Source of the DNA: an uncultured Alphaproteobacteria bacterium
GTDB lineage: Bacteria > Pseudomonadota > Alphaproteobacteria > CAKMZR01
Direction: 5' to 3'
Length of the DNA: 37,109 bases
Assembly: GCA_929200455.1 (NCBI GenBank)
Contig: CAKMZR010000001.1
Span: forward strand, 1-37,109
In this document: positions 1-37,109 of the stretch, piece by piece
Layout of the letters: each line of letters starts with the position of its first letter
How positions within the stretch are numbered: position 1 is the first letter of the stretch
Notes under the pieces: generated by a model
Told to the model about the DNA's origin: nothing
Databases searched by the model: none
Seen by the model: the letters and a program-made list of their open reading frames with translations, nothing else
Program-made: the position numbers and the translations under genes

Positions 1-25
1 AACACCCCATTTTTTCGCTAATTTT
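1..25. repeat. Left copy of a 25-nt imperfect direct repeat present at both window ends (AACACCCC-A-TTTTTTCGCTAATTTT)
   Basis: 1-25 matches 37085-37109 at 24/25 positions (position 9 A versus 37093 C); read directly from sequence. Confidence 0.9.
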
Positions 26-32
26 CAAATCG

Positions 33-413
33 GTGGTCAGGACTTTTTTTATGGATGATGATATAAACGAGCTCGAGCGGCGATTGAAAAAAGAGCAGAT
101 ACGGAAGACGGCGGCTGATGCGAGAAAGGCTGAGGTTGTGGCTGACCAAGCGGAAGGCAATGTTCTCCCAGTTGCGAGTGTTCAACAAATGCTGTCAATT
201 TTTCAACGGAACATGAACGCTCCGTTGCGTGATTTTCCTGATATTTTGGTGAAAGATGTCATGCATCTTTTCCCATCAAAGAACAGAAAGAAGGCGGAGA
301 TGGAGTTGCGGCGGAGTGCTGAGTTGCTTTGTGAGAAAATGAACGGCGTCTTGACAAATCCTGATAGCTTGATTTTCACTGATGAGGGGGAGGAGGAAAA
401 AAATGAGAAATGA
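33..413 (+). CDS. Putative terminase small subunit (start uncertain: GTG 33 or ATG 51)
   Basis: Small charged ORF immediately upstream of and overlapping the large terminase gene. Assigned by position only; no clear SD. Confidence 0.4.
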   Translation: MVRTFFMDDDINELERRLKKEQIRKTAADARKAEVVADQAEGNVLPVASVQQMLSIFQRNMNAPLRDFPDILVKDVMHLFPSKNRKKAEMELRRSAELLCEKMNGVLTNPDSLIFTDEGEEEKNEK

Positions 414-2346
414 TGAGAGTGGGTATGCGGATGTAGGTGACGTCTTTGCAAAAGTTTGGGAGGCTTCAAAGTTTAAAAAGAGGATAAAGTTGGCGGAGTG
501 GGCTAGTCAATTTAGGCGTATGAGCAATGTTGATTCGGCTCTCTCAAAATGGTCATCGTCACTTGTCCCTTGTTCAGAAGGGGTGATGAACGCTTTGAAT
601 TCTGGGAAGTATCGGCGGTTCACTTTGGTGGCACCGACACAAACCCTCAAAACAGAAATCATTCTGAACAAAACACTTTACCATATTGACAGAGAACCGA
701 CTGGTATTTTGATTGTTTTCCCAGATGAAAAGCTGGCACGAGGTTTCTCAAAAGGGCGTTTGACCAACGCAATTAATGCAACGTTTGGTGAAGGGTCCCA
801 GCTTTATCAAAGCGTTGAGGTTGATCGCGGTCGGGGGAGGCAGGCACAGGACAACACCATCGAGAGAAAAGTGACTATGAACGGCACTGAGATTGATATT
901 GTTTCGGTCTTGGCGAAAACGTCAACCATATCACGTCCTCGTGCGTTGGTTTTTGCGGATGAGGTGGATCACTACCCAGACGCAACGCGGCACCTTGACG
1001 ACCTGTACGGCAGAACACAGACCTTTATCAACGGTCAGCTTGTGCAGTCTTCGGCTCCGAAGGGTGATCATTCTGTGATTTTGGCACAGTACTATAAAAG
1101 CTACGGCTTTATTTGGAACTTGAAGTGTGTTAATTGCAGGTCATTTTTTGCACCTGAGTGGGAGATGGTCAGAGAAACAAACGCGGGGGGGCGGCTGAAG
1201 TGTCCGTGCTGTGATAAGCTTTTGACACAAAACATGATAGAGAGAGGCAATAAGGCGGGGAAGTGGTTGCACGATCCGAAAACCTCACCAATAGAAGGTT
1301 TACACATTGGACACAGATGCAACGCGTTTGCATCACCCTTCATAACGCTTGATGAGTTGATTGCTGAGCATAAAATCGCGGTGGCTTTGTTTGAGGAAAA
1401 TGCAGATGACGGCGGCTTACAAGCCTTCTTCAACAACAGAATGACCCAGAATGTGGCGGTGAAACCAATCATGGGAGAGGGCTTTGACCCGTCATCTTTG
1501 CGTAAGGGTTTTACGGGTAAATCATTACCTTTGGAAGTTGACTTTTTGACGTGTGCTATAGATACTCAAGACCAAAGGATTGAGTTTGAGGTGGTGGGGT
1601 GGTCTTGGGATTTGCAAAAAAGGTGGGGCGTGCAATACGGCAAAATTGCGATGCCTAATTCTTATGGCTCTCCTGCCACTCCTTCTGATCCGCAACTTTG
1701 GTTGGCGTTTAAGAAAATGGTCTGGAATCATCCTTACGAAACCGTGGGCGGTAAGAAGCTGGGAATATGTGCGGTGATGGTGGATAGTGGTGGGCATTAC
1801 ACGCGGCAGATTATGAAGTTTTGTCATAATCATAAAAACAGTTTGTTTATTCCGATAAAGGGAGTTTCCTTGGAAAGGCAAGATGCACAGACATGTTCAC
1901 CTTTCTCATTCAACTCGTGGCGGCGTTCGTACGGAAAAAACTGGGAGAATAAACCTTACATGATAAATACCAACTTTCTGAAGTCATACCTTTTCCGTGA
2001 ATTGGCGGCGTCTGAGAAAAAAACAGGGAATTGGCAATATGCAAAAGGTGGGGGCTATGATGATGTTTTTTTCACGAACCTTCTGACCTCAGAAATTCAA
2101 GATATTGTGAGGAGTCGGAATGGCAAGGTGAGTGTGAGGTGGGTGCATCCTGATAGTAAAATAAGGAATGAACCTGTTGATTTAATGGTTTACAATTATG
2201 CGGCGGCAAATGTGATTTATCAACTTTTGGGGGGTAATATAAGTGGGGAAAACATTAAGGCGGTTCTGAAAAAAGTATATCGTGGGGATGAGAGATTTTT
2301 AGAGGTTGACAAAAACGGAGAAGTGGTTGATGATGGCGGTGAATGA
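403..2346 (+). CDS. terL: Terminase large subunit, lambda GpA-like type
   Basis: 648 aa from ATG 403, preceded by GGAGGAGG (ORF-track start 382 is less likely). Size, first-large-gene position and the Cys knuckle CVNCRSF...CPCC resemble GpA-family terminases. Confidence 0.8.
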   Translation: MRNDESGYADVGDVFAKVWEASKFKKRIKLAEWASQFRRMSNVDSALSKWSSSLVPCSEGVMNALNSGKYRRFTLVAPTQTLKTEIILNKTLYHIDREPTGILIVFPDEKLARGFSKGRLTNAINATFGEGSQLYQSVEVDRGRGRQAQDNTIERKVTMNGTEIDIVSVLAKTSTISRPRALVFADEVDHYPDATRHLDDLYGRTQTFINGQLVQSSAPKGDHSVILAQYYKSYGFIWNLKCVNCRSFFAPEWEMVRETNAGGRLKCPCCDKLLTQNMIERGNKAGKWLHDPKTSPIEGLHIGHRCNAFASPFITLDELIAEHKIAVALFEENADDGGLQAFFNNRMTQNVAVKPIMGEGFDPSSLRKGFTGKSLPLEVDFLTCAIDTQDQRIEFEVVGWSWDLQKRWGVQYGKIAMPNSYGSPATPSDPQLWLAFKKMVWNHPYETVGGKKLGICAVMVDSGGHYTRQIMKFCHNHKNSLFIPIKGVSLERQDAQTCSPFSFNSWRRSYGKNWENKPYMINTNFLKSYLFRELAASEKKTGNWQYAKGGGYDDVFFTNLLTSEIQDIVRSRNGKVSVRWVHPDSKIRNEPVDLMVYNYAAANVIYQLLGGNISGENIKAVLKKVYRGDERFLEVDKNGEVVDDGGE

Positions 2347-2363
2347 ATTCGTGAGGAACGGAA

Positions 2364-2888
2364 ATGATATTTGAAAGTGATGTAGACTTATTTTTTTTGT
2401 ACGGGAGAAGTGGGCTAATCCCAAACGACAACGAGTTGGTTTGCGGCAAAAAACTCAACCGTGTGCAGAGTGAAGGTTTTTCCGATATGGGAACCGAGGT
2501 TGATTCGGGGGTGATGTTGAGTGTTTTGGAGGTCAATGCTTTGGGTGGTGATGAAAACCACAAAGTGGAAAAACAGGTGAGATTGCAGTGCGAATATGAA
2601 TATGATGGTTCTCAGGCGATAGCGGCTTTTGTTGAGGTATACATCATGAACGCTTTCACAGGTGAAACTCCGTTGGAGAAAAAGTTTAAAGAGGCTTTGA
2701 GTGCTTATGATGTTTTGTTGAGTGGCGGGCAGGTATCGGGATCGCTGGGCGGGCGTTCATTCTCAAATTACACTCCTGCTGATTTGAAAGAAACGATAGG
2801 AGAATTGCGGAGTGCGGCGGCAAATGAACGGCATCGCGTCGCGGGTAACTTCAATAAAACCAGACCGTTTATAGTTGAATTACCGTGA
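2364..2888 (+). CDS. Hypothetical protein between terminase and portal
   Basis: 174-aa ORF filling the gap; its stop overlaps the portal start (GTGATG). No recognisable motif. Confidence 0.5.
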   Translation: MIFESDVDLFFLYGRSGLIPNDNELVCGKKLNRVQSEGFSDMGTEVDSGVMLSVLEVNALGGDENHKVEKQVRLQCEYEYDGSQAIAAFVEVYIMNAFTGETPLEKKFKEALSAYDVLLSGGQVSGSLGGRSFSNYTPADLKETIGELRSAAANERHRVAGNFNKTRPFIVELP

Positions 2889-4324
2889 TGCTGGGATTTG
2901 GAAGTAAAAAAGACAAGGTGGTGGAGACAACGGCGGTGGCGGCAACAAGGTTGACGGCAAGGCATATATCTTTTTCTGGTGATGCACCAAGCTATCTTGA
3001 TAAAAAAGGCTTTATGGAGAGATTGGGCGGTTTTTTGTCAGGCGGGGTTTTTGGCAATGCAAAAATGGCGGCTTATGATCACCATGAAGATGCCTATACA
3101 CTCATATCTTGCTGTCGTGAAATTGCGGCGAAGTCACCTATCGTAGCTTCATATGTGAATGCAATTCAAAACAATATCACTTCACCTTCACCATCGGTGT
3201 CATTTATATGTGAAAGTAAAAGCGAAAAAGACAAGGAAGGTCTTGACAAGATTAAGATGCTTTGGGAGAAGTGGCGTGCGGATAAAAGTAATTTTTCGTC
3301 GACGGTAACGGCAGAGAGTTTTGACCAGATGTTGATAGCGGGGGTGATGATAGGCGGGGATGCGGTGGTGCTGCCTTACAAAAAAAAAGACGGCAAGATG
3401 GGCGTGCAATACGTTCCTGCGGAGTTTATTGGCTCTTCAAAAATGGACGGATGGGACTCGGAACATGCCTATGGTGTAGGCAGAGACAAATACGGCAATA
3501 TTGATGCGGTGTATTTAAAAAAGGAGGTCGGATACAATCGGATTGCAATTCAAGATTGCATTTTCATCCGTCACAATCCGATTCCATTACGTGAAAGAGG
3601 ACTGCCAGCGATTGCACCCGTGCTTGAATACATCGCAAGGTTGGATCGCTTGGACAATGATTTTTTGAAGATAACGGCTTTAGCGGCAAAACTTCAGGGG
3701 ATTCTGGTGGGCGGTACTTCTGAGGCGGCAAAGAGTGGGGTGTCAACGGCAAAGCTTGACGCGGGCAATATCAAGATTTTTGACAAGGAACTAATGGATG
3801 AGGGTGGTGCGATTTTTCATCAGATGGACTCAAAAATGCCTAATCAATCTGTGGTTGCAATGCGTCACCAGATGATGATGACGGTATCGGCGGCGTTGGG
3901 GGTGGCTTATGAGACGTTGGTGCATGATTTTTCCAAGGCAAACTTTGCGTCAAGTCGGGGGGCGTTTTTGCTTGAGCGGGATATGTATGTGAAAATGGGG
4001 CGGTGGTGGCAAGATGAATACCTCCGACCACTGTTCAACTTCTGGTGGCATATGCAGGGTTCAAAAGAGGCGGCGGCGGCGGGGGTGAATATCACCGATG
4101 CGATCTTGACGGCGGTGAGCAAACCCAAATTTGATACGCGTGGATGGGAATCGGTTGATCCAAAAAAGACAGCGGAGGCTTATTTGTTGCTGTTGAAAGA
4201 TGGCATAATTTCCCGTGAGACGATAGCAAACAAGATGGGCTTTGACTGGGAGAGGGAGCAGACGCGTCTTGAGGGTGAGAGCAAAAAAGAAGAAAAAGTA
4301 GTTGACAATGAAGAAGAAGAGTGA
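2885..4324 (+). CDS. Portal protein (lambda gpB-like size and position)
   Basis: 479 aa, located between the terminase and the prohead protease, with an acidic C-terminus. Assigned by synteny and general resemblance. Confidence 0.7.
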   Translation: MMLGFGSKKDKVVETTAVAATRLTARHISFSGDAPSYLDKKGFMERLGGFLSGGVFGNAKMAAYDHHEDAYTLISCCREIAAKSPIVASYVNAIQNNITSPSPSVSFICESKSEKDKEGLDKIKMLWEKWRADKSNFSSTVTAESFDQMLIAGVMIGGDAVVLPYKKKDGKMGVQYVPAEFIGSSKMDGWDSEHAYGVGRDKYGNIDAVYLKKEVGYNRIAIQDCIFIRHNPIPLRERGLPAIAPVLEYIARLDRLDNDFLKITALAAKLQGILVGGTSEAAKSGVSTAKLDAGNIKIFDKELMDEGGAIFHQMDSKMPNQSVVAMRHQMMMTVSAALGVAYETLVHDFSKANFASSRGAFLLERDMYVKMGRWWQDEYLRPLFNFWWHMQGSKEAAAAGVNITDAILTAVSKPKFDTRGWESVDPKKTAEAYLLLLKDGIISRETIANKMGFDWEREQTRLEGESKKEEKVVDNEEEE

Positions 4325-4803
4325 CAAGGTGCAATCACGAGTTGAATTTGGGAACAAAAAAAATGATGTACACTGCTATTTTTGCACAAGACGCGACTGG
4401 GTCAGTCGATGGGCGGCGTGTGCGGTTGAGTGGGATGGATTTGGATAGGGTGAACGGGGGCGGTGTACCTATCTTGACTAATCACAGTACTCTTTTTGAG
4501 GGCGTAAAGGGAAAAGTGATTAAGGCTGAGGTTGTAGGGCATAAGCTTATTGGCTTGATTGATGTTTACGATAAAGACTTGGCAGATATGATAAATTCAA
4601 GGATGGAGAAGGGTTCTGAGGTGGGGTTGTCCGTGGGTTTGGGGGTGAGATTTAAGGACGTTGATTGGGATAAGGAAAAGCGGGAAATTGTCTATGAAAA
4701 ATCGACGTTAACGGAGTTGAGTTTGGTTGCAACTCCTGCTTTGACTGGTGCAAAAATACTAGAAAAAGCTGAAGAAAACAAACAACCTGAACCTACAACC
4801 TAA
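4321..4803 (+). CDS. Prohead maturation protease, HK97 (S78) family
   Basis: Motifs GLSVGLG and LTELSLVATPAL are typical of HK97-type prohead proteases; lies between portal and capsid. Start is GTG 4321 or ATG 4363. Confidence 0.75.
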   Translation: MTRCNHELNLGTKKMMYTAIFAQDATGSVDGRRVRLSGMDLDRVNGGGVPILTNHSTLFEGVKGKVIKAEVVGHKLIGLIDVYDKDLADMINSRMEKGSEVGLSVGLGVRFKDVDWDKEKREIVYEKSTLTELSLVATPALTGAKILEKAEENKQPEPTT

Positions 4804-4820
4804 GATGGAAGGAATTTGAA

Positions 4821-6494
4821 ATGAGCAATCATAACGTGAAGTTTGAGAACGGCGGGCAGTTTAAGGCGACGATGGACGTCGGCGGCGGCAATGCGGCTTT
4901 TGAGGCTTTGGTAAAGCGTGAAAAAGAGATGGGAGACGGGGGTAAAGATTTTGCATCGTACGATGCAAAAAATCCTGATGCGAAGCTTGAGGCGGGAGCG
5001 ATCAACCAGAAGTTGGAACAGAGCGTCGGCAAGGTGAACTTTGATGCACAAGAAAAGCAACCAGAGGTTGCAAAGGTGGAAGATAAGCTTTCTGCTGGTG
5101 ATATTGCACGCAATGCGTGTGCTTTGGCGGGGGTGAAGCCAGAAGGGAAGGCTTTTGATGAGAGTGTGGGCAGGGTTTTTTCCCTAATGGAAAAGAACCC
5201 CACGATCTCGGCGTCGTCGATTGAAGCTTCAGAGATGATGAGATTGCAAAAAGCTTCATTAGAAATCGATAAACAGCCTGAAAAAGAGGGCTTTGATTTG
5301 AAAAATGCTGGGCGTGTGGTTGTCGGTGATAAGGTGGCGGGGGAGCAACCAGAAGCGGCGTTTGATGTGTCACTTGCCTCACAGATGTTGCGATTTGGCA
5401 TTACAGACAACCCAGAGTTGAAGGGTATTGTTGAGGGGGAAAACGAATATGCTTTTGATTTGCGTTCTGCTGGTGGGCGGGAAGGCGGGAGGGCGGCTGA
5501 CAATGCCTTTATGTCTTTGATGGCGTTTGCGGGAAGTAAAGAAGAGCGTGACGATAAGGCTGAAAAAGGTCTTTTTGTGTCAAGTGCTAATCACAACTTT
5601 GACGTGAGAGTCACGGGAAGTGATGCTGATGGTAAGTCGTTGGTTGACACTCAAAAAGCGAAGGTGTTTTCTCGCTTTTTTGTCCCTCACCTTGCCAAAC
5701 AACTTGGGCTTTCACCGACGATGGTGAAGAAGGGCGGCGGGGATTATCGTCAGGTTGCGGTGCGTGTGAGTTCAAATAAGATTTTGCACAAGGGCGAAAT
5801 GGTGAATGCTGAAGAAACACTTTTTAGGACAGATAGCAACACCTTTAAACCCAAAAGGCTCACGACGAAGGTGGTTTTGAGCAATTTGACTGAGATTTAT
5901 CAACCTAACATTGTGGGCATAATTCGTGATTTGCTCTTGAAGGGCGTCATTGCGGAGATGCAAGATGTGATTTTGACGGGTAGTGGGTCTGGAGAGGAAC
6001 CAAGGGGATTGATTAACTTCACTTCAACCGCGGCAAACCTTGGGGTTTCTGCGGCTTTGAATGTGGCGGGTTTCAACGGCATTTCTCAGACATTTGCAGG
6101 TCAGACTGGGTTGCAATTTGATCCTTATTCAGTGAGGGTAATCACCAGTAAAAAGGTTGCGGACTACTTGAAAAGTGAGCAAAGGGTTGTTAATGGGTCG
6201 GCTTTTTGGAAGGGTTCGAGTTTGACATTTACAGATAAAACGGGCGTAATCGATGATGACTATGTTGCTATTTCAGCTTACGGTATGCCTAAGAATGGTG
6301 CGACAGAACAGTTGTTGATTTTGCAACTCATGGATGTGTTTATGCTTTATTGGCAAAATGCTAATATATTGATTGATCCGTTTGGCGTGAATGCGGATAG
6401 GGATGCGATTTCAATAACCTTAAATGCCTATTGGAACTTGGGGGAGGCATATAACGGTGCGGCGGGTGCGGTGAAGTGTAACAATATTGCTTGA
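4821..6494 (+). CDS. Major capsid protein, HK97 fold, with long N-terminal scaffold/delta-like extension
   Basis: 557 aa directly after the protease. The C-terminal half has a capsid-family-like segment (VILTGSGSGEEPRGLINF); the N-terminal ~250 aa is charged and Ala-rich. Confidence 0.75.
   Translation: MSNHNVKFENGGQFKATMDVGGGNAAFEALVKREKEMGDGGKDFASYDAKNPDAKLEAGAINQKLEQSVGKVNFDAQEKQPEVAKVEDKLSAGDIARNACALAGVKPEGKAFDESVGRVFSLMEKNPTISASSIEASEMMRLQKASLEIDKQPEKEGFDLKNAGRVVVGDKVAGEQPEAAFDVSLASQMLRFGITDNPELKGIVEGENEYAFDLRSAGGREGGRAADNAFMSLMAFAGSKEERDDKAEKGLFVSSANHNFDVRVTGSDADGKSLVDTQKAKVFSRFFVPHLAKQLGLSPTMVKKGGGDYRQVAVRVSSNKILHKGEMVNAEETLFRTDSNTFKPKRLTTKVVLSNLTEIYQPNIVGIIRDLLLKGVIAEMQDVILTGSGSGEEPRGLINFTSTAANLGVSAALNVAGFNGISQTFAGQTGLQFDPYSVRVITSKKVADYLKSEQRVVNGSAFWKGSSLTFTDKTGVIDDDYVAISAYGMPKNGATEQLLILQLMDVFMLYWQNANILIDPFGVNADRDAISITLNAYWNLGEAYNGAAGAVKCNNIA
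4949..4970. repeat. 22-bp perfect palindrome TTTTGCATCGTACGATGCAAAA (copy 1, inside capsid gene)
   Basis: Read directly. Self-complementary and translated in frame as F-A-S-Y-D-A-K. Confidence 0.95.
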
Positions 6495-6503
6495 TGAAAG
6501 GAA

Positions 6504-6821
6504 GTGATGATGAGTAAAACAGTTGAAAGTGTGAAGATGTATGCCAAAGTGCCTTTTTTCAAGCCAGACGGCGAGATGGTTAAGGCGGGGACGGTGGTGA
6601 CAGAAGAGGATGCGAAGAGGTGGGCAGTAGGTTCTCAACATATCACCACCGATCGTGACAGTTGTGAAGATACAACCGTGCATGTGCCTCAGGTGCAATT
6701 GCAACCTCAGGTAGGCGGTTTGTCGCAAGATGAGGTGGCGATTTTGGTTAAGAAGGTTGAGGAAATATCAAAAGAAAACCAAGAGATGAAATCACAAATA
6801 GCAAACTTGAAGGGTGCGTAA
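6504..6821 (+). CDS. Hypothetical head-module protein
   Basis: 105-aa ORF right after the capsid gene, with GGAAG upstream. Possible starts are GTG 6504, ATG 6507 or ATG 6510. Confidence 0.5.
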   Translation: MMMSKTVESVKMYAKVPFFKPDGEMVKAGTVVTEEDAKRWAVGSQHITTDRDSCEDTTVHVPQVQLQPQVGGLSQDEVAILVKKVEEISKENQEMKSQIANLKGA

Positions 6822-6822
6822 G

Positions 6823-7080
6823 ATGGCACAGTTGGTTATAAAAAAACTAGTCAACCAAGAGTTGATTATTGAAGATGCGACGGTTGATGAGGACGGCAAC
6901 TATGTTGTGGACGTTGATGATAGCGTGGCTGAGGTGAGGGGGTATTTTACTCAACTGGGGGTTGATGGGGAAAGGGTAAAGACGAAGGCTGATGTTGATG
7001 CGGAGAGGGTGCGTCGTCGCAAGAGGGGACTCAGAAAAACACAACCAGACCAATCAAACCAATCGAAGAAAGGTAAATAA
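6823..7080 (+). CDS. Hypothetical protein with basic C-terminus
   Basis: ATG 6823 lies just after the upstream TAA; the ORF-track start at 6814 overlaps it. 85 aa. Confidence 0.5.
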   Translation: MAQLVIKKLVNQELIIEDATVDEDGNYVVDVDDSVAEVRGYFTQLGVDGERVKTKADVDAERVRRRKRGLRKTQPDQSNQSKKGK

Positions 7081-7082
7081 AA

Positions 7083-8072
7083 ATGACTAACGTAACCACG
7101 TTTGCGGGTTTTAATAGGGCAATTATCACGCCATCTGGCGGCGATGATGCAACGGTTTGTTTGATTGAAGGTGTTTTGCGGGGTGATTTGGCTGAAGAGA
7201 GGACAGAGAGTGATGCGTTTTCAGGCAGTAGTGAGGTGATTGCGACTTTGTTAACTGCGGGAAAATCAACTTTGACGTTAAGTGTGAACCAAACGCCACC
7301 CGAATTGTGGCGGTTGTCGGGTGGAAAGGTGATAGTTGATACGACAGGAGCAACGGGTCCTAGGTTGCATTATCCTTCTTCACAATTAATAAAAACCGAT
7401 CCAGAAACACCCCAGATTTCATCCAGAAGTGGTTCTGCCATGTTTTTTGAAGGCAACAACGCGGGGGATGTGCCTGCGGACGTAGGTCACATCTCTTTTT
7501 ACGTGCAAATGACGCAAGGCACAACTGATTACACATTTTCATCCGTGAAGGTTTGGCGGGTGGATGGTGGTTATATCAAAGAGGTTGCAAACGGCAATGT
7601 TCCTGATGTTGGTTTCCTCAACCGCAAGTTGGTATATGAAACAACAAACTTGAATTTGACAACTACTTCTCATAGCTTACGAGTTGACGGTTTGACCCAT
7701 TTTCATATCAGTGCTTATTCAACTCAAGAAAAAAATACGGATATAGGTAAGTTTTCACAGGGTGGTCAGGGAGAAACGGTGGGCTACTTTGTTGATATGT
7801 ACGAGAGTGGGCAAGGTCATTCCGTTTTGCGAATTCCGAATGGCGGTATTATAGGAAAAAGACCATTCGTGTCACTCATGTTGGTGGGAGATACACCAGA
7901 AGGTGGTTCGAGTCGGACTGTTCTATTTCCAACTGTGAAATTGAAGCCAATGGGTATGCCTGGCTTTGAGGCGAGGGCGTTCACAGAGACTGAATTGGAA
8001 GTTGATGTACGTAAGAGTGGCCTTATCGGGGGCTACACACATCAACACATGCTTGTCAACATGACAGATTAA
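7083..8072 (+). CDS. Hypothetical virion structural protein (possible major tail protein)
   Basis: 329-aa ORF in the head-tail region. Assigned by position and size only. Confidence 0.4.
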   Translation: MTNVTTFAGFNRAIITPSGGDDATVCLIEGVLRGDLAEERTESDAFSGSSEVIATLLTAGKSTLTLSVNQTPPELWRLSGGKVIVDTTGATGPRLHYPSSQLIKTDPETPQISSRSGSAMFFEGNNAGDVPADVGHISFYVQMTQGTTDYTFSSVKVWRVDGGYIKEVANGNVPDVGFLNRKLVYETTNLNLTTTSHSLRVDGLTHFHISAYSTQEKNTDIGKFSQGGQGETVGYFVDMYESGQGHSVLRIPNGGIIGKRPFVSLMLVGDTPEGGSSRTVLFPTVKLKPMGMPGFEARAFTETELEVDVRKSGLIGGYTHQHMLVNMTD

Positions 8073-8086
8073 GGTGGAGTCGGCAT

Positions 8087-8386
8087 GTGGTTTTTTCAAC
8101 GAAAAAGTTTTATCATCCGTCAATAACAAACGCTCTCAAGGTTGACGGCGACGACACAACCTATAGGTGTGTGTACACGTATGTGAGAGAGAGTGATGAC
8201 GGCGTGACCAATTCACAGCACACCATCACAATCCCAGAAGAGGTTGAGGGGGCGATAAAGACGGGTGCGAGATTGACGATCGACGGCACAAAGCGGTTCA
8301 AGGTGCAACGTATAGTTGCGGCTGAAAAGTGGGGTAGAAAGGGTGGTATGGGAGAACTGACAATCTTTTTGACGGAAGAGGCTTGA
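8087..8386 (+). CDS. Hypothetical head-tail module protein
   Basis: GTG start with AAGGTGGAG 7 nt upstream; 99 aa. Confidence 0.5.
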   Translation: MVFSTKKFYHPSITNALKVDGDDTTYRCVYTYVRESDDGVTNSQHTITIPEEVEGAIKTGARLTIDGTKRFKVQRIVAAEKWGRKGGMGELTIFLTEEA

Positions 8387-8387
8387 G

Positions 8388-8852
8388 ATGAAAACAGCAT
8401 TTTCTCATGATTTGAATAAGCTGAAATCAATCGTTTCGGCGTGGGCAACCGATAAGGGCTTCGAGCAACCGACGGTTGCACCCGATCCGACTCCGTGGCT
8501 TGATGAGGATGTGGATAGGGACGGTAAAAAGCGTGTTCATATCATCCCCAAAATTGAGACAGGGGTTGAAGTTGTCGGCGGTTCAGATTTTGGGAAGGAA
8601 GTTGAGGTGTATCGGCATTTTCAAGTTTTGTTTTTTTGGAATGTCTCGGGCGATATAACGGTTGAAAGTTGGTGTGATTTCCGTGATGAGATAGATGGGC
8701 TTTTACCTATTATTATCAAAAAAACGCGGCGAGAAGTTGAGTGGGTGAGTGAGAGTTTAGATTTTGCGGATAATTTGGGTAATGTAGGTTCTGGCAACCT
8801 GCAGTTGTCGGCGGTGCTTAAAATTGCGTCAAGGGTGGTGACCTTGATATGA
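8388..8852 (+). CDS. Hypothetical tail-module protein
   Basis: 154-aa ORF, contiguous with its neighbours. Confidence 0.5.
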   Translation: MKTAFSHDLNKLKSIVSAWATDKGFEQPTVAPDPTPWLDEDVDRDGKKRVHIIPKIETGVEVVGGSDFGKEVEVYRHFQVLFFWNVSGDITVESWCDFRDEIDGLLPIIIKKTRREVEWVSESLDFADNLGNVGSGNLQLSAVLKIASRVVTLI

Positions 8853-9394
8853 AAAAAAAGAACAAATACAATGAACCCCACACCCACATCTTTCACGCTT
8901 GGCGTTATGATATAGTTTTGGATAAGTGGACCCGACCTGCAACCTTGAAAGACTACCAGAGGTTGACTTGGTTTCCTTACGAGTTTCTGCGTTTAGTGTA
9001 CATCTTGAGGGTGTGTATGTATCCGAGGTGTACGCTTTTTGAACTTTTTAGGATGTGGGTGAAGGGCGATTTACCGTCTTTGATGAGAAAAATACATACG
9101 ATTCTTCTTTATGCAAGACCCGAAAAAGGTGACGGGATTGCGGCGGCGAATACAACCGTGACGGATATGGAGGTGCTGAGTAAGATTGAACAACAAAAAG
9201 CAATCAAGGCGTTTCTGGTGTTAATTCAGGCGGGGATGAGTGTATGTGATATTGTGAATTTGACGGCTTATCAGGCACACGTTTTGCAATCAGGGATTGG
9301 TATTGAGGAGATGAAGAAGAGTGGTAATTTTGATCCAAAACAACTAACCCAGATGGACGACCCGCTTAATCGTACACCAAAAAGTGGAGGTTGA
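8849..9394 (+). CDS. Hypothetical protein at the tail-assembly-chaperone position
   Basis: 181-aa ORF immediately upstream of the tape measure; ATGA overlap with the previous gene. Confidence 0.45.
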   Translation: MKKKNKYNEPHTHIFHAWRYDIVLDKWTRPATLKDYQRLTWFPYEFLRLVYILRVCMYPRCTLFELFRMWVKGDLPSLMRKIHTILLYARPEKGDGIAAANTTVTDMEVLSKIEQQKAIKAFLVLIQAGMSVCDIVNLTAYQAHVLQSGIGIEEMKKSGNFDPKQLTQMDDPLNRTPKSGG

Positions 9395-9395
9395 T

Positions 9396-11384
9396 ATGGT
9401 CGGCAGGACAGAAAAAAGAAAAACAGAGATAATAACGGACGGTGATTCGCGGGGTTATCAGAGGTCTACAAAGGCGGCGGGCAAGGCGAATGACTTTTTG
9501 GTAAGTAGTTTGAAGAAAGTCACAAACATTGCAACTGCGGTGTTTGTGGGGTTGTCGGCGGCGGTGGGGGTGGCAATAAAGGCGTTTGATGAACAGATAA
9601 GGGCAGAGAGAAAGTTAAGAAACGCGTTGCAGAATTCAGGGCGTGAGGTTGAGAAGAACACAGCTTACCTTAAAGAGCAGGCGGCGGCGTTGCAAAGGGT
9701 GACGGATATTGGTGATGAGACCACACTTGCATTGCAATCACTGATTGCACCCGTCAAGTCTTTGACGGTTCAGGGGATACAGAGGGCGACAAAGGCGGCG
9801 ATTGATATGGCGACGGCTTTGGACAAGGGGCTGACTCGGACAACGCGGCTTTTGGCACAGGCTTTGGAGGCTCCGATCGCGGGGCTTACGACTTTGCGGA
9901 CGAACGGAATCGAGTTCACGGAGGAGCAGAAAGACCTCATTAAGCAACTGGTGAACACCAATCGCACATTTGAGGCACAAAGCATCATCCTCAAAAAAAT
10001 AGAGGATAGGTATGGTCGTGTGAGTGAGAAGCTGGCAAAAACACCACTTGCAGTTGTACAACGTGTGAAGAATGAGTTTGGTGATATTTTGGAGATAGTG
10101 GGTGATGTAGCGTCGGAGGCTTTGGTGCCTTTCCTCTTAAGGTTGAAAGATATGCTACAATCTTGGAAAGAGAATGAGGGGGCGATAAGAAGGGTGACTG
10201 AAATCACGCTTGACCTTATTAAGTTTTTAGGTGTTTTCCTTACCTTGGCACTGGGGGCAAGGGGTATTGTTGCGGTGACGGCGGCGGTTAACCTATTAGC
10301 GGTTGCATTTAGGACGGGCAGAGTAGCGGCGTCGGCGTTTTGGGGCAGTGCAACGCTGGGGGCGTCGCTTTTGATAACGGAGTTTGACACGATAAATGGT
10401 GCGATTGAACACTTGATTTCTCGCTTTAAAGTTGCAACAAAAGAGAGCAAGGGTGTTGTTGACCCTCGCGGCGGCGGGCGGTTGACGCCAGAAGAACAGC
10501 TTGCGGCGTTTAGAGGTTCACAACAACCAGAAGTTGAAGAGGAGGAGGCGGGGGCGGCGTCGGGATCGGGCGGGGTGCAACCTGTGAATAGAGAAACACC
10601 ACAACCATCGGGCGAGTTGCAAATTGACGGGAGTGCGGGGCTGTCCGATCCGAACAGCACGGCGGCGTTCCGTGCGGCAAACGAATCCAAAACAGAGGCT
10701 GAAGTCGAATATAGGGAAAAACTGAAGGAAATCAGGCAAGAGGCTGATGATGCGGAGAGGGAGAGGCGAGAAAAAGAAGAAGAAGAGGTGAAGGAACACA
10801 ATGCAACGCTTTTTCAACGTGCGGTTGATTTTGGCAAAAGGCTTGCAGACCTGAGACAGAAGCGTATCGAGGAGGAGAAGAGGGCTGAAGAGGCTTTGCG
10901 TGATTTCAAAATCAAGGCGGCGTCCGACGCGGCGACGGGTGCGGCACGTGTATTCCGATCTGCATTACTACATCAGGTTGCAACTTTGATAAAGGCGGTG
11001 CCTGCGTTGTTTGTGGCACAGGGGGCGGCAACAGGTGGAATATTCGGCTTGTTTGCTACTTTGGCAAAGGTGGCGGCGGTTGTCGAGCCTTTGCGGACAA
11101 TACATGATATTCTCTCGTCGGAATCGCCAAAGTTTCATGAGGGCGGGACGGTAAGGGCGGCAAAAACGGGAGGTGAGGTCACGGCAACACTTCAGGACGG
11201 CGAGACGGTGTTTTCGAGGGGAGACACGCACAAGTTGATTAATAGGTTGTCGGATAAGCTTGAGAGGGGCGGCGGCGGTGGGGTGTTGCGGGTGCTAATA
11301 GGGGTTGAGGATGAGGAGGGAATGGTAAGGTATCTTAGAGGTAAATTGGCAGAAGACACAGAGGAAAAGGATTTGATCACATGA
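9396..11384 (+). CDS. Tail tape measure protein
   Basis: 662 aa from ATG 9396 (GGAGG upstream). Has hydrophobic segments, long helical Ala/Leu-rich regions, the motif LRTNGIEFTEEQKDLIKQL, a charged coiled coil and a Gly5 tract. Confidence 0.8.
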   Translation: MVGRTEKRKTEIITDGDSRGYQRSTKAAGKANDFLVSSLKKVTNIATAVFVGLSAAVGVAIKAFDEQIRAERKLRNALQNSGREVEKNTAYLKEQAAALQRVTDIGDETTLALQSLIAPVKSLTVQGIQRATKAAIDMATALDKGLTRTTRLLAQALEAPIAGLTTLRTNGIEFTEEQKDLIKQLVNTNRTFEAQSIILKKIEDRYGRVSEKLAKTPLAVVQRVKNEFGDILEIVGDVASEALVPFLLRLKDMLQSWKENEGAIRRVTEITLDLIKFLGVFLTLALGARGIVAVTAAVNLLAVAFRTGRVAASAFWGSATLGASLLITEFDTINGAIEHLISRFKVATKESKGVVDPRGGGRLTPEEQLAAFRGSQQPEVEEEEAGAASGSGGVQPVNRETPQPSGELQIDGSAGLSDPNSTAAFRAANESKTEAEVEYREKLKEIRQEADDAERERREKEEEEVKEHNATLFQRAVDFGKRLADLRQKRIEEEKRAEEALRDFKIKAASDAATGAARVFRSALLHQVATLIKAVPALFVAQGAATGGIFGLFATLAKVAAVVEPLRTIHDILSSESPKFHEGGTVRAAKTGGEVTATLQDGETVFSRGDTHKLINRLSDKLERGGGGGVLRVLIGVEDEEGMVRYLRGKLAEDTEEKDLIT

Positions 11385-11836
11385 GTTATCATTTTGTGAG
11401 AAATGTATCGGGTGGGTTGTATAATTTGGACTACACCACACCACACCAACCAGTTGTGCAATTTCCGATAAAGCGTGGCAGTAAGCAAGATGGGGTGATG
11501 TACAACGGCTTACCTTATTACGTGAGAACACCACCGTATCATGAATTCAACTTGTCGTTGCAGGGTGCGAATGATTTGGATGTGACGGCGTTTACGACCA
11601 TGTTTTCATCTAATGCACCAATAACGTGCAATTTAGTTGGAGGCACGCACGCGGGCGGGTGGTCTCAGGGTGAGGCTGATTATGGTCTCGCGGCGGTGTT
11701 GCGTGGGACTTTTCAGGCGGTGCCTTTGGGGGATTTGATAGTGCAGAGCATGAACAACCCTTATGATCCGATTTTGGATGAGGGGGTGGAAAGTCGCGTG
11801 TGGGTTGTCACTGCAAACTTTGGGATAACGGTATGA
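11381..11836 (+). CDS. Hypothetical distal tail protein
   Basis: 151-aa ORF overlapping the tape-measure stop. Assigned by position only. Confidence 0.5.
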   Translation: MSYHFVRNVSGGLYNLDYTTPHQPVVQFPIKRGSKQDGVMYNGLPYYVRTPPYHEFNLSLQGANDLDVTAFTTMFSSNAPITCNLVGGTHAGGWSQGEADYGLAAVLRGTFQAVPLGDLIVQSMNNPYDPILDEGVESRVWVVTANFGITV

Positions 11837-13269
11837 GCGTACTAGACAACTTATCGTTGTACTTTGGCAAACTGGGTTCAAACAGTACCTTCAACCGTTT
11901 TGGCGATGATTTTGACGTGAAATACGTCGGAAATTCACATGATATAGACTGGGCAGACGTCTTAAGCTTGACCAACACCACACCTTGTCGGACTGGCAAA
12001 TACGATAGTTTCATATACAAAGCGGGTGAGTCGGCTTTGGAAAGGTGGGTTTTACGTGTGAAAAAGAGGGTGGTGGTTTTGGATTATTACGGGGCAAACT
12101 TTATTTTGAGCAAGGGAACGGGCAACGGTAGAACGGTTCTTATGTTTGGGCGGGCAAATGAGGTGATAGAGAAGAGGGATTATGATGAGATTGTGATAAA
12201 AAACGTTCTTTCTCATTACTGGAACCGACCACTTGATACAACTTGGGGTAGCAATGCGGAGTATAGAGATGGCTTTGCAAAGGGGGCGATGGGGTATCAA
12301 TTCCCTAATAGTGATTTTGACGGCGGCAACGAATCACTTGATATGCATCCTTCACCACAAACGATAGGCGGCTACCTGCAGTTGCAAAGCATGATAAACG
12401 GGAGGGGTTATTATGGCGTTGATTTACCAAATATCTCACATAGCAACACACTTACAACCGACGCGGGAAGAAGGGTAGAGGTGGACTATTTATCGGTGAA
12501 AGAGATTGAGAGTGCAAAGGTCTGTAATTCAATCTGGCTGAGGGGGATAGGCGATACGAGAATGGCGGTATTTGATCCTCAGAGCGTTTTGGAATACGGC
12601 GAAAAGAAGCTTGATATAGGCGGGGTGAGAGTGGAATCACTATCAGAAGTTGCAAAGATGTTCACGCGGCGGGCGGCAAGGCGTATTGAGGTGAGATCAC
12701 CAATTGACTTTTCCTTCCACTTTTACGGGAAAAACCAAGGTAATCTTGTGACAAGAAACTTTCAGAGGCAGATAGTTTCTGATTTGGATGCGGGGACTTT
12801 GGGTATGCAACTTAAGATGGTAAAGATTACGAATGGGAGTGAGGTGGTGGATAACGCGGGAGAACGATTGCCAGTCTGCTATTTAGTGGACTGGCAAGGT
12901 GGGGATGGGGTGTTGCATTTTAGAAATGCGGTGAGTGGGGTTTTTGCGAGAGATGAGAGAGGGTTGTGGAAAAAGCATGTTGGCTACGATGTGCAATTTC
13001 AATCAAATACACGTATAGATAGAGTGATGACGGTGCCACAGGTTCAGGCGGCTGAATGGTTTGCGTTTTTTGAGGGGGTTTTGGTGAACGGCGGTGTGGC
13101 AGGACTACCCTTGGTTGTGCAAGACCTCGCGAATCCTCCACTTGACTTTTACAAGGCTGAGTGGTATTTACAGAGTACAAGATACGATGTTTTTCATGAC
13201 GTCATGACGACGGTATGGGTGGACGGGGCGAATATGACGTCGTCGCAATTTTCAGAAAGGCAACTTTGA
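11833..13269 (+). CDS. Hypothetical tail/baseplate protein
   Basis: ATG 11833 in an ATGA overlap with the upstream stop; 478 aa. Confidence 0.5.
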   Translation: MSVLDNLSLYFGKLGSNSTFNRFGDDFDVKYVGNSHDIDWADVLSLTNTTPCRTGKYDSFIYKAGESALERWVLRVKKRVVVLDYYGANFILSKGTGNGRTVLMFGRANEVIEKRDYDEIVIKNVLSHYWNRPLDTTWGSNAEYRDGFAKGAMGYQFPNSDFDGGNESLDMHPSPQTIGGYLQLQSMINGRGYYGVDLPNISHSNTLTTDAGRRVEVDYLSVKEIESAKVCNSIWLRGIGDTRMAVFDPQSVLEYGEKKLDIGGVRVESLSEVAKMFTRRAARRIEVRSPIDFSFHFYGKNQGNLVTRNFQRQIVSDLDAGTLGMQLKMVKITNGSEVVDNAGERLPVCYLVDWQGGDGVLHFRNAVSGVFARDERGLWKKHVGYDVQFQSNTRIDRVMTVPQVQAAEWFAFFEGVLVNGGVAGLPLVVQDLANPPLDFYKAEWYLQSTRYDVFHDVMTTVWVDGANMTSSQFSERQL

Positions 13270-14042
13270 TGGGCAATAATGCACTGAGAAAAGTAACACC
13301 GAATAGCGTTTTTCCTGCTGATGGAGCGGATCAGTATTTTACAGCTTTAAGTGGTGATTTGTATCCAAGAGATATAAGCGGCAACGTCGCAAGCGGAGCG
13401 GCTAACTTGGGTTCACCTACAATTCCTTGGGGAACGATGGCGGCGGGCGGGCTTGTTTTGGGCAGTCAGACGGTGAATGAGGAGAAGATAAGGCGTCTTG
13501 ATGACCTTCTCACGATACAATCTTTAGGTGTGTACCATGTGGACAAGATAAGCAATCCGACGAATAGAGTTTTATACACTGCACCTACATTTTCAAGTGC
13601 AAATACCAAGATGAAGGCGGTTGTGTTTTCATCATTTTATGTGAAACAAGGCGTTGTGGTGAGGAATGTGAAGAGAGCAAATGCAACCTTGAGTATACAT
13701 ATGGCGGGTTTGAAAATGGGGCAATATTCACTTCTGGATGACACACCGACGGTTGGCGGTGCTTCAGAATCTTCTGGCTTTTATCAAAAGATGGTGTGGC
13801 AGGAGGACTCGACAACGGGGAACACAAGCGAGGCGGCTTCAACTGGAGGTGGCATTGTGGACTTTTACACATCGGAGGGCTTTGGCTTCAACACGGCATC
13901 GGGGGCGACTGGGTTGGTCAACCTAGGGGCGAACTCAATATCGATGGCAAGGCTTTCATCAGGTCAGACAATTTCACTTGCGAACATTGCAAACGTGACT
14001 TCTGATTTTGAGTTTGCGGCGGCGATCCTTCTTACAACTTAA
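13269..14042 (+). CDS. Hypothetical tail protein
   Basis: ATG 13269 in a TGATG overlap; 257 aa. Confidence 0.5.
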   Translation: MGNNALRKVTPNSVFPADGADQYFTALSGDLYPRDISGNVASGAANLGSPTIPWGTMAAGGLVLGSQTVNEEKIRRLDDLLTIQSLGVYHVDKISNPTNRVLYTAPTFSSANTKMKAVVFSSFYVKQGVVVRNVKRANATLSIHMAGLKMGQYSLLDDTPTVGGASESSGFYQKMVWQEDSTTGNTSEAASTGGGIVDFYTSEGFGFNTASGATGLVNLGANSISMARLSSGQTISLANIANVTSDFEFAAAILLTT

Positions 14043-14052
14043 AGGTGAAAGA

Positions 14053-14691
14053 ATGGACTCGGTCAAGATTAAAATCACTACCAAAAACATGTTTTCTCGG
14101 CGTGGTAAGTCTGAGTTGCTGGGGGCAAAACCTCAAACTTTTGCACAGCGTTTTCCGTCGACGTTTTTCACACCAAAACATCTTGACAGACTGAGGCGGC
14201 GGGCGGCTAGTCGGGGGCTGAGGAAGGCAAGGCGGGTGGCAGAAAAAGATATGAAAAAGCGTCTGAAACTTCCATCAAGAGTTGTAAAAAAAAGGGTGAA
14301 GGCGATCCGCTTGAAGGCGTCGGCAAGAGGCAACCCAGCGTTGTTTATAGGTGAGAACAGTGTGAAAATTGAGGATACAAAATTCACGCTTAAGATGAGT
14401 GTGGGCGGGCGGGGCAGATTGCGTGCAAAGAATCCGTTCACGGGGAAACTTGAGTATCCTGCGAGGGCGTTTATAAACCCCAAAAAACCAACGAACATTT
14501 TGAGAAGAGAGGGCGGGCAGAGGTATCCAGTTCGGACGGCTTACTGGTCTGAGGCTAGGAATGGGCTTTTTGGGAGTGAGACGGCAACACGCGAGGCGTT
14601 CATGAGAAATGCAACCAAAGCGGTAGCGGATGAGGTGTTCAGGGATTATATTTTACAACTAGACAAGGCAGATAGGAGAAAATTCGGATGA
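14053..14691 (+). CDS. Hypothetical highly basic protein
   Basis: ATG 14053 with AAAGGTGAAAG upstream; 212 aa, Arg/Lys-rich. Confidence 0.5.
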   Translation: MDSVKIKITTKNMFSRRGKSELLGAKPQTFAQRFPSTFFTPKHLDRLRRRAASRGLRKARRVAEKDMKKRLKLPSRVVKKRVKAIRLKASARGNPALFIGENSVKIEDTKFTLKMSVGGRGRLRAKNPFTGKLEYPARAFINPKKPTNILRREGGQRYPVRTAYWSEARNGLFGSETATREAFMRNATKAVADEVFRDYILQLDKADRRKFG

Positions 14692-15107
14692 TATATGAAT
14701 TCATGAACAACCCTTTGTGGGATACGTGGATAAGATTAATACACCTAGAGATTGAACTTGTGGCGAGTCAGGTGGGCGTTTTTTCCTATTTTATGAACCC
14801 TGCGAATAAGGGAAACGGCAACACTTCACATCCGATGAGGCGGGTTGGTGATAGGAAGGTGAAACCCGAAAAGCAAAGTTTCATCTCAAGGTTGATATTT
14901 GTAGAGATAACGAGTGTTTTGATGACGGTGATGATTTTCTCGGTGATGCGTTCACTTGGCAAGATTGATATAGACTTCATATCTCAATTTTCATACATGA
15001 ATGAGTTTATATTTTGCTTGGCTGTTCTGGCTTGCACGCTAGGGTTTAAAAAGGTCAAGGATTTAGGGGTTGATTTGTTTTCGCTTTGGAGAGGAGGTAG
15101 ACGATGA
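14688..15107 (+). CDS. Hypothetical membrane protein (lysis-cassette neighbour)
   Basis: 139 aa with two hydrophobic segments (LIFVEITSVLMTVMIFSV and FIFCLAVLACTLGF). Confidence 0.5.
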   Translation: MIYEFMNNPLWDTWIRLIHLEIELVASQVGVFSYFMNPANKGNGNTSHPMRRVGDRKVKPEKQSFISRLIFVEITSVLMTVMIFSVMRSLGKIDIDFISQFSYMNEFIFCLAVLACTLGFKKVKDLGVDLFSLWRGGRR

Positions 15108-15193
15108 GTTTGAAGGAACATTTGTTTTATACACTATTCACAGCAACTGTGAGTTGTGCTTTTGGTCTGTTTTTAGTTGGTGTTTTGTACTAG
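15104..15193 (+). CDS. 29-aa hydrophobic peptide (MSLKEHLFYTLFTATVSCAFGLFLVGVLY), absent from the ORF track
   Basis: ATG in an ATGA overlap with the upstream stop, GGAGGAGG 5-6 nt upstream, single predicted TM segment. Confidence 0.4.
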   Translation: MSLKEHLFYTLFTATVSCAFGLFLVGVLY

Positions 15194-15203
15194 GAGAAGT
15201 TAG

Positions 15204-15599
15204 ATGTTGGGCGAGGTATTTGTAAGAGGGGTGATGACAGTTGTGGGTAAGTTTTTGGGCAATGGGAATGAGGCAGACGAGAGAAAAAAACAACTTGAAA
15301 GTGAATTAATCGCGTTGTTTGAAACTCAAATAAAGGGGCAGTTAAAGGTTAATGAAAAAGAGGCGGCACATCGTAGCGTTTTCGTGGCGGGGTGGCGACC
15401 ATTCATAGGCTGGGTTTGCGGCGTGTCGATAGCGTATACATACATTTTCAGACCAATCGCAACTGATGTTGCGGCGTTTTATGGGCGGCATCTCTTCTTG
15501 ACGGAGTTGGATAGCGGGGCTTTAATGGCGTTGGTGACGGGGATGCTGGGGCTTGGTGGCATGAGGACGTATGAAAAGTGGCGGGGGGTGAGTAAATAA
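15204..15599 (+). CDS. Holin, 3-TM (GTA-type holin family)
   Basis: 131 aa with AGGAGAAG upstream. The motif EAAHRSVFVAGWRPFIGW followed by hydrophobic helices matches my recollection of the 3TM holin family; lies upstream of the endolysin. Confidence 0.6.
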   Translation: MLGEVFVRGVMTVVGKFLGNGNEADERKKQLESELIALFETQIKGQLKVNEKEAAHRSVFVAGWRPFIGWVCGVSIAYTYIFRPIATDVAAFYGRHLFLTELDSGALMALVTGMLGLGGMRTYEKWRGVSK

Positions 15600-15600
15600 G

Positions 15601-15629
15601 TTGACACGTACACCAAAAAGTGGTAGAAG
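15601..15629 (+). promoter_or_regulatory. Candidate sigma70-type promoter (TTGACA-17 nt-TAGAAG with TGn extended -10 context)
   Basis: Perfect -35, 17-nt spacer ending GTGG as in the early cassettes, weak -10. Sits directly after the holin stop. Confidence 0.4.
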
Positions 15630-15630
15630 A

Positions 15631-15707
15631 GGTTTGTGGGGATCGTAAATTCCTATGCTTGTGACGGCAAATCCTCTCGGGGATTGCTTTAAACGATCCC
15701 CACAACC
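15631..15707 (+). ncRNA. Structured RNA element (13-bp GC-rich stem enclosing a second hairpin), function unknown
   Basis: 15634-15646 pairs perfectly with 15693-15705. Inner stem AATCC/GGATT around 15670-15685. Non-coding; lies between the candidate promoter and the tRNA. Confidence 0.4.
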
Positions 15708-15713
15708 ATATGT

Positions 15714-15788
15714 TGCAGATTGGAGCAGTGGTAGCTCGTCAGGCTCATATCCTGAAGGTCATGGGTTCAAATCCCATATCTGCACCCA
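15714..15788 (+). tRNA. tRNA with CAU anticodon (Met, or Ile2 if lysidine-modified), CCA encoded
   Basis: Manual cloverleaf. Acceptor TGCAGAT/ATCTGCA; D stem GAGC/GCTC with loop AGTGGTA. Anticodon stem TCAGG/CCTGA with loop CTCATAT. Variable loop AGGTC; T stem ATGGG/CCCAT with loop TTCAAAT; discriminator C plus CCA. Confidence 0.9.
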
Positions 15789-15812
15789 TTTTTTCTACGA
15801 AAGGTTGAGTTG

Positions 15813-16331
15813 ATGACTTATTTTGAAGAGGCTTTGGCGTTTGTGATGGAGAAAGAGGGGGGTAATAGGAAAAAAGGCGGGTTCACTGATGATAAGGATG
15901 ATGCGGGGGGCAAGACCAAATACGGCATATCAGAAAAGGCACACCCAGAAGTTGATATTAAAAAGCTTACTCGGAAACAGGCAGAAGATATATATTTGGA
16001 AAAGTATTGGCTGGGTAATAATTGTCACAAGATGCCTCATGCGGTGGGCTTCTTCCTCTTTGATACGTCAGTAAATCTTGGCAATGGTCAGGCGGGGGAG
16101 ATTTTGCAACGTGTGGTTGATGCGGATGTGGACGGGAAGATAGGCGACAAGACGATCGCGGCGGCACAAATGATCGAGGTGGAAACCGTCTTGAAAGAGT
16201 TTTACGAGATGCGGGTGAAGTTTTATGAAGATATAGCGGAGAAGAGAAACAACCATAAGTACCTCAACGGCTGGTTGAATAGGGCGTCGGATTGTTTTGA
16301 AGAGGCAGAAAAACTCGTTGAAGTAGAGTAA
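15813..16331 (+). CDS. Endolysin, glycoside hydrolase family 108 with C-terminal peptidoglycan-binding domain
   Basis: N-terminal EKEGG...DDKDDAGGKTKYGI motif (GH108 signature) and DGKIGDKTIAAA (PG_binding_3-like). ATG 15813. Confidence 0.8.
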   Translation: MTYFEEALAFVMEKEGGNRKKGGFTDDKDDAGGKTKYGISEKAHPEVDIKKLTRKQAEDIYLEKYWLGNNCHKMPHAVGFFLFDTSVNLGNGQAGEILQRVVDADVDGKIGDKTIAAAQMIEVETVLKEFYEMRVKFYEDIAEKRNNHKYLNGWLNRASDCFEEAEKLVEVE

Positions 16332-16332
16332 G

Positions 16333-19300
16333 ATGGCTTTTACACACGACTCCACAACTTTTGATATACATTACGATGACACAGATGATAACGACACGGC
16401 GGCGTTGCTTGCCTATATAGCGGCGACTCCTGCACTTCAACCTCACTGGGTATATGCTGACGGTGTTTTGACGACTGGTAAGGTTTTACGCAATGCGTCG
16501 GATTGGAGGGGGAAAATTACACTCCATAGGTTGAATTTACGGTTCGTCGGTTCTGGTGGTTTTGGGGCAAGGAACAGGACTGCGAGAGCAAACAAAATTC
16601 ATGCAACCTATTGCACGATAAGATATGAGGGGGATTCTTATACATCTGCGGGTTTTGATGGGGTGTCAGGGCAAGATGTAGACCTTTCCTTTTCAACTTT
16701 TACTAGTCTGGCAAGCGGTTTGGCGAGTAATCAGGATTTGGTGAAGTTTGTCAGAAATGAGAGGGTGGGTGCGACTATAAAGATGGACGGGGCTTCATTC
16801 ATTCAACTCGGAAATGCAACCGTAAGTTTTAGGCTTAATCCGAACGCGGCGACCATCAAGGGGTTGTCGCTTGAAAATAAAAGTGAGAGCGGTGCCTTTC
16901 AACTTGCATTGGGGACGGAAAACAACACCAAAGGCACGTTTGAGGATTTGACGTTGAGGGGTATAAGTTCTTTAGGTAACATTGGTGGGGCAGGTTCAAA
17001 AAATGCAACTTCGGAGATAGATTTTATACGTATGACAACCGATGTCCGAGATTTCAATTTTCCCGCTGGTGGTCAAGGAGGAAACAATTATATTGATTGC
17101 AGTTTTGACGGTCATGCCTTGCCTGCCAATTTCAGAGGGAGGTACCACTATGATACGGCTTTGAGTGAGGTAGACCAATACAATCGCTTTTTTGCATCGT
17201 ACGATGCAAAAGTGATTGATACAACCTTGAATGGTATTGTTGGTGTGAAGGTGGTGGTGCATAGGTCAACAAATGAAGAACAATTTGATGTGTCAACGGC
17301 GAGCGATGGGACGATTACAACTCAAAGGGTGTTAATTGCTGAATTCACGGGGCATAATGTTGCGGTGACTTATTCAGATTTCAAGATAGGTTTTTTGAAG
17401 TGGGGAAAATCAATTGTGACGGGGGTGAAGGCGTTGCAAAATGGCAAGATTGAAGATGTTCAAGTTTTGATTGATGACGGCTTCATCGTGGAGCAAAACC
17501 AAGGAGTTGTGAGGGCGAGGCAGTTTGTTGCATCGGCGAATGATGCTTATGAAGGGTTAATCTCAACATTTATGGATGCTTACGATGGGGTTAATACCGT
17601 CATACCAGTGACGGTTGAGGCGGGAGATATTTTATTCTTTGGAACGCGTAAGGTCATTTTAGACCCTGGAGCGTTGTCGGTGATATATTTATCAGTGACG
17701 GAGGTCGTCCTGAAGGTCAATTCTGCAACCAGAAGCTTAAACATCAATGTGCGGACTGAGGGGGTTTATGAAGAGGGGGGCAGACCTCTTCCATCTTCTG
17801 GCGGCGTTGATGCATCGGCACATTCACCAATAAACACGGGGATAGTGATAGCCAGCAATACCGACCTCATTCTTAAGTTTTATGGTGTGGACGAGGTGGA
17901 CGTGTCGGATACGTTGGTAAATGCCAGAAATCTTGGGAGTACGGTGGGGCGGTTGTTTGCGGGGGTGATAGCGGGCTTTAGAAAAGACGCGAGTCAATCA
18001 ACGTCAGAACACCCCATTTATTTTAGAACAAAGCGATCGGAATGGGCGAGTAGACCACAGATACACTTTTCATACACAAACGAAGGTGTGACGTCTGTAA
18101 AATCTGTTGATTTGGTGACAAGCGGAAATTCACAAGAAATTACGTTGACGCAATCAGAGCGGATTGCCACGATTGAGGCGGGGGTAGCACAACTTAAGAG
18201 TGAAATTGACTTCATCTTCTCTCTTGTCTCGAGAACGGCGTCGGTGACGTCACACCATAAGGTGTCTACGGGTGGTGATATAAACGTGATAGGCGGCTCG
18301 GCAGTGCCAGATGCAACCGCAGATGGTGATATTTTGGACGGCTATAGGATTTTGAAGGGGACAAAGACGGGTGATTTAATAACGGCAGATTCGTCGGGTT
18401 CTATAGAAATCAAAATCTGGTTCAAAAAGTCGGATTATGTTGACGGATTCTGGTTTCCTTCACTCACCCAAACCATCCCAGAAGCCACGCTTTCAAATGC
18501 AATAATCAAACTTTATGGTGAAGGTGAGGGACATTCTCCCACAGAAGTTGCATCTGAGGCTTTGGGTGCGGAGTCTGCGGGGGTGTTTTCTTTTGAAGCG
18601 TTCAATTACGATCCCTTGAAGCCAGTTTATAGGGATTTTTTCTTCGGAAATGCAAACGTGAGAAGCATAACCGTTGCTGTGACGGGAACACCAAATGCAA
18701 CCGCTGGTGTGTATAAACTCAATGCGAATCCACGCGTGGAGAGGCGGGGTGATGTGGTGACGAGGACGAATCTGCAGGCGGTGAATTTGGTGCAGGTCGG
18801 CGGGCTAACCACAACAAAGGCGGAGTTGACTTCTGGCGGCGGCGGTGGTGGGGGCGGTGGAGAGGTCTTGTATGAAGAAAGACAACTTAAAAGTGTGAAT
18901 GGCAACCTGCTTACCTTTGCGGCAAAGACGGGTGAGGTGGCTGACACATTCCATAACAGGTCAATCTTGGTTGAAAAAGACAACCGTCGCGAGACCTATT
19001 TGATACAGGCGGCAAGTGTACAATCTGGAGATGTAACAATCCACGTTAATGCCAATCGGCAGGGTCTGGCGGCGAATGATTCGATTAAGATTTATGATAG
19101 GCTGGACATGCCTTCACAACACAAAATCGACACAAAAACTGCGGGATTGACGACGGCTGAGACGGAGGCGGCGGTGCAGGCAGGTCTCTTATCGGCTCCG
19201 AATACAACCAAGGCGGGTTATAAGTTGGATTTGACGACAACTTATATTGAGGACGCGGTGAAGAAGGCGATGGATGAATTGTCGGATACGGTAAAGAACA

Positions 19301-19539
19301 CCTATAAGTTGTCTTTGTCGACTACTCAGATTGAAGATGCGGTGAAGGCAGGTCTGTTGGCGGCACCCGATACAACCAAGGCGGGTTATAAGGGGGCAGG
19401 AGGTGAGGCGGCGACGGTGGATATAGCTGCGATAGCGGCGGCGGTGGTGGAGGCTGTTTTGGCATCGGCGGTTGCAAAAAAACAAGATGTTGAAGACAAC
19501 AGACAGTTGACCGATCAGATGTTCATCGATCAGGAGTAA
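16333..19539 (+). CDS. Tail fibre / tail spike protein
   Basis: 1068 aa, the largest ORF. Has an internal Gly9 linker and C-terminal 28-aa tandem repeats. Assigned by position and architecture. Confidence 0.65.
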   Translation: MAFTHDSTTFDIHYDDTDDNDTAALLAYIAATPALQPHWVYADGVLTTGKVLRNASDWRGKITLHRLNLRFVGSGGFGARNRTARANKIHATYCTIRYEGDSYTSAGFDGVSGQDVDLSFSTFTSLASGLASNQDLVKFVRNERVGATIKMDGASFIQLGNATVSFRLNPNAATIKGLSLENKSESGAFQLALGTENNTKGTFEDLTLRGISSLGNIGGAGSKNATSEIDFIRMTTDVRDFNFPAGGQGGNNYIDCSFDGHALPANFRGRYHYDTALSEVDQYNRFFASYDAKVIDTTLNGIVGVKVVVHRSTNEEQFDVSTASDGTITTQRVLIAEFTGHNVAVTYSDFKIGFLKWGKSIVTGVKALQNGKIEDVQVLIDDGFIVEQNQGVVRARQFVASANDAYEGLISTFMDAYDGVNTVIPVTVEAGDILFFGTRKVILDPGALSVIYLSVTEVVLKVNSATRSLNINVRTEGVYEEGGRPLPSSGGVDASAHSPINTGIVIASNTDLILKFYGVDEVDVSDTLVNARNLGSTVGRLFAGVIAGFRKDASQSTSEHPIYFRTKRSEWASRPQIHFSYTNEGVTSVKSVDLVTSGNSQEITLTQSERIATIEAGVAQLKSEIDFIFSLVSRTASVTSHHKVSTGGDINVIGGSAVPDATADGDILDGYRILKGTKTGDLITADSSGSIEIKIWFKKSDYVDGFWFPSLTQTIPEATLSNAIIKLYGEGEGHSPTEVASEALGAESAGVFSFEAFNYDPLKPVYRDFFFGNANVRSITVAVTGTPNATAGVYKLNANPRVERRGDVVTRTNLQAVNLVQVGGLTTTKAELTSGGGGGGGGGEVLYEERQLKSVNGNLLTFAAKTGEVADTFHNRSILVEKDNRRETYLIQAASVQSGDVTIHVNANRQGLAANDSIKIYDRLDMPSQHKIDTKTAGLTTAETEAAVQAGLLSAPNTTKAGYKLDLTTTYIEDAVKKAMDELSDTVKNTYKLSLSTTQIEDAVKAGLLAAPDTTKAGYKGAGGEAATVDIAAIAAAVVEAVLASAVAKKQDVEDNRQLTDQMFIDQE
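17190..17211. repeat. 22-bp perfect palindrome TTTTGCATCGTACGATGCAAAA (copy 2, inside tail-fibre gene)
   Basis: Identical to 4949-4970 and again in frame as FASYDAK. Confidence 0.95.
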
Positions 19540-19543
19540 AAAA

Positions 19544-19936
19544 ATGAGCAAAGAGAGAATCGTGGGAGTGGGTACAGGGGGGACGGGGACAGTACCTTCA
19601 GGTCAGAAAATACACCATTCTCAAGTAGAGGGGCTGGACGGCAAAATAGACGCGATCGTTGATCCGAAAATATTGGCTGAAACAACGGCGAGGCAGAGTG
19701 AAGATGCAACCTTGAATAGTCGTGTTGATGCGGAAACATCGGCACGTATAGCGGCAGACAACACCCTCACAACAAACTTACAATCTGAGGTTGTGGCGAG
19801 GACGGCGGCGGTGGCAACGCGGCGGGATAAGGTGGTGTCGGTGACGGGGCTGGTGGTCAGGAAGAAAAAGGCAGACGGCACTTTTTATGATATGACGAGG
19901 GTGGTGGGAGGAACACCAACCTTTTCCGATGTATAA
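19544..19936 (+). CDS. Tail-fibre-associated protein with coiled-coil repeats
   Basis: 130 aa with repeated E-T-(T/S)-AR-x-x-(E/A)D-x-x-L heptad-like motifs common in fibre shafts. Confidence 0.5.
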   Translation: MSKERIVGVGTGGTGTVPSGQKIHHSQVEGLDGKIDAIVDPKILAETTARQSEDATLNSRVDAETSARIAADNTLTTNLQSEVVARTAAVATRRDKVVSVTGLVVRKKKADGTFYDMTRVVGGTPTFSDV

Positions 19937-19942
19937 TTTTTA

Positions 19943-19972
19943 TTGACAAGGGTGGCTGGGGTGTGCTAATTT
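19943..19972 (+). promoter_or_regulatory. Candidate promoter TTGACA-18 nt-TAATTT
   Basis: Perfect -35 and a G-rich spacer like the early cassettes. Lies in the 205-bp gap between the late and early modules. Confidence 0.45.
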
Positions 19973-19979
19973 GTGAGCG

Positions 19980-20027
19980 GAGGGTTGCGTTTTGCTTTTT
20001 CTGACCAATTCGTTTTTCGCAACCCTC
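19980..20027 (+). other. 10-bp stem hairpin (GAGGGTTGCG / CGCAACCCTC) with 28-nt U-rich loop
   Basis: Read directly. Begins at the predicted start site of the 19943 promoter and has no following T-run. Confidence 0.6.
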
Positions 20028-20041
20028 ATACCTCCCATCAT

Positions 20042-20141
20042 AAAAAATGCATTTTATTCAAAAAAAGAATTGACAAAGTAAAATGCGGGCGGTATCGTCA
20101 TGGCGTTGAGGGGGAAACAAAAACAGAAAGGTCAGGTAATA
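20042..20141 (+). promoter_or_regulatory. Early promoter+leader cassette, copy 1 (-35 at 20070, -10 TATCGT at 20093)
   Basis: TTGACA-17 nt-TATCGT, then TGAGGGGGA...GAAAGGTCA...ATG. Aligns with five other copies. Confidence 0.75.
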
Positions 20142-20699
20142 ATGGTACAGGAATTTGAAAGTAAAGATGAGTTGAAGGCGTATCTCGACGAGATTGTCCC
20201 TTTTTATTACAACGACGGCGGGCGGTCGGAATATTTCAAGGCGAAAGGCGTCGGCGATTGCGTTTTGAGGGCGTTGTGCATTGCCACGGGGAAGAATTAC
20301 AAAGAGGGGTATAATGAGTTGAAGAAATATTGTAAAAATCCTTATCCGATACGGAGGCAGACCGAAAAGCATTGTAAAGAGTTGGACTCGTGGAAAAAAG
20401 ATGCAAAAACTTTAGTGAGGGATGGTCTCAGCGACAAGGTGGGGTTGCATTTTCTGCAGTTGTGGAGTGGTGGGAAATTCGTCAAGACGGGAAAGACCAC
20501 CGTTTGTGATCCGAAATTGCAAAAAGGTGTACACGTTTTGTATTTGAGAAAGCATTGGGTGACGGTAGTTGATGGGGTCTGGTTGGATTCGTGGGATAGC
20601 AGAGTGAAAACACCCTGCGTTGTACCAGGTATAGGCATTTTGAACTGGCGGGAGCCAGTAATCAAGCGAGTTATGACTTGGGTTGGAGGAGAAGTGTGA
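20142..20699 (+). CDS. Early protein, possible papain-like Cys/His peptidase fold
   Basis: ATG 20142 follows the cassette (ORF-track start 20100 lies inside the leader). Candidate triad GDCVLRA ... KHWVTVVDG ... LDSWD. Function is a weak guess. Confidence 0.55.
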   Translation: MVQEFESKDELKAYLDEIVPFYYNDGGRSEYFKAKGVGDCVLRALCIATGKNYKEGYNELKKYCKNPYPIRRQTEKHCKELDSWKKDAKTLVRDGLSDKVGLHFLQLWSGGKFVKTGKTTVCDPKLQKGVHVLYLRKHWVTVVDGVWLDSWDSRVKTPCVVPGIGILNWREPVIKRVMTWVGGEV

Positions 20700-20980
20700 T
20701 GTTGAAGATTTACAGAGATTTCAAGCGTTTGGAAAAAGTGATGAGGGGGTTGTATTTTGAAGATGACGAGGTTTTACAAACGGTTGAAAGTTTTGGCTTT
20801 GAGGGGAATAAGAGGGAGGGGGATGGAATGAAGGAGGTGAATGTGACGAAGGGGAGGAGGAAGATAGCGTGCTTTGCCTTTAAAAAAGATGGAACCTTTT
20901 ATTTTTCTGTTTTAAGTCTTGATTTTCAATCTGAACTTTTAGAAAAGACAGAATATGGGGGAGGATATAGGTCATGTTAG
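20699..20980 (+). CDS. Hypothetical early protein
   Basis: ATG 20699 in a TGATG overlap, GGAGGAGAAG upstream; 93 aa. Confidence 0.55.
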   Translation: MLKIYRDFKRLEKVMRGLYFEDDEVLQTVESFGFEGNKREGDGMKEVNVTKGRRKIACFAFKKDGTFYFSVLSLDFQSELLEKTEYGGGYRSC

Positions 20981-21246
20981 GTCAGAGAGAAGAAGTTTTG
21001 AAGAGGTTTGAAGACCTCCAGAAAAAAATCAAAGAAGTTAATGCGGGCATACAGCAGAAGGATTGGTTGATTTTAGAGATAGATGCGGCTGGGTTTTCTT
21101 CTGAAGACAAAAATTCATCAGTCGATGTGATGTGGCAAGGTGAGGTGGTGGGGACAATAGTGGTGAGGTGGGTAAAGGACGTTGACTATTGCTACGTTGA
21201 ACCAGACTTCACAAAAAAAATGAATAATCTTCAAAAAAGTTGTTGA
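20974..21246 (+). CDS. Hypothetical early protein
   Basis: 90-aa ORF whose 3' end (..KKMNNLQKSC) runs into cassette copy 2. Confidence 0.55.
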   Translation: MLGQREEVLKRFEDLQKKIKEVNAGIQQKDWLILEIDAAGFSSEDKNSSVDVMWQGEVVGTIVVRWVKDVDYCYVEPDFTKKMNNLQKSC

Positions 21247-21312
21247 CAGTGCAGAATAGGGGTGGTAATGTAAGGTCATGAGGGGGAGAAAAACAAACGA
21301 AAGGTCAAGCAA
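21213..21312 (+). promoter_or_regulatory. Early promoter+leader cassette, copy 2 (-35 at 21243, -10 TAATGT at 21266)
   Basis: TTGACA-17 nt-TAATGT with a TGn context and the conserved leader. Confidence 0.8.
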
Positions 21313-21630
21313 ATGGAAAATATCAAACTTACACCAAAAATGATGACAGCTTTTATAAACGAAGTTGAAGCCAGAATCAAAGCAGGAGAAGAAGTAACAA
21401 TCGTCACGAGAAAGGGCAGTGACCCTTTTGAGAGGGTTGCAAACTTCAAAGAAGAAGCTCGCAACGGCGGCATCATGTTTAAAGAGGGATGGGGATTGCA
21501 CAGCTTGCATCATCGGGGCATGAGAAAAATAAGTGAAAATGAATACTGGCAAATCGCCAAAAGCAGAAAATCTCCTGATTTCTGGACAACCAAGTTTATA
21601 TTTAGAGGTGAAAATGCAAATCAATCTTAA
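21313..21630 (+). CDS. Hypothetical early protein
   Basis: 105-aa ORF starting right after the cassette leader. Confidence 0.6.
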   Translation: MENIKLTPKMMTAFINEVEARIKAGEEVTIVTRKGSDPFERVANFKEEARNGGIMFKEGWGLHSLHHRGMRKISENEYWQIAKSRKSPDFWTTKFIFRGENANQS

Positions 21631-21916
21631 GAAGTTCAGGGTGAACAGCGACTACCAAATAAAAGTGGCGGAGGCTGTGTTGAAGTTTTATCATAGGCGG
21701 ATGATCGAGGAGACGGGGGGCATCGACAACGCAATCATGGTGTTCATTTTTGATACAAAAACGGAGATGTGGACAATGAATATTGCCTTTTTGTTGGCAG
21801 ACGGTAGAAAAGTCAACGTCCGACCAATGCGATTCCGTGAGGGGTGGCACGGCGTGGATCAGGTTGCATCTTTGAATGTCAATTACCCACCGCAAAGCAA
21901 CCTTGCGTTTGTCTGA
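21614..21916 (+). CDS. Hypothetical early protein
   Basis: ATG 21614 with AGAGGTGAAA upstream (ORF-track start 21533 overlaps the previous gene extensively); 100 aa. Confidence 0.5.
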   Translation: MQINLKKFRVNSDYQIKVAEAVLKFYHRRMIEETGGIDNAIMVFIFDTKTEMWTMNIAFLLADGRKVNVRPMRFREGWHGVDQVASLNVNYPPQSNLAFV

Positions 21917-21917
21917 G

Positions 21918-22244
21918 ATGAAAAGACAACCAATCGTCAGGACCCTTTTTCCTTATGTAGGAGGAAAAAGCAAGGCATTAAAACACATCATCGACTACCT
22001 CCCTCAAGAAGGCAGAGTGATTTCACCGTTTTTAGGGAGCGGCAAGATTGAATTTGTACTCGCCAAACGCGGCGTTGATGTCTACGGCTATGATGCGTTT
22101 CCTGAACTTGTAAACTTCTGGTTGTGCGTGAAAGAGGACGCGGAGAAGGTTTCCGATTTGGCAGTTGGTCTGGGATTTCCTAACAAAGAAAAGTTTTTGC
22201 AGATAAAACGCGATTTGGGGGATTTTAAGCAGAGGTTATTGTAG
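21918..22244 (+). CDS. dam: DNA adenine methyltransferase (Dam/D12 class), N-terminal fragment
   Basis: LFPYVGGKSK and SPFLGSGKIEF (AdoMet-binding region motifs). Ends at TAG 22242. Confidence 0.7.
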   Translation: MKRQPIVRTLFPYVGGKSKALKHIIDYLPQEGRVISPFLGSGKIEFVLAKRGVDVYGYDAFPELVNFWLCVKEDAEKVSDLAVGLGFPNKEKFLQIKRDLGDFKQRLL

Positions 22245-22263
22245 GGGAAATGTTGAGAGAAAT

Positions 22264-22632
22264 TTGACTGAAAATTGGGCAGAGAGAATAAAGAGTTTTT
22301 CCTTTCCTCATAATTTACATGTGAAACACCAAGATTTTATAGAGACGTTGTCAGGTCATTCTGGTGAGTTTTTTTATTGTGACCCTCCGTACTATAAAGG
22401 CGGCGGTTATTATGGGGTGAATGGCGAATATTGCAACGGTTTCAACCACGAGATGTTGCGTGATTTGTTGTCGAAAGAGGGGCTGTGGGTGCTGAGTTAT
22501 GGCGATTGTGAGGAGGTGAGAGATTTATATACCAATTTCAGGTTGATTGAGTTGAAAATACCATACGGAAACAGAGGGCAGGTAGGCAGAGAACTTTTGA
22601 TTTTCGGTGACGACGTCAGGTTTCTATTATAA
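22264..22632 (+). CDS. dam: DNA adenine methyltransferase, C-terminal fragment in the +1 frame (frame open from 22207)
   Basis: Catalytic DPPY motif (FFYCDPPYY). No independent ATG or SD; the ORF-track start is TTG. Confidence 0.65.
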   Translation: MTENWAERIKSFSFPHNLHVKHQDFIETLSGHSGEFFYCDPPYYKGGGYYGVNGEYCNGFNHEMLRDLLSKEGLWVLSYGDCEEVRDLYTNFRLIELKIPYGNRGQVGRELLIFGDDVRFLL

Positions 22633-22729
22633 AAAATGAATAATCTTCAAAAAAGTTGTTGACACAGCAGAAGAGGGGTGGTAATGTAAGGGCATGAGGG
22701 GGACAGAGTAAAGCGTAAAAGGTCACATT
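22631..22729 (+). promoter_or_regulatory. Early promoter+leader cassette, copy 3 (-35 at 22659, -10 TAATGT at 22682)
   Basis: Same architecture; the leader is more diverged (TGAGGGGGACAGAG...AAAAGGTCA). Confidence 0.75.
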
Positions 22730-23371
22730 ATGAACACATCACCAACGACAGATCAGTACGGAGAGTTGCAGAGGGCTTTTGACTTCTTCAACGAGAAGTT
22801 GTTTGACAATCAACTACCACAAGTCATGCTTACCATCACGGACTCAAAAAGGTTTGTTGGCACGTATTGCAAAGGTCTTTTTTATAAGGGCGGCGAAAAC
22901 GAGAATCGTCTTGATGAAATATGCTTTAATGCGTCAAGCTTTGAAAATGGGGGTGAAATGGAGATTTTGAAGACGTTGGTTCACGAGCAATGCCATCAGT
23001 GGCAGTGTCATTTTGGCTTAAAGCCACCAAAAAGCAATCATCATAATAAAGAGTGGGGTGCAAAAATGGAGTCGGTTGGGTTGATTCCGTCTTCAACTGG
23101 CAAAGAGGGTGGGGATAAAACGGGTAGAAATATGAGTGAGTACGTCGAGAAGGGTGGTCGTTTTGAAAGGTTTGCAGAAGAATTTATAAAAGAATTCAAC
23201 CTTGATTGGTTTGCGAGAGATATGTCACGGAAGGGGAGTGCAAAAAAGGCGAATAAAATCTGCTATTCTCACCTTTGCGAGGTGACTTGTGAAGAGGTGA
23301 AGTTTTGGGGGAAGCCAGAAATCAACGCAATTTGCGGCGATTGCGGTGAAAGATTCGAGGAGAAAGAGTGA
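22730..23371 (+). CDS. SprT-like zinc metalloprotease domain protein with C-terminal Cys cluster
   Basis: HExxH motif in LVHEQCHQWQCH, an SprT-like N-terminus (FNEKLFDNQLPQV) and the cluster CYSHLCEV...CGDCG. Confidence 0.65.
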   Translation: MNTSPTTDQYGELQRAFDFFNEKLFDNQLPQVMLTITDSKRFVGTYCKGLFYKGGENENRLDEICFNASSFENGGEMEILKTLVHEQCHQWQCHFGLKPPKSNHHNKEWGAKMESVGLIPSSTGKEGGDKTGRNMSEYVEKGGRFERFAEEFIKEFNLDWFARDMSRKGSAKKANKICYSHLCEVTCEEVKFWGKPEINAICGDCGERFEEKE

Positions 23372-23429
23372 TTTTTTTCATCGTACGATGCAAAAAAAGG
23401 GGTAGGGGTAATCAACTGGGGCGGGAGAA
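23372..23429 (+). promoter_or_regulatory. Composite element: T7-CATCGTACGATGC-A7 palindrome followed by the G-rich tract GGGGTAGGGGTAATCAACTGGGGCGGGAGAA
   Basis: ~90% identical to 30928-30983. Fills the gap between the stop at 23371 and ATG 23430. Confidence 0.7.
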
Positions 23430-24089
23430 ATGAGTAGTAGGATGAGTGAAAGGCTAGAACATCTAACAAAGAGGTTGGGTTCTCGGGGGTTGGAGCTGTG
23501 GGTTAGGAAGGGGCGTATGGGGACTATTAAAGGTTGTGAAATGGTGCTGTTTATCGACGGCAAGCATAGCGGTTCAGTATCGCGTGACCTGAGCGAAGAC
23601 GCTGTTTTCAGGGCAGGGAACCTAAACCTAGAACTTGTTGCGGAACTCTACGAAACCCTATTACGGCAGGCAAACCCAGAGGAGAGCCAAAATTGGATAA
23701 TTTACCACCACTTCTGCCAAGACCTCCCAGACTCAGAACCCGAGCATTCCTACTCTGACCCCATTGACATCGCTGGAGGTGTCGGGCGGCTATACGGAAA
23801 GGAGAAGAAGACTAATGTTGTTCGTATTTGGATAAATGAAGATCGACTCCCTAATTTTATCAAAGAAAACTTCGGCGATGCCCCCCATTGGCTTCTAATG
23901 CCTCTAGTGGAGCGGTGGGGGAAAGCGTACTTTTACCTTCCTCAGACACTCGATTGCGACTTTGTCGCTCGTGAAATCGTGGAGGGGGTGTTCTGGGGAA
24001 GTAAAAGGTATGGTGCTCGTTTGGTCTCCTGTCGAGAAGGCGATCGACCGCACCTGTATATTTTTTTCCGTCAAGGGAAAAAAGACTAA
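23430..24089 (+). CDS. Hypothetical protein, compositional outlier (C-rich codons)
   Basis: 219-aa ORF with GGGAGAA upstream. Hand counts show + strand C content roughly 2-3 times that of neighbouring genes. Confidence 0.6.
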   Translation: MSSRMSERLEHLTKRLGSRGLELWVRKGRMGTIKGCEMVLFIDGKHSGSVSRDLSEDAVFRAGNLNLELVAELYETLLRQANPEESQNWIIYHHFCQDLPDSEPEHSYSDPIDIAGGVGRLYGKEKKTNVVRIWINEDRLPNFIKENFGDAPHWLLMPLVERWGKAYFYLPQTLDCDFVAREIVEGVFWGSKRYGARLVSCREGDRPHLYIFFRQGKKD

Positions 24090-24105
24090 TTTGAGGAGAG
24101 AAAAA

Positions 24106-24462
24106 ATGAGCGATGAATACAAACGGCAAGATCGGCAAGTAAATGAGGGGATTGAAAAGGCAGTATCGGCGGCGATGCATGTGCTTTTGTCACCACAGAA
24201 GCCAGAACAACCAGACTTGACTGACGACGAACTCAACCAGAAGGTGAAAAAGCTTGAAGATAGGCTTGAGGATGAGGGGGAACCGATATGGTCTCTTGAC
24301 GACGTCGAGAACGTTGTCGAGGAAGAGGGCTTTACCTTTGGCGATATGGAAGATTTTCAATCAATGAACATCGGCGAGGTCGATATTTTGTATAAGGAAA
24401 AGGTGGTGGCGGCGGTGAATATGGAGAGGGCTTTGACCATCGTCGGCTTTAAGAGGGTGTGA
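24106..24462 (+). CDS. Hypothetical acidic protein
   Basis: ATG 24106 with GAGGAGAG upstream (ORF-track start 23962 overlaps the previous gene); 118 aa, Asp/Glu-rich. Confidence 0.55.
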   Translation: MSDEYKRQDRQVNEGIEKAVSAAMHVLLSPQKPEQPDLTDDELNQKVKKLEDRLEDEGEPIWSLDDVENVVEEEGFTFGDMEDFQSMNIGEVDILYKEKVVAAVNMERALTIVGFKRV

Positions 24463-24567
24463 AATAAAAATGAATAATCTTCAAAAAAAGTGTTGACAAT
24501 GCTCTTTTTCTGGGCTATCCTGCAAATGTTGAGGGGGAGACAAACAAAAAAACGAAAGGTCAAAATC
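24463..24567 (+). promoter_or_regulatory. Early promoter+leader cassette, copy 4 (-35 at 24493, -10 TATCCT at 24516)
   Basis: TTGACA-17 nt-TATCCT, then TGAGGGGGAGACAAAC...GAAAGGTCA. Confidence 0.7.
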
Positions 24568-24843
24568 ATGACAGTTTTTAAAGTTAAGTCAAAAGAAGCC
24601 TCGCACCGCTATATGGGGGCTGGCGAGGTGTTTTTTATCACGCAAGACGACGAGGTTGTTGACTTGGTGTACACGGAGAGGCAGAATCACTTTCCTCTCC
24701 GAAATTTCACCTATACAGACACGCGGGCTATGGGCGATGAGGATTGGTCAATGTTTGTTAATTCTGTCCTGGACGATTGGAAAGAGGCAGGGCATGAAGT
24801 CAAGACGGGCATGGCGGGTTCTTACGAGGTGACAGAAATCTAA
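24568..24843 (+). CDS. Hypothetical early protein
   Basis: ATG 24568 is at the cassette-defined start position (the ORF-track start 24490 reads through the promoter); 91 aa. Confidence 0.6.
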   Translation: MTVFKVKSKEASHRYMGAGEVFFITQDDEVVDLVYTERQNHFPLRNFTYTDTRAMGDEDWSMFVNSVLDDWKEAGHEVKTGMAGSYEVTEI

Positions 24844-24873
24844 TTTTGGGATAAAGGGGTGGGAGAGAGGAAG

Positions 24874-25224
24874 ATGAAGATGATGAATAGGAAAAAGCCA
24901 ATACCTTCAGTTCGGTCAATAATGAATATCCCTTTTGGCACTGAAGACTTTGCAAATTATTGCAAGAAAAAGAGAATACAATTCAAAGTTGTAGAAGTTT
25001 GCGATTTTGAAGAGGTGCGTTTTTATGGGCAGGGGTTGAAGGGCGGCAAGTGGAGGGGTGTTCTGGGCGAATCAAAAACGCGAGGAGTGAAAATCATCAA
25101 AACGATGTACGTGACTGACTACACCAATGAAGAGCATTTCGATCCGCTACCCATACCTTACTCTTTTGATACAACTCACGGTTGTTTTCCTATTGACGGA
25201 AGGGGATTCGGCGATGAATATTAA
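24874..25224 (+). CDS. Hypothetical early protein
   Basis: ATG 24874 preceded by GGGGTGGGAGAGAGG; 116 aa. Confidence 0.55.
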   Translation: MKMMNRKKPIPSVRSIMNIPFGTEDFANYCKKKRIQFKVVEVCDFEEVRFYGQGLKGGKWRGVLGESKTRGVKIIKTMYVTDYTNEEHFDPLPIPYSFDTTHGCFPIDGRGFGDEY

Positions 25225-25507
25225 AAGAGAGATGACGGCAAAAGAGACGGCGGTTTTGAGCAAGGTGGATCACCTTCTTGCAAAAATTGAGGAGGAGGGT
25301 GATGTGATTTGCATTGAGGAGATGGGGGATGATTTTAAAAAACATGGGTTTGAGATTGAGTTTTCAAGTGGGGTTCCTGCGGGGGAAAATGCAACCTATG
25401 GGGTTTATTTTCAGGGAATAGAGGTAGCAGAGTTTGATGTTGAAAATGGCTTTTATTTAGACGGATATTCGGTGTTGGAGGAGGTTTTTCTTGATGGTGA
25501 CGAGTAA
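25214..25507 (+). CDS. Hypothetical acidic protein
   Basis: ATG 25214 (ORF-track start 25127 overlaps the upstream gene by ~100 nt); 97 aa. Confidence 0.5.
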   Translation: MNIKREMTAKETAVLSKVDHLLAKIEEEGDVICIEEMGDDFKKHGFEIEFSSGVPAGENATYGVYFQGIEVAEFDVENGFYLDGYSVLEEVFLDGDE

Positions 25508-25841
25508 AAAAAGAGTGACAATAACTGAAGAGATGCGGCATAAGGTGCGTTTTGCTCTTTATTATCCCATCAGAGGCGGTGGAAAACACGCTATGGTTGC
25601 AAAAGACTTCACGGCATTTACACCTTCTTGGATGAGCAATCTTCTCACGGGGGAATCTGAAGGCAAAAAATGCAATATTGAGCGGATTGAACACATTGCG
25701 GCGAGGACGGGGTATGACCTTGACTTTTTTATGGATGAAAGTCAGAAGGTGTGTATAGCGGAAATCGTCTTGATTTGTGCAAAGGAATTCAACAAGGGGT
25801 TGAAAAGCGGTAATAATCTCAATGAAGGAAAAAAATCATGA
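25494..25841 (+). CDS. Putative helix-turn-helix DNA-binding protein
   Basis: 115 aa. The segment AMVAKDFTAFTPSWMSNLLTGE...IERIEHIAARTGYDLDFF resembles an XRE/Cro-type HTH layout; GGAGGAGG upstream. Confidence 0.45.
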   Translation: MVTSKKRVTITEEMRHKVRFALYYPIRGGGKHAMVAKDFTAFTPSWMSNLLTGESEGKKCNIERIEHIAARTGYDLDFFMDESQKVCIAEIVLICAKEFNKGLKSGNNLNEGKKS

Positions 25842-26701
25842 TTGAAGAAACTGTTGACCATAAAGCAAAAAAGGCGTCTCCGTCTATTTTGTGGCGGGTT
25901 CACACGATGACCCCACGGCAAGCTTTCACGGAGAGTGAGCAAACGGACGACATGTTGCTCGGTTCACTCATCCATAGGTTGATTTTGGATGATGGCACAA
26001 TAAGTGAGAAGTATCATCCTCTTGATTTTGGCAAGAGGCGGGGGACAAAAGAGTGTCAGGCGTTGGAGGAGAGGGGCATCACACCCGTACCACACAACTT
26101 ATGGATGCGTGCAAAGTATGCGGCGTGGGCGGTTGAGTACAACAAAAGGGCAAATAACTTGATAAGGGCGGCGAAGAGGGTCGGTGACGTTGAGAAGAGG
26201 TTGCAAGCTGAGGTTGTATTGGGTGATACGGAGATTGAGGTCAATGGCGTTTTTGACGCGACCTTCACCGATGAAAAGGGCTTTTTTATTGTCGATGTGA
26301 AGACCTGTTCAAAAATGCCACTTAAGAGCGAATTTATCAAAAAAATAAGAGACGGTGGAATGGGGATGAAGGCGGCGGCTTATATGATGATTGCGGATTA
26401 CAACCAACTCAAAAAAGCAGACGGCAACAACTGGTTCGTGTGGATTTTTGTTTCTACAACCTCACCCTTTGAAGTCAGGGTGGTTTATGCGGCGGCTGAT
26501 GATAGAATTATTGCTGAGGGTGAGGTTGATTTTTGGGCGGCGTTAGAGAAATTCCGATGGATACAATCGCAAGATGAAATTCCAGACGAAAGGGGTACAC
26601 ATGACGGTATTGATTTAAGTGAAATCTGGTATGAAAAAGCACTTTACTCAACCGTTGCAAACCAACCAACACAACCAGAAAGCGAGTTTGATGATGAGTA
26701 A
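25838..26701 (+). CDS. PD-(D/E)XK-type recombination exonuclease
   Basis: 287 aa with GVFDAT ... FFIVDVKTC (D...D/ExK arrangement). Lies next to an annealase-like gene. Confidence 0.55.
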   Translation: MIEETVDHKAKKASPSILWRVHTMTPRQAFTESEQTDDMLLGSLIHRLILDDGTISEKYHPLDFGKRRGTKECQALEERGITPVPHNLWMRAKYAAWAVEYNKRANNLIRAAKRVGDVEKRLQAEVVLGDTEIEVNGVFDATFTDEKGFFIVDVKTCSKMPLKSEFIKKIRDGGMGMKAAAYMMIADYNQLKKADGNNWFVWIFVSTTSPFEVRVVYAAADDRIIAEGEVDFWAALEKFRWIQSQDEIPDERGTHDGIDLSEIWYEKALYSTVANQPTQPESEFDDE

Positions 26702-27566
26702 TATTGGACACAACAACCCTCCTGCGGCAGAGTTTGAAGATATTCTACTGGAGATTGAAAACATGAAGATGGGTGGGATTGAGGAGGTGCAACAGGCGGT
26801 GATGGAGTTGAAGGATGGCTTGACTTTGACGGAAGCTGAGTTGAGAGATGAAGAGCATTTAATCCTCAGGGAAGAGGATGTACATGGCTTGAAACAACTT
26901 GAGGTTGATGCATCTCAACTGCTTAAGAACATAAATAATGGCAGAATCGGAATTGACAAGAGGTTGCAATCTTTCAACGATCACAATCGTGGGGAAATTA
27001 AAGAAATAACTCAGCATTTTGAAAAGCTGAAAGGTCAGTTGAGAGACCTTCTTAAGGTTTCACAGCGTCGTGCAGAGAAGGTTGAGAGGGAGCGTCGTCA
27101 AGAGCAACTCAGGGTTGCAGAAGAAGAGCGACGCAAGGCGGAGGAGCAGGATAGGATTTTGCGTGAAAAACAACTCGAAGCACAGAGAAATGCTGATGAA
27201 AAAGAGGCGGCAAAGATTGCAGAAGAGAGGCGGGCGGCAGAAGAGTTGGCGGTGGAAGCAACGGCAAACCTTGGAGTTGCGGCGGCGGCGGCGTCAGAAG
27301 AGGACGTCGTCAAGAAAGACGTGTCTTCATTCTTGAAAGTTAAGAATGATGGGCATATAGTGCTGAGTACGGGTGACGACCTGCGGAAGTTTATGTATGA
27401 AAATCCACATCTGTTTACCCTAAATCAAGCTATGGTTGCAACAATGGCAAGAGAAGAGTTGACAAAACTCAAAAAAGCGGGTGGAAAGTTAGTCGGTGAA
27501 GTGGTCGAGATAGACCTCATTCCTGGCTTGAAAATCAACATCATAGAACAGGACAAAATGCGATGA
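26691..27566 (+). CDS. Hypothetical coiled-coil protein (N-terminal IGHNNPP motif)
   Basis: ATG 26691 overlaps the upstream stop; 291 aa with a central highly charged helix (ERERRQEQLRVAEEERRKAEE...). Confidence 0.55.
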   Translation: MMSNIGHNNPPAAEFEDILLEIENMKMGGIEEVQQAVMELKDGLTLTEAELRDEEHLILREEDVHGLKQLEVDASQLLKNINNGRIGIDKRLQSFNDHNRGEIKEITQHFEKLKGQLRDLLKVSQRRAEKVERERRQEQLRVAEEERRKAEEQDRILREKQLEAQRNADEKEAAKIAEERRAAEELAVEATANLGVAAAAASEEDVVKKDVSSFLKVKNDGHIVLSTGDDLRKFMYENPHLFTLNQAMVATMAREELTKLKKAGGKLVGEVVEIDLIPGLKINIIEQDKMR

Positions 27567-28267
27567 ATAATTCATGGACAAATGAGCAAGAGGAGATGCA
27601 GTCTTCTGTGCCTCAGAAAACTCAACCAAAAAAACAGCCTCTCAAAAAGAAAGAGAGCTCGGCGTTTGACAATGCGACGACGATTGGTGGCTTTGAAAAT
27701 GACGACTCTTGGTTGCAAAAAAGGGAGGAGGTAGAGAGGGCGTATTTTGCTTTTTACAAGATAGGTCAACCCACAAGTGACCTTGATGGGTATTTGCACG
27801 CGGCGGGCGTCGGCTTCATGCAACAGTTTTTGATGGAATTACCATTCGGCAAAAAACAATTCCACGTTGCAAGATTTGCGGGTTCTTACACTCCTATTTT
27901 CTCTTATCACTCAAAACTTGCCTATGCTTTGAATTTACGGGGTGAGGATGGGAGGAAATTGGTCAAGAGGGTAAACTGCAACTTTAAGTATAATGACGAT
28001 GGTGAACCTTTGACGTGCATTGCAACCATAGATACTCATGATGTTGAGGGGTTCGTGGGCTATGAAATCACCAAAACCCTTGCAAAAAGGATGGAGCAGA
28101 ATTCAACCGAGAAGAGCATGTGGCGGCGAGAACCTGAGACCATGTGGGAAAAAACAACCTTGAGTAGAGCACTGGATAGATTGCAAGGGATGCAAGAAAT
28201 CTATGATGAGACGGCGGAGACGTCTTTTGATGTGCAAAATTCAACCAAAAAGCGACCATTCGACTGA
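27563..28267 (+). CDS. Putative single-strand annealing protein (RecT-like)
   Basis: 234 aa. The C-terminal motif MWRREPETMWEKTTLSRALDRL resembles the RecT-family signature; lies in a module with the exonuclease. Confidence 0.45.
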   Translation: MNNSWTNEQEEMQSSVPQKTQPKKQPLKKKESSAFDNATTIGGFENDDSWLQKREEVERAYFAFYKIGQPTSDLDGYLHAAGVGFMQQFLMELPFGKKQFHVARFAGSYTPIFSYHSKLAYALNLRGEDGRKLVKRVNCNFKYNDDGEPLTCIATIDTHDVEGFVGYEITKTLAKRMEQNSTEKSMWRREPETMWEKTTLSRALDRLQGMQEIYDETAETSFDVQNSTKKRPFD

Positions 28268-28275
28268 GAGGGATT

Positions 28276-28596
28276 ATGAGTATATTTAAGAAGCTGTTCA
28301 AAAAACTACTGCCAGACCCCAATAGGATTGATTTTCTTGAACATACCTTTAAAGAGGGTATGGCGTTTTTAGAAATAAAATATAACCTTGAATACAACCT
28401 TAAGACGGGTAAGATGAAGTTGGGGTTGAGTTCAAGGACGGACGGGACGACCGACTTTACGGATAGGGAGGTGTATCTTATACAAAAACTTTTCGCACAA
28501 TGTATCATAAGAAATAGACAAGAAGATGTGGGGGCGATGCGTCTTAAGGTTGAGAAGTGCGGCGATGAGGATAAAGAGGAGAGAGTGTTGCATTAA
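28276..28596 (+). CDS. Hypothetical early protein
   Basis: 106-aa ORF ending at cassette copy 5. Confidence 0.55.
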   Translation: MSIFKKLFKKLLPDPNRIDFLEHTFKEGMAFLEIKYNLEYNLKTGKMKLGLSSRTDGTTDFTDREVYLIQKLFAQCIIRNRQEDVGAMRLKVEKCGDEDKEERVLH

Positions 28597-28693
28597 AAAA
28601 ATGCATTTTATTCAAAAAAAGAATTGACAAGGTGAAATGCGGGTGGTAATGTAAGGTCATGAGGGGGAGAAAAACAAACGAAAGGTCAGATAA
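28597..28693 (+). promoter_or_regulatory. Early promoter+leader cassette, copy 5 (-35 at 28624, -10 TAATGT at 28647)
   Basis: Upstream part matches copy 1; the -10 and leader are near-identical to copies 2 and 6. Confidence 0.8.
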
Positions 28694-29038
28694 ATGGTAG
28701 ATTTGAGAAGTTTTAGGGTACAGCTGTACAAAGAGGAGGCAAAAGATTTATTGTTATATCTGCTGTCTCGTATTTTTCACGAATGGCGGGAGAAATGCCA
28801 CAACCAAAAAAGCTTAGCTTATAAGCTCGGGCGGTTTGGTTTTGTGATGAGCGATGAGGATTTTGTAGGCGAAAAGGTCTTTGATGTTCTTTTCGGCAAA
28901 TGCAGGATTGCAACCATAACGTTAAAGAGGTCGGTGGAAACGGTCGCAGTGCAATATTCTCAAGATGAGGCGGAGTGGGCGGATTTGGAAGAGGTGTCTT
29001 TGGTGGGTTATGAGATTTTTTCTGAGGGAGACGAATGA
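28694..29038 (+). CDS. Hypothetical early protein
   Basis: 114-aa ORF starting at the cassette-defined ATG. Confidence 0.6.
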   Translation: MVDLRSFRVQLYKEEAKDLLLYLLSRIFHEWREKCHNQKSLAYKLGRFGFVMSDEDFVGEKVFDVLFGKCRIATITLKRSVETVAVQYSQDEAEWADLEEVSLVGYEIFSEGDE

Positions 29039-29286
29039 TGGAAAATTGGAAAAAATATATTGTCTATGGGAAGCCTCTCAAGGAAAAAATCAGAGGCATT
29101 TTAGGCGGTGCGGAAAGGATGGGGGTTTATGTTTGCATGAGCAAATATGGACAAGTTTTAGACGTTTTTTCATGCCTTAAAGTCGATGAAATAAAGAGGG
29201 TGACGGGTTCTTCAATCTGTCTGGGCTATGTCTTTTTTGACAAGAAAAGGTGTGTTGTTAAATATCAAACGGGAGAAAAATCATGA
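29035..29286 (+). CDS. Hypothetical early protein
   Basis: 83 aa, ATGA overlap. Confidence 0.55.
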   Translation: MMENWKKYIVYGKPLKEKIRGILGGAERMGVYVCMSKYGQVLDVFSCLKVDEIKRVTGSSICLGYVFFDKKRCVVKYQTGEKS

Positions 29287-29666
29287 CGACGGCGAAGGAT
29301 AAGGCGTTTATTGCCAGATTAAATTGGGTGAGGATGATGGACGGTTTAGTCGATAAGAAAATTGAAACTTTGAAGCGTTATTGGGAGGGCAAGGGGTACA
29401 CTGTGACGTCTTTTGCTTTGGAGTGCGGCAGGAGTTGCGTGCCGTTCACGGTTTGGTCTGAGTACGGCGAAGGTATAGAGGGAAAAGTCTTTTTTAGTGC
29501 GTTTGTCGGGTGGACCTCTCAGAGGAATGGTCTGCCAGTGTTCAGGGTGGATCAGAACGGCGGCGATCTGAAGGGGTGGTATAGGCAAATCAGAGACGAC
29601 GCGTGTTATCACGCAACAAAACATGCGGATTCAGACTTTTTGAGAGAGGAATGTGAAGATGAGTGA
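29283..29666 (+). CDS. Hypothetical early protein
   Basis: 127 aa, ATGA overlap. Confidence 0.55.
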   Translation: MTTAKDKAFIARLNWVRMMDGLVDKKIETLKRYWEGKGYTVTSFALECGRSCVPFTVWSEYGEGIEGKVFFSAFVGWTSQRNGLPVFRVDQNGGDLKGWYRQIRDDACYHATKHADSDFLREECEDE

Positions 29667-29770
29667 TGATAAAAAAATGAATAAAATGCAAAAAAGTTGT
29701 TGACACAGCAGAACGGGGGTGGTAATGTACAGTCATGAGGGGGAGAAAAACAAACGAAAGGTCAGAAATC
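29667..29770 (+). promoter_or_regulatory. Early promoter+leader cassette, copy 6 (-35 at 29700, -10 TAATGT at 29723)
   Basis: Same architecture as the other five copies. Confidence 0.8.
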
Positions 29771-30040
29771 ATGAGCATCACAATCACACTTAATACAAAC
29801 GCAATCCAACAGGACACGGGCAAGGCGGTCTTGGTGAAAATCCCATCGTCAGATTCGGCTTTTTGGATTCCCAAGAAAATGGCTAGAAGCGGAAAGGGTA
29901 ACACCCTCCGTTGTTGGTTCCCCACAGGAAGCTGGGATGTCAGAGTTGTAAGGTTGTCAACCAAGTGTGACAATGCCCAGCAGATGACCTCTCAGGAGTT
30001 GGCAGATGGCTTTTCTGGTTTGGAAGGAAAAGTCAGCTAA
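29771..30040 (+). CDS. Hypothetical early protein
   Basis: ATG 29771 is at the cassette-defined position (ORF-track start 29735 lies in the leader); 89 aa. Confidence 0.6.
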   Translation: MSITITLNTNAIQQDTGKAVLVKIPSSDSAFWIPKKMARSGKGNTLRCWFPTGSWDVRVVRLSTKCDNAQQMTSQELADGFSGLEGKVS

Positions 30041-30440
30041 GTGGGGGCAGGGGTGGGAGGGGTGGGATTTCATTAACAGGAGTGGGAAGAAAAGGACTTT
30101 GACTATGAAATTCGATTATAGAAACAGTGAAAACGGCAAAGGGCTTAAGAGGCTTTTGTCGCACGATGACTCCGAAGCCATCATAACTGCCGCAACAAAC
30201 CATATCCGTATACATGGGGATGGCGGTTATGCTATGGGAAAAGCTATAACTTCTCAACAAAAAGACACCGTCCATGCGGATATGTCACTTGCCGAAAAAG
30301 GTATAGAGGGGGAAATGGCATTGATGGTAAAAACACTTCATCGAGTACTCGACAGAGATGTTGCACTCCGTACAACAGAAGAAATAGATGAAATCGCAAG
30401 ACTAGAGTTTTTGAAGGGAGTGCAATTGGCAGGCAACTAA
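30006..30440 (+). CDS. Hypothetical early protein (start ATG 30006 or ATG 30105)
   Basis: ORF with GGAG 7 nt before ATG 30006. The alternative ATG 30105 lies downstream of the G-rich tract. Confidence 0.5.
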   Translation: MAFLVWKEKSAKWGQGWEGWDFINRSGKKRTLTMKFDYRNSENGKGLKRLLSHDDSEAIITAATNHIRIHGDGGYAMGKAITSQQKDTVHADMSLAEKGIEGEMALMVKTLHRVLDRDVALRTTEEIDEIARLEFLKGVQLAGN

Positions 30441-30493
30441 ACTATAGAGGGAATGGGTCAATAAATAGGGGTGGGAGAAATGAGGATGATGTG

Positions 30494-30925
30494 ATGGCAG
30501 AAGAAGAAGATTGGGACGACGATGTGGAGGAGGAGGCGGGGTTGTCTCGAAGAGAGCAGGCAAAAATGAGACCCGAGGAGGATAAGGGTGTGAGGAATAA
30601 TAAAAGAAAAGCGGAAGAATATGGTGTCTTGATGGCGGCGGAGTGCTTGGAAAAAATGGATTTTGACGAGGCTTGCGAGATGTTTAGGCAGAGATTCGGG
30701 AGAGAGGTTGTAGTGGAGGGGAGTGTAATTTGGGTTTTTGAAAACGGGACGGTTAATGAAATGGTCGAGAAATCGGTAATTATGGCAGGCAATGACATAA
30801 CGGTTCAATCTTGCGAATCGGCAATATGCAAAATCAGGCGTCTTTATAAAGACGGACTTTTGTTGAGGGCGATAAAGTGGAAGAATATCTGGCAGATTGA
30901 CCTGAAGAAGAGGATTGAGCAGTGA
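30494..30925 (+). CDS. Hypothetical protein with acidic N-terminus
   Basis: ATG 30494 overlaps the stop of a 4-codon upstream mini-ORF (TGATG); 143 aa. Confidence 0.55.
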   Translation: MAEEEDWDDDVEEEAGLSRREQAKMRPEEDKGVRNNKRKAEEYGVLMAAECLEKMDFDEACEMFRQRFGREVVVEGSVIWVFENGTVNEMVEKSVIMAGNDITVQSCESAICKIRRLYKDGLLLRAIKWKNIWQIDLKKRIEQ

Positions 30926-30927
30926 TA

Positions 30928-30996
30928 TTTTTGCATCGTACGATGAAAAAAAAGGGGTAGGGGCAATCAACAGGGGCGGGAGAATGAGAGTGAATT
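30928..30996 (+). promoter_or_regulatory. Composite element, second copy: T5-GCATCGTACGATG-A8 palindrome followed by GGGGTAGGGGCAATCAACAGGGGCGGGAGAA
   Basis: ~90% identical to 23372-23429. Fills the gap before the HAD gene. Confidence 0.7.
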
Positions 30997-31686
30997 ATGA
31001 CAGAGAAAACCATGAGTGAAAATGCGAAAAAGCTTGTTTTGTTTGATTTGGATGGCACTGTGAGCAATGACGAGGAGAGGTTCAAATACCTTCCAATGAG
31101 TGCAGATGGGGATTTTGAGGAATACCATAGGTTGTGTGCGTTTGACAAACCCTTCGATAAGACTTTTTGCAAAATGCTTGAATTCATGAAAAACCCTGAA
31201 AATATAGTGGGGTTTCTCACGATGCGACCACCTTCCATGTGGTCGGCAACAAAGTTTTTTCTGAACTCTTCCTATAGAGATGTGATGATGGAAAATGGAA
31301 AATACACCAAAGAAGAGCATCTGGATTTTATGAATTATGATTGGGTGCCTCTCTTTTACCCTGATGCACCTTTGCACATTTACGCTGATGCACCTTTGCA
31401 CATTGAAGGCATGTCATATAGGCTCTTTGACGTGTTGAAAGCTATTGAGGGGAATAGCAATTTTGAAGATGACGATTATAGAGAAAGGGTGGTCAACTAT
31501 AAAGCTTTTGTCATTTTTGCGGCAAGGTATAGACAAAATAGACACAACGAGCGGTTGTACACGGGGGCAATCTACGTTGATAGCGACGAGGCTCTCTTGA
31601 GGGCAGTGACGGAGAGGGTGGTTTGGTTTGATGAAAACTGGGATAACCTTAAGGATAAGGTACCTTCAAAGGGGGAGGGTGAATGA
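30997..31686 (+). CDS. HAD-superfamily phosphatase-like protein (start ATG 30997 or 31012)
   Basis: N-terminal motif I LVLFDLDGTVS. Contains an in-frame 24-bp tandem duplication. Confidence 0.55.
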   Translation: MTEKTMSENAKKLVLFDLDGTVSNDEERFKYLPMSADGDFEEYHRLCAFDKPFDKTFCKMLEFMKNPENIVGFLTMRPPSMWSATKFFLNSSYRDVMMENGKYTKEEHLDFMNYDWVPLFYPDAPLHIYADAPLHIEGMSYRLFDVLKAIEGNSNFEDDDYRERVVNYKAFVIFAARYRQNRHNERLYTGAIYVDSDEALLRAVTERVVWFDENWDNLKDKVPSKGEGE

Positions 31687-32123
31687 TGAAATATTTTCTT
31701 TATTTTTTATCACAAAAAGGCACATCTTATAGTTTGAGTTTTTTGCGATTGTTGATGTGGGTGGGCATCTTGGGAGTAAAAATGTCATTCATTCTCCTGC
31801 CTATAGTCGCGTTGCAGTTGTACTTTTTTGACTACAATGCTCTTGCGATGGCGGTGGGCGTGTTTGCGGCTTTTCTCGTTTTTGTGGGTGAGTTTTTCAA
31901 GATGGTTTCTTCTTTTGTATATGAAGATGATGATTTTTATACAAAGGTCGGGGATTTTGGGAGTAAAATCATTGTAGCGTCCGTCGTGTTTTTTTGCGGA
32001 GGGTGGTATTTTACGGGTGAAATAGTCTATGCGGTGATGACGGGCGTTGCTTATCTGGCAATCAATGGTTTTATGGCATTGGCGGCTGTTGTCGAGGCAA
32101 TCAGAAGAAAGTTGAAGAAATGA
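31683..32123 (+). CDS. Hypothetical multi-pass membrane protein
   Basis: 146 aa with about four hydrophobic segments. Confidence 0.55.
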   Translation: MMKYFLYFLSQKGTSYSLSFLRLLMWVGILGVKMSFILLPIVALQLYFFDYNALAMAVGVFAAFLVFVGEFFKMVSSFVYEDDDFYTKVGDFGSKIIVASVVFFCGGWYFTGEIVYAVMTGVAYLAINGFMALAAVVEAIRRKLKK

Positions 32124-32473
32124 GAACACCTGTATTTCACAAGAAGGCTGACACGTACAAGCAAGAGTTGCAAAAGGCGATGAGGATGTTAGGGCGTAGC
32201 ACTAAACTCATCGGAAGCATTTACCTGAACGGTTGTTATCAACAAATAATTGAGAGAAAGGGGGATGTATTTTATGCATTTAGTAGACTTACTTTGCATC
32301 GGTATTGCCTCTTAAGGTTGTATGGCGAGAGGCATCCTATATTCCCTGATGCGGTTTTTTCTTTTGAGGATGACGGTTGGGTGGGGCGGTTGGGGGTTGA
32401 GGATGACGGTATGGAGGTGGAATCAATGAAGGTTTTGGTTGAACCCGTCGACAAAATCGAGAGGGGGGTGTAG
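32120..32473 (+). CDS. Hypothetical protein
   Basis: 117 aa, ATGA overlap. Confidence 0.55.
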   Translation: MRTPVFHKKADTYKQELQKAMRMLGRSTKLIGSIYLNGCYQQIIERKGDVFYAFSRLTLHRYCLLRLYGERHPIFPDAVFSFEDDGWVGRLGVEDDGMEVESMKVLVEPVDKIERGV

Positions 32474-32475
32474 GC

Positions 32476-34179
32476 ATGAACGTCCGACCATATCAACAAA
32501 AGGCGATCCGAGATGTCTTGTCATTTTGGCAGGGCGGCGGTGAGAGTGTCATGGTGCAAATGCCGACGGGTGCGGGCAAGGGACATGTGGCGGGTGAATT
32601 GCTTAAGATATGCTCTTCACAGGTGAAATCGTCTTTATTCATTGTGCATAAAAAGACTTTGATAGATCAATTTTCACAGCGGTTCAGGACAACCCACGGT
32701 TTATCTCCTGCGATATGGTCTAATGCCAATCGGGGCATTATGGTCAGGCGGTGGATTGCGAATGAGCGGCGGTTGCGGCGGGGTGCGGTGGTGCTGGGTA
32801 CACCACAGGCGTTGACAAGAACGGGGGCTTTTCCGAGTGTTGATAAGGGTGGTTTTGAGTATGTTTTTTGGGATGAGGCACACCACATAGGTGCAGAAAC
32901 TTGGCAACTCATTCTTGATAGGTTGAGGAAAGACACGCAACTCAAGGTTGTGGGTTTTTCGGCGACTCCGATGAGGGGTAACGGTGAGGGGTTGAGCAAG
33001 TGGTTTCAAAAGTTGATTTGTCCGACAACTCCCGAAGAGTTGATTTTGGACGGGCATCTTGTGCCTGTGAAGGCGTTTGTACCAGAAAAAAAGAAGGCGA
33101 TAGAGTTGCGGGTTGCGGCGGGTGCGAAGAGGCTGGCGTTTGATGACTTTTCATCTACGGAAATCTCGGCAGGGTTGAAAAAGGTCAAGATTTGGGGTGA
33201 CTTGGCAAAGAACTATAAGAAAATTGCAACCAATCATGACGGCACGTACAAGAGGGGTGCGGTGTTCTGTGCGTCAATCCCTGATGCGGAGAGGGCTGTT
33301 GATTTGTACAACCATAGCGGGATTAATGCGGTGTGTCTTCATTCACGGATGGAAGAGCATGAGAAAGAGAACGCTCTTGACGATTTCAGAGATGGAAAAG
33401 TTGATTTGTTGGTGAGTGTCGAGATGGTGACGGAGGGGTTTGACCTGCCTGAACTAGAGGTTGTAGTTTTCTTAGCTCCGACAAGGTCTTTGATAAAGTT
33501 TATGCAATGTGCTGGGCGTATGATGCGACCTGCGGCGGGTAAGCAAAACGGCTTTATTATTGATCACGTGGGGAACGTTTTGCAACACGGCATGCCAGAT
33601 GAGCATCGCAATTGGTCGTTGGATATGGAGAAGGTGAGGGGTGACAGAGGCACCAATCAAGAAATAACAACCTTTGCGTGTGATGAGTGCGGGTTTATGA
33701 ATAGAAAAGGGGTGTTGAAGTGTGGGAATTGCGGGGTGATGTTTCCGAAGAAGGGCGGTGACGGCGGGGATGGCGATGATGATTTGTTGTTTGATGATGA
33801 TAGTGAGTTGGTGGAGGTTGAGGACAAGGAAGAGCGGAAGCGGAAGTTTGCTTTTTACAATGTCATCAACGAGGAGTTGATTAATATGCGTCTTGAAGAG
33901 CAGGAGGAGAACCCAAACATGGCTGATGACCATTTTCCGTATAAGAAATTGACCATTTACCAGACAGAATACCTGAGAGAGGCGATGAGAGAGGACTGGG
34001 ATTGGAGGGCTGAGTTTTATAGGATTATGACGCGTGAGAAAGTGCCTGCAAAATATCAACCCAAAGTTGGCGGCTTGAGAATGGCGGTGATTTGTGAGGC
34101 GATGAAGAACAACCTGAAAGAGTGGTCTGAAAAGTTTGTGACAAAAGATGAAGTCGAAGAACAAATATCAACAACTTAA
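32476..34179 (+). CDS. Superfamily 2 DNA helicase (DEAH box) with C-terminal zinc ribbon
   Basis: Motif I MPTGAGKG, motif II FWDEAHH, helicase-C-like region and CDECGF...CGNCG. Confidence 0.8.
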   Translation: MNVRPYQQKAIRDVLSFWQGGGESVMVQMPTGAGKGHVAGELLKICSSQVKSSLFIVHKKTLIDQFSQRFRTTHGLSPAIWSNANRGIMVRRWIANERRLRRGAVVLGTPQALTRTGAFPSVDKGGFEYVFWDEAHHIGAETWQLILDRLRKDTQLKVVGFSATPMRGNGEGLSKWFQKLICPTTPEELILDGHLVPVKAFVPEKKKAIELRVAAGAKRLAFDDFSSTEISAGLKKVKIWGDLAKNYKKIATNHDGTYKRGAVFCASIPDAERAVDLYNHSGINAVCLHSRMEEHEKENALDDFRDGKVDLLVSVEMVTEGFDLPELEVVVFLAPTRSLIKFMQCAGRMMRPAAGKQNGFIIDHVGNVLQHGMPDEHRNWSLDMEKVRGDRGTNQEITTFACDECGFMNRKGVLKCGNCGVMFPKKGGDGGDGDDDLLFDDDSELVEVEDKEERKRKFAFYNVINEELINMRLEEQEENPNMADDHFPYKKLTIYQTEYLREAMREDWDWRAEFYRIMTREKVPAKYQPKVGGLRMAVICEAMKNNLKEWSEKFVTKDEVEEQISTT

Positions 34180-36544
34180 AGAAGAGTTAGACGTCAGGCG
34201 GTGGCTTGGCTTAAAAAACGGAGAGGTCAATATCAGGTGTCCATCGGCATCACATAACGACAAAGACCCGTCATGCACCGTGTTTTCGGATGGTTTTTTG
34301 TGTCATGGTTGTGGTTGGAAGGGTGATATTTGCGACTACATGGTAGAGACGGGGCAGGCGAGGACCAATTCTGAGGCTTACAACCTCTTGACTGGAAATC
34401 GCGGGAAGGTTGTAGAAAAAGAGGACAAGGGCGGCGGCGGGGGTAAGGACAAGCGATATAGACCTCCTGCATTTTCACCATTTCCTGAGGGGTTCACTAT
34501 GAACCGTGAGGTTGCGGCGTCAATACCGTATCGGAAAATGGGCGATGACGGCAAGTGGGAGGTGGTGGTTGACACACCTGCGGCGGTGTATTTGTACAGA
34601 TTGGCTGATGGGCGGGTGTGTACATTGGTCTCGCGATACAACCTAGAGGATGACAAAAAGGTCTTTAAGCAGTGGTGTTGGGATCGTCGGAAGAACAAGA
34701 TGGCATCTGGCAACTCATTTTTGGACACGGAGGACGGCAAGAACAACCATCCGTTGTACAATTTGGGTGCGATTATTCAAAATGTTGGTGGTGTGGTGGT
34801 GGTGGTTGAGGGCGAGAAGTGTGCTGAGCATCTCAATAAGGGTTTTGTTGATGCGGGGCTGGAGGGGCGTTATGTTGCGACGACGTTTTTGCAGGGATGC
34901 AAGAGCGTCAAGAAGACTGATTTGCAACCATTGCGTGAGCGTGAGGTGTTGTTTTGGGCAGATAACGACAAGCAGGGCAAGAAGGCGATGGTTGAGGTGG
35001 CGGCTCTTCTGGGGATACGGTCATCTGATAATGCGAGACACGTTAAGGTTGTGGCGGGTGCGGGCAATGACTGTGCGGATATTGATGCGGCAAAGGCTGT
35101 GCAACGTGTGGTTGATACGTATGAGAAGATGGTGGAATTGCGAGAGCGTGAAAAACACGTTGAGGTTGAGGTGGTTGACGACGATGAGGACGACGTTGAC
35201 GGTGAACTTGCACGTATTTGGGCTGATGGCGATCCTGATGAGATTGAGGCACCTGTGCAATCGACAAGACCTGATGCACCACCACCGTCATGTACGGCGA
35301 ATTGCACGCACTGGTTGCAACGTGAGATAGATGAAGGCTCTTTGCAGATGAAATTCAATGAGTTGAGGGGTGAGTGGGAGGTGACGGGGGCAAAAGGGCG
35401 AATAACTGCAATCAATTCACACACGGGAGGTCTCACTGATCCGATCACGTCTGCAATTCAAGGTCATCTTGAGAGGCGTTTGGGTATACCATTGGTTGAA
35501 AAACACATCAACGCGGGGCTTGACACGCTCTCTTTATCACGTAAAAACCGCTTTCATCCTGTAAAAGACTACCTCAAGACGCTGGAGTGGGATGGTGTAG
35601 AGCGGTTGAATTACTGGTTTGCGGAGGCTTATGAACCCGATCCGATGAGGTGCGATCCCGCTTGGGTTGCAATCGCGGCGAGAAAGTTTCTTATCGGTGC
35701 AGTTGCAAGGGTGTTGGGTGAGGGTTTTGTGAAGAACGATAACATGTTTTTGATAGAGAGCAATTCTGGGGGTGTTGGTAAGTCTGAGGGGATGGAGGTG
35801 TTGTTTTTTGGTCATGTGATTTACATGAAAAAGTCTTCAGAACCATTCGGTGAAGATGCGTTGATTTCATATGGCAAGCACTGGCTGGTGAGCGATGATG
35901 ATTTTTCGGTGACGAGTAAGAAGGCTCATGAAGACCTCAAAACGTTTTTATCCCTGAAAAAAGAGGACGTGAGACGGAAGTACGCACGCAATTCTCAAAA
36001 CATGACAATAAAGTATGCGGTTGTGGGCAGTGTGAATATTCAAGGCGAGGGGCGTTATTTACCAGCGGATGACAACCTGCGGCGGTTTTGGGTGGTGTCA
36101 TCGGGGAAGAAGGCTGAGAGTGCAAAGTCGACGATTGACTACCTGAAGAGAAATCGGGATCAGTTGTGGGCAGAGGCGGTGAAGATGTATTCTGAGGGTG
36201 AACTTTGGTGGTTGACCAAGGATGAAGAGATAGATTTACAGAACAAAGCAGTGGCATCACGGCGTAAGGTCAAGACGTTGGTGGACAAAATCGACTATTA
36301 CCTCGTGAAAACGGATCACCAGTCACACTATCCAGTCGCAACTCTCCCACAGAAGGTCATCGGGGTGTCCGATTCACGCGGCATCAAAGATAGAGACATG
36401 GAGGCGGTAGCAAATCGGATGAGTGAGTTGGGCTATTCAAAGGCAAATAAGCGTGTGAGATTGATAAATGATGACGGTGTTTCATCGAAGAGTTGCACGG
36501 TGTGGTGTTGGGTGAAGAAGGGCGGCGACGGCGATGACAGTTAA
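34148..36544 (+). CDS. DNA primase (zinc finger + TOPRIM) fused to a VirE-like P-loop NTPase domain
   Basis: Zinc finger CPSASHNDKDPSC...CHGCGWKGD. TOPRIM motifs VVVVEGEKC and WADNDKQG, then an acidic linker. VirE-like HPVKDYLKTLEWDGVERLNYW and Walker A SGGVGKS. Confidence 0.8.
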   Translation: MKSKNKYQQLKEELDVRRWLGLKNGEVNIRCPSASHNDKDPSCTVFSDGFLCHGCGWKGDICDYMVETGQARTNSEAYNLLTGNRGKVVEKEDKGGGGGKDKRYRPPAFSPFPEGFTMNREVAASIPYRKMGDDGKWEVVVDTPAAVYLYRLADGRVCTLVSRYNLEDDKKVFKQWCWDRRKNKMASGNSFLDTEDGKNNHPLYNLGAIIQNVGGVVVVVEGEKCAEHLNKGFVDAGLEGRYVATTFLQGCKSVKKTDLQPLREREVLFWADNDKQGKKAMVEVAALLGIRSSDNARHVKVVAGAGNDCADIDAAKAVQRVVDTYEKMVELREREKHVEVEVVDDDEDDVDGELARIWADGDPDEIEAPVQSTRPDAPPPSCTANCTHWLQREIDEGSLQMKFNELRGEWEVTGAKGRITAINSHTGGLTDPITSAIQGHLERRLGIPLVEKHINAGLDTLSLSRKNRFHPVKDYLKTLEWDGVERLNYWFAEAYEPDPMRCDPAWVAIAARKFLIGAVARVLGEGFVKNDNMFLIESNSGGVGKSEGMEVLFFGHVIYMKKSSEPFGEDALISYGKHWLVSDDDFSVTSKKAHEDLKTFLSLKKEDVRRKYARNSQNMTIKYAVVGSVNIQGEGRYLPADDNLRRFWVVSSGKKAESAKSTIDYLKRNRDQLWAEAVKMYSEGELWWLTKDEEIDLQNKAVASRRKVKTLVDKIDYYLVKTDHQSHYPVATLPQKVIGVSDSRGIKDRDMEAVANRMSELGYSKANKRVRLINDDGVSSKSCTVWCWVKKGGDGDDS

Positions 36545-36573
36545 TGAGAACCATTATCAAAAAGCGTTCAAAG

Positions 36574-36999
36574 TGTTCACGATTGTGCGTGACCTCATGA
36601 ACATTTTCAAACCCCAGAAAACCGCGGTGTTGAACCGTGTTTACGTGCAAAACCTGTTCACTACCTATGAACAGCTACAGACCACGGATTCCGTGGCGTT
36701 GAGGGCAAAAAAGAGGTTATTTAGATTTAAAAAGGGGTTAAAGTTTTTTCAGAACACTGTTTTATGCATATTATTCATTAAATGGGGTGCAATGTGCTGT
36801 ACAGAAAAAAGTTCTGGGGTGTTTTTTTTCTTAATAACGGCTTTTTGGGCTTCAATCCCAATGCCACCGCGGGCTACAGCTGTTCACTACCAGTTAACAC
36901 CTTGCTTCAAAAACCACACTCAACCATGCGGATTTCTGCTGTTCACTGCTGTTCACTACTTCACGCACAATCGTGAACATTCCGTGAACACAATGAACA
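36574..36999. repeat. Non-coding iteron / inverted-repeat region (candidate origin of replication and/or terminase recognition region)
   Basis: Ten TGTTCA/TGAACA hexamers in 426 bp, CTGTTCACTACC twice, tandem GCTGTTCACT twice. A perfect 19-bp inverted repeat pairs 36574-36592 with 36961-36979. No credible ORF. Confidence 0.6.
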
Positions 37000-37084
37000 C
37001 ACGCTTAAACCAAAACCCCAGAAAATCAACGTTTCAAAAAAATCTACAAAGGTACTACAAAATAAAGTATGATTGCGGGAACAA

Positions 37085-37109
37085 AACACCCCCTTTTTTC
37101 GCTAATTTT
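37085..37109. repeat. Right copy of the 25-nt imperfect terminal direct repeat
   Basis: 24/25 identical to 1-25. Confidence 0.9.

Follow-up and report, generated by a model that had tools for sequence, protein, structure and literature searches.

A palindrome repeated within two structural genes of an orphan phage belongs to a widespread, apparently undescribed family of operator-like DNA sites that accompany an SprT-like protease gene

The window analysed here, a 37,109-nt stretch of phage DNA, carries a perfect 22-bp palindrome twice within open reading frames (ORFs) and twice more, with one mismatch each, in intergenic gaps (Table 1), as the original prediction had described. That the four copies are not a product of chance was borne out by dinucleotide shuffling, as no match to the 22-mer copies appeared in 100 shuffles. 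Copies 1 and 2 are the longest perfect palindromes of the genome; a palindrome of at least 22 bp arose in 3 of 200 Markov-simulated genomes and was repeated in none of them. Over 24 nt, copies 1 and 2 are exact reverse complements of each other, and so are copies 3 and 4 over 25 nt; the symmetry of copy 2 stretches imperfectly to 17181-17218 (CAATCGC..GTGATTG, 6/7 matches; P ~0.0015 per site). A fifth, degenerate copy lies in the same ORF as copy 2 (0.03 matches expected at ≤5 mismatches); it may be a decaying or weak site.

Both perfect copies are read at codon offset 2 and translated as FASYDAK, which agrees with the shared frame predicted originally, and copy 5 is read in the same frame as LASAVAK. 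One frame is common to all three coding copies, while the remaining frames would give FCIVRCK or LHRTMQ. The FASYDAK codons are non-preferred (probability of the codons given the peptide, 0.0013). Copy 1 had been assigned to the major capsid gene, and the 557-aa ORF that holds it, directly preceded by a separate protease ORF, does match a capsid fold. Since this match spans residues 262-463 only, and copy 1, beginning 128 nt into this capsid-precursor ORF, encodes residues 44-50, it lies outside the match in the N-terminal scaffold/delta-like part. The name of tail-fibre gene given to the ORF of copy 2 rests on position: family scans and homologue searches with this 1068-aa ORF, presumed to encode a distal tail/fibre protein, returned no match.

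Counted from the starts of their T-runs, the intergenic copies begin 1 and 4 nt past stop codons. The palindrome of copy 3 itself starts 3 nt past the stop codon of a gene for an SprT-like zinc metalloprotease, for which a sequence search found no relative of solved structure. This neighbour had been overlooked in the original prediction, as had the -10-like hexamer TACGAT inside the palindrome (23384-23389 in copy 3 and 30939-30944 in copy 4). Directly behind each intergenic copy comes a G-rich leader, 93% identical between the two, that includes a Shine-Dalgarno sequence. A further leader of the same type stands without a palindrome, so the palindrome is a separable module. Copy 4 has a -35-like TTGAGC at 30915-30920, separated from TACGAT by an 18-nt spacer. 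Since copy 3, like the coding copies, has no -35-like hexamer at 16-18 nt, and an extended -10 is missing from both intergenic copies, it is uncertain whether they work as promoters in this phage. A -10 element downstream of the palindrome (TAATCA/CAATCA) was ruled out, as it has no T-7. The palindrome is found on none of the six sigma-70 promoters of the phage; these cassettes all lie within 20-30 kb, and three of the four palindromes lie outside that stretch. The GGCGGGAG that copy 1 seems to share with the cassettes is only apparent, being 4 nt out of register. A function as origin or cos site is unlikely, the TGTTCAC iterons clustering at 36.57-37.0 kb.

Table 1. Palindrome copies and associated features in the window.
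Feature	Position	Strand	Description
Copy 1, perfect 22-bp palindrome (TTTTGCATCGTACGATGCAAAA)	4949-4970	strandless	18-bp putative operator core at 4951-4968; in ORF 4821-6494
Copy 2, perfect 22-bp palindrome (TTTTGCATCGTACGATGCAAAA)	17190-17211	strandless	in 1068-aa ORF 16333-19539
Copy 5, degenerate (TTTGGCATCGGCGGTTGCAAAA)	19458-19479	strandless	17/22 matches; near 3' end of ORF 16333-19539
SprT-like zinc metalloprotease gene	22730-23371	+	HExxH and C-terminal Cys4 zinc ribbon; PF10263, E = 8e-11
Copy 3, one mismatch (G5>T)	23374-23395	strandless	intergenic; T-run from 23372
G-rich leader with Shine-Dalgarno (AAAGGGGTAGGGGTAATCAACTGGGGCGGGAGAA)	23396-23429	+	connects copy 3 to ATG of ORF 23430-24089
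HTH candidate binder of the original prediction	25491-25841	+	ORFan
Leader of same type, palindrome absent	30448-30484 (30441-30490)	+	same leader type as behind copies 3 and 4
Copy 4, one mismatch (C18>A)	30929-30950	strandless	intergenic; T-run from 30928
Second G-rich leader	30951-30984	+	upstream of ORF 30997-31686 (HAD/PNK-like) and helicase-primase genes

When public data were searched for the motif, it proved not to be private to this phage. The exact 18-mer gave ~100 matches in 596 Gb of genomic and metagenomic sequence (38 in genomes, 57 in metagenomes and 5 in viral sequences), about the chance expectation. Each occurred once per contig and no genome held the motif in multiple copies, which speaks against the common host repeat that had been named as a refuting outcome and rules out a repetitive element of the REP, RPE or uptake-sequence type. 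Seven of the matches adjoin an SprT-like homologue (31-45% identity), and in six of these the palindrome lies 13-48 nt upstream of the start of homology. Defining the family as the 18-bp dyad TTGYATYGTRCRATRCAA adjacent to an SprT-like metalloprotease gene, we found 51 strict palindromes in 87 SprT-like loci versus 0.6 expected; about half of the loci carry one, MW202777 being among those without. The general form is TGYA-N8-TRCA, with the half-site TTG(T/C)AT(C/T)GT in dyads of 18-22 bp, where conservation at positions 2, 3 and 8 is partly circular because the detector fixed them. The core of the present phage (TTGCATCGTACGATGCAA) is identical to sites in six loci (L015, L055, L070, L087, L090 and L096) and differs at 1-2 symmetric positions from the commonest viral variant (TTGTATCGTACGATACAA). 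In some members the centre is not self-complementary (GTGC/GCAC).

Overlap with a sigma-70-type core promoter is clear in three loci. In L070 and L087 the arrangement is TTGACT-17 nt-TACGAT-7 nt-ATG; as a well-spaced -35 accompanies a -10 inside the palindrome, the transcript would begin 3' of it. In L146, two palindromes flank TTGACG-17-TAGACT. Elsewhere the palindrome stands directly 3' of the SprT stop codon, as copy 3 does here (L106, L107, L133 and L173), or occurs 3-4 times per 8 kb (L122, L155 and L171). By clustering and phmmer across the 87 loci, the SprT-like gene is the only gene common to all palindrome-bearing loci and no other conserved partner was found; terminase and portal are common to a subgroup only, and the operator-proximal genes in other phages are small ORFans, none of them regulator-like. 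The backgrounds are diverse (35-54% GC, Nitrospirales chromosomes and many unrelated viral contigs), and the near-invariant dyad is found with an SprT-like gene in two Nitrospirales chromosomes and in dozens of phages and prophages that are otherwise unrelated, kept far better than the protein it accompanies. The searchable literature contained no description of such a family, the sequence matching unrelated primers only. The family thus exists, is linked to the SprT-like gene, overlaps the core promoter in several loci and has several copies per phage. From its sequence, the palindrome studied here is a member of this widespread, apparently undescribed family of phage operator-like DNA sites.

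A palindrome of this kind could act as duplex DNA or as RNA, and the original prediction had allowed for both. A protein-bound hairpin of RNA (or single-stranded DNA) might direct processing or stabilise the transcript, control translation as an operator, or serve as an antitermination signal of the nut/boxB kind, loaded anew along long transcripts. Every copy does lie on the transcribed sense strand, and the intergenic copies stand behind the first or third gene of an early operon, a position like that of nutR behind cro. Folded as RNA, the coding copies form strong hairpins (-12.4 and -18.6 kcal/mol; z = -3.6 and -6.3), with extended pairing in copy 2, but the intergenic copies, broken mid-stem, are no more stable than shuffled sequence (-5.8 and -4.2 kcal/mol; z = -1.2 and -0.25), and their hairpin disappears altogether in wider sequence context. 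These stem-breaking mismatches and z-scores led us to reject a lambda-type nut/boxB RNA. The non-self-complementary centres are what a loop would permit, and the two-sided symmetric changes seen in the family are equally compatible with a hairpin and a dimer; the mismatches at symmetric positions of imperfect sites, however, show no wobble preference, with G·T making up 3/57 (5%) versus 17% expected at random. Identity at all 18-22 positions across loci whose proteins are ~40% identical is also unlike the conservation of a stem, and in L070 and L087 the palindrome would be absent from the RNA. An intrinsic (Rho-independent) terminator had already been discounted on the correct observation that the T-run lies 5' and the A-run 3' of the stem on either strand; in addition, the scanner called no copy, and terminator-like sites are no commoner than chance in the genome, which further disfavours a hairpin. 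Since G·T pairs are not preferred and shuffled sequence folds as well as the intergenic copies do, duplex DNA with a dimeric reader is favoured, and an RNA hairpin seems an unlikely explanation. The conserved feature is sequence, not base pairing. The 6/7 symmetric extension of copy 2 hints at selection for a hairpin or cruciform at that one site.

We consider it probable that the palindrome is an operator on duplex DNA for a dimeric, sequence-specific protein, the family lying on or near the SprT-like promoter in many phages and prophages. The original prediction had likewise favoured a DNA site, for instance an operator, occupied by a dimeric protein, and the occurrence of the family on SprT-like promoters, its symmetric variation and the lack of wobble preference agree with it. 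The helix-turn-helix protein proposed then as its binder fared less well: neither a homologue nor a match in Pfam, PHROG, NCBIfam or PDB was found for it, its single-sequence AlphaFold model is unusable (pLDDT 41), and hhalign against a Cro/CI helix-turn-helix profile gave the right register at P = 0.031 and a probability of 1.6%. Pfam, PHROGs and NCBIfam identified no helix-turn-helix, ribbon-helix-helix, ParB or repressor domain in any early ORF, and PDB sequence searches with seven early ORFs and an exhaustive HMMER search yielded no binder. The binder could be the SprT-like protein, a regulator that goes unrecognised among the ORFans, or a protein of the host.

SprT/Spartan/Wss1 and ArdC-type DNA-dependent metalloproteases bind DNA, and the linked gene resembles theirs in its SprT-like domain, HExxH motif and C-terminal zinc ribbon; this superfamily is not known to recognise specific DNA sequences. 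As the SprT-like gene is the sole gene common to palindrome loci and its protein is far less conserved than the operator, which is guilt by association only, the metalloprotease could itself read the palindrome. As a DNA-dependent protease it would then repress its own promoter and be directed to particular sites of the phage chromosome, including those in the capsid-precursor and tail genes, to cleave a DNA-bound protein there, for example a nucleoid or defence protein of the host or a regulator of the phage. We regard this version as a long shot.

Several known systems resemble the operator reading in part. Like the Cro-CI operators of lambda, 434 and P22, the sites are dyad-symmetric over 18-22 bp with half-site centres ~11 bp apart, several family members overlap a -10, and tandem pairs flank a promoter in the O1-O2 style. 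Unlike in those phages, no Cro/CI-type protein is identifiable here, no site lies on the six sigma-70 promoters, and two perfect copies sit deep within structural genes. In the stoperators of cluster A mycobacteriophages (L5, Bxb1), one site is scattered in transcribed regions, including short co-directional gaps, and elongation stops have been proposed (PMC9283540). The dispersal of a single binding-site sequence through a transcribed genome is shared, whereas stoperators are asymmetric 13-mers, bound by monomers in an orientation-dependent manner, at >20 per genome in temperate phages with an identified immunity repressor. The present phage has 4-5 copies and a virulent-looking layout, and membership was rejected because its perfect palindrome has no orientation and neither repressor nor integrase was found. 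LexA/SOS boxes offer a third parallel, with a palindrome on the promoter of a DNA-repair-type prophage gene and TGTA-N8-TACA superficially recalling CTGT-N8-ACAG. Spacing and half-site nevertheless differ from every LexA motif mentioned in PMC8565304, the present motif recurs in the very different genomic backgrounds listed above, and we rejected a LexA box on the absence of TGYA-N8-TRCA among those motifs, from which the host's own LexA motif may differ.

Rather than repressor sites, the intergenic cassettes might be activator-dependent middle promoters, in which the palindrome provides both a -10 (TACGAT) and an activator site, with the coding copies acting as internal promoters or enhancers for a promoter-poor 27-kb stretch. 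TACGAT keeps the critical A2 and T6, copy 4 has its TTGAGC at 18-nt spacing, the sigma-70 cassettes are confined to a region that holds only one of the four palindromes, and the palindrome is the core promoter of the SprT-like gene in several related loci. A site that covers the -10 is, however, in the classic position of a repressor, not an activator; copy 3 and both coding copies lack the -35-like hexamer, and a transcript initiated at copy 1, well inside its ORF, would have no start codon. We judge this reading a little less likely even than the hairpin.

Two further readings are very improbable. Centromere-like or genome-organising sites, bound by a ParB-type protein for segregation or global silencing, are exemplified by the N15 sopC-like inverted repeats and RK2 KorB O_B (TTTAGCSGCTAAA), short identical repeats scattered over the genome, some within genes (PMC5016525). 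The spacing of short identical palindromes here, every 6-12 kb and sometimes intragenic, recalls these, but no ParB (ParBc) domain, ParA ATPase, plasmid-type replication initiator or integrase was detected in any scanned ORF (Pfam and PHROG, all non-structural ORFs of at least 60 aa), so that a ParABS, SopABC or KorB system was rejected; all genes lie on one strand in a virulent-type layout, a plasmid search gave no match, and the element is promoter-proximal to one gene, the SprT-like gene, in related loci. The other reading takes the sites as substrates of a site-specific nuclease or recombinase, or as a very small selfish palindrome that inserted in frame (24 nt = 8 codons). It would fit the exact reverse complements, as from unit insertion or inversion, and an 8+6+8 layout resembling recombinase core sites; against this stand the lack of a recombinase, transposase or HUH gene and of target-site duplications, the single-copy state of the motif in every genome, and the LASAVAK copy, which suggests evolution in situ by point mutation.

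Under the operator reading, we infer that the intergenic copies of this phage, each combining TACGAT with a ribosome-binding leader after a stop codon, gate transcription in a regulated way, whether as repressible internal promoters or as roadblocks to elongation. One would gate genes 23430-24462 and the other the replication module 30997-36544; once the genome has circularised, read-through would bring the late genes under the second gate as well. The three coding copies, two perfect and one decayed, may have arisen by selection on the DNA where intergenic space is lacking, all in the single frame that yields a harmless peptide. They would probably provide extra high-affinity sites that block elongation, take part in looping or titrate the binder. 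Other phages of the family seldom have clear intragenic copies, so there is no family precedent for the role of the coding copies.

The phage itself is an orphan. Megablast and tblastn against GenBank phages revealed no close relative (best terminase identity 27%), a database of 5.8 billion proteins returned only the phage's own terminase, tail protein and helix-turn-helix candidate, a capsid search found no related loci, and scans for its other regulatory cassettes found nothing. It is unusual within the palindrome family in having two perfect copies written into structural genes. What looked like the curiosity of a single phage thereby becomes a family, a dyad travelling with an SprT-like protease gene. 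In this phage a cis-element appears to override coding, forcing two unrelated structural proteins to the same heptapeptide while a third site decays in frame, which makes it a clean natural system for intragenic regulatory sites. The binder, if found, would help to explain how a widespread uncharacterised phage gene family is regulated and perhaps what it does; were it the SprT-like protein, DNA sites would here direct a protease, which would amount to a new principle of regulation or anti-defence.

The palindrome is a real and strongly non-random feature of this phage genome. As originally noted, two perfect copies and two intergenic copies with one mismatch each are present (see table), and no 22-mer match was found in dinucleotide shuffles of the window. 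Copies 1 and 2 are the longest perfect palindromes of the genome; of 200 simulated genomes, 3 contained a palindrome of at least 22 bp, and in none was it repeated. Both perfect copies are indeed read as FASYDAK, at codon offset 2, with codons other than the preferred ones (P = 0.0013 for this choice given the peptide), and this frame yields LASAVAK in the degenerate fifth copy. Since the remaining two frames would encode FCIVRCK or LHRTMQ, the common frame is best explained as the least harmful accommodation of a DNA-level constraint. Copy 1 corresponds to residues 44–50 of the 557-aa ORF and, as the capsid-fold match spans only residues 262–463, lies in the scaffold/delta-like N-terminus. 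Copies 3 and 4 start 1–4 nt past a stop codon and are fused to a 93%-identical, G-rich Shine-Dalgarno leader. This leader also occurs once without a palindrome, which makes the palindrome a separable module.

Features of the window (coordinates in nt)
Feature	Position	Strand	Details
Copy 1, perfect 22-mer TTTTGCATCGTACGATGCAAAA	4949-4970		exact match
Copy 2, perfect 22-mer TTTTGCATCGTACGATGCAAAA	17190-17211		exact match
Copy 3	23374-23395		one mismatch; intergenic
Copy 4	30929-30950		one mismatch; intergenic
Fifth copy, degenerate	19458-19479		17/22 matches; 0.03 hits expected (graded mismatch census)
Palindrome-free leader	30441-30490		single occurrence
16-bp perfect palindrome CGTCTTTATAAAGACG	30839-30854		single; in ORF 30491-30925, ~75 nt upstream of copy 4; flagged terminator-like on both strands by scanner; length within chance range
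Lambda-like structural module	33-19936	+	small and large (gpA-type) terminase, portal, protease ORF, 557-aa capsid ORF, tape-measure protein, 1068-aa ORFan
Prohead protease ORF	4321-4803		
Scaffold-capsid ORF	4821-6494		
tRNA-Met (CAT anticodon) gene	15714-15788		in 210-nt gap of tail module
Early/replication genes	20-37 kb	+	split Dam-like methyltransferase, SprT-like metalloprotease, RecE-like exonuclease, RecT-like protein, SF2 helicase, VapE/D5-type primase-helicase
Sigma-70 cassettes	20040, 21213, 22629, 24463, 28594, 29670		six, near-identical; in six gaps within 20-30 kb
Seventh promoter-like site	19943		TTGACA-18-TAATTT
Split D12-class (Dam-like) N6-adenine methyltransferase	21876-22244, 22264-22632		ORFs 19 nt apart
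Iteron region	36570-37000		TGTTCAC/GTGAACA iterons; intergenic, after primase gene
Inverted arms of iteron region	36574-36633, 36920-36979		60 nt each

To place the motif outside the phage, TTKCATCGTACGATGMAA was searched for exactly in viral, genome and metagenome collections. Matches were near chance in number and one per contig only, which rules out a common host repeat. When all window proteins were compared by tblastn with the ~100 loci carrying the exact motif, an SprT-like homologue was found in seven (31–45% identity, E = 1e-30 to 1e-48), and no other window protein matched those seven loci. In six of these loci the palindrome lies 13–48 nt upstream of the homology start; in the window, copy 3 begins 3 nt after the end of the SprT-like gene. 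Two Nitrospirales species (L015 and L027) have in common a region of 95% identity where a longer form of the palindrome, ~26 bp (GAAATTTTGCATCGTACGATGCAAAATTC), sits at the 5' end of an SprT-like gene (4181–4202 and 5258–5279, respectively); L027 also carries the G>T variant of copy 3.

Using an alignment of SprT-like proteins as the query, we obtained 190 viral contigs with relatives and fetched 80 loci, about half of which carry palindromes of the same design near the gene. A strict detector found 51 family sites in 661 kb versus 0.6 expected. The commonest variant is TTGTATCGTACGATACAA; others are TTGCATCGTACGATACAA, TTGTATTGYRCAATACAA, TTGGATTGTGCAATCCAA, TTGTAATGTRCATTACAA and TTGTAAYGGCCATTACAA. 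Some loci have tandem pairs ~45 bp apart and others have pairs flanking a promoter, such as TTGACG-17-TAGACT in L146; three loci (L122, L155, L171) carry 3–4 copies each, preceding different small genes, and in four (L106, L107, L133, L173) the stop codon of SprT is followed by a copy, the arrangement also seen in the window. No gene other than the SprT-like one is common to all loci. A distantly related gpA-type terminase and portal occur in a subgroup only (viral contigs L147, L159, L162, L165, L168, L177 and L178), where the SprT-like gene and operator appear to lie, moron-like, between them. The window's C at position 4 (TTGCAT versus TTGTAT) is not correlated with SprT phylogeny: proteins share 44.5% identity within the class and 44.4% between classes, those 91–94% identical carry either C or T, and mixed sites are common, so the window motif belongs to the main class. 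This main-class motif is far better conserved than the accompanying ~40%-identical SprT-like protein. Across the searchable literature, the window 12-mer core, the family 10- and 12-mer cores and the commonest 18-mer matched only unrelated oligonucleotides.

Most probably, the palindrome is an operator bound as duplex DNA by a protein. Three results point toward an RNA hairpin: the two-sided symmetric changes fit a hairpin as well as a DNA dyad, GTGC/GCAC is possible at the family centre, and the symmetry of copy 2 extends further, with 6/7 matches (P ~0.0015). However, mismatches (U·C and G·A) break the stems of copies 3 and 4, which fold no better than shuffles (z = -1.2 and -0.25), the hairpin being lost in wider context. 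Among 46 distinct family sites, G·T accounts for only 3 of 57 symmetric-position mismatches (5% versus 17% expected at random), so pairing is not the preserved property. In two SprT loci, L070 and L087, the sequence around the palindrome reads TTGACT-17 nt-TACGAT-7 nt-ATG; its centre-right is thus a -10 hexamer at the proper distance from a -35, and transcription would begin downstream, leaving the palindrome outside the transcript of its own promoter. Identity at all 18–22 positions across very divergent loci indicates sequence-specific readout. Together, the mismatch spectrum, folding, promoter overlap and cross-locus identity favour duplex DNA read by a symmetric protein, in agreement with the dimeric-protein site originally predicted.

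The binder originally proposed found no support. The product of 25491–25841, put forward as a helix-turn-helix protein, is an ORFan for which family, structure and homologue searches gave no support; its AlphaFold model, with pLDDT 41, cannot be used, and it aligned with a Cro/CI profile in the expected register, but only at P = 0.031 and a probability of 1.6% (controls 0.39 and 0.58). No DNA-binding signature was found in the other early proteins of the window. The SprT-like protein, which combines HExxH with a Cys4 ribbon, is a candidate reader through its association with the palindrome; a sequence search found no relative with a solved structure. The binder could also be a host factor. Known LexA motifs do not match the palindrome (PMC8565304). 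Classical dyad operators overlapping promoters are closest in mechanism; in genomic distribution the nearest parallel is the asymmetric, monomer-bound stoperators of cluster A mycobacteriophages (PMC9283540). The scattered ParB/KorB sites of N15 and RK2 are also comparable in distribution (PMC5016525), but the defining proteins of those systems are absent from this phage.

The window is an entire contig, and its ends (1–25 and 37085–37109) overlap by 25 nt with one mismatch (AACACCCC[A/C]TTTTTTCGCTAATTTT), indicating a complete genome of ~37.08 kb, circular or terminally redundant; the ENA copy is 37,026 bp. The + strand carries all genes and is strongly enriched in G and depleted in C (G 29.7%, C 16.3%; GC skew ~+0.3 in each 1-kb window), and the C-poor mRNA would be a poor Rho substrate. 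Ten G-quadruplex-like runs occur on this strand and none on the other. Terminator-like sites are no more frequent in the window than by chance, and no integrase, repressor or ParA/ParB was found among its ORFs. Each sigma-70 cassette comprises an A-tract UP element, TTGACA, 17 nt, an extended -10 (TGnTAATGT) and a conserved leader containing AAGGTCA...AAAGGTCA; copies 3 and 4 fill two further, separate gaps. The iteron region is likely a replication origin or cosB. The methyltransferase split could reflect a pseudogene, sequencing error or recoding. Protease and capsid, separate here, are one fused protein in a distant relative (L102) and in the PHROG 617/4523 profiles. Restriction-site avoidance is extreme (CCGG 0 versus 122 expected, GCGC 0 versus 116, GGCC 1 versus 122, GATATC 0 versus 11.5, GATC 63 versus 171 or 0.37 of expectation; GGATCC and GTGCAC 0) and points to a host with abundant type II restriction systems. 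The phage is an orphan: its terminase has a single relative, 27% identical, among 5.8 billion proteins, a protein database search found none for the 1068-aa tail protein (presumed to be the fibre) or a 116-aa ORF, and the SprT-like gene alone has many.

The copies are best read as operators. In each intergenic cassette the dyad, centred on TACGAT, sits between a stop codon and the leader of the next gene; at site 4, TTGAGC precedes TACGAT at 18-nt spacing. Sites 3 and 4 probably serve either as internal promoters subject to repression or as roadblocks to elongation. Genes 23430–24462 would be controlled by site 3 and the replication module by site 4, which once the genome is circular would also control read-through into the late genes. 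Copies 1 and 2 lie in a 27-kb stretch that lacks sigma-70 cassettes and has hardly any intergenic space, and we infer that they are auxiliary high-affinity sites for roadblock, looping or titration. This is the weakest step of the model, since other family members seldom have clear intragenic copies. The family is widespread, SprT-linked and apparently undescribed; this phage is unusual in embedding perfect copies in structural genes.

Follow-up and report, generated by a model that had tools for sequence, protein, structure and literature searches.

The window analysed here, a stretch of 37,109 bp, contains six copies of a repeat unit of about 100 bp, each of which runs up to the ATG of the next gene. 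The locus raises the question of what these units are and why so much of their length is conserved. They precede six successive groups of non-structural genes. From the sequence, we consider it probable, at roughly three chances in four, that the six units are promoters for the primary-sigma RNA polymerase of the host, each of them joined to a common 5' untranslated leader.

Copies of the repeat and the genome that carries them

When both strands of the window were searched for TTGACA-N17-TANNNT, exactly six matches were obtained, all on the + strand and just 5' of gene starts, as compared with a mean of 0.25 and a maximum of 2 in shuffled sequences. A whole-unit profile used with nhmmer also returned exactly six copies (E 1e-20 to 1e-25; next best match, E 0.28), as did separate profiles of the upstream, core and leader parts, and no seventh copy of the repeat was detected by profile search of the window. 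Similarity among the copies falls abruptly to background immediately beyond the unit borders. It is clear that the six copies proposed in an earlier note do exist, with their -35 hexamers at the positions claimed (Table 1). The note also had every copy starting at or just after the preceding stop codon, which does not hold throughout: 4/6 copies begin within a few bases of that codon, copy 1 begins 106 nt past the stop at 19936, within a non-coding gap of 205 nt, and copy 2 overlaps the preceding ORF (20974-21246), whose stop TGA (21244-21246) falls within the -35 hexamer.

Table 1. Coordinates and elements of the six cassettes and of one further promoter-like site. Transcription starts in all cassettes were predicted from spacing alone.
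Feature	Span	Strand	Type (upstream / downstream)	A-tract	-35	-10	Predicted start	GAGGGGGA	SD	ATG	Genes that follow, or remarks
Cassette 1	20042-20141	+	B / Y	UP-like CAAAAAAAG 20059-20067	20070-20075	TATCGT 20093-20098, no TGn	G 20105	20108-20115	AAAGGTCA 20127-20134	20142	ORFs 20142-21246
Cassette 2	21213-21312	+	A / X	CAAAAAAGT 21232-21240	21243-21248	TAATGT 21266-21271, TGn	A 21278	21280-21287	21300-21307	21313	ORFs 21313-22632: two ORFans and a split Dam-like methyltransferase
Cassette 3	22631-22729	+	A / X; leader most divergent of six		22659-22664	TAATGT 22682-22687, TGn	A 22694	22696-22703	AAAAGGTCA ending 22725	22730	SprT-like gene 22730-23371, then two ORFs
Cassette 4	24466-24567	+	A, unique spacer / Y		24493-24498	TATCCT 24516-24521, no TGn	G 24528	24531-24538	24555-24562	24568	24568-28596, including PD-(D/E)XK nuclease and RecT-like protein
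Cassette 5	28595-28693	+	chimera		28624-28629	TAATGT 28647-28652, TGn	A 28659	28661-28668	28681-28688	28694	three ORFans, 28694-29666
Cassette 6	29671-29770	+	variant A / X		29700-29705	TAATGT 29723-29728, TGn	A 29735	29737-29744	29757-29764	29771	29771 onwards, towards helicase and primase genes
Possible seventh promoter	19943-19972	+									TTGACA-N18-TAATTT with TGn; outside the repeat family, without A-tract or leader

Residence in a T4-type phage was considered and rejected; the phage genome is 37 kb long, with a terminase of the lambda gpA type and a portal of the lambda family. No terminase of a GenBank phage is more than 29% identical to this one, the closest protein matches are about 30% identical, and neither a close relative of the phage nor a unit-bearing sequence elsewhere was found in the collections searched. 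The nearest relatives of the endolysin belong to phages of Gram-negative hosts, and the host is probably Gram-negative. No RNA polymerase or sigma family was recognised in the ORFs scanned, which comprised all but about ten small ORFs of the structural region. Most of the scanned ORFs downstream of the units were without a Pfam or PHROG match, and the PD-(D/E)XK nuclease of the cassette 4 block had no homologue among 5.8 billion proteins.

Predicted promoter elements and leader, and the search for terminators

All six units have a perfect -35 hexamer, TTGACA, separated from the -10 hexamer by exactly 17 nt. The -10 hexamer is TAATGT in four copies, with 3/6 positions matching TATAAT, and TATCGT or TATCCT in copies 1 and 4, respectively, with 4/6; its first, second and last positions (T, A, T) are constant in all copies. 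GGGTGG stands before each TAATGT, and its last three bases, TGG, provide the TGn of an extended -10 in these four copies. What had been claimed for the sequences of the two hexamers, the spacer and GGGTGG was confirmed, and the description of the promoters as near-consensus is right for the -35 and wrong for the -10. Against the promoter explanation, the -10 hexamers are weak (3-4 of 6), and a consensus promoter scanner listed only copies 1 and 4.

Upstream of the -35, an A-tract, CAAAAAA(A)G, is conserved at -46 to -38 and lies near the consensus of the proximal UP-element subsite, which is AAAAAARNR at the canonical position -46 to -38 (PMC4132738); as CAAAAAAAG or CAAAAAAGT it agrees with this consensus at 6-7 of the 8 bases specified. 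The distal UP subsite, by our own count, is matched at about 6 of 10 positions, and a second A-run is found about 20 bp farther upstream of the A-tract. We found four versions of the A/T tract and not two, as had been thought; copy 4 has one additional A, and copy 6 carries AAAAATGAATAAAATGCAAAAAAG. In all, the invariant blocks of the unit are the functional elements, i.e. the A-tract, the -35, the T/A/T of the -10, GAGGGGGA at predicted +3/+4 and the Shine-Dalgarno (SD) sequence AAAGGTCA at the 3' end, and the sequence between them is variable and contains indels. This arrangement supports the view that the units possess the complete anatomy of primary-sigma (sigma70-type) promoters plus a UP-like A-tract, which the note had described only as A/T-rich, fused to a conserved leader that runs to a start codon. 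The further claim of the note that the promoters are strong and act early is an inference and was overstated.

In the mechanism that we propose, the C-terminal domains of the alpha subunit would contact the A-tract at -46 to -38 and sigma region 4 would bind the perfect TTGACA; the weak -10 would be offset by a spacer of optimal length, 17 nt, with help from the TGn extended -10 in four copies. Transcription would begin about 7 nt past the -10, at a purine, and the 5' end of the mRNA would then be (A/G)U(U)GAGGGGGA.

The leader that would be transcribed is about 36 nt long, purine-rich and unstructured. The 36-nt leaders fold with about 0 kcal/mol, and the value for 44 gene starts elsewhere is -3.3 ± 2.8 kcal/mol (p = 8e-4). 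The leaders share no consensus structure and show no covariation (consensus energy across the six units, -0.6 kcal/mol), and the units gave no match in Rfam. Because the leader is purine-rich and unstructured, the SD GAAAGGU, 7-10 nt before the AUG, would remain exposed. GAAAGGT is also found upstream of the endolysin gene at 15810 and of a putative capsid gene at 7083, the latter assigned by position alone and without a family match.

The block UGAGGGGGA lies 34-38 nt before the AUG, and no start codon is present 5-12 nt after it. Its pairing with an assumed 16S tail was calculated as -10.6 kcal/mol, compared with -7.6 kcal/mol for the proximal SD and -7.4 ± 3.5 kcal/mol for other genes; the sigma specificity of the host is likewise an assumption here. 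Our preferred, though unproven, explanation is that the strongly SD-like GAGGGGGA at the 5' terminus would bind the 30S subunit, either protecting the 5' end or serving as a standby site. The strand is G-rich, and GAGGGGGA is not a rare sequence on it (8 more copies lie outside the units); its invariance could also stem from a role at the DNA level, for example as an operator or through an effect on the initial transcribed region.

Neither a stem-loop nor an intrinsic terminator was found within or beside any of the six units. Terminator-like sites in the window were no commoner than in shuffled sequences, and the folding z-scores of the units ranged from +1.5 to -2.6, with no helix common to all six. 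The absence of terminators at the units does not support the earlier idea that they divide the early region into operons. Since they lack a terminator, the promoters would instead boost and re-start transcription along one co-directional gene array, to which they probably add nested transcripts.

With the spacer relaxed to 16-18 nt, the only added TTGACA/TANNNT match in the window was a possible seventh promoter at 19943, in the same non-coding gap as cassette 1 and 127 bp 5' of the -35 of that cassette. The genome has no strong -35/-10 pairs other than those of the six units and this site. Downstream of the 19943 site, at 19981-20027, lies a hairpin whose stem is 10 bp long.

Exchange between copies and other explanations of the conservation

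The upstream half of copy 5 shares an identical run of 35 nt with copy 1, and its -10 and leader share an identical run of 48 nt (GGGTGG...AAAGGTCA) with copy 2, from which it differs in the upstream part. Along copy 5, 13 consecutive informative sites match copy 1 and the following 16 match copy 2 (permutation p = 4e-5). Copy 5 is a statistically clear chimera, in which the upstream half comes from copy 1 and the -10 and leader come from copy 2, and thus the copies exchange sequence. The suggestion that the cassettes had been duplicated or shuffled gains direct support from this chimera. The claim that copies 2, 5 and 6 are near-identical over more than 60 nt was too generous: the identical run is 48 nt long between copies 2 and 5 and 33-35 nt long in the pairs 2/6 and 5/6. 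The similarity of the copies would be maintained by selection on the elements together with recombination between copies.

A recombinant as clear as copy 5 also fits another explanation, namely that the units serve chiefly as linkers for recombination in a modular exchange of genes, resembling the PeSL cassettes described below, and that their promoter activity is a side benefit. They would then be conserved mainly as short homologous patches that let co-infecting phages swap, delete and insert ORFan modules. The units do flank small gene groups, nearly all of them ORFans, and the ORF before copy 2, which has no stop of its own and runs into the unit, looks as a recombination junction is expected to look. 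Against this, the invariant positions coincide exactly with promoter and translation elements and not with arbitrary homology; in addition, the identical runs are short (33-48 nt), and the collections searched contained no related genome in which the units border an insertion or deletion. We regard this explanation as plausible, although we lean against it as the main role of the units, and it is complementary to the promoter explanation, not exclusive of it.

The conservation reaches well past the usual contacts of RNA polymerase, and a phage wholly dependent on the host polymerase needs a means of shutting off early transcription. The conserved parts outside the hexamers might be operators or RNA targets through which a regulator encoded by the phage, perhaps a Cro-like protein or a repressor of translation, turns all six units off or on in concert. 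The A/T tract, GAGGGGGA at +3, AAAGGTCA and an inverted repeat, GCATTTTA...TAAAATGC, which flanks the -35 in copies 1 and 5, are the candidate sites. This repeat is confined to those two copies, and no dyad symmetry is common to all six. The product of the ORF at 25491-25841 resembles a helix-turn-helix protein by eye but has no Pfam hit, and no regulator was found by Pfam or PHROGs; a UP-like element is also the simpler account of the A-tract. A common regulator of this kind seems unlikely to us.

It is highly improbable that the leader is conserved as coding sequence, with the ATG at the predicted start of copies 2, 3, 5 and 6 opening a leaderless mini-ORF (MRGRKTNERS...): although the A of this ATG lies exactly 7 nt past the -10 in four copies, a spacing typical of leaderless mRNAs, the frame is not kept (21, 5 and 13 aa in copies 2, 3 and 5, respectively, and an in-frame gene fusion in copy 6), TTG stands at the corresponding position of copies 1 and 4, shifted by 1 nt, and the copies differ by indels of 1-5 nt, so that the leader is conserved at the nucleotide level.

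Comparison with known systems

Early promoters that are comparable in their use of the host polymerase include those of T5, A1-A3 of T7 and the T4 early promoter consensus. The closest known analogues of the units are the PeSL cassettes of T4-type phages, minus the stem-loop, and strong early promoters grouped in arrays, for instance those of the host-takeover module of SPO1.

PeSL (promoter-early stem-loop) cassettes (Arbiol et al., 2010, PMC2839356; Comeau et al., 2014, PMC4122927) share with our units an AT-rich tract 5' of the -35, a strong sigma70-like promoter (presumed strong in our units), an SD at the 3' end, association with ORFans and chimeric copies arising by recombination between units, of which copy 5 is the one seen here. 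Recombination between PeSLs also takes the form of mini-circles and of insertions or deletions between related phages. In both, the repeated unit fills the gap between stop codon and ATG, except for copies 1 and 2 here. PeSLs contain a stable stem-loop, often GGGG...CCCC, which acts as a terminator or attenuator; no such structure is present in our units, which, unlike PeSLs, would thus not insulate modules. Our units, in turn, have a conserved leader with an SD-like block at its 5' end. They also number six and not dozens, and they are found in a 37-kb phage with a lambda-type terminase, whereas PeSLs belong to T4-like myoviruses.

The host-takeover module of SPO1, as outlined in PMC6873191, which cites Stewart et al. 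(1998), is an example of the arrays of strong early promoters for the host polymerase that occur in lytic phages. As there, several similar predicted primary-sigma promoters with strong ribosome binding sites precede small, putatively early genes of unknown function in our window, and conservation extends past both hexamers into an A-rich upstream region. Our units differ in that the whole unit, including the leader of about 36 nt, recurs, the copies sharing identical stretches of 33-48 nt, and in that the -10 hexamers are weak.

The 5' end of the leader recalls SD-like 5' elements without a start codon that stabilise mRNAs (review, PMC3997798), examples being the STAB-SD of cryIIIA and the polypurine leader of phage SP82 (its refs 106 and 179). 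The likeness is that a polypurine block with strong SD character, UGAGGGGGA, would occupy the 5' end and is not followed by a start codon at a working distance. Known examples come from Bacillus, in which RNA decay by RNase J proceeds from the 5' end, whereas the host here is probably Gram-negative. A more distant analogy is offered by the SAS/ESAS elements of Cluster K mycobacteriophages, in which a 13-bp sequence, GGGATAGGAGCCC, stands 3-7 bp before start codons, without an attached promoter, at 93 sites listed across the phages of this cluster that were examined (PMC3203893). Both are conserved motifs with an SD core, in one orientation, a few bases 5' of the starts of non-structural genes; SAS elements occur at many more genes per genome than our units. 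Membership in this family was rejected, as the leader sequences differ from GGGATAGGAGCCC and SAS has no similarity to the unit, and the resemblance is one of analogy only.

Units of a host-type promoter and a leader are a familiar strategy for phage early genes, and in this respect the finding is real and fairly ordinary. A bolder possibility, which we put forward tentatively and consider rather doubtful, is that the unit forms an expression module complete in itself, in a phage lineage for which the collections searched hold no close relative. The invariant SD-like GAGGGGGA would recruit the 30S subunit to the first few nucleotides of every early mRNA, for protection from decay that depends on the 5' end or as a standby site, and the same 100 bp or so would act as patches of homology that shuffle ORFan modules. 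If this were true, the unit would be a terminator-less counterpart of the PeSL that carries its own stabiliser of phage mRNA, and the host might be Gram-negative.

Number, borders and anatomy of the units

A search of the window for TTGACA-N17-TANNNT returned six sites, all on the + strand, against a mean of 0.25 and a maximum of 2 in shuffled sequences, and their positions agreed exactly with the six promoters proposed in the earlier note. Repeat search and MAFFT alignment delimited six units of ~100 bp with 46 invariant columns, and nhmmer profiles built from the whole unit, or from the upstream tract, the core or the leader alone, each found exactly six copies and no other significant match. 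Pairwise identity was 60–100% within the units, depending on the segment, and 40–55%, the background level, in the 60 nt flanking each side. The unit borders are therefore sharp, and paralogy of the first genes downstream was ruled out. The units are a real, clean and well-delimited regulatory repeat. Judging from their sequence, we give a probability of about three in four to the reading that they are six promoters for the host polymerase, with UP-like tracts and a common unstructured leader, kept alike by selection and by exchange between copies.

Features of the phage genome and elements of the units. Unit elements are numbered from the predicted start site; types A and B are versions of the upstream tract and spacer, types X and Y versions of the -10 and leader.
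Feature	Position	Strand	Remarks
Large terminase (lambda gpA-type), lambda-family portal, tape-measure protein, holin, GH108 endolysin	within 1–19936	+	
Split Dam-like methyltransferase, SprT-like, PD-(D/E)XK nuclease, RecT-like, helicase, VapE-type primase	within 20142–36544	+	
Unit 1	20042–20141	+	B, Y
Unit 2	21213–21312	+	A, X
Unit 3	22631–22729	+	A, X
Unit 4	24466–24567	+	A, Y
Unit 5	28595–28693	+	B, X
Unit 6	29671–29770	+	A, X
Unit: A-run, then TG(A/C)AT	about -63 to -53		
Unit: A-tract	-46 to -38		CAAAAAA(A)G
Unit: -35 hexamer	3' of A-tract		perfect in all units
Unit: spacer	17 nt		ends in GGGTGG in 4 copies, giving a TGn extended -10
Unit: -10 hexamer			form TAnnnT
Unit: purine	7 nt past -10		A of ATG in copies 2, 3, 5, 6; G in copies 1, 4
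Unit: GAGGGGGA	+3 or +4		invariant
Unit: A/C-rich stretch	3' of GAGGGGGA		variable length
Unit: AAAGGTCA, then ATG	3' of A/C-rich stretch		invariant
Promoter-like site	19943–19972		outside the repeat family
Hairpin	19981–20027		10-bp stem, 27-nt U-rich loop, GAGGGTTGCG...CGCAACCCTC
CCTCCC	20031	+	
tRNA-Met (CAT)	15714–15788		between holin-like and endolysin genes
Methyltransferase ORFs	21918–22244; 22264–22632		N- and C-terminal parts of the Pfam model
Palindrome, ~22 bp	4948–4974; 17188–17213; 23373–23399; 30928–30954		TTTTGCATCGTACGATGCAAAA
Second leader family	23398–23434; 30448–30484; 30953–30989		directly 5' of genes at 23430, 30491/30494 and 30997
Region lacking a convincing gene	36545–37109		~565 bp
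TGTTCAC/GTGAACA copies	36574–36994	both	at least 7
End repeat, 25 nt	1–25; 37085–37109		AACACCCC[A/C]TTTTTTCGCTAATTTT, direct

The promoters had been described as near-consensus. This holds for the perfect -35 hexamer but not for the -10, in which TAATGT matches TATAAT at three of six positions and TATCGT and TATCCT match at four; a consensus promoter scanner listed copies 1 and 4 alone. Compared with the consensus for the proximal UP subsite, AAAAAARNR (PMC4132738), the A-tract agrees at 6–7 of the 8 specified bases and is in the canonical position. The distal subsite is matched only partially, and the two A-runs lie ~20 bp apart, roughly two helical turns. The combination of a perfect TTGACA-17-TAnnnT with an A-tract points to a host with a canonical primary sigma factor, not one of the Bacteroidota type. 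No RNA polymerase or sigma family was found among the ORFs scanned, which were all but ~10 small ORFs of the structural region.

Two units do not begin at or just after the preceding stop codon, as had been stated for all six: copy 1 starts 106 nt past that stop, and the ORF upstream of copy 2, lacking its own stop, extends over the first 34 nt of the unit and terminates at a TGA within the -35. The reported near-identity of copies 2, 5 and 6 over more than 60 nt amounts to uninterrupted runs of 48 nt (2/5) and 33–35 nt (2/6 and 5/6).

A stretch at 351–402, close to where the putative small-terminase ORF ends, superficially resembles the core and leader (TTGACA...ATGAGGGGGAGGAGG). It was rejected as a seventh copy, one that would precede the terminase gene (nhmmer E = 7.9); its G-rich block, GAGGGGGAGGAGG, is the Shine-Dalgarno (SD) sequence of the large terminase gene, for which a start at 403 is more likely than one at 382. 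An antisense promoter through the reverse complement of GGTCAA was also discarded, since by our own reading no -10 lies downstream.

The predicted leader

Between the predicted start and the AUG, the leader RNA would measure 35–40 nt, of which 70–81% are purines. The 36 nt before the AUG folded at 0 to -0.5 kcal/mol, compared with -3.3 ± 2.8 kcal/mol for 44 other gene starts of the genome (Mann-Whitney p = 8e-4). RNAalifold found no common structure and no covariation in the six units, whole units gave no consistent folding z-score, and an Rfam search of the leader returned no known RNA family even at E ≤ 1.

A common bacterial form of the 16S 3' tail, CACCUCCUUUCU, was assumed for the host. 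With this tail, which may not be the host's, the proximal ACGAAAGGU pairs at -7.6 kcal/mol, the average for the phage being -7.4 ± 3.5 kcal/mol. GAAAGGT also precedes the endolysin gene (15810) and the putative capsid gene (7083; assigned by position, with no family match), and we therefore regard it as the working SD of the units. The 5'-terminal UGAGGGGGA pairs with the assumed tail more strongly, at -10.6 kcal/mol, but its distance to the AUG is 34–38 nt and no start codon falls within range.

For GAGGGGGA we prefer the view that it may be a ribosome-binding 5' element, either shielding the mRNA or serving as a standby site, by analogy with SD-like mRNA stabilisers in which a start codon is lacking (review PMC3997798). 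An unknown host, and an endolysin whose nearest relatives are found in phages of Gram-negative hosts, make this parallel weaker; GAGGGGGA, though invariant in the units, is also not rare on the G-rich + strand. A role at the DNA level, or as a binding site for a phage regulator, is possible. A coding mini-ORF starting at the +1 ATG was rejected, the reading frame not being conserved: copies 2, 3 and 5 would give products of 21, 5 and 13 aa, copy 6 an in-frame fusion, and copies 1 and 4 have TTG instead. Should the 5' SD-like block turn out to have a function, the unit would serve as a compact natural part combining promoter and leader, and would add a case of ribosome-mediated 5' protection.

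Exchange between copies, probable read-through and the first early gene

All four combinations of upstream and downstream types are present among the six units. In the triplet 1/5/2, copy 5 agrees with copy 1 at 13 consecutive informative sites and then with copy 2 at 16, the switch lying just 5' of the -10 (permutation p = 4e-5). Such a switch is direct evidence that units have recombined or undergone gene conversion with each other, and it strengthens the earlier proposal of cassette duplication or shuffling. The equivalent test on copy 4 was not significant (p = 0.22). Selection on the promoter and leader elements, together with such exchange, would keep the units alike.

The claim that the cassettes divide the early region into operons was not supported, because no stem-loop or intrinsic terminator was found within or adjoining any of the six units and terminator-like sites between 18 and 37 kb were at the level of shuffled sequences (17 versus 15.4 ± 4.4). 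Transcription begun at one unit probably continues through the units downstream of it. The promoter interpretation is sound in outline, 'operon' and 'near-consensus' being overstated.

When the spacer was relaxed to 16–18 nt, one further site appeared genome-wide, at 19943 in the same non-coding gap as copy 1. It has neither A-tract nor leader, and nothing comparable to it or to the units was seen in the late half of the genome. The gap also contains a hairpin and a CCTCCC, a motif rare on the + strand (3 copies, versus 21 on the - strand), which could pair with GAGGGGGA of copy 1 in read-through RNA. In the source record the first early gene starts at 20100, 2 nt past the -10 of copy 1; a start at 20142 is better because of the conserved SD there.

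The units offer a ready-made predicted map of transcription for a singleton phage that could not otherwise be annotated, with six, possibly seven, predicted entry points for the host polymerase. The map moves the first early gene start to 20142 and marks the ORFan groups likely to be expressed first, the early timing being our inference.

The phage genome, its relatives and known systems

A complete or nearly complete phage genome of ~46% GC makes up the window, which comes from an ENA metagenome assembly (ERZ23493591, scaffold COST21-1_SAMEA3913365_METAG-scaffold_14). All plausible genes are on the + strand, which has a strong excess of G over C. A prohead-protease match within 1–19936 was weak, just under the Pfam cut-off, and 20142–36544 holds mostly ORFans. 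The D12-class (Dam-like) adenine methyltransferase is split over two ORFs and represents either an interrupted gene or a two-part enzyme. A 52-aa ORF overlapping the tRNA-Met gene is probably spurious. The sole ORF (64 aa, 36782–36976) of the terminal region with the TGTTCAC/GTGAACA copies also looks spurious; candidate roles for this region are an iteron-type origin and a packaging (cos) region beside the terminase genes. The end repeat could be a terminal or attachment-site-like repeat; its one mismatch excludes a simple circular-assembly overlap.

We also noticed two other repeats. The perfect or near-perfect palindrome, in which no copy departs from the 14-bp core GCATCGTACGATGC by more than one mismatch, lies twice inside ORFs (4821–6494 and 16333–19539) and twice between genes; by our estimate, chance would supply far below 0.01 such sites. 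With its T-run 5' of the stem and its A-run 3', the palindrome does not resemble a terminator; a dimeric protein may bind there. The 18-nt palindrome was absent from IMG/VR. The second leader family, AGGGGTAGGGG(T/C)AATCAAC.GGGGCGGGAGAA(A)TG, has no -35/-10 pair, and two of its three copies immediately follow the palindrome; it could be an activator-dependent promoter class, possibly of middle genes, or a shared ribosome binding region.

Relatives were sought with DNA patterns in IMG/VR and JGI metagenomes, by DNA search of GenBank phages, and by protein searches of 5.8 billion proteins, GTDB genomes and GenBank phages. Megablast of 19–31 kb against GenBank phages gave no match. The leader pattern had 84 single chance matches in IMG/VR and no contig with several copies, the upstream A/T-tract pattern was absent there, and the strict promoter-plus-leader pattern had 3 matches in JGI metagenomes, unrelated and due to chance as judged by eye. 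Protein searches with the nuclease and a 1068-aa protein returned the query itself alone, and nothing matched the putative capsid gene. For terminase, primase and portal, identities in IMG/VR, GTDB genomes and GenBank phages did not go above 23–29%; the helicase reached at most ~30% to any protein, its two best contigs being unrelated phage contigs, one with an integrase. Across all searched collections, no related genome was found and no match was closer than ~30% in protein identity.

Among known systems, the closest analogue is the PeSL (promoter-early stem-loop) cassettes of T4-type phages, ~100-bp units that extend from stop codon to ATG, combine an SD with an AT-rich tract and a sigma70-like promoter, accompany ORFans and undergo recombination among themselves (PMC2839356, PMC4122927). 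However, their defining stem-loop terminator is absent from our units and the genome is not T4-like, so the units are PeSL-like in part and stand outside the PeSL family. The SAS/ESAS of mycobacteriophages, conserved elements at translation starts (PMC3203893), offer an analogy only, with no sequence relation. More broadly, the units resemble strong early promoter arrays that also have strong ribosome binding sites, for example the SPO1 host-takeover module (PMC6873191). Since early promoters in repeated form are familiar from phages, the units extend a known theme and do not open a new one.

Follow-up and report, generated by a model that had tools for sequence, protein, structure and literature searches.

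A conserved leader with a Shine-Dalgarno-like block at the predicted transcript 5' end, shared by six promoter cassettes of a tailed-phage contig

What keeps the same two short blocks of leader sequence in place behind six promoters of one phage, when the reading frame that runs through them differs from copy to copy? The question arises from a stretch of DNA of 37,109 nucleotides (the window), in which a preliminary description made from the sequence had pointed to six cassettes whose similarity continues past the -10 element towards the start codon of the gene. All six leader copies were found at the places given for them. The window corresponds to the entire contig C1 of an assembly of 1.8 Mb in 302 contigs, and is a complete-looking tailed-phage genome with all long genes on the + strand, among them those for a GpA-type large terminase, a lambda-type portal, a tape measure, a helicase, and a VapE-type primase. 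The contig also carries a D12-class adenine methyltransferase in two pieces, with one ORF for the N-terminal half (21876-22244) and another for the C-terminal half (22264-22632), each of which matches PF02086.

The remaining contigs belong to a deep-branching alphaproteobacterium, the RpoC of which finds its best matches in Alphaproteobacteria and is at most 68% identical to that of any of 185,579 species representatives; a search for relatives of the assembly returned genomes of the same class alone, none of them closer. From the binning and the shared strand G/C skew, we infer that this bacterium is the host of the phage. The skew on the coding strand is about +0.4 or -0.4 for host genes and +0.29 for the phage, and a comparison of the contig with the rest of the assembly gave no DNA matches, CRISPR-like or other. 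The host skew is extreme and its sign depends on the gene (contigs C5, C9, C43, C26, and C76, and others), so that the excess of G over C would track the DNA strand rather than the coding sense. Such strand skew is unusual for an alphaproteobacterium, and the + strand of the phage is alike in this respect (30% G, 16% C).

The six cassettes are of the sigma-70 type and can be aligned over ~100 nt. All have the same order on the + strand: an A-rich upstream region, TTGACA, a 17-nt spacer, the -10 element, and a discriminator of 7-8 nt, followed by a leader consisting of block 1 (TGAGGGGGA, beginning at 20107, 21279, 22695, 24530, 28660, and 29736), a spacer of 11-16 nt composed of A, C, and G, block 2 (AAAGGTCA), another 4-7 nt, and the ATG. 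Four copies have TAATGT, preceded by TGG, as their -10 element; the remaining two have TATCGT and TATCCT, one each. In the first cassette, the core promoter (20070-20098; TTGACA, 17 nt, TATCGT) is followed by a predicted leader at 20105-20141, with block 1 at 20107-20115, an A/C spacer at 20116-20126, block 2 at 20127-20134, and the ATG at 20142. The second cassette, which holds the copy first reported, has its core promoter at 21243-21271 (TTGACA, 17 nt, and a TGG-TAATGT extended -10) and its predicted leader at 21278-21312 (block 1 21279-21287, spacer 21288-21299, block 2 21300-21307, ATG 21313). The third precedes a SprT-like gene, with the core promoter at 22659-22687 and the predicted leader at 22694-22729 (block 1 22695-22703, spacer 22704-22717, block 2 22718-22725, ATG 22730). 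The fourth has its core promoter at 24493-24521 (TTGACA, 17 nt, TATCCT), with a promoter spacer unrelated to those of the other copies, and its predicted leader at 24528-24567 (block 1 24530-24538, spacer 24539-24554, block 2 24555-24562, ATG 24568). The core promoter of the fifth (28624-28652) is a mosaic, like cassette 1 in its upstream half and like cassette 2 in its downstream half, and the predicted leader spans 28659-28693 (block 1 28660-28668, spacer 28669-28680, block 2 28681-28688, ATG 28694). The sixth, finally, has its core promoter at 29700-29728 and its predicted leader at 29735-29770 (block 1 29736-29744, spacer 29745-29756, block 2 29757-29764, ATG 29771). These coordinates refine the preliminary description in some details: the A-rich tract that it placed between the blocks is present, with a range of 11-16 rather than 11-15 nt; the ATG does lie close behind the second block, 4-7 nt after GGTCA instead of 5-7 nt; and the fourth gene starts at 24568. 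In the A-rich upstream region, cassettes 1 and 5 carry a perfect palindrome, AAAATGCATTTT (20042-20069 and 28596-28623), at the position of which the other four have TGAATAAT(C)TTCA, such that there are two upstream types and one leader.

The conservation is concentrated in a few segments. When the copies were compared pairwise (15 pairs), with segments split at fixed anchors, the -35 hexamer, the 9 nt of block 1, and the 8 nt of block 2 were identical in 15/15 pairs, while identity ranged over 3-6/6 positions for the -10 element, 1-7/7 for the discriminator, 4-15/17 for the promoter spacer, and 4-12/12 for the A-rich tract, the length of which also varies (11, 12, 14, or 16 nt). The composite TGAGGGGGA-N(11-16)-AAAGGTCA occurs six times on the + strand of the contig, not once in the other 301 contigs, and not once in a reversed-pattern control; TGAGGGGGA by itself was observed 11 times against 0.69 expected, and AAAGGTCA nine times against 1.96 expected. 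A profile search with nhmmer yielded no host copies of the cassette or its leader, and the TTGACA-N17-TANNNT sites of the host have no G-rich start region.

Part of this similarity could be a matter of descent. Recombination among the copies does occur, given that cassette 5 is a mosaic of cassettes 1 and 2 and that the three leaders at 21279, 28660, and 29736 are identical, for which reason we count four independent leader variants. It might accordingly be supposed that the leader is functionless and similar merely through recent copying or gene conversion. However, cassette 4 has 4-6/17 promoter-spacer and 1-2/7 discriminator positions in common with the others and still retains 17/17 block positions, and since it has diverged elsewhere with its blocks intact, simple recent copying offers no explanation. 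In cassettes 1 and 4 alike, the promoter spacer, the discriminator, and part of the -10 element have drifted to 25-60% identity with the 17 block positions unchanged, and indels are confined to the region between the blocks. We consider a functionless leader highly improbable. By this comparison, the conservation shared by the leaders is real and selected.

For block 2, the function can be read from the usage of the host. In the interval 3-20 nt upstream of the first ATG of 1,118 long host ORFs, the Shine-Dalgarno (SD) words with the greatest enrichment were AAGGA (7.1-fold), AGGAA, AGGAG, AAAGG (4.0-fold), and GAAAG (3.4-fold). In the host, AAGGA, AGGAG, and AAAGG peak 11-16 nt before starts, with AAAGG beginning 12-16 nt before; the corresponding distance to the ATG in the six leaders is 12-15 nt. 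The block thus combines the SD type preferred by the host with the distance preferred by the host, and because its AAAGG sits where the AAAGG and AAGGA words of the host peak, GAAAGGTCA, with GAAAGG inside it, is recognizable as the ordinary SD of the first gene of each early operon. The assembly lacks the 3' end of the host 16S rRNA, but the SD words of the host are compatible with the canonical 16S tail, and GAAAGG is predicted to pair with the extreme 3' end of that tail at -7.6 kcal/mol (-4.4 kcal/mol in the UAAAAGG copy). The invariant TCA that follows GAAAGG has no anti-SD pairing.

Block 1 is placed differently. It starts 30-31 nt from the -35 element in all copies, and it begins 8-9 nt after the -10; the promoter-proximal position had been recognized correctly, and the offset of 7-8 nt given for it now becomes the 8th or 9th base. 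While the offset from the -35 and -10 elements is thus constant within 1 nt, the spacer that separates it from block 2 ranges over 11-16 nt. In 6/6 copies the 7th base after the -10 is a purine (four times A, twice G) with a T behind it, so that the predicted RNAs begin AUGAGGGGGA or GUUGAGGGGGA, with predicted leaders of 35-40 nt and with block 1 (UGAGGGGGA[G]) at about +2 to +11 of the predicted transcript. Since block 1 lies on the predicted transcription start, it would form the initial transcribed DNA and, in the RNA, the 5' end. That block 1 coincides with the predicted transcription start and that block 2 is the SD of the gene are the two features that the preliminary description had missed.

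The same description had reported an upstream ATG at the leader's 5' edge, and it is borne out in every copy: open and in frame with the gene at 20100, 24526, and 29735, out of frame at 21278 and 28659, and closed by a stop after five codons at 22694. It had concluded that selection acts on nucleotides rather than on a protein, and we agree, because the frame in which AGG GGG is read changes with respect to block 2 and one copy stops, and because indels occur between the blocks. One might nevertheless imagine that translation starts 5'-terminally, from the ATG or TTG at predicted +1/+2, with either ribosome binding or a short peptide being the functional outcome. Indeed, the predicted start is the A of CATGAGGGGG in four copies, with TTG at that place in the other two; AGG GGG is read in the frame of this ATG or TTG in 6/6; and 5'-terminal AUGs on leadered E. 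coli mRNAs are known to bind ribosomes (PMC4965119). Against this, the frame relative to the gene differs between copies, one ends after five codons, the products are alike in R-G alone, and such a start cannot explain the conservation. Leaderless initiation at UUG is also poor. We therefore hold a 5'-terminal start to be very unlikely.

As initial transcribed sequence (ITS), block 1 fits an established idea. From +1 to +20 the ITS is 80-90% purine, with GG or GA around +5 to +8 and G or A at +4 to +12, and in four copies +3 to +16 is pure purine; the promoters themselves have an invariant TTGACA, a 17-nt spacer, and, in four copies, a TGn extended -10. A purine-rich ITS favors escape from tight phage promoters, GG or GA near +6 being the strongest escape-favoring dinucleotide (PMC5961368, PMC12464699). 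The T5 N25 and T7 A1 promoters are similar in combining a near-consensus promoter for the host polymerase with an A-rich upstream region and a purine-rich ITS (PMC12464699, PMC5961368), although the effect there is compositional, whereas here an exact 9-mer recurs in six copies. Block 1 could accordingly be selected at the level of DNA and transcription only, as the ITS of escape-limited early promoters, with any ribosome binding being incidental. This would account for its being anchored to the -10 and not to the gene, and for the fact that all eight promoters of this type in the contig begin with a G-run, including two that drive non-coding RNAs. On the other hand, the G-run of those two promoters, both of which precede hairpins, may be just the 5' arm of a GC stem, and the literature describes compositional trends and no fixed 9-mer, while in the present case the 9-mer is invariant and the purine-rich spacer drifts. 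An explanation by escape only is in our view rather unlikely, if the most serious of the alternatives. Gentz and Bujard, in 1985, reportedly described T5 promoters as homologous around +7.

As RNA, block 1 stands out by its predicted pairing with the anti-SD. The first reading of the locus had singled out GAGGGGGAG as a strong anti-SD complement lying far from the start codon, and so it is, at 25-29 nt upstream of it. The predicted duplex with the canonical 16S tail amounts to -10.6 kcal/mol for block 1 as compared to -7.6 kcal/mol for block 2, with no affinity between the two. Block 1 is an imperfect SD (G5, not GGAGG), the perfect form being AAGGAGGU. No ATG, GTG, or TTG is found between block 1 and the ATG of the gene in any copy. 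The 10-mer TGAGGGGGAG recurs within an SD whose distance to the likely terminase start at 403 is 7 nt, from which it would follow that ribosomes of this system accept the sequence as an SD. The longest terminase ORF begins ATGAGGGGGAGGAGG at 382; the ATG at 403 is more likely to be the real start, with TGAGGGGGAGGAGG as its SD inside the end of the preceding gene.

The region between the blocks appears to be open. The leaders consist of 72-83% purine and 6-17% U, compared with 23 ± 8% U upstream of 44 other genes, and their spacers are A/C-rich, U-poor, unstructured, and 11-16 nt long. When each leader was folded together with 60 nt of coding sequence, the minimum free energies were weak and unrelated between copies, with no shared structure over block 2 or the AUG; block 1 and the spacer were mostly unpaired in 4/6 copies, in which the mean unpaired probability of the spacer was 0.8-0.94. 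Unstructured C/A-rich tails are known to enhance initiation by standby (PMC5934652), and the leaders resemble the standby sites and C/A-rich enhancers of MS2 coat and tisB (PMC5934652, PMC6690012) in having 11-16 nt of unstructured A/C-rich RNA upstream of the SD. The difference is that those sites rescue a structured ribosome-binding site (RBS) and need no SD-like block, whereas the RBS here is predicted to be open; a single-stranded upstream region is predicted, a sequestered RBS is not.

The folding results also bear on whether the leader could act in nut/put-like antitermination or as a site of RNase processing. A promoter-proximal place common to all early operons would suit either role. 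However, a conserved hairpin, an Rfam match (none for the leader at E <= 1), and terminator-like sites between the cassettes are all absent, and the U-poor leader disfavors RNase E sites, leaving nothing in favor of processing. Both roles had been proposed at the outset, together with a standby or enhancer site and a regulator target; the latter two retain some plausibility, whereas antitermination and processing strike us as exceedingly improbable. The lack of terminators also distinguishes the cassettes from the PeSL cassettes of T4-type phages (PMC2839356, PMC4122927), with which they have in common repeated strong sigma-70-like early promoters, small unknown genes, and signs of recombination: PeSLs contain a stem-loop terminator, while no stem-loop or terminator was found at any of the six cassettes, which instead carry a conserved leader.

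The reading that we favor, albeit tentatively and at somewhat less than even chances, is that the leader is a compact expression module of two parts, each with its own anchor, in which block 1 docks the 30S subunit at the 5' end of the mRNA in the manner of a STAB-SD or standby element. We rank it above an effect on escape only because it is the exact 9-mer, and not a composition, that is kept, and because this 9-mer is the best anti-SD match in the leader. A 30S subunit would dock on the extreme 5' end of the early mRNAs via block 1, and, once docked, might shield that end from 5'-end-dependent decay, a shielding that we propose because the host encodes RNase E and an RNase J homologue. [quoted passage not shown] In this model the transcription start, the host 16S tail, the docking of ribosomes, and the effects on stability and translation are steps that we infer. 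The RNase J-like gene is full length and scores 369 bits, just below the curated cut-off of 400.

Precedents for such an element come from Firmicutes. In STAB-SDs, 30S binding blocks 5'-to-3' decay by RNase J1 (PMC4113751), and examples comprise the cry3A STAB-SD of Bacillus thuringiensis and the polypurine 5' stabilizer of phage SP82 early RNA, for which we rely on Agaisse & Lereclus 1996 and Hue et al. 1995 as cited in PMC3997798 and PMC4113751. As these citing papers present them, the elements are SD-like purine blocks near the mRNA 5' end that are complementary to 16S rRNA and do not initiate translation, and the SP82 element is likewise located on phage early RNA. In the present leader, no start codon follows block 1 before that of the gene, the predicted position is +2 to +11 as judged from the -10, the predicted duplex amounts to -10.6 kcal/mol against the canonical tail (the tail of the host itself being absent from the assembly), and the host has genes for a 5'-end-dependent decay machinery in the form of the RNase J-like protein and RNase E. 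It differs in that STAB-SDs are known from Firmicutes, where RNase J1 dominates decay, whereas the bacterium presumed to host this phage is alphaproteobacterial and has RNase E together with an RNase J homologue, and also in that block 1 doubles as ITS, lies ~25 nt from the true start, and has a stabilizing role that is merely proposed. Block 1, as a 5'-terminal SD-like purine block, would be of a known conceptual kind, in a new sequence and a new host setting.

Several observations weigh against docking. The exact conservation of an imperfect SD exceeds what pairing alone requires, and GGGGG is depleted (0.38-fold) in the SD window of the host. With the true RBS already unstructured, there is no need for a strict standby site. 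Few RNAs are RNase J targets in Rhodobacter (PMC4179960), and for this reason a block to RNase J may matter little in this class. The sequence cannot, moreover, separate docking from promoter escape.

Two further promoters of the same type, which are not copies of the leader, are relevant here as each directly precedes a 5'-terminal hairpin, the other classical way of protecting a 5' end. The seventh promoter (19943-20041, + strand; TTGACA, 18 nt, TAATTT) would give a transcript that begins GGAGGG, locked in a 10-bp 5'-terminal hairpin (19980-19989 with 20018-20027). At the eighth promoter-like site (15601-15712, + strand; TTGACA, 17 nt, TAGAAG), the predicted start is at the foot of the stem of a G-rich 5' hairpin that is very stable (-32.5 kcal/mol) and is followed by a tRNA. 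The stabilities of the two hairpins correspond to z = -3.8 (19943) and z = -4.5 (15601).

The seventh promoter also introduces the possibility that the blocks constitute a site for a trans-acting regulator, either an RNA-binding protein of the phage or host or a small RNA, by which the early genes are switched together. The loop of its hairpin is 28 nt long, U-rich, and antisense to the leader core AAACGAA-A-GGUCAGAAA / AAACGAA-A-GGTCAGAAA at 16/18 positions; with this match, the loop (19990-20017) is the best antisense match of the contig to leaders 5 and 6, and its pairing with the cassette leaders surpasses that with 44 other start regions (Mann-Whitney p = 0.0007). A regulator would also explain why 9 + 8 nt are exactly invariant, including the TCA that is unpaired with the anti-SD. 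The signal from the loop is, however, mostly compositional, and since 31/400 composition-matched shuffled loops perform equally well, we regard the pairing between loop and leader as a lead only. Many G-rich coding windows pair as well in a sliding scan, the RNA has no terminator between the seventh promoter and cassette 1, the early proteins yielded no domain for RNA binding or regulation, and the variable distance between the blocks argues against a single rigid bipartite site. We judge a trans-acting regulator unlikely. Even more doubtful is the combined scheme, in which the phage would tag its early mRNAs with a 5' ribosome-docking block while the loop of the seventh-promoter RNA pairs with the A/C spacer plus the SD. 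Pairing of the CCUCCC tail of the same RNA with block 1 was considered and rejected, as the leaders are not among its 25 best targets. The anti-SD-like CCTCCC occurs three times on the C-poor + strand, where about one occurrence is expected, at 20031, 21998, and 23723, each in a different early transcription unit.

Could relatives of the phage show how the leader evolves? The exact composite leader pattern has no match in the viral, genome, and metagenome collections, and BLAST searches with the early region and with one cassette against 50,697 phage records gave nothing significant. The terminase and helicase have no close relatives, merely distant matches at 23-33% identity; the closest relative of the helicase among 5.8 billion proteins is ~30% identical, and temperate phages, organized differently, provide the two best helicase contexts. 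By these searches, the phage is an orphan, with close relatives absent from every collection searched.

A relaxed pattern, TTGACA-N17-TANNNT-N7/8-TGAGGGGGA, matched 22 viral stretches, as against some 5 chance matches in a rough prior estimate that assumes the size of the collection. About 6/22 are unrelated singles, and 16/22 form one GC-rich family related to the Actinoplanes phage phiAsp2. This family has a conserved promoter, also with TAATGT as its -10, followed by GUGAGGGGGAC, GCCCCC (as part of a 5'-terminal hairpin), an SD, and an ATG. The promoter (contigs L102-L123) is highly conserved as TTGACACTTCACAGTCAAGCCTGTAATGT-N8-TGAGGGGGAC(A)GGCCCCC and occurs as two matches inside one stretch in three cases, e.g., L105:303-348 and 823-868; GAGGGGG is the 5' arm of the start-site hairpin, with the SD and ATG downstream. 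In the 6-kb stretch of the phiAsp2 record that was examined, no promoters are annotated. The resemblance is a parallel rather than a homology and is partly forced by the search pattern, but it presents the same block in the same place, acting as 5' structure in another group of phages. A separate viral contig, L107 (13.7 kb, AT-rich), has three copies of GGGGGAG at 2881, 4601, and 6926, each set in AT-rich sequence with TATAAT -10-like motifs nearby; two of the three precede an AT-rich stretch and an SD-like purine run, and an ATG follows the copy at 2881. It may be an independent instance of the same leader design.

If block 1 does dock ribosomes, SD-like 5' stabilizer or standby elements would not be limited to Firmicutes and their phages, and the 40-nt leader would provide a portable element for alphaproteobacterial expression systems. 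Were the pairing with the seventh-promoter RNA to hold as well, the system would represent a Gram-negative counterpart of STAB-SD in which one phage RNA shuts off a whole early class. If the role in escape alone holds, the cassettes would reflect an ordinary strong-promoter design. In either event, the leader offers a natural case in which promoter escape and 5'-end ribosome binding, both vested in the first 12 transcribed bases and as a rule confounded, may be told apart.

Follow-up and report, generated by a model that had tools for sequence, protein, structure and literature searches.

A 58-nt sequence that follows the stop codon of a SprT-like gene, and that recurs almost intact before the replication genes of the same phage, raises the question of what it controls and through which protein. 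We addressed this in the window, the stretch of DNA analysed here, which is a whole contig of 37,109 bp from a 1.8-Mb assembly of 302 contigs. The element is a real duplicated operator-plus-leader cassette, and its interest lies mainly in its unusual presumed binder. In our preferred reading, to which we assign a probability of about 0.45, the operator and the leader gate the expression of the genes downstream. The cassette is probably a control point for one orphan gene and for the replication genes.

The window is a tailed-phage genome with all genes on the + strand. Its late genes encode a gpA-type large terminase (382-2346), a lambda-type portal (2885-4324), a capsid-like protein (4821-6494), a tape measure protein (9384-11384), a holin with a GH108 endolysin, and a tail protein of 1068 aa, also called a tail-fibre protein (16333-19539). 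The early region, partitioned by six ~108-nt TTGACA promoter cassettes, includes a Dam-like methylase split in two pieces, a PD-(D/E)XK exonuclease, RecT, a helicase (32476-34179) and a VapE-type primase (34148-36544). Behind the first copy of the 58-nt element, which follows a gene for a SprT-like Zn-metalloprotease (22730..23371), lies an ORF of 219 aa (23430..24089), whose start is ambiguous between 23430, 23442 and 23517. Behind the second copy, a HAD/polynucleotide-kinase-phosphatase-like ORF of 229 aa (30997..31686) opens the replication module, with the helicase and the primase following. The two downstream proteins are unrelated, with no sign of paralogy, and a search for relatives of the 219-aa gene found none. 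That gene is mildly enriched in C (0.21, versus 0.10-0.21 elsewhere), and since the enrichment is only mild, we rejected the idea that the gene is a clear island of foreign composition. We detected no lysogeny module in the phage; INPHARED, IMG/VR and the JGI metagenomes yielded no close phage relatives for a comparison of the cassettes, and the family of the source MAG contains this genome alone.

A duplicated cassette made of two separable modules

Copy 1 of the cassette (23372..23429, + strand) directly follows the TGA (23369-23371) of the SprT-like gene and extends to the ATG at 23430. Copy 2 (30926..30983, + strand) lies between the stop of ORF 30494-30925 and the ATG at 30984, the match beginning 2 nt after the TGA (30923-30925) and running up to that ATG. 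Each copy consists of a T-run, a dyad, an A-run and a G-block, and the two differ by five substitutions and one indel, which corresponds to 93% identity without gaps (23373-23429 / 30928-30984) or ~90% when the one-base deletion before the ATG is counted. The first-pass annotation, which had described two complete copies of ~90% identity, each between a stop codon and the next ATG, was thus correct in both respects (23371/23430 and 30925/30984). Two of its statements hold in part: copy 2 does end at an ATG, but the 229-aa ORF is in a different frame from this ATG, and the composite unit does have two full intergenic copies, but its palindrome is also found inside two genes.

The core of the palindrome, CATCGTACGATG, occurs exactly four times in the phage (at 4954, 17195, 23379 and 30934) and nowhere else in the 1.8-Mb assembly, indicating that the palindrome is not confined to the composite unit. 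In the cassettes it forms the 18-bp operator cores TTTCATCGTACGATGCAA (copy 1, 23376..23393) and TTGCATCGTACGATGAAA (copy 2, 30931..30948), the former matching the family consensus described below at 17 of 18 positions and centred 13 nt past the sprT stop. The remaining two occurrences are perfect 22-bp palindromes, TTTTGCATCGTACGATGCAAAA, located within the capsid-like gene (4949..4970) and within the gene for the 1068-aa tail protein (17190..17211), and both are translated as FASYDAK. Scored against TTGYATCGTACGATRCAA, the four sites reach 18, 18, 17 and 17 of 18. The dyad, which we call module A, spans 18-22 bp, TTGCATCGTACGATGCAA, with T/A-run flanks.

Together with its flanks, the dyad of copy 2 is the exact reverse complement of that of copy 1 over 25 nt. 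The palindrome is therefore flipped relative to the G-block, which keeps its orientation, and the single asymmetric base pair of the dyad points in opposite directions in the two copies. A flipped dyad next to an unflipped G-block is the arrangement expected when the protein site is symmetric and the leader attached to it is directional.

The G-block of copy 1, GGGGTAGGGGTAATCAACTGGGGCGGGAGAA (23399..23429, + strand), contains a GGGAG Shine-Dalgarno (SD) sequence and is followed by an ATG in frame with the 219-aa ORF; that of copy 2 occupies 30954..30983 on the same strand. A third G-block (30448..30484, +), 76% identical and lacking the palindrome, leads to the ATG at 30480, and a short relative, GGGGTGGGAGAGAGGAAG (24856..24876, +), leads to the ATG at 24874. 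The 18-mer GGGGTAGGGGYAATCAAC of the G-block is found at the two cassette copies only, where 0.05 occurrences would be expected by chance. In addition, GGGG[CT]GGGAGA occurs only four times (23418, 24856, 30468 and 30973), each time just 5' of an ATG (23430, 24874, 30480 and 30984, respectively), in agreement with the earlier observation of shorter relatives of the 3' part before the starts at 24874 and 30480. Since the palindrome is present four times and the G-block three to four times in the phage, and not always together, the cassette is composed of two separable modules, the palindrome (module A) and the G-block (module B).

From its sequence, the G-block looks like a Shine-Dalgarno/start leader. 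GGGAG is followed by an ATG after 1-2 nt (GGAG being only 2 nt from the ATG), and this ATG is in frame with the long ORF in copy 1 only, being out of frame in two of the three copies. The out-of-frame ATG of copy 2 opens an 11-codon mini-ORF, MRVNYDRENHE (30984..31019, + strand), whose stop codon lies just past the in-frame ATG at 31012, and the ATG at 30480 opens a mini-ORF of four codons, MRMM, that ends in TGATG on the main start at 30494. These features suggest a strong initiation region with short coupled leader ORFs. Some doubt attaches to initiation at the G-block from the 2-nt SD spacing and from the database gene call, which starts the 219-aa ORF at 23517.

The dyad family and its link to SprT-like genes

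The phage palindrome belongs to a family of 18-bp dyads, TTGYATCGTACGATRCAA and variants, that lie beside SprT-like genes. The family follows the pattern TTG(T/G)AT(C/T)G(T/C)(A/G)C(G/A)AT(A/C)CAA, with the skeleton TTG-AT-G--C-AT-CAA, and the same dyad accompanies SprT homologues in several phages, in a RepL element and in a plasmid-like element. When IMG/VR was scanned for exact matches to WTGYATCGTACGATRCAW, 44 loci were found, and a SprT-like gene is situated ~0-650 nt from the dyad in 24 of them; most of the other matches sit in large ORFs and have the appearance of chance matches or of one lineage. From the protein side, we sampled 80 sprT loci from GTDB species genomes, spanning Verrucomicrobiota, Bacteroidota, Planctomycetota, Spirochaetota, Alpha-, Beta- and Gammaproteobacteria, an actinobacterial MAG and others, and a dyad of the family is present at 60 of the 80. 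Full-text literature searches on the dyad sequence and on phage and plasmid SprT-like genes yielded no relevant paper. Taken together, the comparative data from more than 100 loci support the proposal, made in the first-pass annotation, that the palindrome is a protein-binding site.

The position of the dyad was surveyed in the 80 GTDB loci and 21 loci fetched earlier, the window included. The dyad centre falls between -150 and +20 of the sprT start at 69 sites, with a sharp mode at -20 to -27, and lies 9-13 nt past the sprT stop in six elements (window copy 1, L009, L026 with three tandem sites, L062/L065 and L096). Tandem arrays of two to three dyads are found at some sprT loci. On the sprT-upstream side, the dyad directly adjoins a -10-like hexamer (A at position 2, T at position 6) in 48% of cases, versus 29% on the mirror side (66 distinct sites), and matches of at least 5/6 to the -10 abut it in 24% versus 8%; examples are TATAAT directly followed by TTGGATTG and TATGAT directly followed by TGCATCG. 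The dyad thus usually covers the transcription start region of sprT, which is the geometry of a repressor. In other elements it stands without a promoter, between the sprT stop and the next ribosome-binding site. A model in which the -10 is the TACGAT inside the dyad fits four loci, with a weak enrichment of -35 sequences (20% versus 9%, 66 sites), and was rejected as a general model because the abutting -10 fits better; in the phage, TTGAGC lies 18 nt upstream of the TACGAT within the copy 2 dyad.

The SprT-like protein of the phage is our candidate binder of the dyad. It has an intact HExxH motif with a third His and a C-terminal CxxC...CxxC ribbon, and its AlphaFold model (pLDDT 89) has human Spartan (6mdw) as its best match. 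SprT is the sole protein family common to the diverse site-bearing loci; within 1.5 kb on either side of the 80 sprT genes, the next commonest family is found at seven loci only. The two main dyad classes, 'ATCG' and 'ATTG' (the latter variant being TTGTATTGTACAATACAA), each span several phyla, making a lineage-specific host factor unlikely. The early phage ORFs gave no match to an HTH family, and a phage-encoded HTH, StbA-like or ParB-like binder was rejected after Pfam and PHROGs searches of ~50 ORFs returned no match.

Variation in the dyad follows the protein. On the SprT tree, dyad positions 7/12 (C.G versus T.A) require 6 changes, compared with 20.4 in label shuffles, and positions 4/15 require 3, compared with 11.9; none of 300 shuffles was as low as observed for either pair, although tight linkage alone would give the same signal. 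The alignment column of K176 in the window protein, two residues ahead of a conserved K-[YF] in front of the first cysteine of the zinc ribbon, is occupied by K at 26 of the 27 'ATCG' loci, whereas R occupies it at 33 of the 35 'ATTG' loci. The window dyad is of the 'ATCG...CGAT' class and its SprT has K at this column, which undergoes ~5 changes on the SprT tree. The association between the K/R residue and the dyad class is suggestive, not significant, since a sign test on only 3-6 independent switches cannot reach significance. Because the dyad variants track both the SprT tree and the K/R residue by the zinc ribbon, SprT is the likeliest binder, and we infer, with somewhat more confidence than doubt, that the SprT-like protein itself binds the dyad. 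We know of no Spartan-type protease that reads sequence, which counts against SprT in this role.

A more specific proposal, which we put forward tentatively and with more doubt than confidence, is that the SprT-like Spartan-fold proteases of phages and plasmids are sequence-specific binders, in which a basic arm and the zinc ribbon would read the 18-bp dyad and the K/R at 176 would read base pair 7. In this phage, such a protein would have been redeployed from autoregulation to a four-site network, through which it would gate two structural genes and an orphan gene as well as the replication module, or would serve as a DNA-tethered protease directed against host DNA-bound proteins. The phage has the dyad at a distance from the sprT promoter, both ahead of the replication genes and within structural genes (copy 2 and both coding copies are 5.5-18 kb from sprT), and therefore offers a natural test case for roles beyond autoregulation. 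An early protein that represses the phage's replication and structural genes would bring no obvious benefit, a point against the gating reading.

If the protease does read the dyad, mobile elements would possess either a regulator of a new class, one that binds DNA in a sequence-specific manner, or a DNA-tethered protease. This would also provide a function for the common 'SprT-like' gene of plasmid leading regions and phage early regions. The dyad family is very widespread and kept across phyla, and its only constant partner is a protease-like protein without a classical DNA-binding domain.

Proposed gating of downstream genes and the alternatives

In the mechanism that we propose, the SprT-like protein would be produced early from its own TTGACA cassette (22631-22729), and its dimer would bind the dyad after its own stop codon (copy 1), the dyad before the replication module and, probably, the two coding copies. 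Occupancy of module A would negatively gate RNA polymerase, whether the enzyme arrives by read-through from TTGACA cassettes upstream or initiates at the weak extended -10 next to copy 2. How much, or when, the 219-aa gene and the phosphatase-helicase-primase operon are expressed would depend on this gating. Module B, comprising the A-tract and the G-block, would supply the 5' leader, the SD and the initiation site.

The main rival to gene control is that the four dyads are landing pads, which would tether the SprT-like DNA-dependent protease for a genome-wide job such as clearing or cleaving DNA-bound host proteins (defence or silencing factors, for instance), with the spacer position beside the leader being incidental to gene control. 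Two perfect copies lie within structural genes, and around the 37.1-kb circle the four dyads are spread more evenly than by chance (p ~0.03-0.04), which hints at a genome-wide, not a gene-specific, role. The Spartan-like fold with its intact HExxH is consistent with a tethered protease, as are the neighbourhoods of the genes, since SprT homologues adjoin anti-restriction ArdA genes in plasmid leading regions and the phage SprT-like gene adjoins the Dam-like methylase. However, most elements have a single site, exactly at the sprT promoter or ribosome-binding site, which fits autoregulation better than genome coverage, and the protease would have no known substrate. Moreover, the 93% identity extends over the whole 57 nt, arguing that palindrome and leader work together. 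On balance, we consider this role unlikely.

The first-pass annotation suggested an activator-dependent promoter, perhaps of a middle class. In such a model, a protein bound to the palindrome at the -35 position would recruit host RNA polymerase to TAATCA/CAATCA as the -10, with the G-rich 3' end forming a very short leader. Activators that straddle the -35 exist, lambda cII being an example, and the cassette is located at gene boundaries like the six TTGACA cassettes, though without their UP/-35 part. MAFFT aligns TAATCA under the -10 of those cassettes, TAATGT, with a G-rich context on both sides. In addition, a terminator-like hairpin, a perfect 16-bp palindrome at 30839-30854, is located 76 nt upstream of copy 2, where a restart of transcription would make sense and a new promoter would be useful.

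The hexamers themselves, however, are weak as a -10: TAATCA and CAATCA both end in A in place of the conserved final T and thus fail the TAnnnT pattern, they have no TG extension, the third G-block has CAATAA at the corresponding place, and a sigma-70 promoter scan found no promoter-like site in either cassette copy. The proposed class II geometry is not borne out either, since the dyad centres (23384.5 and 30939.5) relative to the proposed hexamers (at 23409 and 30964) would be placed at -36.5, not at -41.5. Transcription would start inside GGGGCGGGAG, giving a leader of only ~9 nt, and elsewhere the dyad overlaps or follows the sprT -10, in the geometry of a repressor. The homology of the G-block to the -10/leader of the TTGACA cassettes, suggested by MAFFT, was also rejected, as none of the cassettes ranked above the shuffle background in a local-alignment scan. 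What survives of the suggested second promoter class is a second kind of intergenic control unit, repeated in the phage and different from the six TTGACA cassettes; the promoter model is without support, and we regard such a promoter as improbable. A better candidate for a -10 in copy 2 may be TGaTATTTT (30923..30931, + strand), an extended -10-like box that abuts the dyad at the position typical of the family, with the geometry seen at many sprT promoters. At the same place in copy 1, TGaTTTTTT lacks the A at position 2 and is accompanied by no -35, and a -35 is not conserved at the abutting boxes of the two copies.

A further alternative places the function in the RNA, with the palindrome acting as a 5' hairpin for processing or stability, and with an RNA quadruplex formed by the G-block masking the SD and tuning translation. 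Four runs of at least three G are present at 23399-23425, 30954-30980 and, in the third G-block, 30449-30475, and in the two cassette copies they have the spacing G4-2-G4-9-G4-1-G3, just as first described. They fit a loose G-quadruplex motif and are compatible with one in sequence, but their central loop, at 9-10 nt, exceeds the 1-7 nt of the canonical rule, and the G-block regions are found only when loops of up to 10 nt are allowed. ViennaRNA with G-quadruplex terms predicts a three-layer quadruplex that uses the SD G-run in all three G-blocks (a gain of ~4.6-7 kcal/mol), and between copies 1 and 3, changes affect 2 of 15 G-run positions versus 7 of 13 loop positions. Loose motifs are common on the G-rich + strand, though, with 14 observed against 5.7 +/- 2.2 in shuffles and 21 regions scoring at least 1.7 in G4Hunter, and only conservation in three leaders sets the G-block apart from them. 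We thus consider a G-quadruplex in the G-block to be quite improbable.

As for the hairpin, the coding palindromes are predicted to fold well (z = -3.4 and -4.9), whereas the two spacer palindromes fold no better than shuffled sequence (z = +0.5 and +0.9). At L026, L006 and L028, tandem or weak sites lose half-site matches without compensation, and the common hybrid site TTGCATCG...CGATACAA would place a C-A mismatch in the hairpin of the sprT sense-strand RNA. An Rfam search with the element gave no match. On these grounds we rejected an RNA hairpin as the conserved function of the dyad and judge control at the RNA level to be very unlikely, while the dyad appears to act on DNA in an operator-like manner.

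Three other functions of the palindrome were set aside. An intrinsic or bidirectional terminator does not fit, as the T-run precedes the hairpin and the A-run follows it on both strands, and a terminator scan did not return the palindrome. By inference, we dropped a cos/pac site, as four sites are incompatible with unit-length cos packaging, and a restriction target, as the dyad is far longer than the targets of restriction-modification systems.

Finally, the copies could be a recombination or duplication scar, a junction copied in module shuffling with no function beyond the ribosome-binding site, as might be suggested by the mosaic phage with its repeated cassettes, the inversion of the palindrome module between the copies and the 219-aa gene without relatives, but this is highly improbable given four exact cores in 37 kb (two of them in frame within unrelated proteins), a dyad family at fixed positions beside sprT across phyla, and a 219-aa gene that is only mildly C-enriched and no clear foreign island.

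Comparison with known systems

The G-block resembles the 5'-UTR RNA G-quadruplexes that mask ribosome-binding sites, in having four runs of at least three G, the last within the SD, and a quadruplex predicted by the energy model; it differs from them in its central loop of 9-10 nt and in belonging to a motif type that is common on the phage + strand. At class II sigma-70 promoters, CRP binds at -41.5, and in lambda cII-type activation the activator straddles the -35. The dyad of the cassette likewise would cover a -35 position upstream of a weak -10-like hexamer, but with its centre at -36.5 and a -10 without the final T.

The stbDR region of plasmid R388 has the consensus (T/C)TGCATCAT in direct 9-bp repeats with 2-bp spacers and an 11-bp periodicity, and is bound by the HTH protein StbA, a repressor of leading-region genes, one of which, ardC, encodes a protein with a metalloprotease domain (bioRxiv 10.1101/2022.04.29.490116). 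This consensus matches the dyad half-site TTGCATCGT at 8 of 9 positions. In contrast to the direct repeats of stbDR, each phage site is a single inverted dyad, and the window ORFs have no StbA-like or HTH match in Pfam. The likeness appears to be a resemblance only.

Human Spartan (SPRTN; PDB 6mdw) and yeast Wss1 are the best match of the SprT-like protein in both sequence and fold, with the HExxH motif and a zinc-binding, DNA-contacting C-terminal part in common. The activation of Spartan, a DNA-dependent metalloprotease, depends on the structure of the DNA and on no particular sequence. The TM-score is only ~0.4, and Spartan has no known link to an operator.

The scattering of several copies of one site through a phage genome is reminiscent of the stoperators of cluster A mycobacteriophages. 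These sites, which are distributed through transcription units and recognized by the immunity repressor (gp71 in L5), allow the bound protein to stop elongating polymerase. Stoperators are asymmetric 13-bp sequences, present at ~24-30 per genome, orientation-dependent and bound by an HTH protein, whereas the dyads of this phage are symmetric and only four in number, two being intragenic, and the asymmetric variants in copies 1 and 2 point in opposite directions.

The Cro-CI operators of lambda, 434 and P22, as well as LexA boxes, are dyad operators over the -10/+1 region of autoregulated promoters. The sprT-linked dyads share with them an 18-bp site of two-fold symmetry that, at most sprT loci, touches or overlaps a -10 some 25 nt ahead of the start codon, and that sometimes occurs in tandem arrays of two to three. 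They differ in that no HTH repressor is linked to them, the sole linked gene coding for a zinc protease of the Spartan fold that bears a zinc ribbon, and the phage dyads further depart from autoregulated operators in lying after the sprT stop, before the replication genes and within two structural genes. Repeated operator-plus-leader cassettes are ordinary phage grammar, and the operator is the unusual part.

Candidate translation starts at and after the G-blocks

The G-block, a G-rich leader ending at an ATG, is followed by short reading frames at two sites. Mini-ORFs opening at the conserved G-block ATG span 4 codons (30480-30496, at the copy without a palindrome) and 11 codons (30984-31019, at cassette copy 2), and each has a stop that overlaps or abuts an ATG in frame with its main ORF, at TGATG (30492-30496) and ATGAGTGA (31012-31019), respectively. 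The mini-ORFs may be translationally coupled to the main ORFs. In addition, an identical 10-mer, ATGAGTGAAA, which encodes M-S-E, was found 3' of the G-block ATG in both copies, at a distance of 12 nt in copy 1 (23442-23451) and of 28 nt in copy 2 (31012-31021). Both genes downstream of the cassettes may actually start at this 10-mer.

A perfect 16-bp palindrome, CGTCTTTATAAAGACG (30839-30854), located 76 nt upstream of copy 2 and within the 3' end of ORF 30494-30925, precedes a T-rich run and resembles a terminator on either strand.

Dyads and other palindromes in the window

The four copies of the 18-bp dyad, at 4959, 17200, 23384 and 30939, are spaced more evenly than expected by chance on a 37.1-kb circle, with gaps of 12.2, 6.2, 7.6 and 11.1 kb (P = 0.037 for a minimum gap at least as large as observed; P = 0.033 for a maximum gap no larger than observed). 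The region around the capsid-gene dyad matches the cassettes at 61% over 57 nt, ungapped. The 8-mer GGCGGGAG (4991-4998) lies 3' of this dyad at the same offset as in both cassettes; since it occurs 7 times in the window, this placement may be due to chance.

Two other palindromes were also recorded. AAAATGCATTTT, a perfect 12-bp palindrome, occupies the A/T-rich upstream part of two of the six TTGACA promoter cassettes (20044-20055 and 28598-28609), its place being taken by ATGAATAAT in the other four. TCATGACGTCATGA, a perfect 14-bp palindrome (13194-13207), is located where ORFs 11800-13269 and 13215-14042 meet.

Neighborhoods of sprT within and outside the window

Directly 5' of the SprT-like gene of the window, a D12-class (Dam-like) adenine methyltransferase is divided into two ORFs, 21876-22244 and 22264-22632, each of which matches one half of the Pfam model (N- and C-terminal). 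The ORFs do not share a reading frame, so the split comes from a frameshift or an assembly error, or marks a pseudogene.

Among the sprT loci compared outside the window, one phage lineage (L053, L052, L023 and related IMG/VR phages of ~59% GC) carries the dyad-plus-sprT unit flanked by the genes for the large terminase and the portal, where it resembles an inserted moron, self-contained and with a -10 of its own. At L062 and L065, a SprT clade with the zinc-ribbon motif VKGKE, not WGKP, adjoins a T7-like RNA polymerase gene, and its GGCC-centered dyad, TTGTATTGGCCAGTACAA, also sits directly 3' of the sprT stop. Several sprT loci harbor 2-4 tandem dyads at ~22-35 bp spacing, often with TATAAT in between (L026, 13443-13510; L028, 396-467; and, upstream of sprT, L078, L091, L116, L118 and L135), a layout that resembles multi-operator control regions.

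Follow-up and report, generated by a model that had tools for sequence, protein, structure and literature searches.

The closest described systems for the locus analysed here are the replication origins of the staphylococcal SaPI islands, in which 6-12 penta- or hexanucleotide iterons are located directly downstream of the rep gene, an AT-rich region is present near the centre, and at least two iterons are found on each side in opposite directions, the iterons being recognised by the C-terminal winged helix of Rep (PMC9371898). The structure of Rep of the staphylococcal island SaPI1 bound to DNA is represented by PDB entry 7PDS (PMC9371898), and the same origin organisation as in SaPIs applies to the PICIs of Gram-negative bacteria (PMC6092414).

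The DNA analysed in this study, hereafter called the window, is a whole contig of 37,109 bp, all long reading frames of which are located on the + strand. It contains a repeat region that is placed, on a circular map, between the gene of a 798-aa primase-helicase upstream and the terminase genes terS and terL downstream, and which is read here, with a probability of roughly 0.77, as the phage origin of vegetative replication, being of the pri-rep-ori type of SaPIs and PICIs. The anatomy of the region, the homology of the adjacent protein to SaPI1 Rep, and the recurrence at one position in relatives of repeat clusters that are specific to each lineage were computed directly, and together these three lines of evidence support the original prediction, according to which the region is an iteron-type origin on which the primase/P-loop fusion protein encoded next to it acts.

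With regard to the genomic setting, the window encodes a TerL of the lambda gpA type and a portal of the lambda type, and the TerL and portal genes are followed by a long run of + strand reading frames which presumably represent the head and tail genes. The next gene downstream of the repeat region on the circular map is terS, whose codon-usage score is typical for the genes of the window. If the open reading frame that crosses the repeat region (discussed below) is no gene, this region represents the only gap of more than ~210 bp between + strand frames in the window. GC skew is above 0 in every 1-kb interval and, considering that all genes are located on one strand and that the skew is positive throughout, it is uninformative as an origin marker. 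Close relatives of the repeat region were not found by blastn against 50,697 phage records, and IMG/VR contained no exact match to the tandem iteron pair. The four single metagenome matches to the 19-mer arm of the inverted repeat described below were dismissed as chance matches with no other similarity to the window. In addition, the repeat region gave no Rfam match to an RNA element at E values up to 1, and its counts of promoters and terminators are at chance level. The coordinates of the relevant features are collected in Table 1.

Table 1. Features of the repeat region and of its surroundings, with positions counted along the window.
Feature	Position	Strand	Description
Primase-helicase-initiator gene, PriRep-like	34148..36544	+	798 aa
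Coding part of the C-terminal domain	36245..36541	+	Residues ~700-798; predicted winged helix
Open reading frame	36534..37109	+	192 codons, runs off the window end
Left iteron set	36574..36673	both strands	Four TGTTCAY: 36574 (+), 36597 (-), 36655 (+), 36667 (-)
Left arm of 19-bp inverted repeat	36574..36592		One iteron plus GATTGTGCGTGA
Second repeat AAACCCCAGAAAA	36609..36621 (+), 37013-37025; inverted partial copy 36812-36820		Exact copies only in the repeat region
AT-rich centre	36706..36836		72-75% A+T; candidate DNA unwinding element
Right iteron set	36881..36999	both strands	Six copies: 36881, 36940, 36950 (+); 36973, 36984, 36993 (-)
Right arm of 19-bp inverted repeat	36961..36979		Perfect inverted match to left arm
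Stretch between last iteron and terS	37000..37109		Includes a 25-nt near-repeat of window 1-25
Small terminase gene terS	33..413, likely start ATG 51	+	phrog_57 E = 6e-5
Large terminase gene	382-2346	+	TerL of lambda gpA type

The hexamer TGTTCA is present on the + strand at 36574, 36655, 36881, 36940 and 36950, and on the - strand at 36598, 36668, 36974, 36985 and 36994, and all ten predicted positions were thereby recovered. When brought into the same orientation, the iterons yield the consensus TGTTCAY followed by K and R, and the first of them (36574) starts 29 nt past the stop codon of the primase-helicase gene (36542-36544). The left set consists of two head-to-head pairs with spacers of 17 nt and 7 nt (orientation + - + -), while the right set has the orientation + + + - - -, with close neighbours inside both triplets being 9-11 bp apart. 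Longer units had been proposed as well, and both CTGTTCACTACC at 36654 and 36880 and the tandem GCTGTTCACT at 36938 and 36948 are indeed present, as are the dyad CTGTTCA-N7-TGAACAG at 36654-36674, the palindromes at 36682-36696 and 36621-36628, and the repeat AAACCCCAGAAAA at 36609 and 37013 with its inverted partial copy at 36812. As had been described, the inverted repeat of 19 bp formed by 36574-36592 and 36961-36979 is perfect; it extends to 60 nt at 73% complementarity. The AT-rich stretch that had been noted within the region was found by a stability scan, the AT-rich centre ranking second lowest in the window for nearest-neighbour stability, at lengths of both 80 bp and 120 bp and at ~3 SD from the mean.

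Across the whole window, TGTTCA is not enriched, its 35 copies comparing with 33 expected, and 10 of these 35 fall within 426 bp (36574-36999). The count of ten copies in 426 bp as given in the original prediction stands, whereas the accompanying expectation of 0.2 had to be corrected to ~0.3 on the basis of the rest of the window. There are seven copies of the heptamer TGTTCAC in the gap as compared to four in the remaining 36.5 kb (Poisson P = 1.5e-12), and 13 sites were observed vs 2.0 expected when one mismatch was allowed. In a random-genome test, which omitted low-complexity hexamers and employed 300 order-3 Markov genomes that keep the 4-mer statistics of the window, the best hexamer count per 430-bp interval did not exceed 8, as compared to the 10 copies observed.

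The protein encoded directly upstream of the repeats carries a VapE-type P-loop helicase at residues 476-699 (Pfam VapE-like_dom, E = 5.8e-38), preceded by an N-terminal CHC2 zinc ribbon at residues 30-74 which is a weak match (Zn_ribbon_DnaG, E = 0.0018) under the curated cut-off. PHROG primase/helicase families match the 798-aa protein, its N-terminal 325 residues being labelled primase, and the Toprim-like motifs EGEKC and DxD are located on nearly invariant columns of the alignment. Among solved structures, the sole sequence match is that between residues 464-742 and SaPI1 Rep (7PDS; E = 4e-16 by phmmer). An AlphaFold2 model spanning residues 440-798 (pLDDT 79) was used as a Foldseek query and retrieved six chains of 7PDS first (E = 4e-14 to 3e-13, ~400 aligned columns), followed by the helicase of phage NrS-1 and then by SaPI5 PriRep. 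In the latter, a protein of 790 aa, the domains that are resolved (N-terminal tier, ATPase and C-terminal) occupy positions comparable to those of the 798-aa protein. The end of the model (residues ~711-790) displays the order helix-strand-helix-helix-strand-strand, and the C-terminal domain is accordingly described here as a predicted winged helix, which is presumed to be the reader of the iterons. Among relatives, this domain shows 6-20% identity to the window protein vs 27-32% for the helicase core, and such faster divergence fits a domain that determines specificity. The best homologues of the 798-aa protein are only 24-27% identical to it, and the genes scanned from 19.5-36.5 kb of the window revealed no further protein resembling an initiator. 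The true relatives of the 798-aa protein are the Rep and PriRep initiator-helicases of SaPIs and PICIs, and not the alpha protein of P4.

The window contains every sequence-level feature listed above for a SaPI/PICI origin. In both, the origin is located directly 3' of the initiator-helicase gene, two iteron sets of hexamer scale surround an AT-rich centre (the ten copies found here being within the published range of 6-12), and opposed iteron copies are present on each side of that centre. A self-loading helicase with a C-terminal winged helix is a further common element, both properties being predicted for the protein of the window from its sequence and its model. Primase is fused to Rep in SaPI5 PriRep (7OLA), as it is in the 798-aa protein, and the helicase part of the latter is homologous to SaPI1 Rep by sequence as well as by predicted fold.

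There are also differences. The host element is here no satellite island but a complete tailed-phage genome of 37 kb, with a terminase and a portal of lambda type. With its zinc ribbon and Toprim motifs, the primase part is DnaG-like, the word repeated in the iterons is a new one, and packaging genes directly adjoin the origin. Furthermore, an open frame spans the origin in the window, whereas SaPI/PICI origins have been described as being downstream of rep and not in a gene. The element was also considered as a PICI, for which an integrase, an Stl/Rpr repressor and helper dependence would be expected; this assignment was rejected for an element found to have its own TerL and portal and a genome of 37 kb. 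Therefore, the origin type is SaPI/PICI-like, and the element itself is not classed as a PICI.

Thirteen loci were compared in order to place the cluster in a wider context, comprising the window, seven homologue contigs and five further loci of one homologue lineage. Each whole locus was scanned, with no prior assumptions, for the densest cluster of a 7-mer in any 400-bp interval. In 10 of the 13 loci, this densest cluster is located at most ~150 bp from the stop codon of the homologous gene, and the clusters always have copies in both orientations. The repeated word differs, being TGTTCAC in the window, TTCCATAC in five loci, TTCCTAA in two, and CTGGGACG or AACCTCC elsewhere. One locus (L008) carries a CTGTCACC cluster at the stop of the helicase gene, but a denser cluster is present elsewhere in that locus, while L013 has a modest set (two copies of CCGTCCA opposite its complement) and L011 has weak repeats only. 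L014, a chromosomal island of Rhizobium by its appearance, has its cluster at the helicase gene, and no terminase is present in the 5 kb fetched for this locus. In all seven homologue contigs, the gene is directly followed on its 3' side by 290-650 bp in which gene calls are few or absent. Instead of an AT-rich centre, three relatives have a GC-rich tract of alternating purines and pyrimidines between their repeat sets. Within the lineage using TTCCATAC or TTCCTAA, grouping by overall C-terminal domain identity did not match grouping by iteron word.

Two further observations were made on the gaps of these loci: in L005, the gene caller placed a 190-aa gene on the minus strand over the iterons, and the gap of L008 is crossed by a fully open frame as well, on the other strand. 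Repeat-rich origins can yield long open frames.

The positions of these clusters also bear on the proposal that the TGTTCA repeats are cosB-like R sites, to which the small terminase would bind in order to position the large subunit at cos. Repeated protein-binding sites are also present in lambda cosB, the repeat region is located directly upstream of terS and terL on the circular map, and the TerL is of the lambda gpA (cos) type. However, the equivalent clusters in relatives accompany the helicase gene and are not tied to the terminase: they remain at the helicase gene where terL is ~1.6-4 kb away (L006, L007 and L013), and the position of the repeats at this gene is kept where the terminase belongs to another family (Terminase_6N in L008, TerL_ATPase in L011). 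Since neither the distance nor the type of the terminase alters where the clusters are found, the repeats are taken to serve the helicase-initiator rather than the terminase. Moreover, the repeats reach as far as 540 bp away from terS and are arranged, as in an origin, on both sides of an AT-rich tract. A cosB-like role, which the original prediction had offered as an alternative or additional function, is thus not supported, given that the clusters keep to the 3' end of the helicase gene, and is decidedly improbable.

A cos site is nevertheless expected upstream of terS, given the lambda gpA type of the TerL and the lambda type of the portal, and its most likely place may be the ~160 bp that follow the last iteron (36999) and precede the start of terS. 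The window closes with 25 nt that match its opening 25 nt except for one mismatch, and this 25-mer is found only at the two window ends. The same phage is represented by a second public assembly (37,026 bp), which begins at the same base as the window. The 25-nt end repeat may correspond to physical ends, to a tandem 25-mer, or to a shared assembly history.

The region was also considered as an operator array bound by a repressor, a late activator or LexA that controls a promoter reading into the terminase and structural genes. The position of the region, as the only long gap between + strand frames provided that the open frame is no gene, is consistent with such a promoter, and a weak sigma-70-like site is present in the AT-rich centre (36746-36774). 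The right iteron set includes the sequence GAAC-N7-GAAC at 36975-36989, which resembles the alphaproteobacterial LexA box. Promoter-like sites are, however, at chance level (2 found vs 1.1 expected), ten half-sites in both orientations over 430 bp do not constitute an operator layout, and no regulator gene adjoins the region. An origin accounts better for the association of such clusters with the helicase gene among distant relatives, and an operator array is considered improbable.

The region had been labelled non-coding in the original prediction, and this label needs qualification. From 36516 onwards, one + strand frame stays open up to the window end. Its first ATG (36534) precedes the primase stop by 11 nt, and when the map is closed to a circle the frame terminates at window 19-21 or 56-58, at terS or shortly ahead of it. 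It contains no stop codon vs 10-16 in each of the other five frames, and only one in 5000 dinucleotide shuffles produced a fully open frame. The region could consequently be regarded as an ordinary protein-coding gene of ~200 codons starting at ATG 36534, in which the repeats have no function of their own. The length of 192 open codons that shuffles rarely match, the overlap with the end of the primase gene and the stop near terS, which fit the tight gene packing of the window, and the fact that a public gene caller called the 36534 frame all agree with this explanation. The strength of the Shine-Dalgarno sequence of the 36534 start was not discriminating.

Composition points in the other direction. 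The codon-usage score of the frame is below that of all 45 genes, ~3 SD low, and clearly negative in the last third, and its GC skew is -0.10 vs +0.13 to +0.65 for all 46 genes, which places it 4 SD below; the region is the only stretch of the window where GC skew is at or below 0. Homologues of the frame product were absent among 5.8 billion and among 1.84 billion proteins, a Pfam match to the product was not obtained, and its single-sequence structure model has a pLDDT of 41. Coding alone, moreover, leaves ten inverted and direct copies of one hexamer without explanation, and the same pattern is found in gaps of relatives where no gene was called. The non-coding label is called into question by the open frame as such, and favoured by composition and by the missing homologues. 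An ordinary gene with incidental repeats is very unlikely indeed. Translation of the 36534 frame, as a separate matter, is doubtful but conceivable, and if it occurs the origin would be located inside a gene, as lambda ori is in gene O, so that the reading of the region as an origin would still hold.

The type I iteron of satellite phage P4 had been named as a possible parallel, and the GenBank record NC_001609 confirms it as TGTTCACC, present in both orientations with copies 9-11 bp apart. The region could in principle be a true homologue of P4 ori/crr, recognised by an alpha-type protein: its 7-nt core TGTTCAC is identical to that of the P4 type I iterons, and according to the same GenBank record crr is also located directly 3' of the alpha gene. 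Against this, no BLASTP similarity was found between the 798-aa protein and alpha, and a profile comparison (hhalign) gave a weak P-loop match with a probability of 12%. The full octamer TGTTCACC is absent from the region, as its seven TGTTCAC copies continue with T or G and never with C, and no second dense cluster of TGTTCAC/TGTTCAT is present in the window, where copies elsewhere are scattered. As the words found in relatives of the window protein are unrelated, the 7-mer shared with P4 is most simply attributed to coincidence, and true homology to P4 ori/crr is extremely unlikely.

The P4 likeness that had been claimed holds in the sense of a functional analogue with the same 7-nt core, and does not extend to membership of that family. 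In P4 alpha, primase, helicase and a C-terminal origin-binding part are joined in one polypeptide, as would be the case here if the predicted binding is correct, and both systems have short iterons in both orientations with a spacing of 9-11 bp. P4 requires two separated sites, ori and crr, whereas a single cluster is present in the window.

Lambda ori consists of iterons for the O protein plus an AT-rich region inside gene O, with four 19-bp repeats on one side of the AT-rich tract, and lambda O recruits the host DnaB helicase through P. The repeat region resembles it in that repeats, here putative initiator-binding sites, adjoin an AT-rich and possibly unwinding region and, if the 36534 frame is real, in the location of the origin inside a reading frame. 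It differs in that the initiator is here itself a helicase and in that repeats are present on both sides.

Origins of iteron plasmids combine DnaA boxes with direct repeats of 17-22 bp that all point the same way, and their Rep protein is no helicase. The repeats of the window, in contrast, are 6-9 bp in length and occur in both orientations, the initiator is a helicase, and no DnaA box (allowing up to one mismatch) was found in 36545-37084. Assignment to the iteron-plasmid origin type was rejected on account of these short repeats in two orientations and of the lack of a DnaA box in 36545-37084. What is shared with the RepA, pi and TrfA systems is the placement of short repeated initiator sites by an unwinding element (PMC4980987).

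Iteron binding, melting and origin activity at the repeat region are what we infer by analogy with SaPI Rep, and the following order of events may be envisaged. The C-terminal winged-helix domain of the 798-aa protein would read the TGTTCAY repeats, and the protein would assemble on both sides of the AT-rich centre, probably as one hexamer per iteron set. It would then melt this centre and load itself as the replicative helicase, after which the N-terminal DnaG-like primase would make the first primers and a host polymerase would take over. Later replication, aided by the RecE/RecT-like pair of the phage, would generate concatemers, and these would be cut at cos by the lambda-type terminase, presumably within the ~160 bp that separate the last iteron from terS.

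The design is a known one that is extended here, and no new mechanism is put forward. What is new is modest and consists of the occurrence of the SaPI-type design in a complete and otherwise unrelated tailed phage, of its recurrence across a wide set of VapE-type primase-helicase loci that each have their own word, and of the open frame that spans the copy of the origin in the window. A more far-reaching interpretation, which is tentative and unlikely as a whole, would be that this represents the general origin of a large and diverse group of tailed phages and islands with VapE-type primase-helicases, with iteron words particular to each lineage, with centres that are in some cases GC-rich, of alternating purines and pyrimidines, and prone to form Z-DNA, and with a location, in the phage studied here, inside a translated frame that bridges replication and packaging genes.

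For a phage without close relatives in the collections searched, the analysis provides a candidate origin together with a matching initiator. It also suggests a rule for annotation, namely that the strongest cluster of short repeats is to be sought at the 3' end of the gene for a VapE-type primase-helicase, where it is located in 10 of 13 loci. With sequence as the only input, this rule could locate the origins of numerous uncultured phages and islands. Finally, the iteron words specific to each lineage, together with the diverging winged-helix domains, could serve the study of how the specificity of an initiator changes.

An AT-rich centre has been described for the SaPI/PICI origins, whereas L006, L012 and L007, three loci carrying relatives of the 798-aa primase-helicase, are without one between their iteron arrays. 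The GC-rich tract that occupies this position (see table) has the sequence CACGCACACACGC...GCGCGTGTGTG, is palindromic in part and is of a Z-DNA-prone type. The iteron words themselves vary between members of a single lineage (proteins 52-70% identical to the primase-helicase homologue P0005), the first 400 bp 3' of the helicase gene containing TTCCATAC in five loci (L006, L012, L019, L020 and L023) and TTCCTAA in two (L021 and L022). These two sets of loci were not separable by overall identity of the C-terminal domain.

Coordinates of features in the window and at related loci
Feature	Location	Remark
GC-rich alternating purine/pyrimidine tract, 40-70 bp	L006 8500-8556; L012 7505-7545; L007 5956-6019	between two inverted iteron arrays
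Terminal 25-mer AACACCCC[A/C]TTTTTTCGCTAATTTT	window 1-25 and 37085-37109	copies differ at one C/A position
DNA methyltransferase family phrog_56 matches	window 21876-22244 and 22264-22632	two neighbouring frames of 122 aa each
Exonuclease VIII (RecE)-like gene	window 25838-26701	
RecT-family annealase gene	window 27563-28267	near RecE-like gene
Primase-helicase relative, protein P0002	L014 4737-7956	NCBI naming: from Rhizobium sp. BK316

At L014 the relative of the primase-helicase is directly preceded by a small HTH_17 gene (weak Pfam match), which we take to be AlpA-like, and is followed by AACCTCC iterons. The neighbouring genes are chromosomal in appearance (GGDEF/EAL, PIN_10/DUF433), and a terminase gene was not found in the 5 kb fetched; the whole resembles an alphaproteobacterial island of PICI- or P4-like type.

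Repeat-rich origins may give rise, as a recurrent by-product, to long open frames across their iteron regions. The presumed non-coding origin of the phage is traversed by a plus-strand frame lacking stops throughout window 36516-37109 (first ATG at 36534; 192 codons inside the window), which on the circular map runs past the window end to window 19-21 or 56-58. A fully open frame over this region was obtained in 1 of 5000 shuffles. From the ATG at 36534, codon usage and GC skew differ from those of every gene of the phage, and a search of two very large protein sets retrieved no homologues. Long open minus-strand frames, antisense to all neighbouring genes, are also present in the iteron gaps of two related loci, namely L008 (8104-8544; 0 stops versus 5-8 in the remaining frames) and L005 (8394-8966; called as a 190-aa gene).

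The alphaproteobacterial LexA box has the form GTTC-N7-GTTC, to which a single GAAC-N7-GAAC at window 36975-36989, made up by two adjacent iterons, is similar; this likeness is probably a by-product of iteron spacing.

The 25-mer shared by the window ends has no further copy anywhere else, and could stand for a junction with the repeat in tandem, for physical ends close to cos (the expected terminase cutting site) or for an assembly artefact. A second public assembly of 37,026 bp is identical to the window across the portion fetched (window 33148-37026) and, by coordinates, has the same starting base and a last base corresponding to window 37026.

The two 122-aa frames matching phrog_56 cover consecutive segments of the profile (positions 45-157, then 206-321) and represent a split or frameshifted methyltransferase gene. 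The RecE-like and RecT-family genes lie close together and therefore indicate that the phage has a recombination module of its own, which could act as a feeder of late, recombination-dependent replication.
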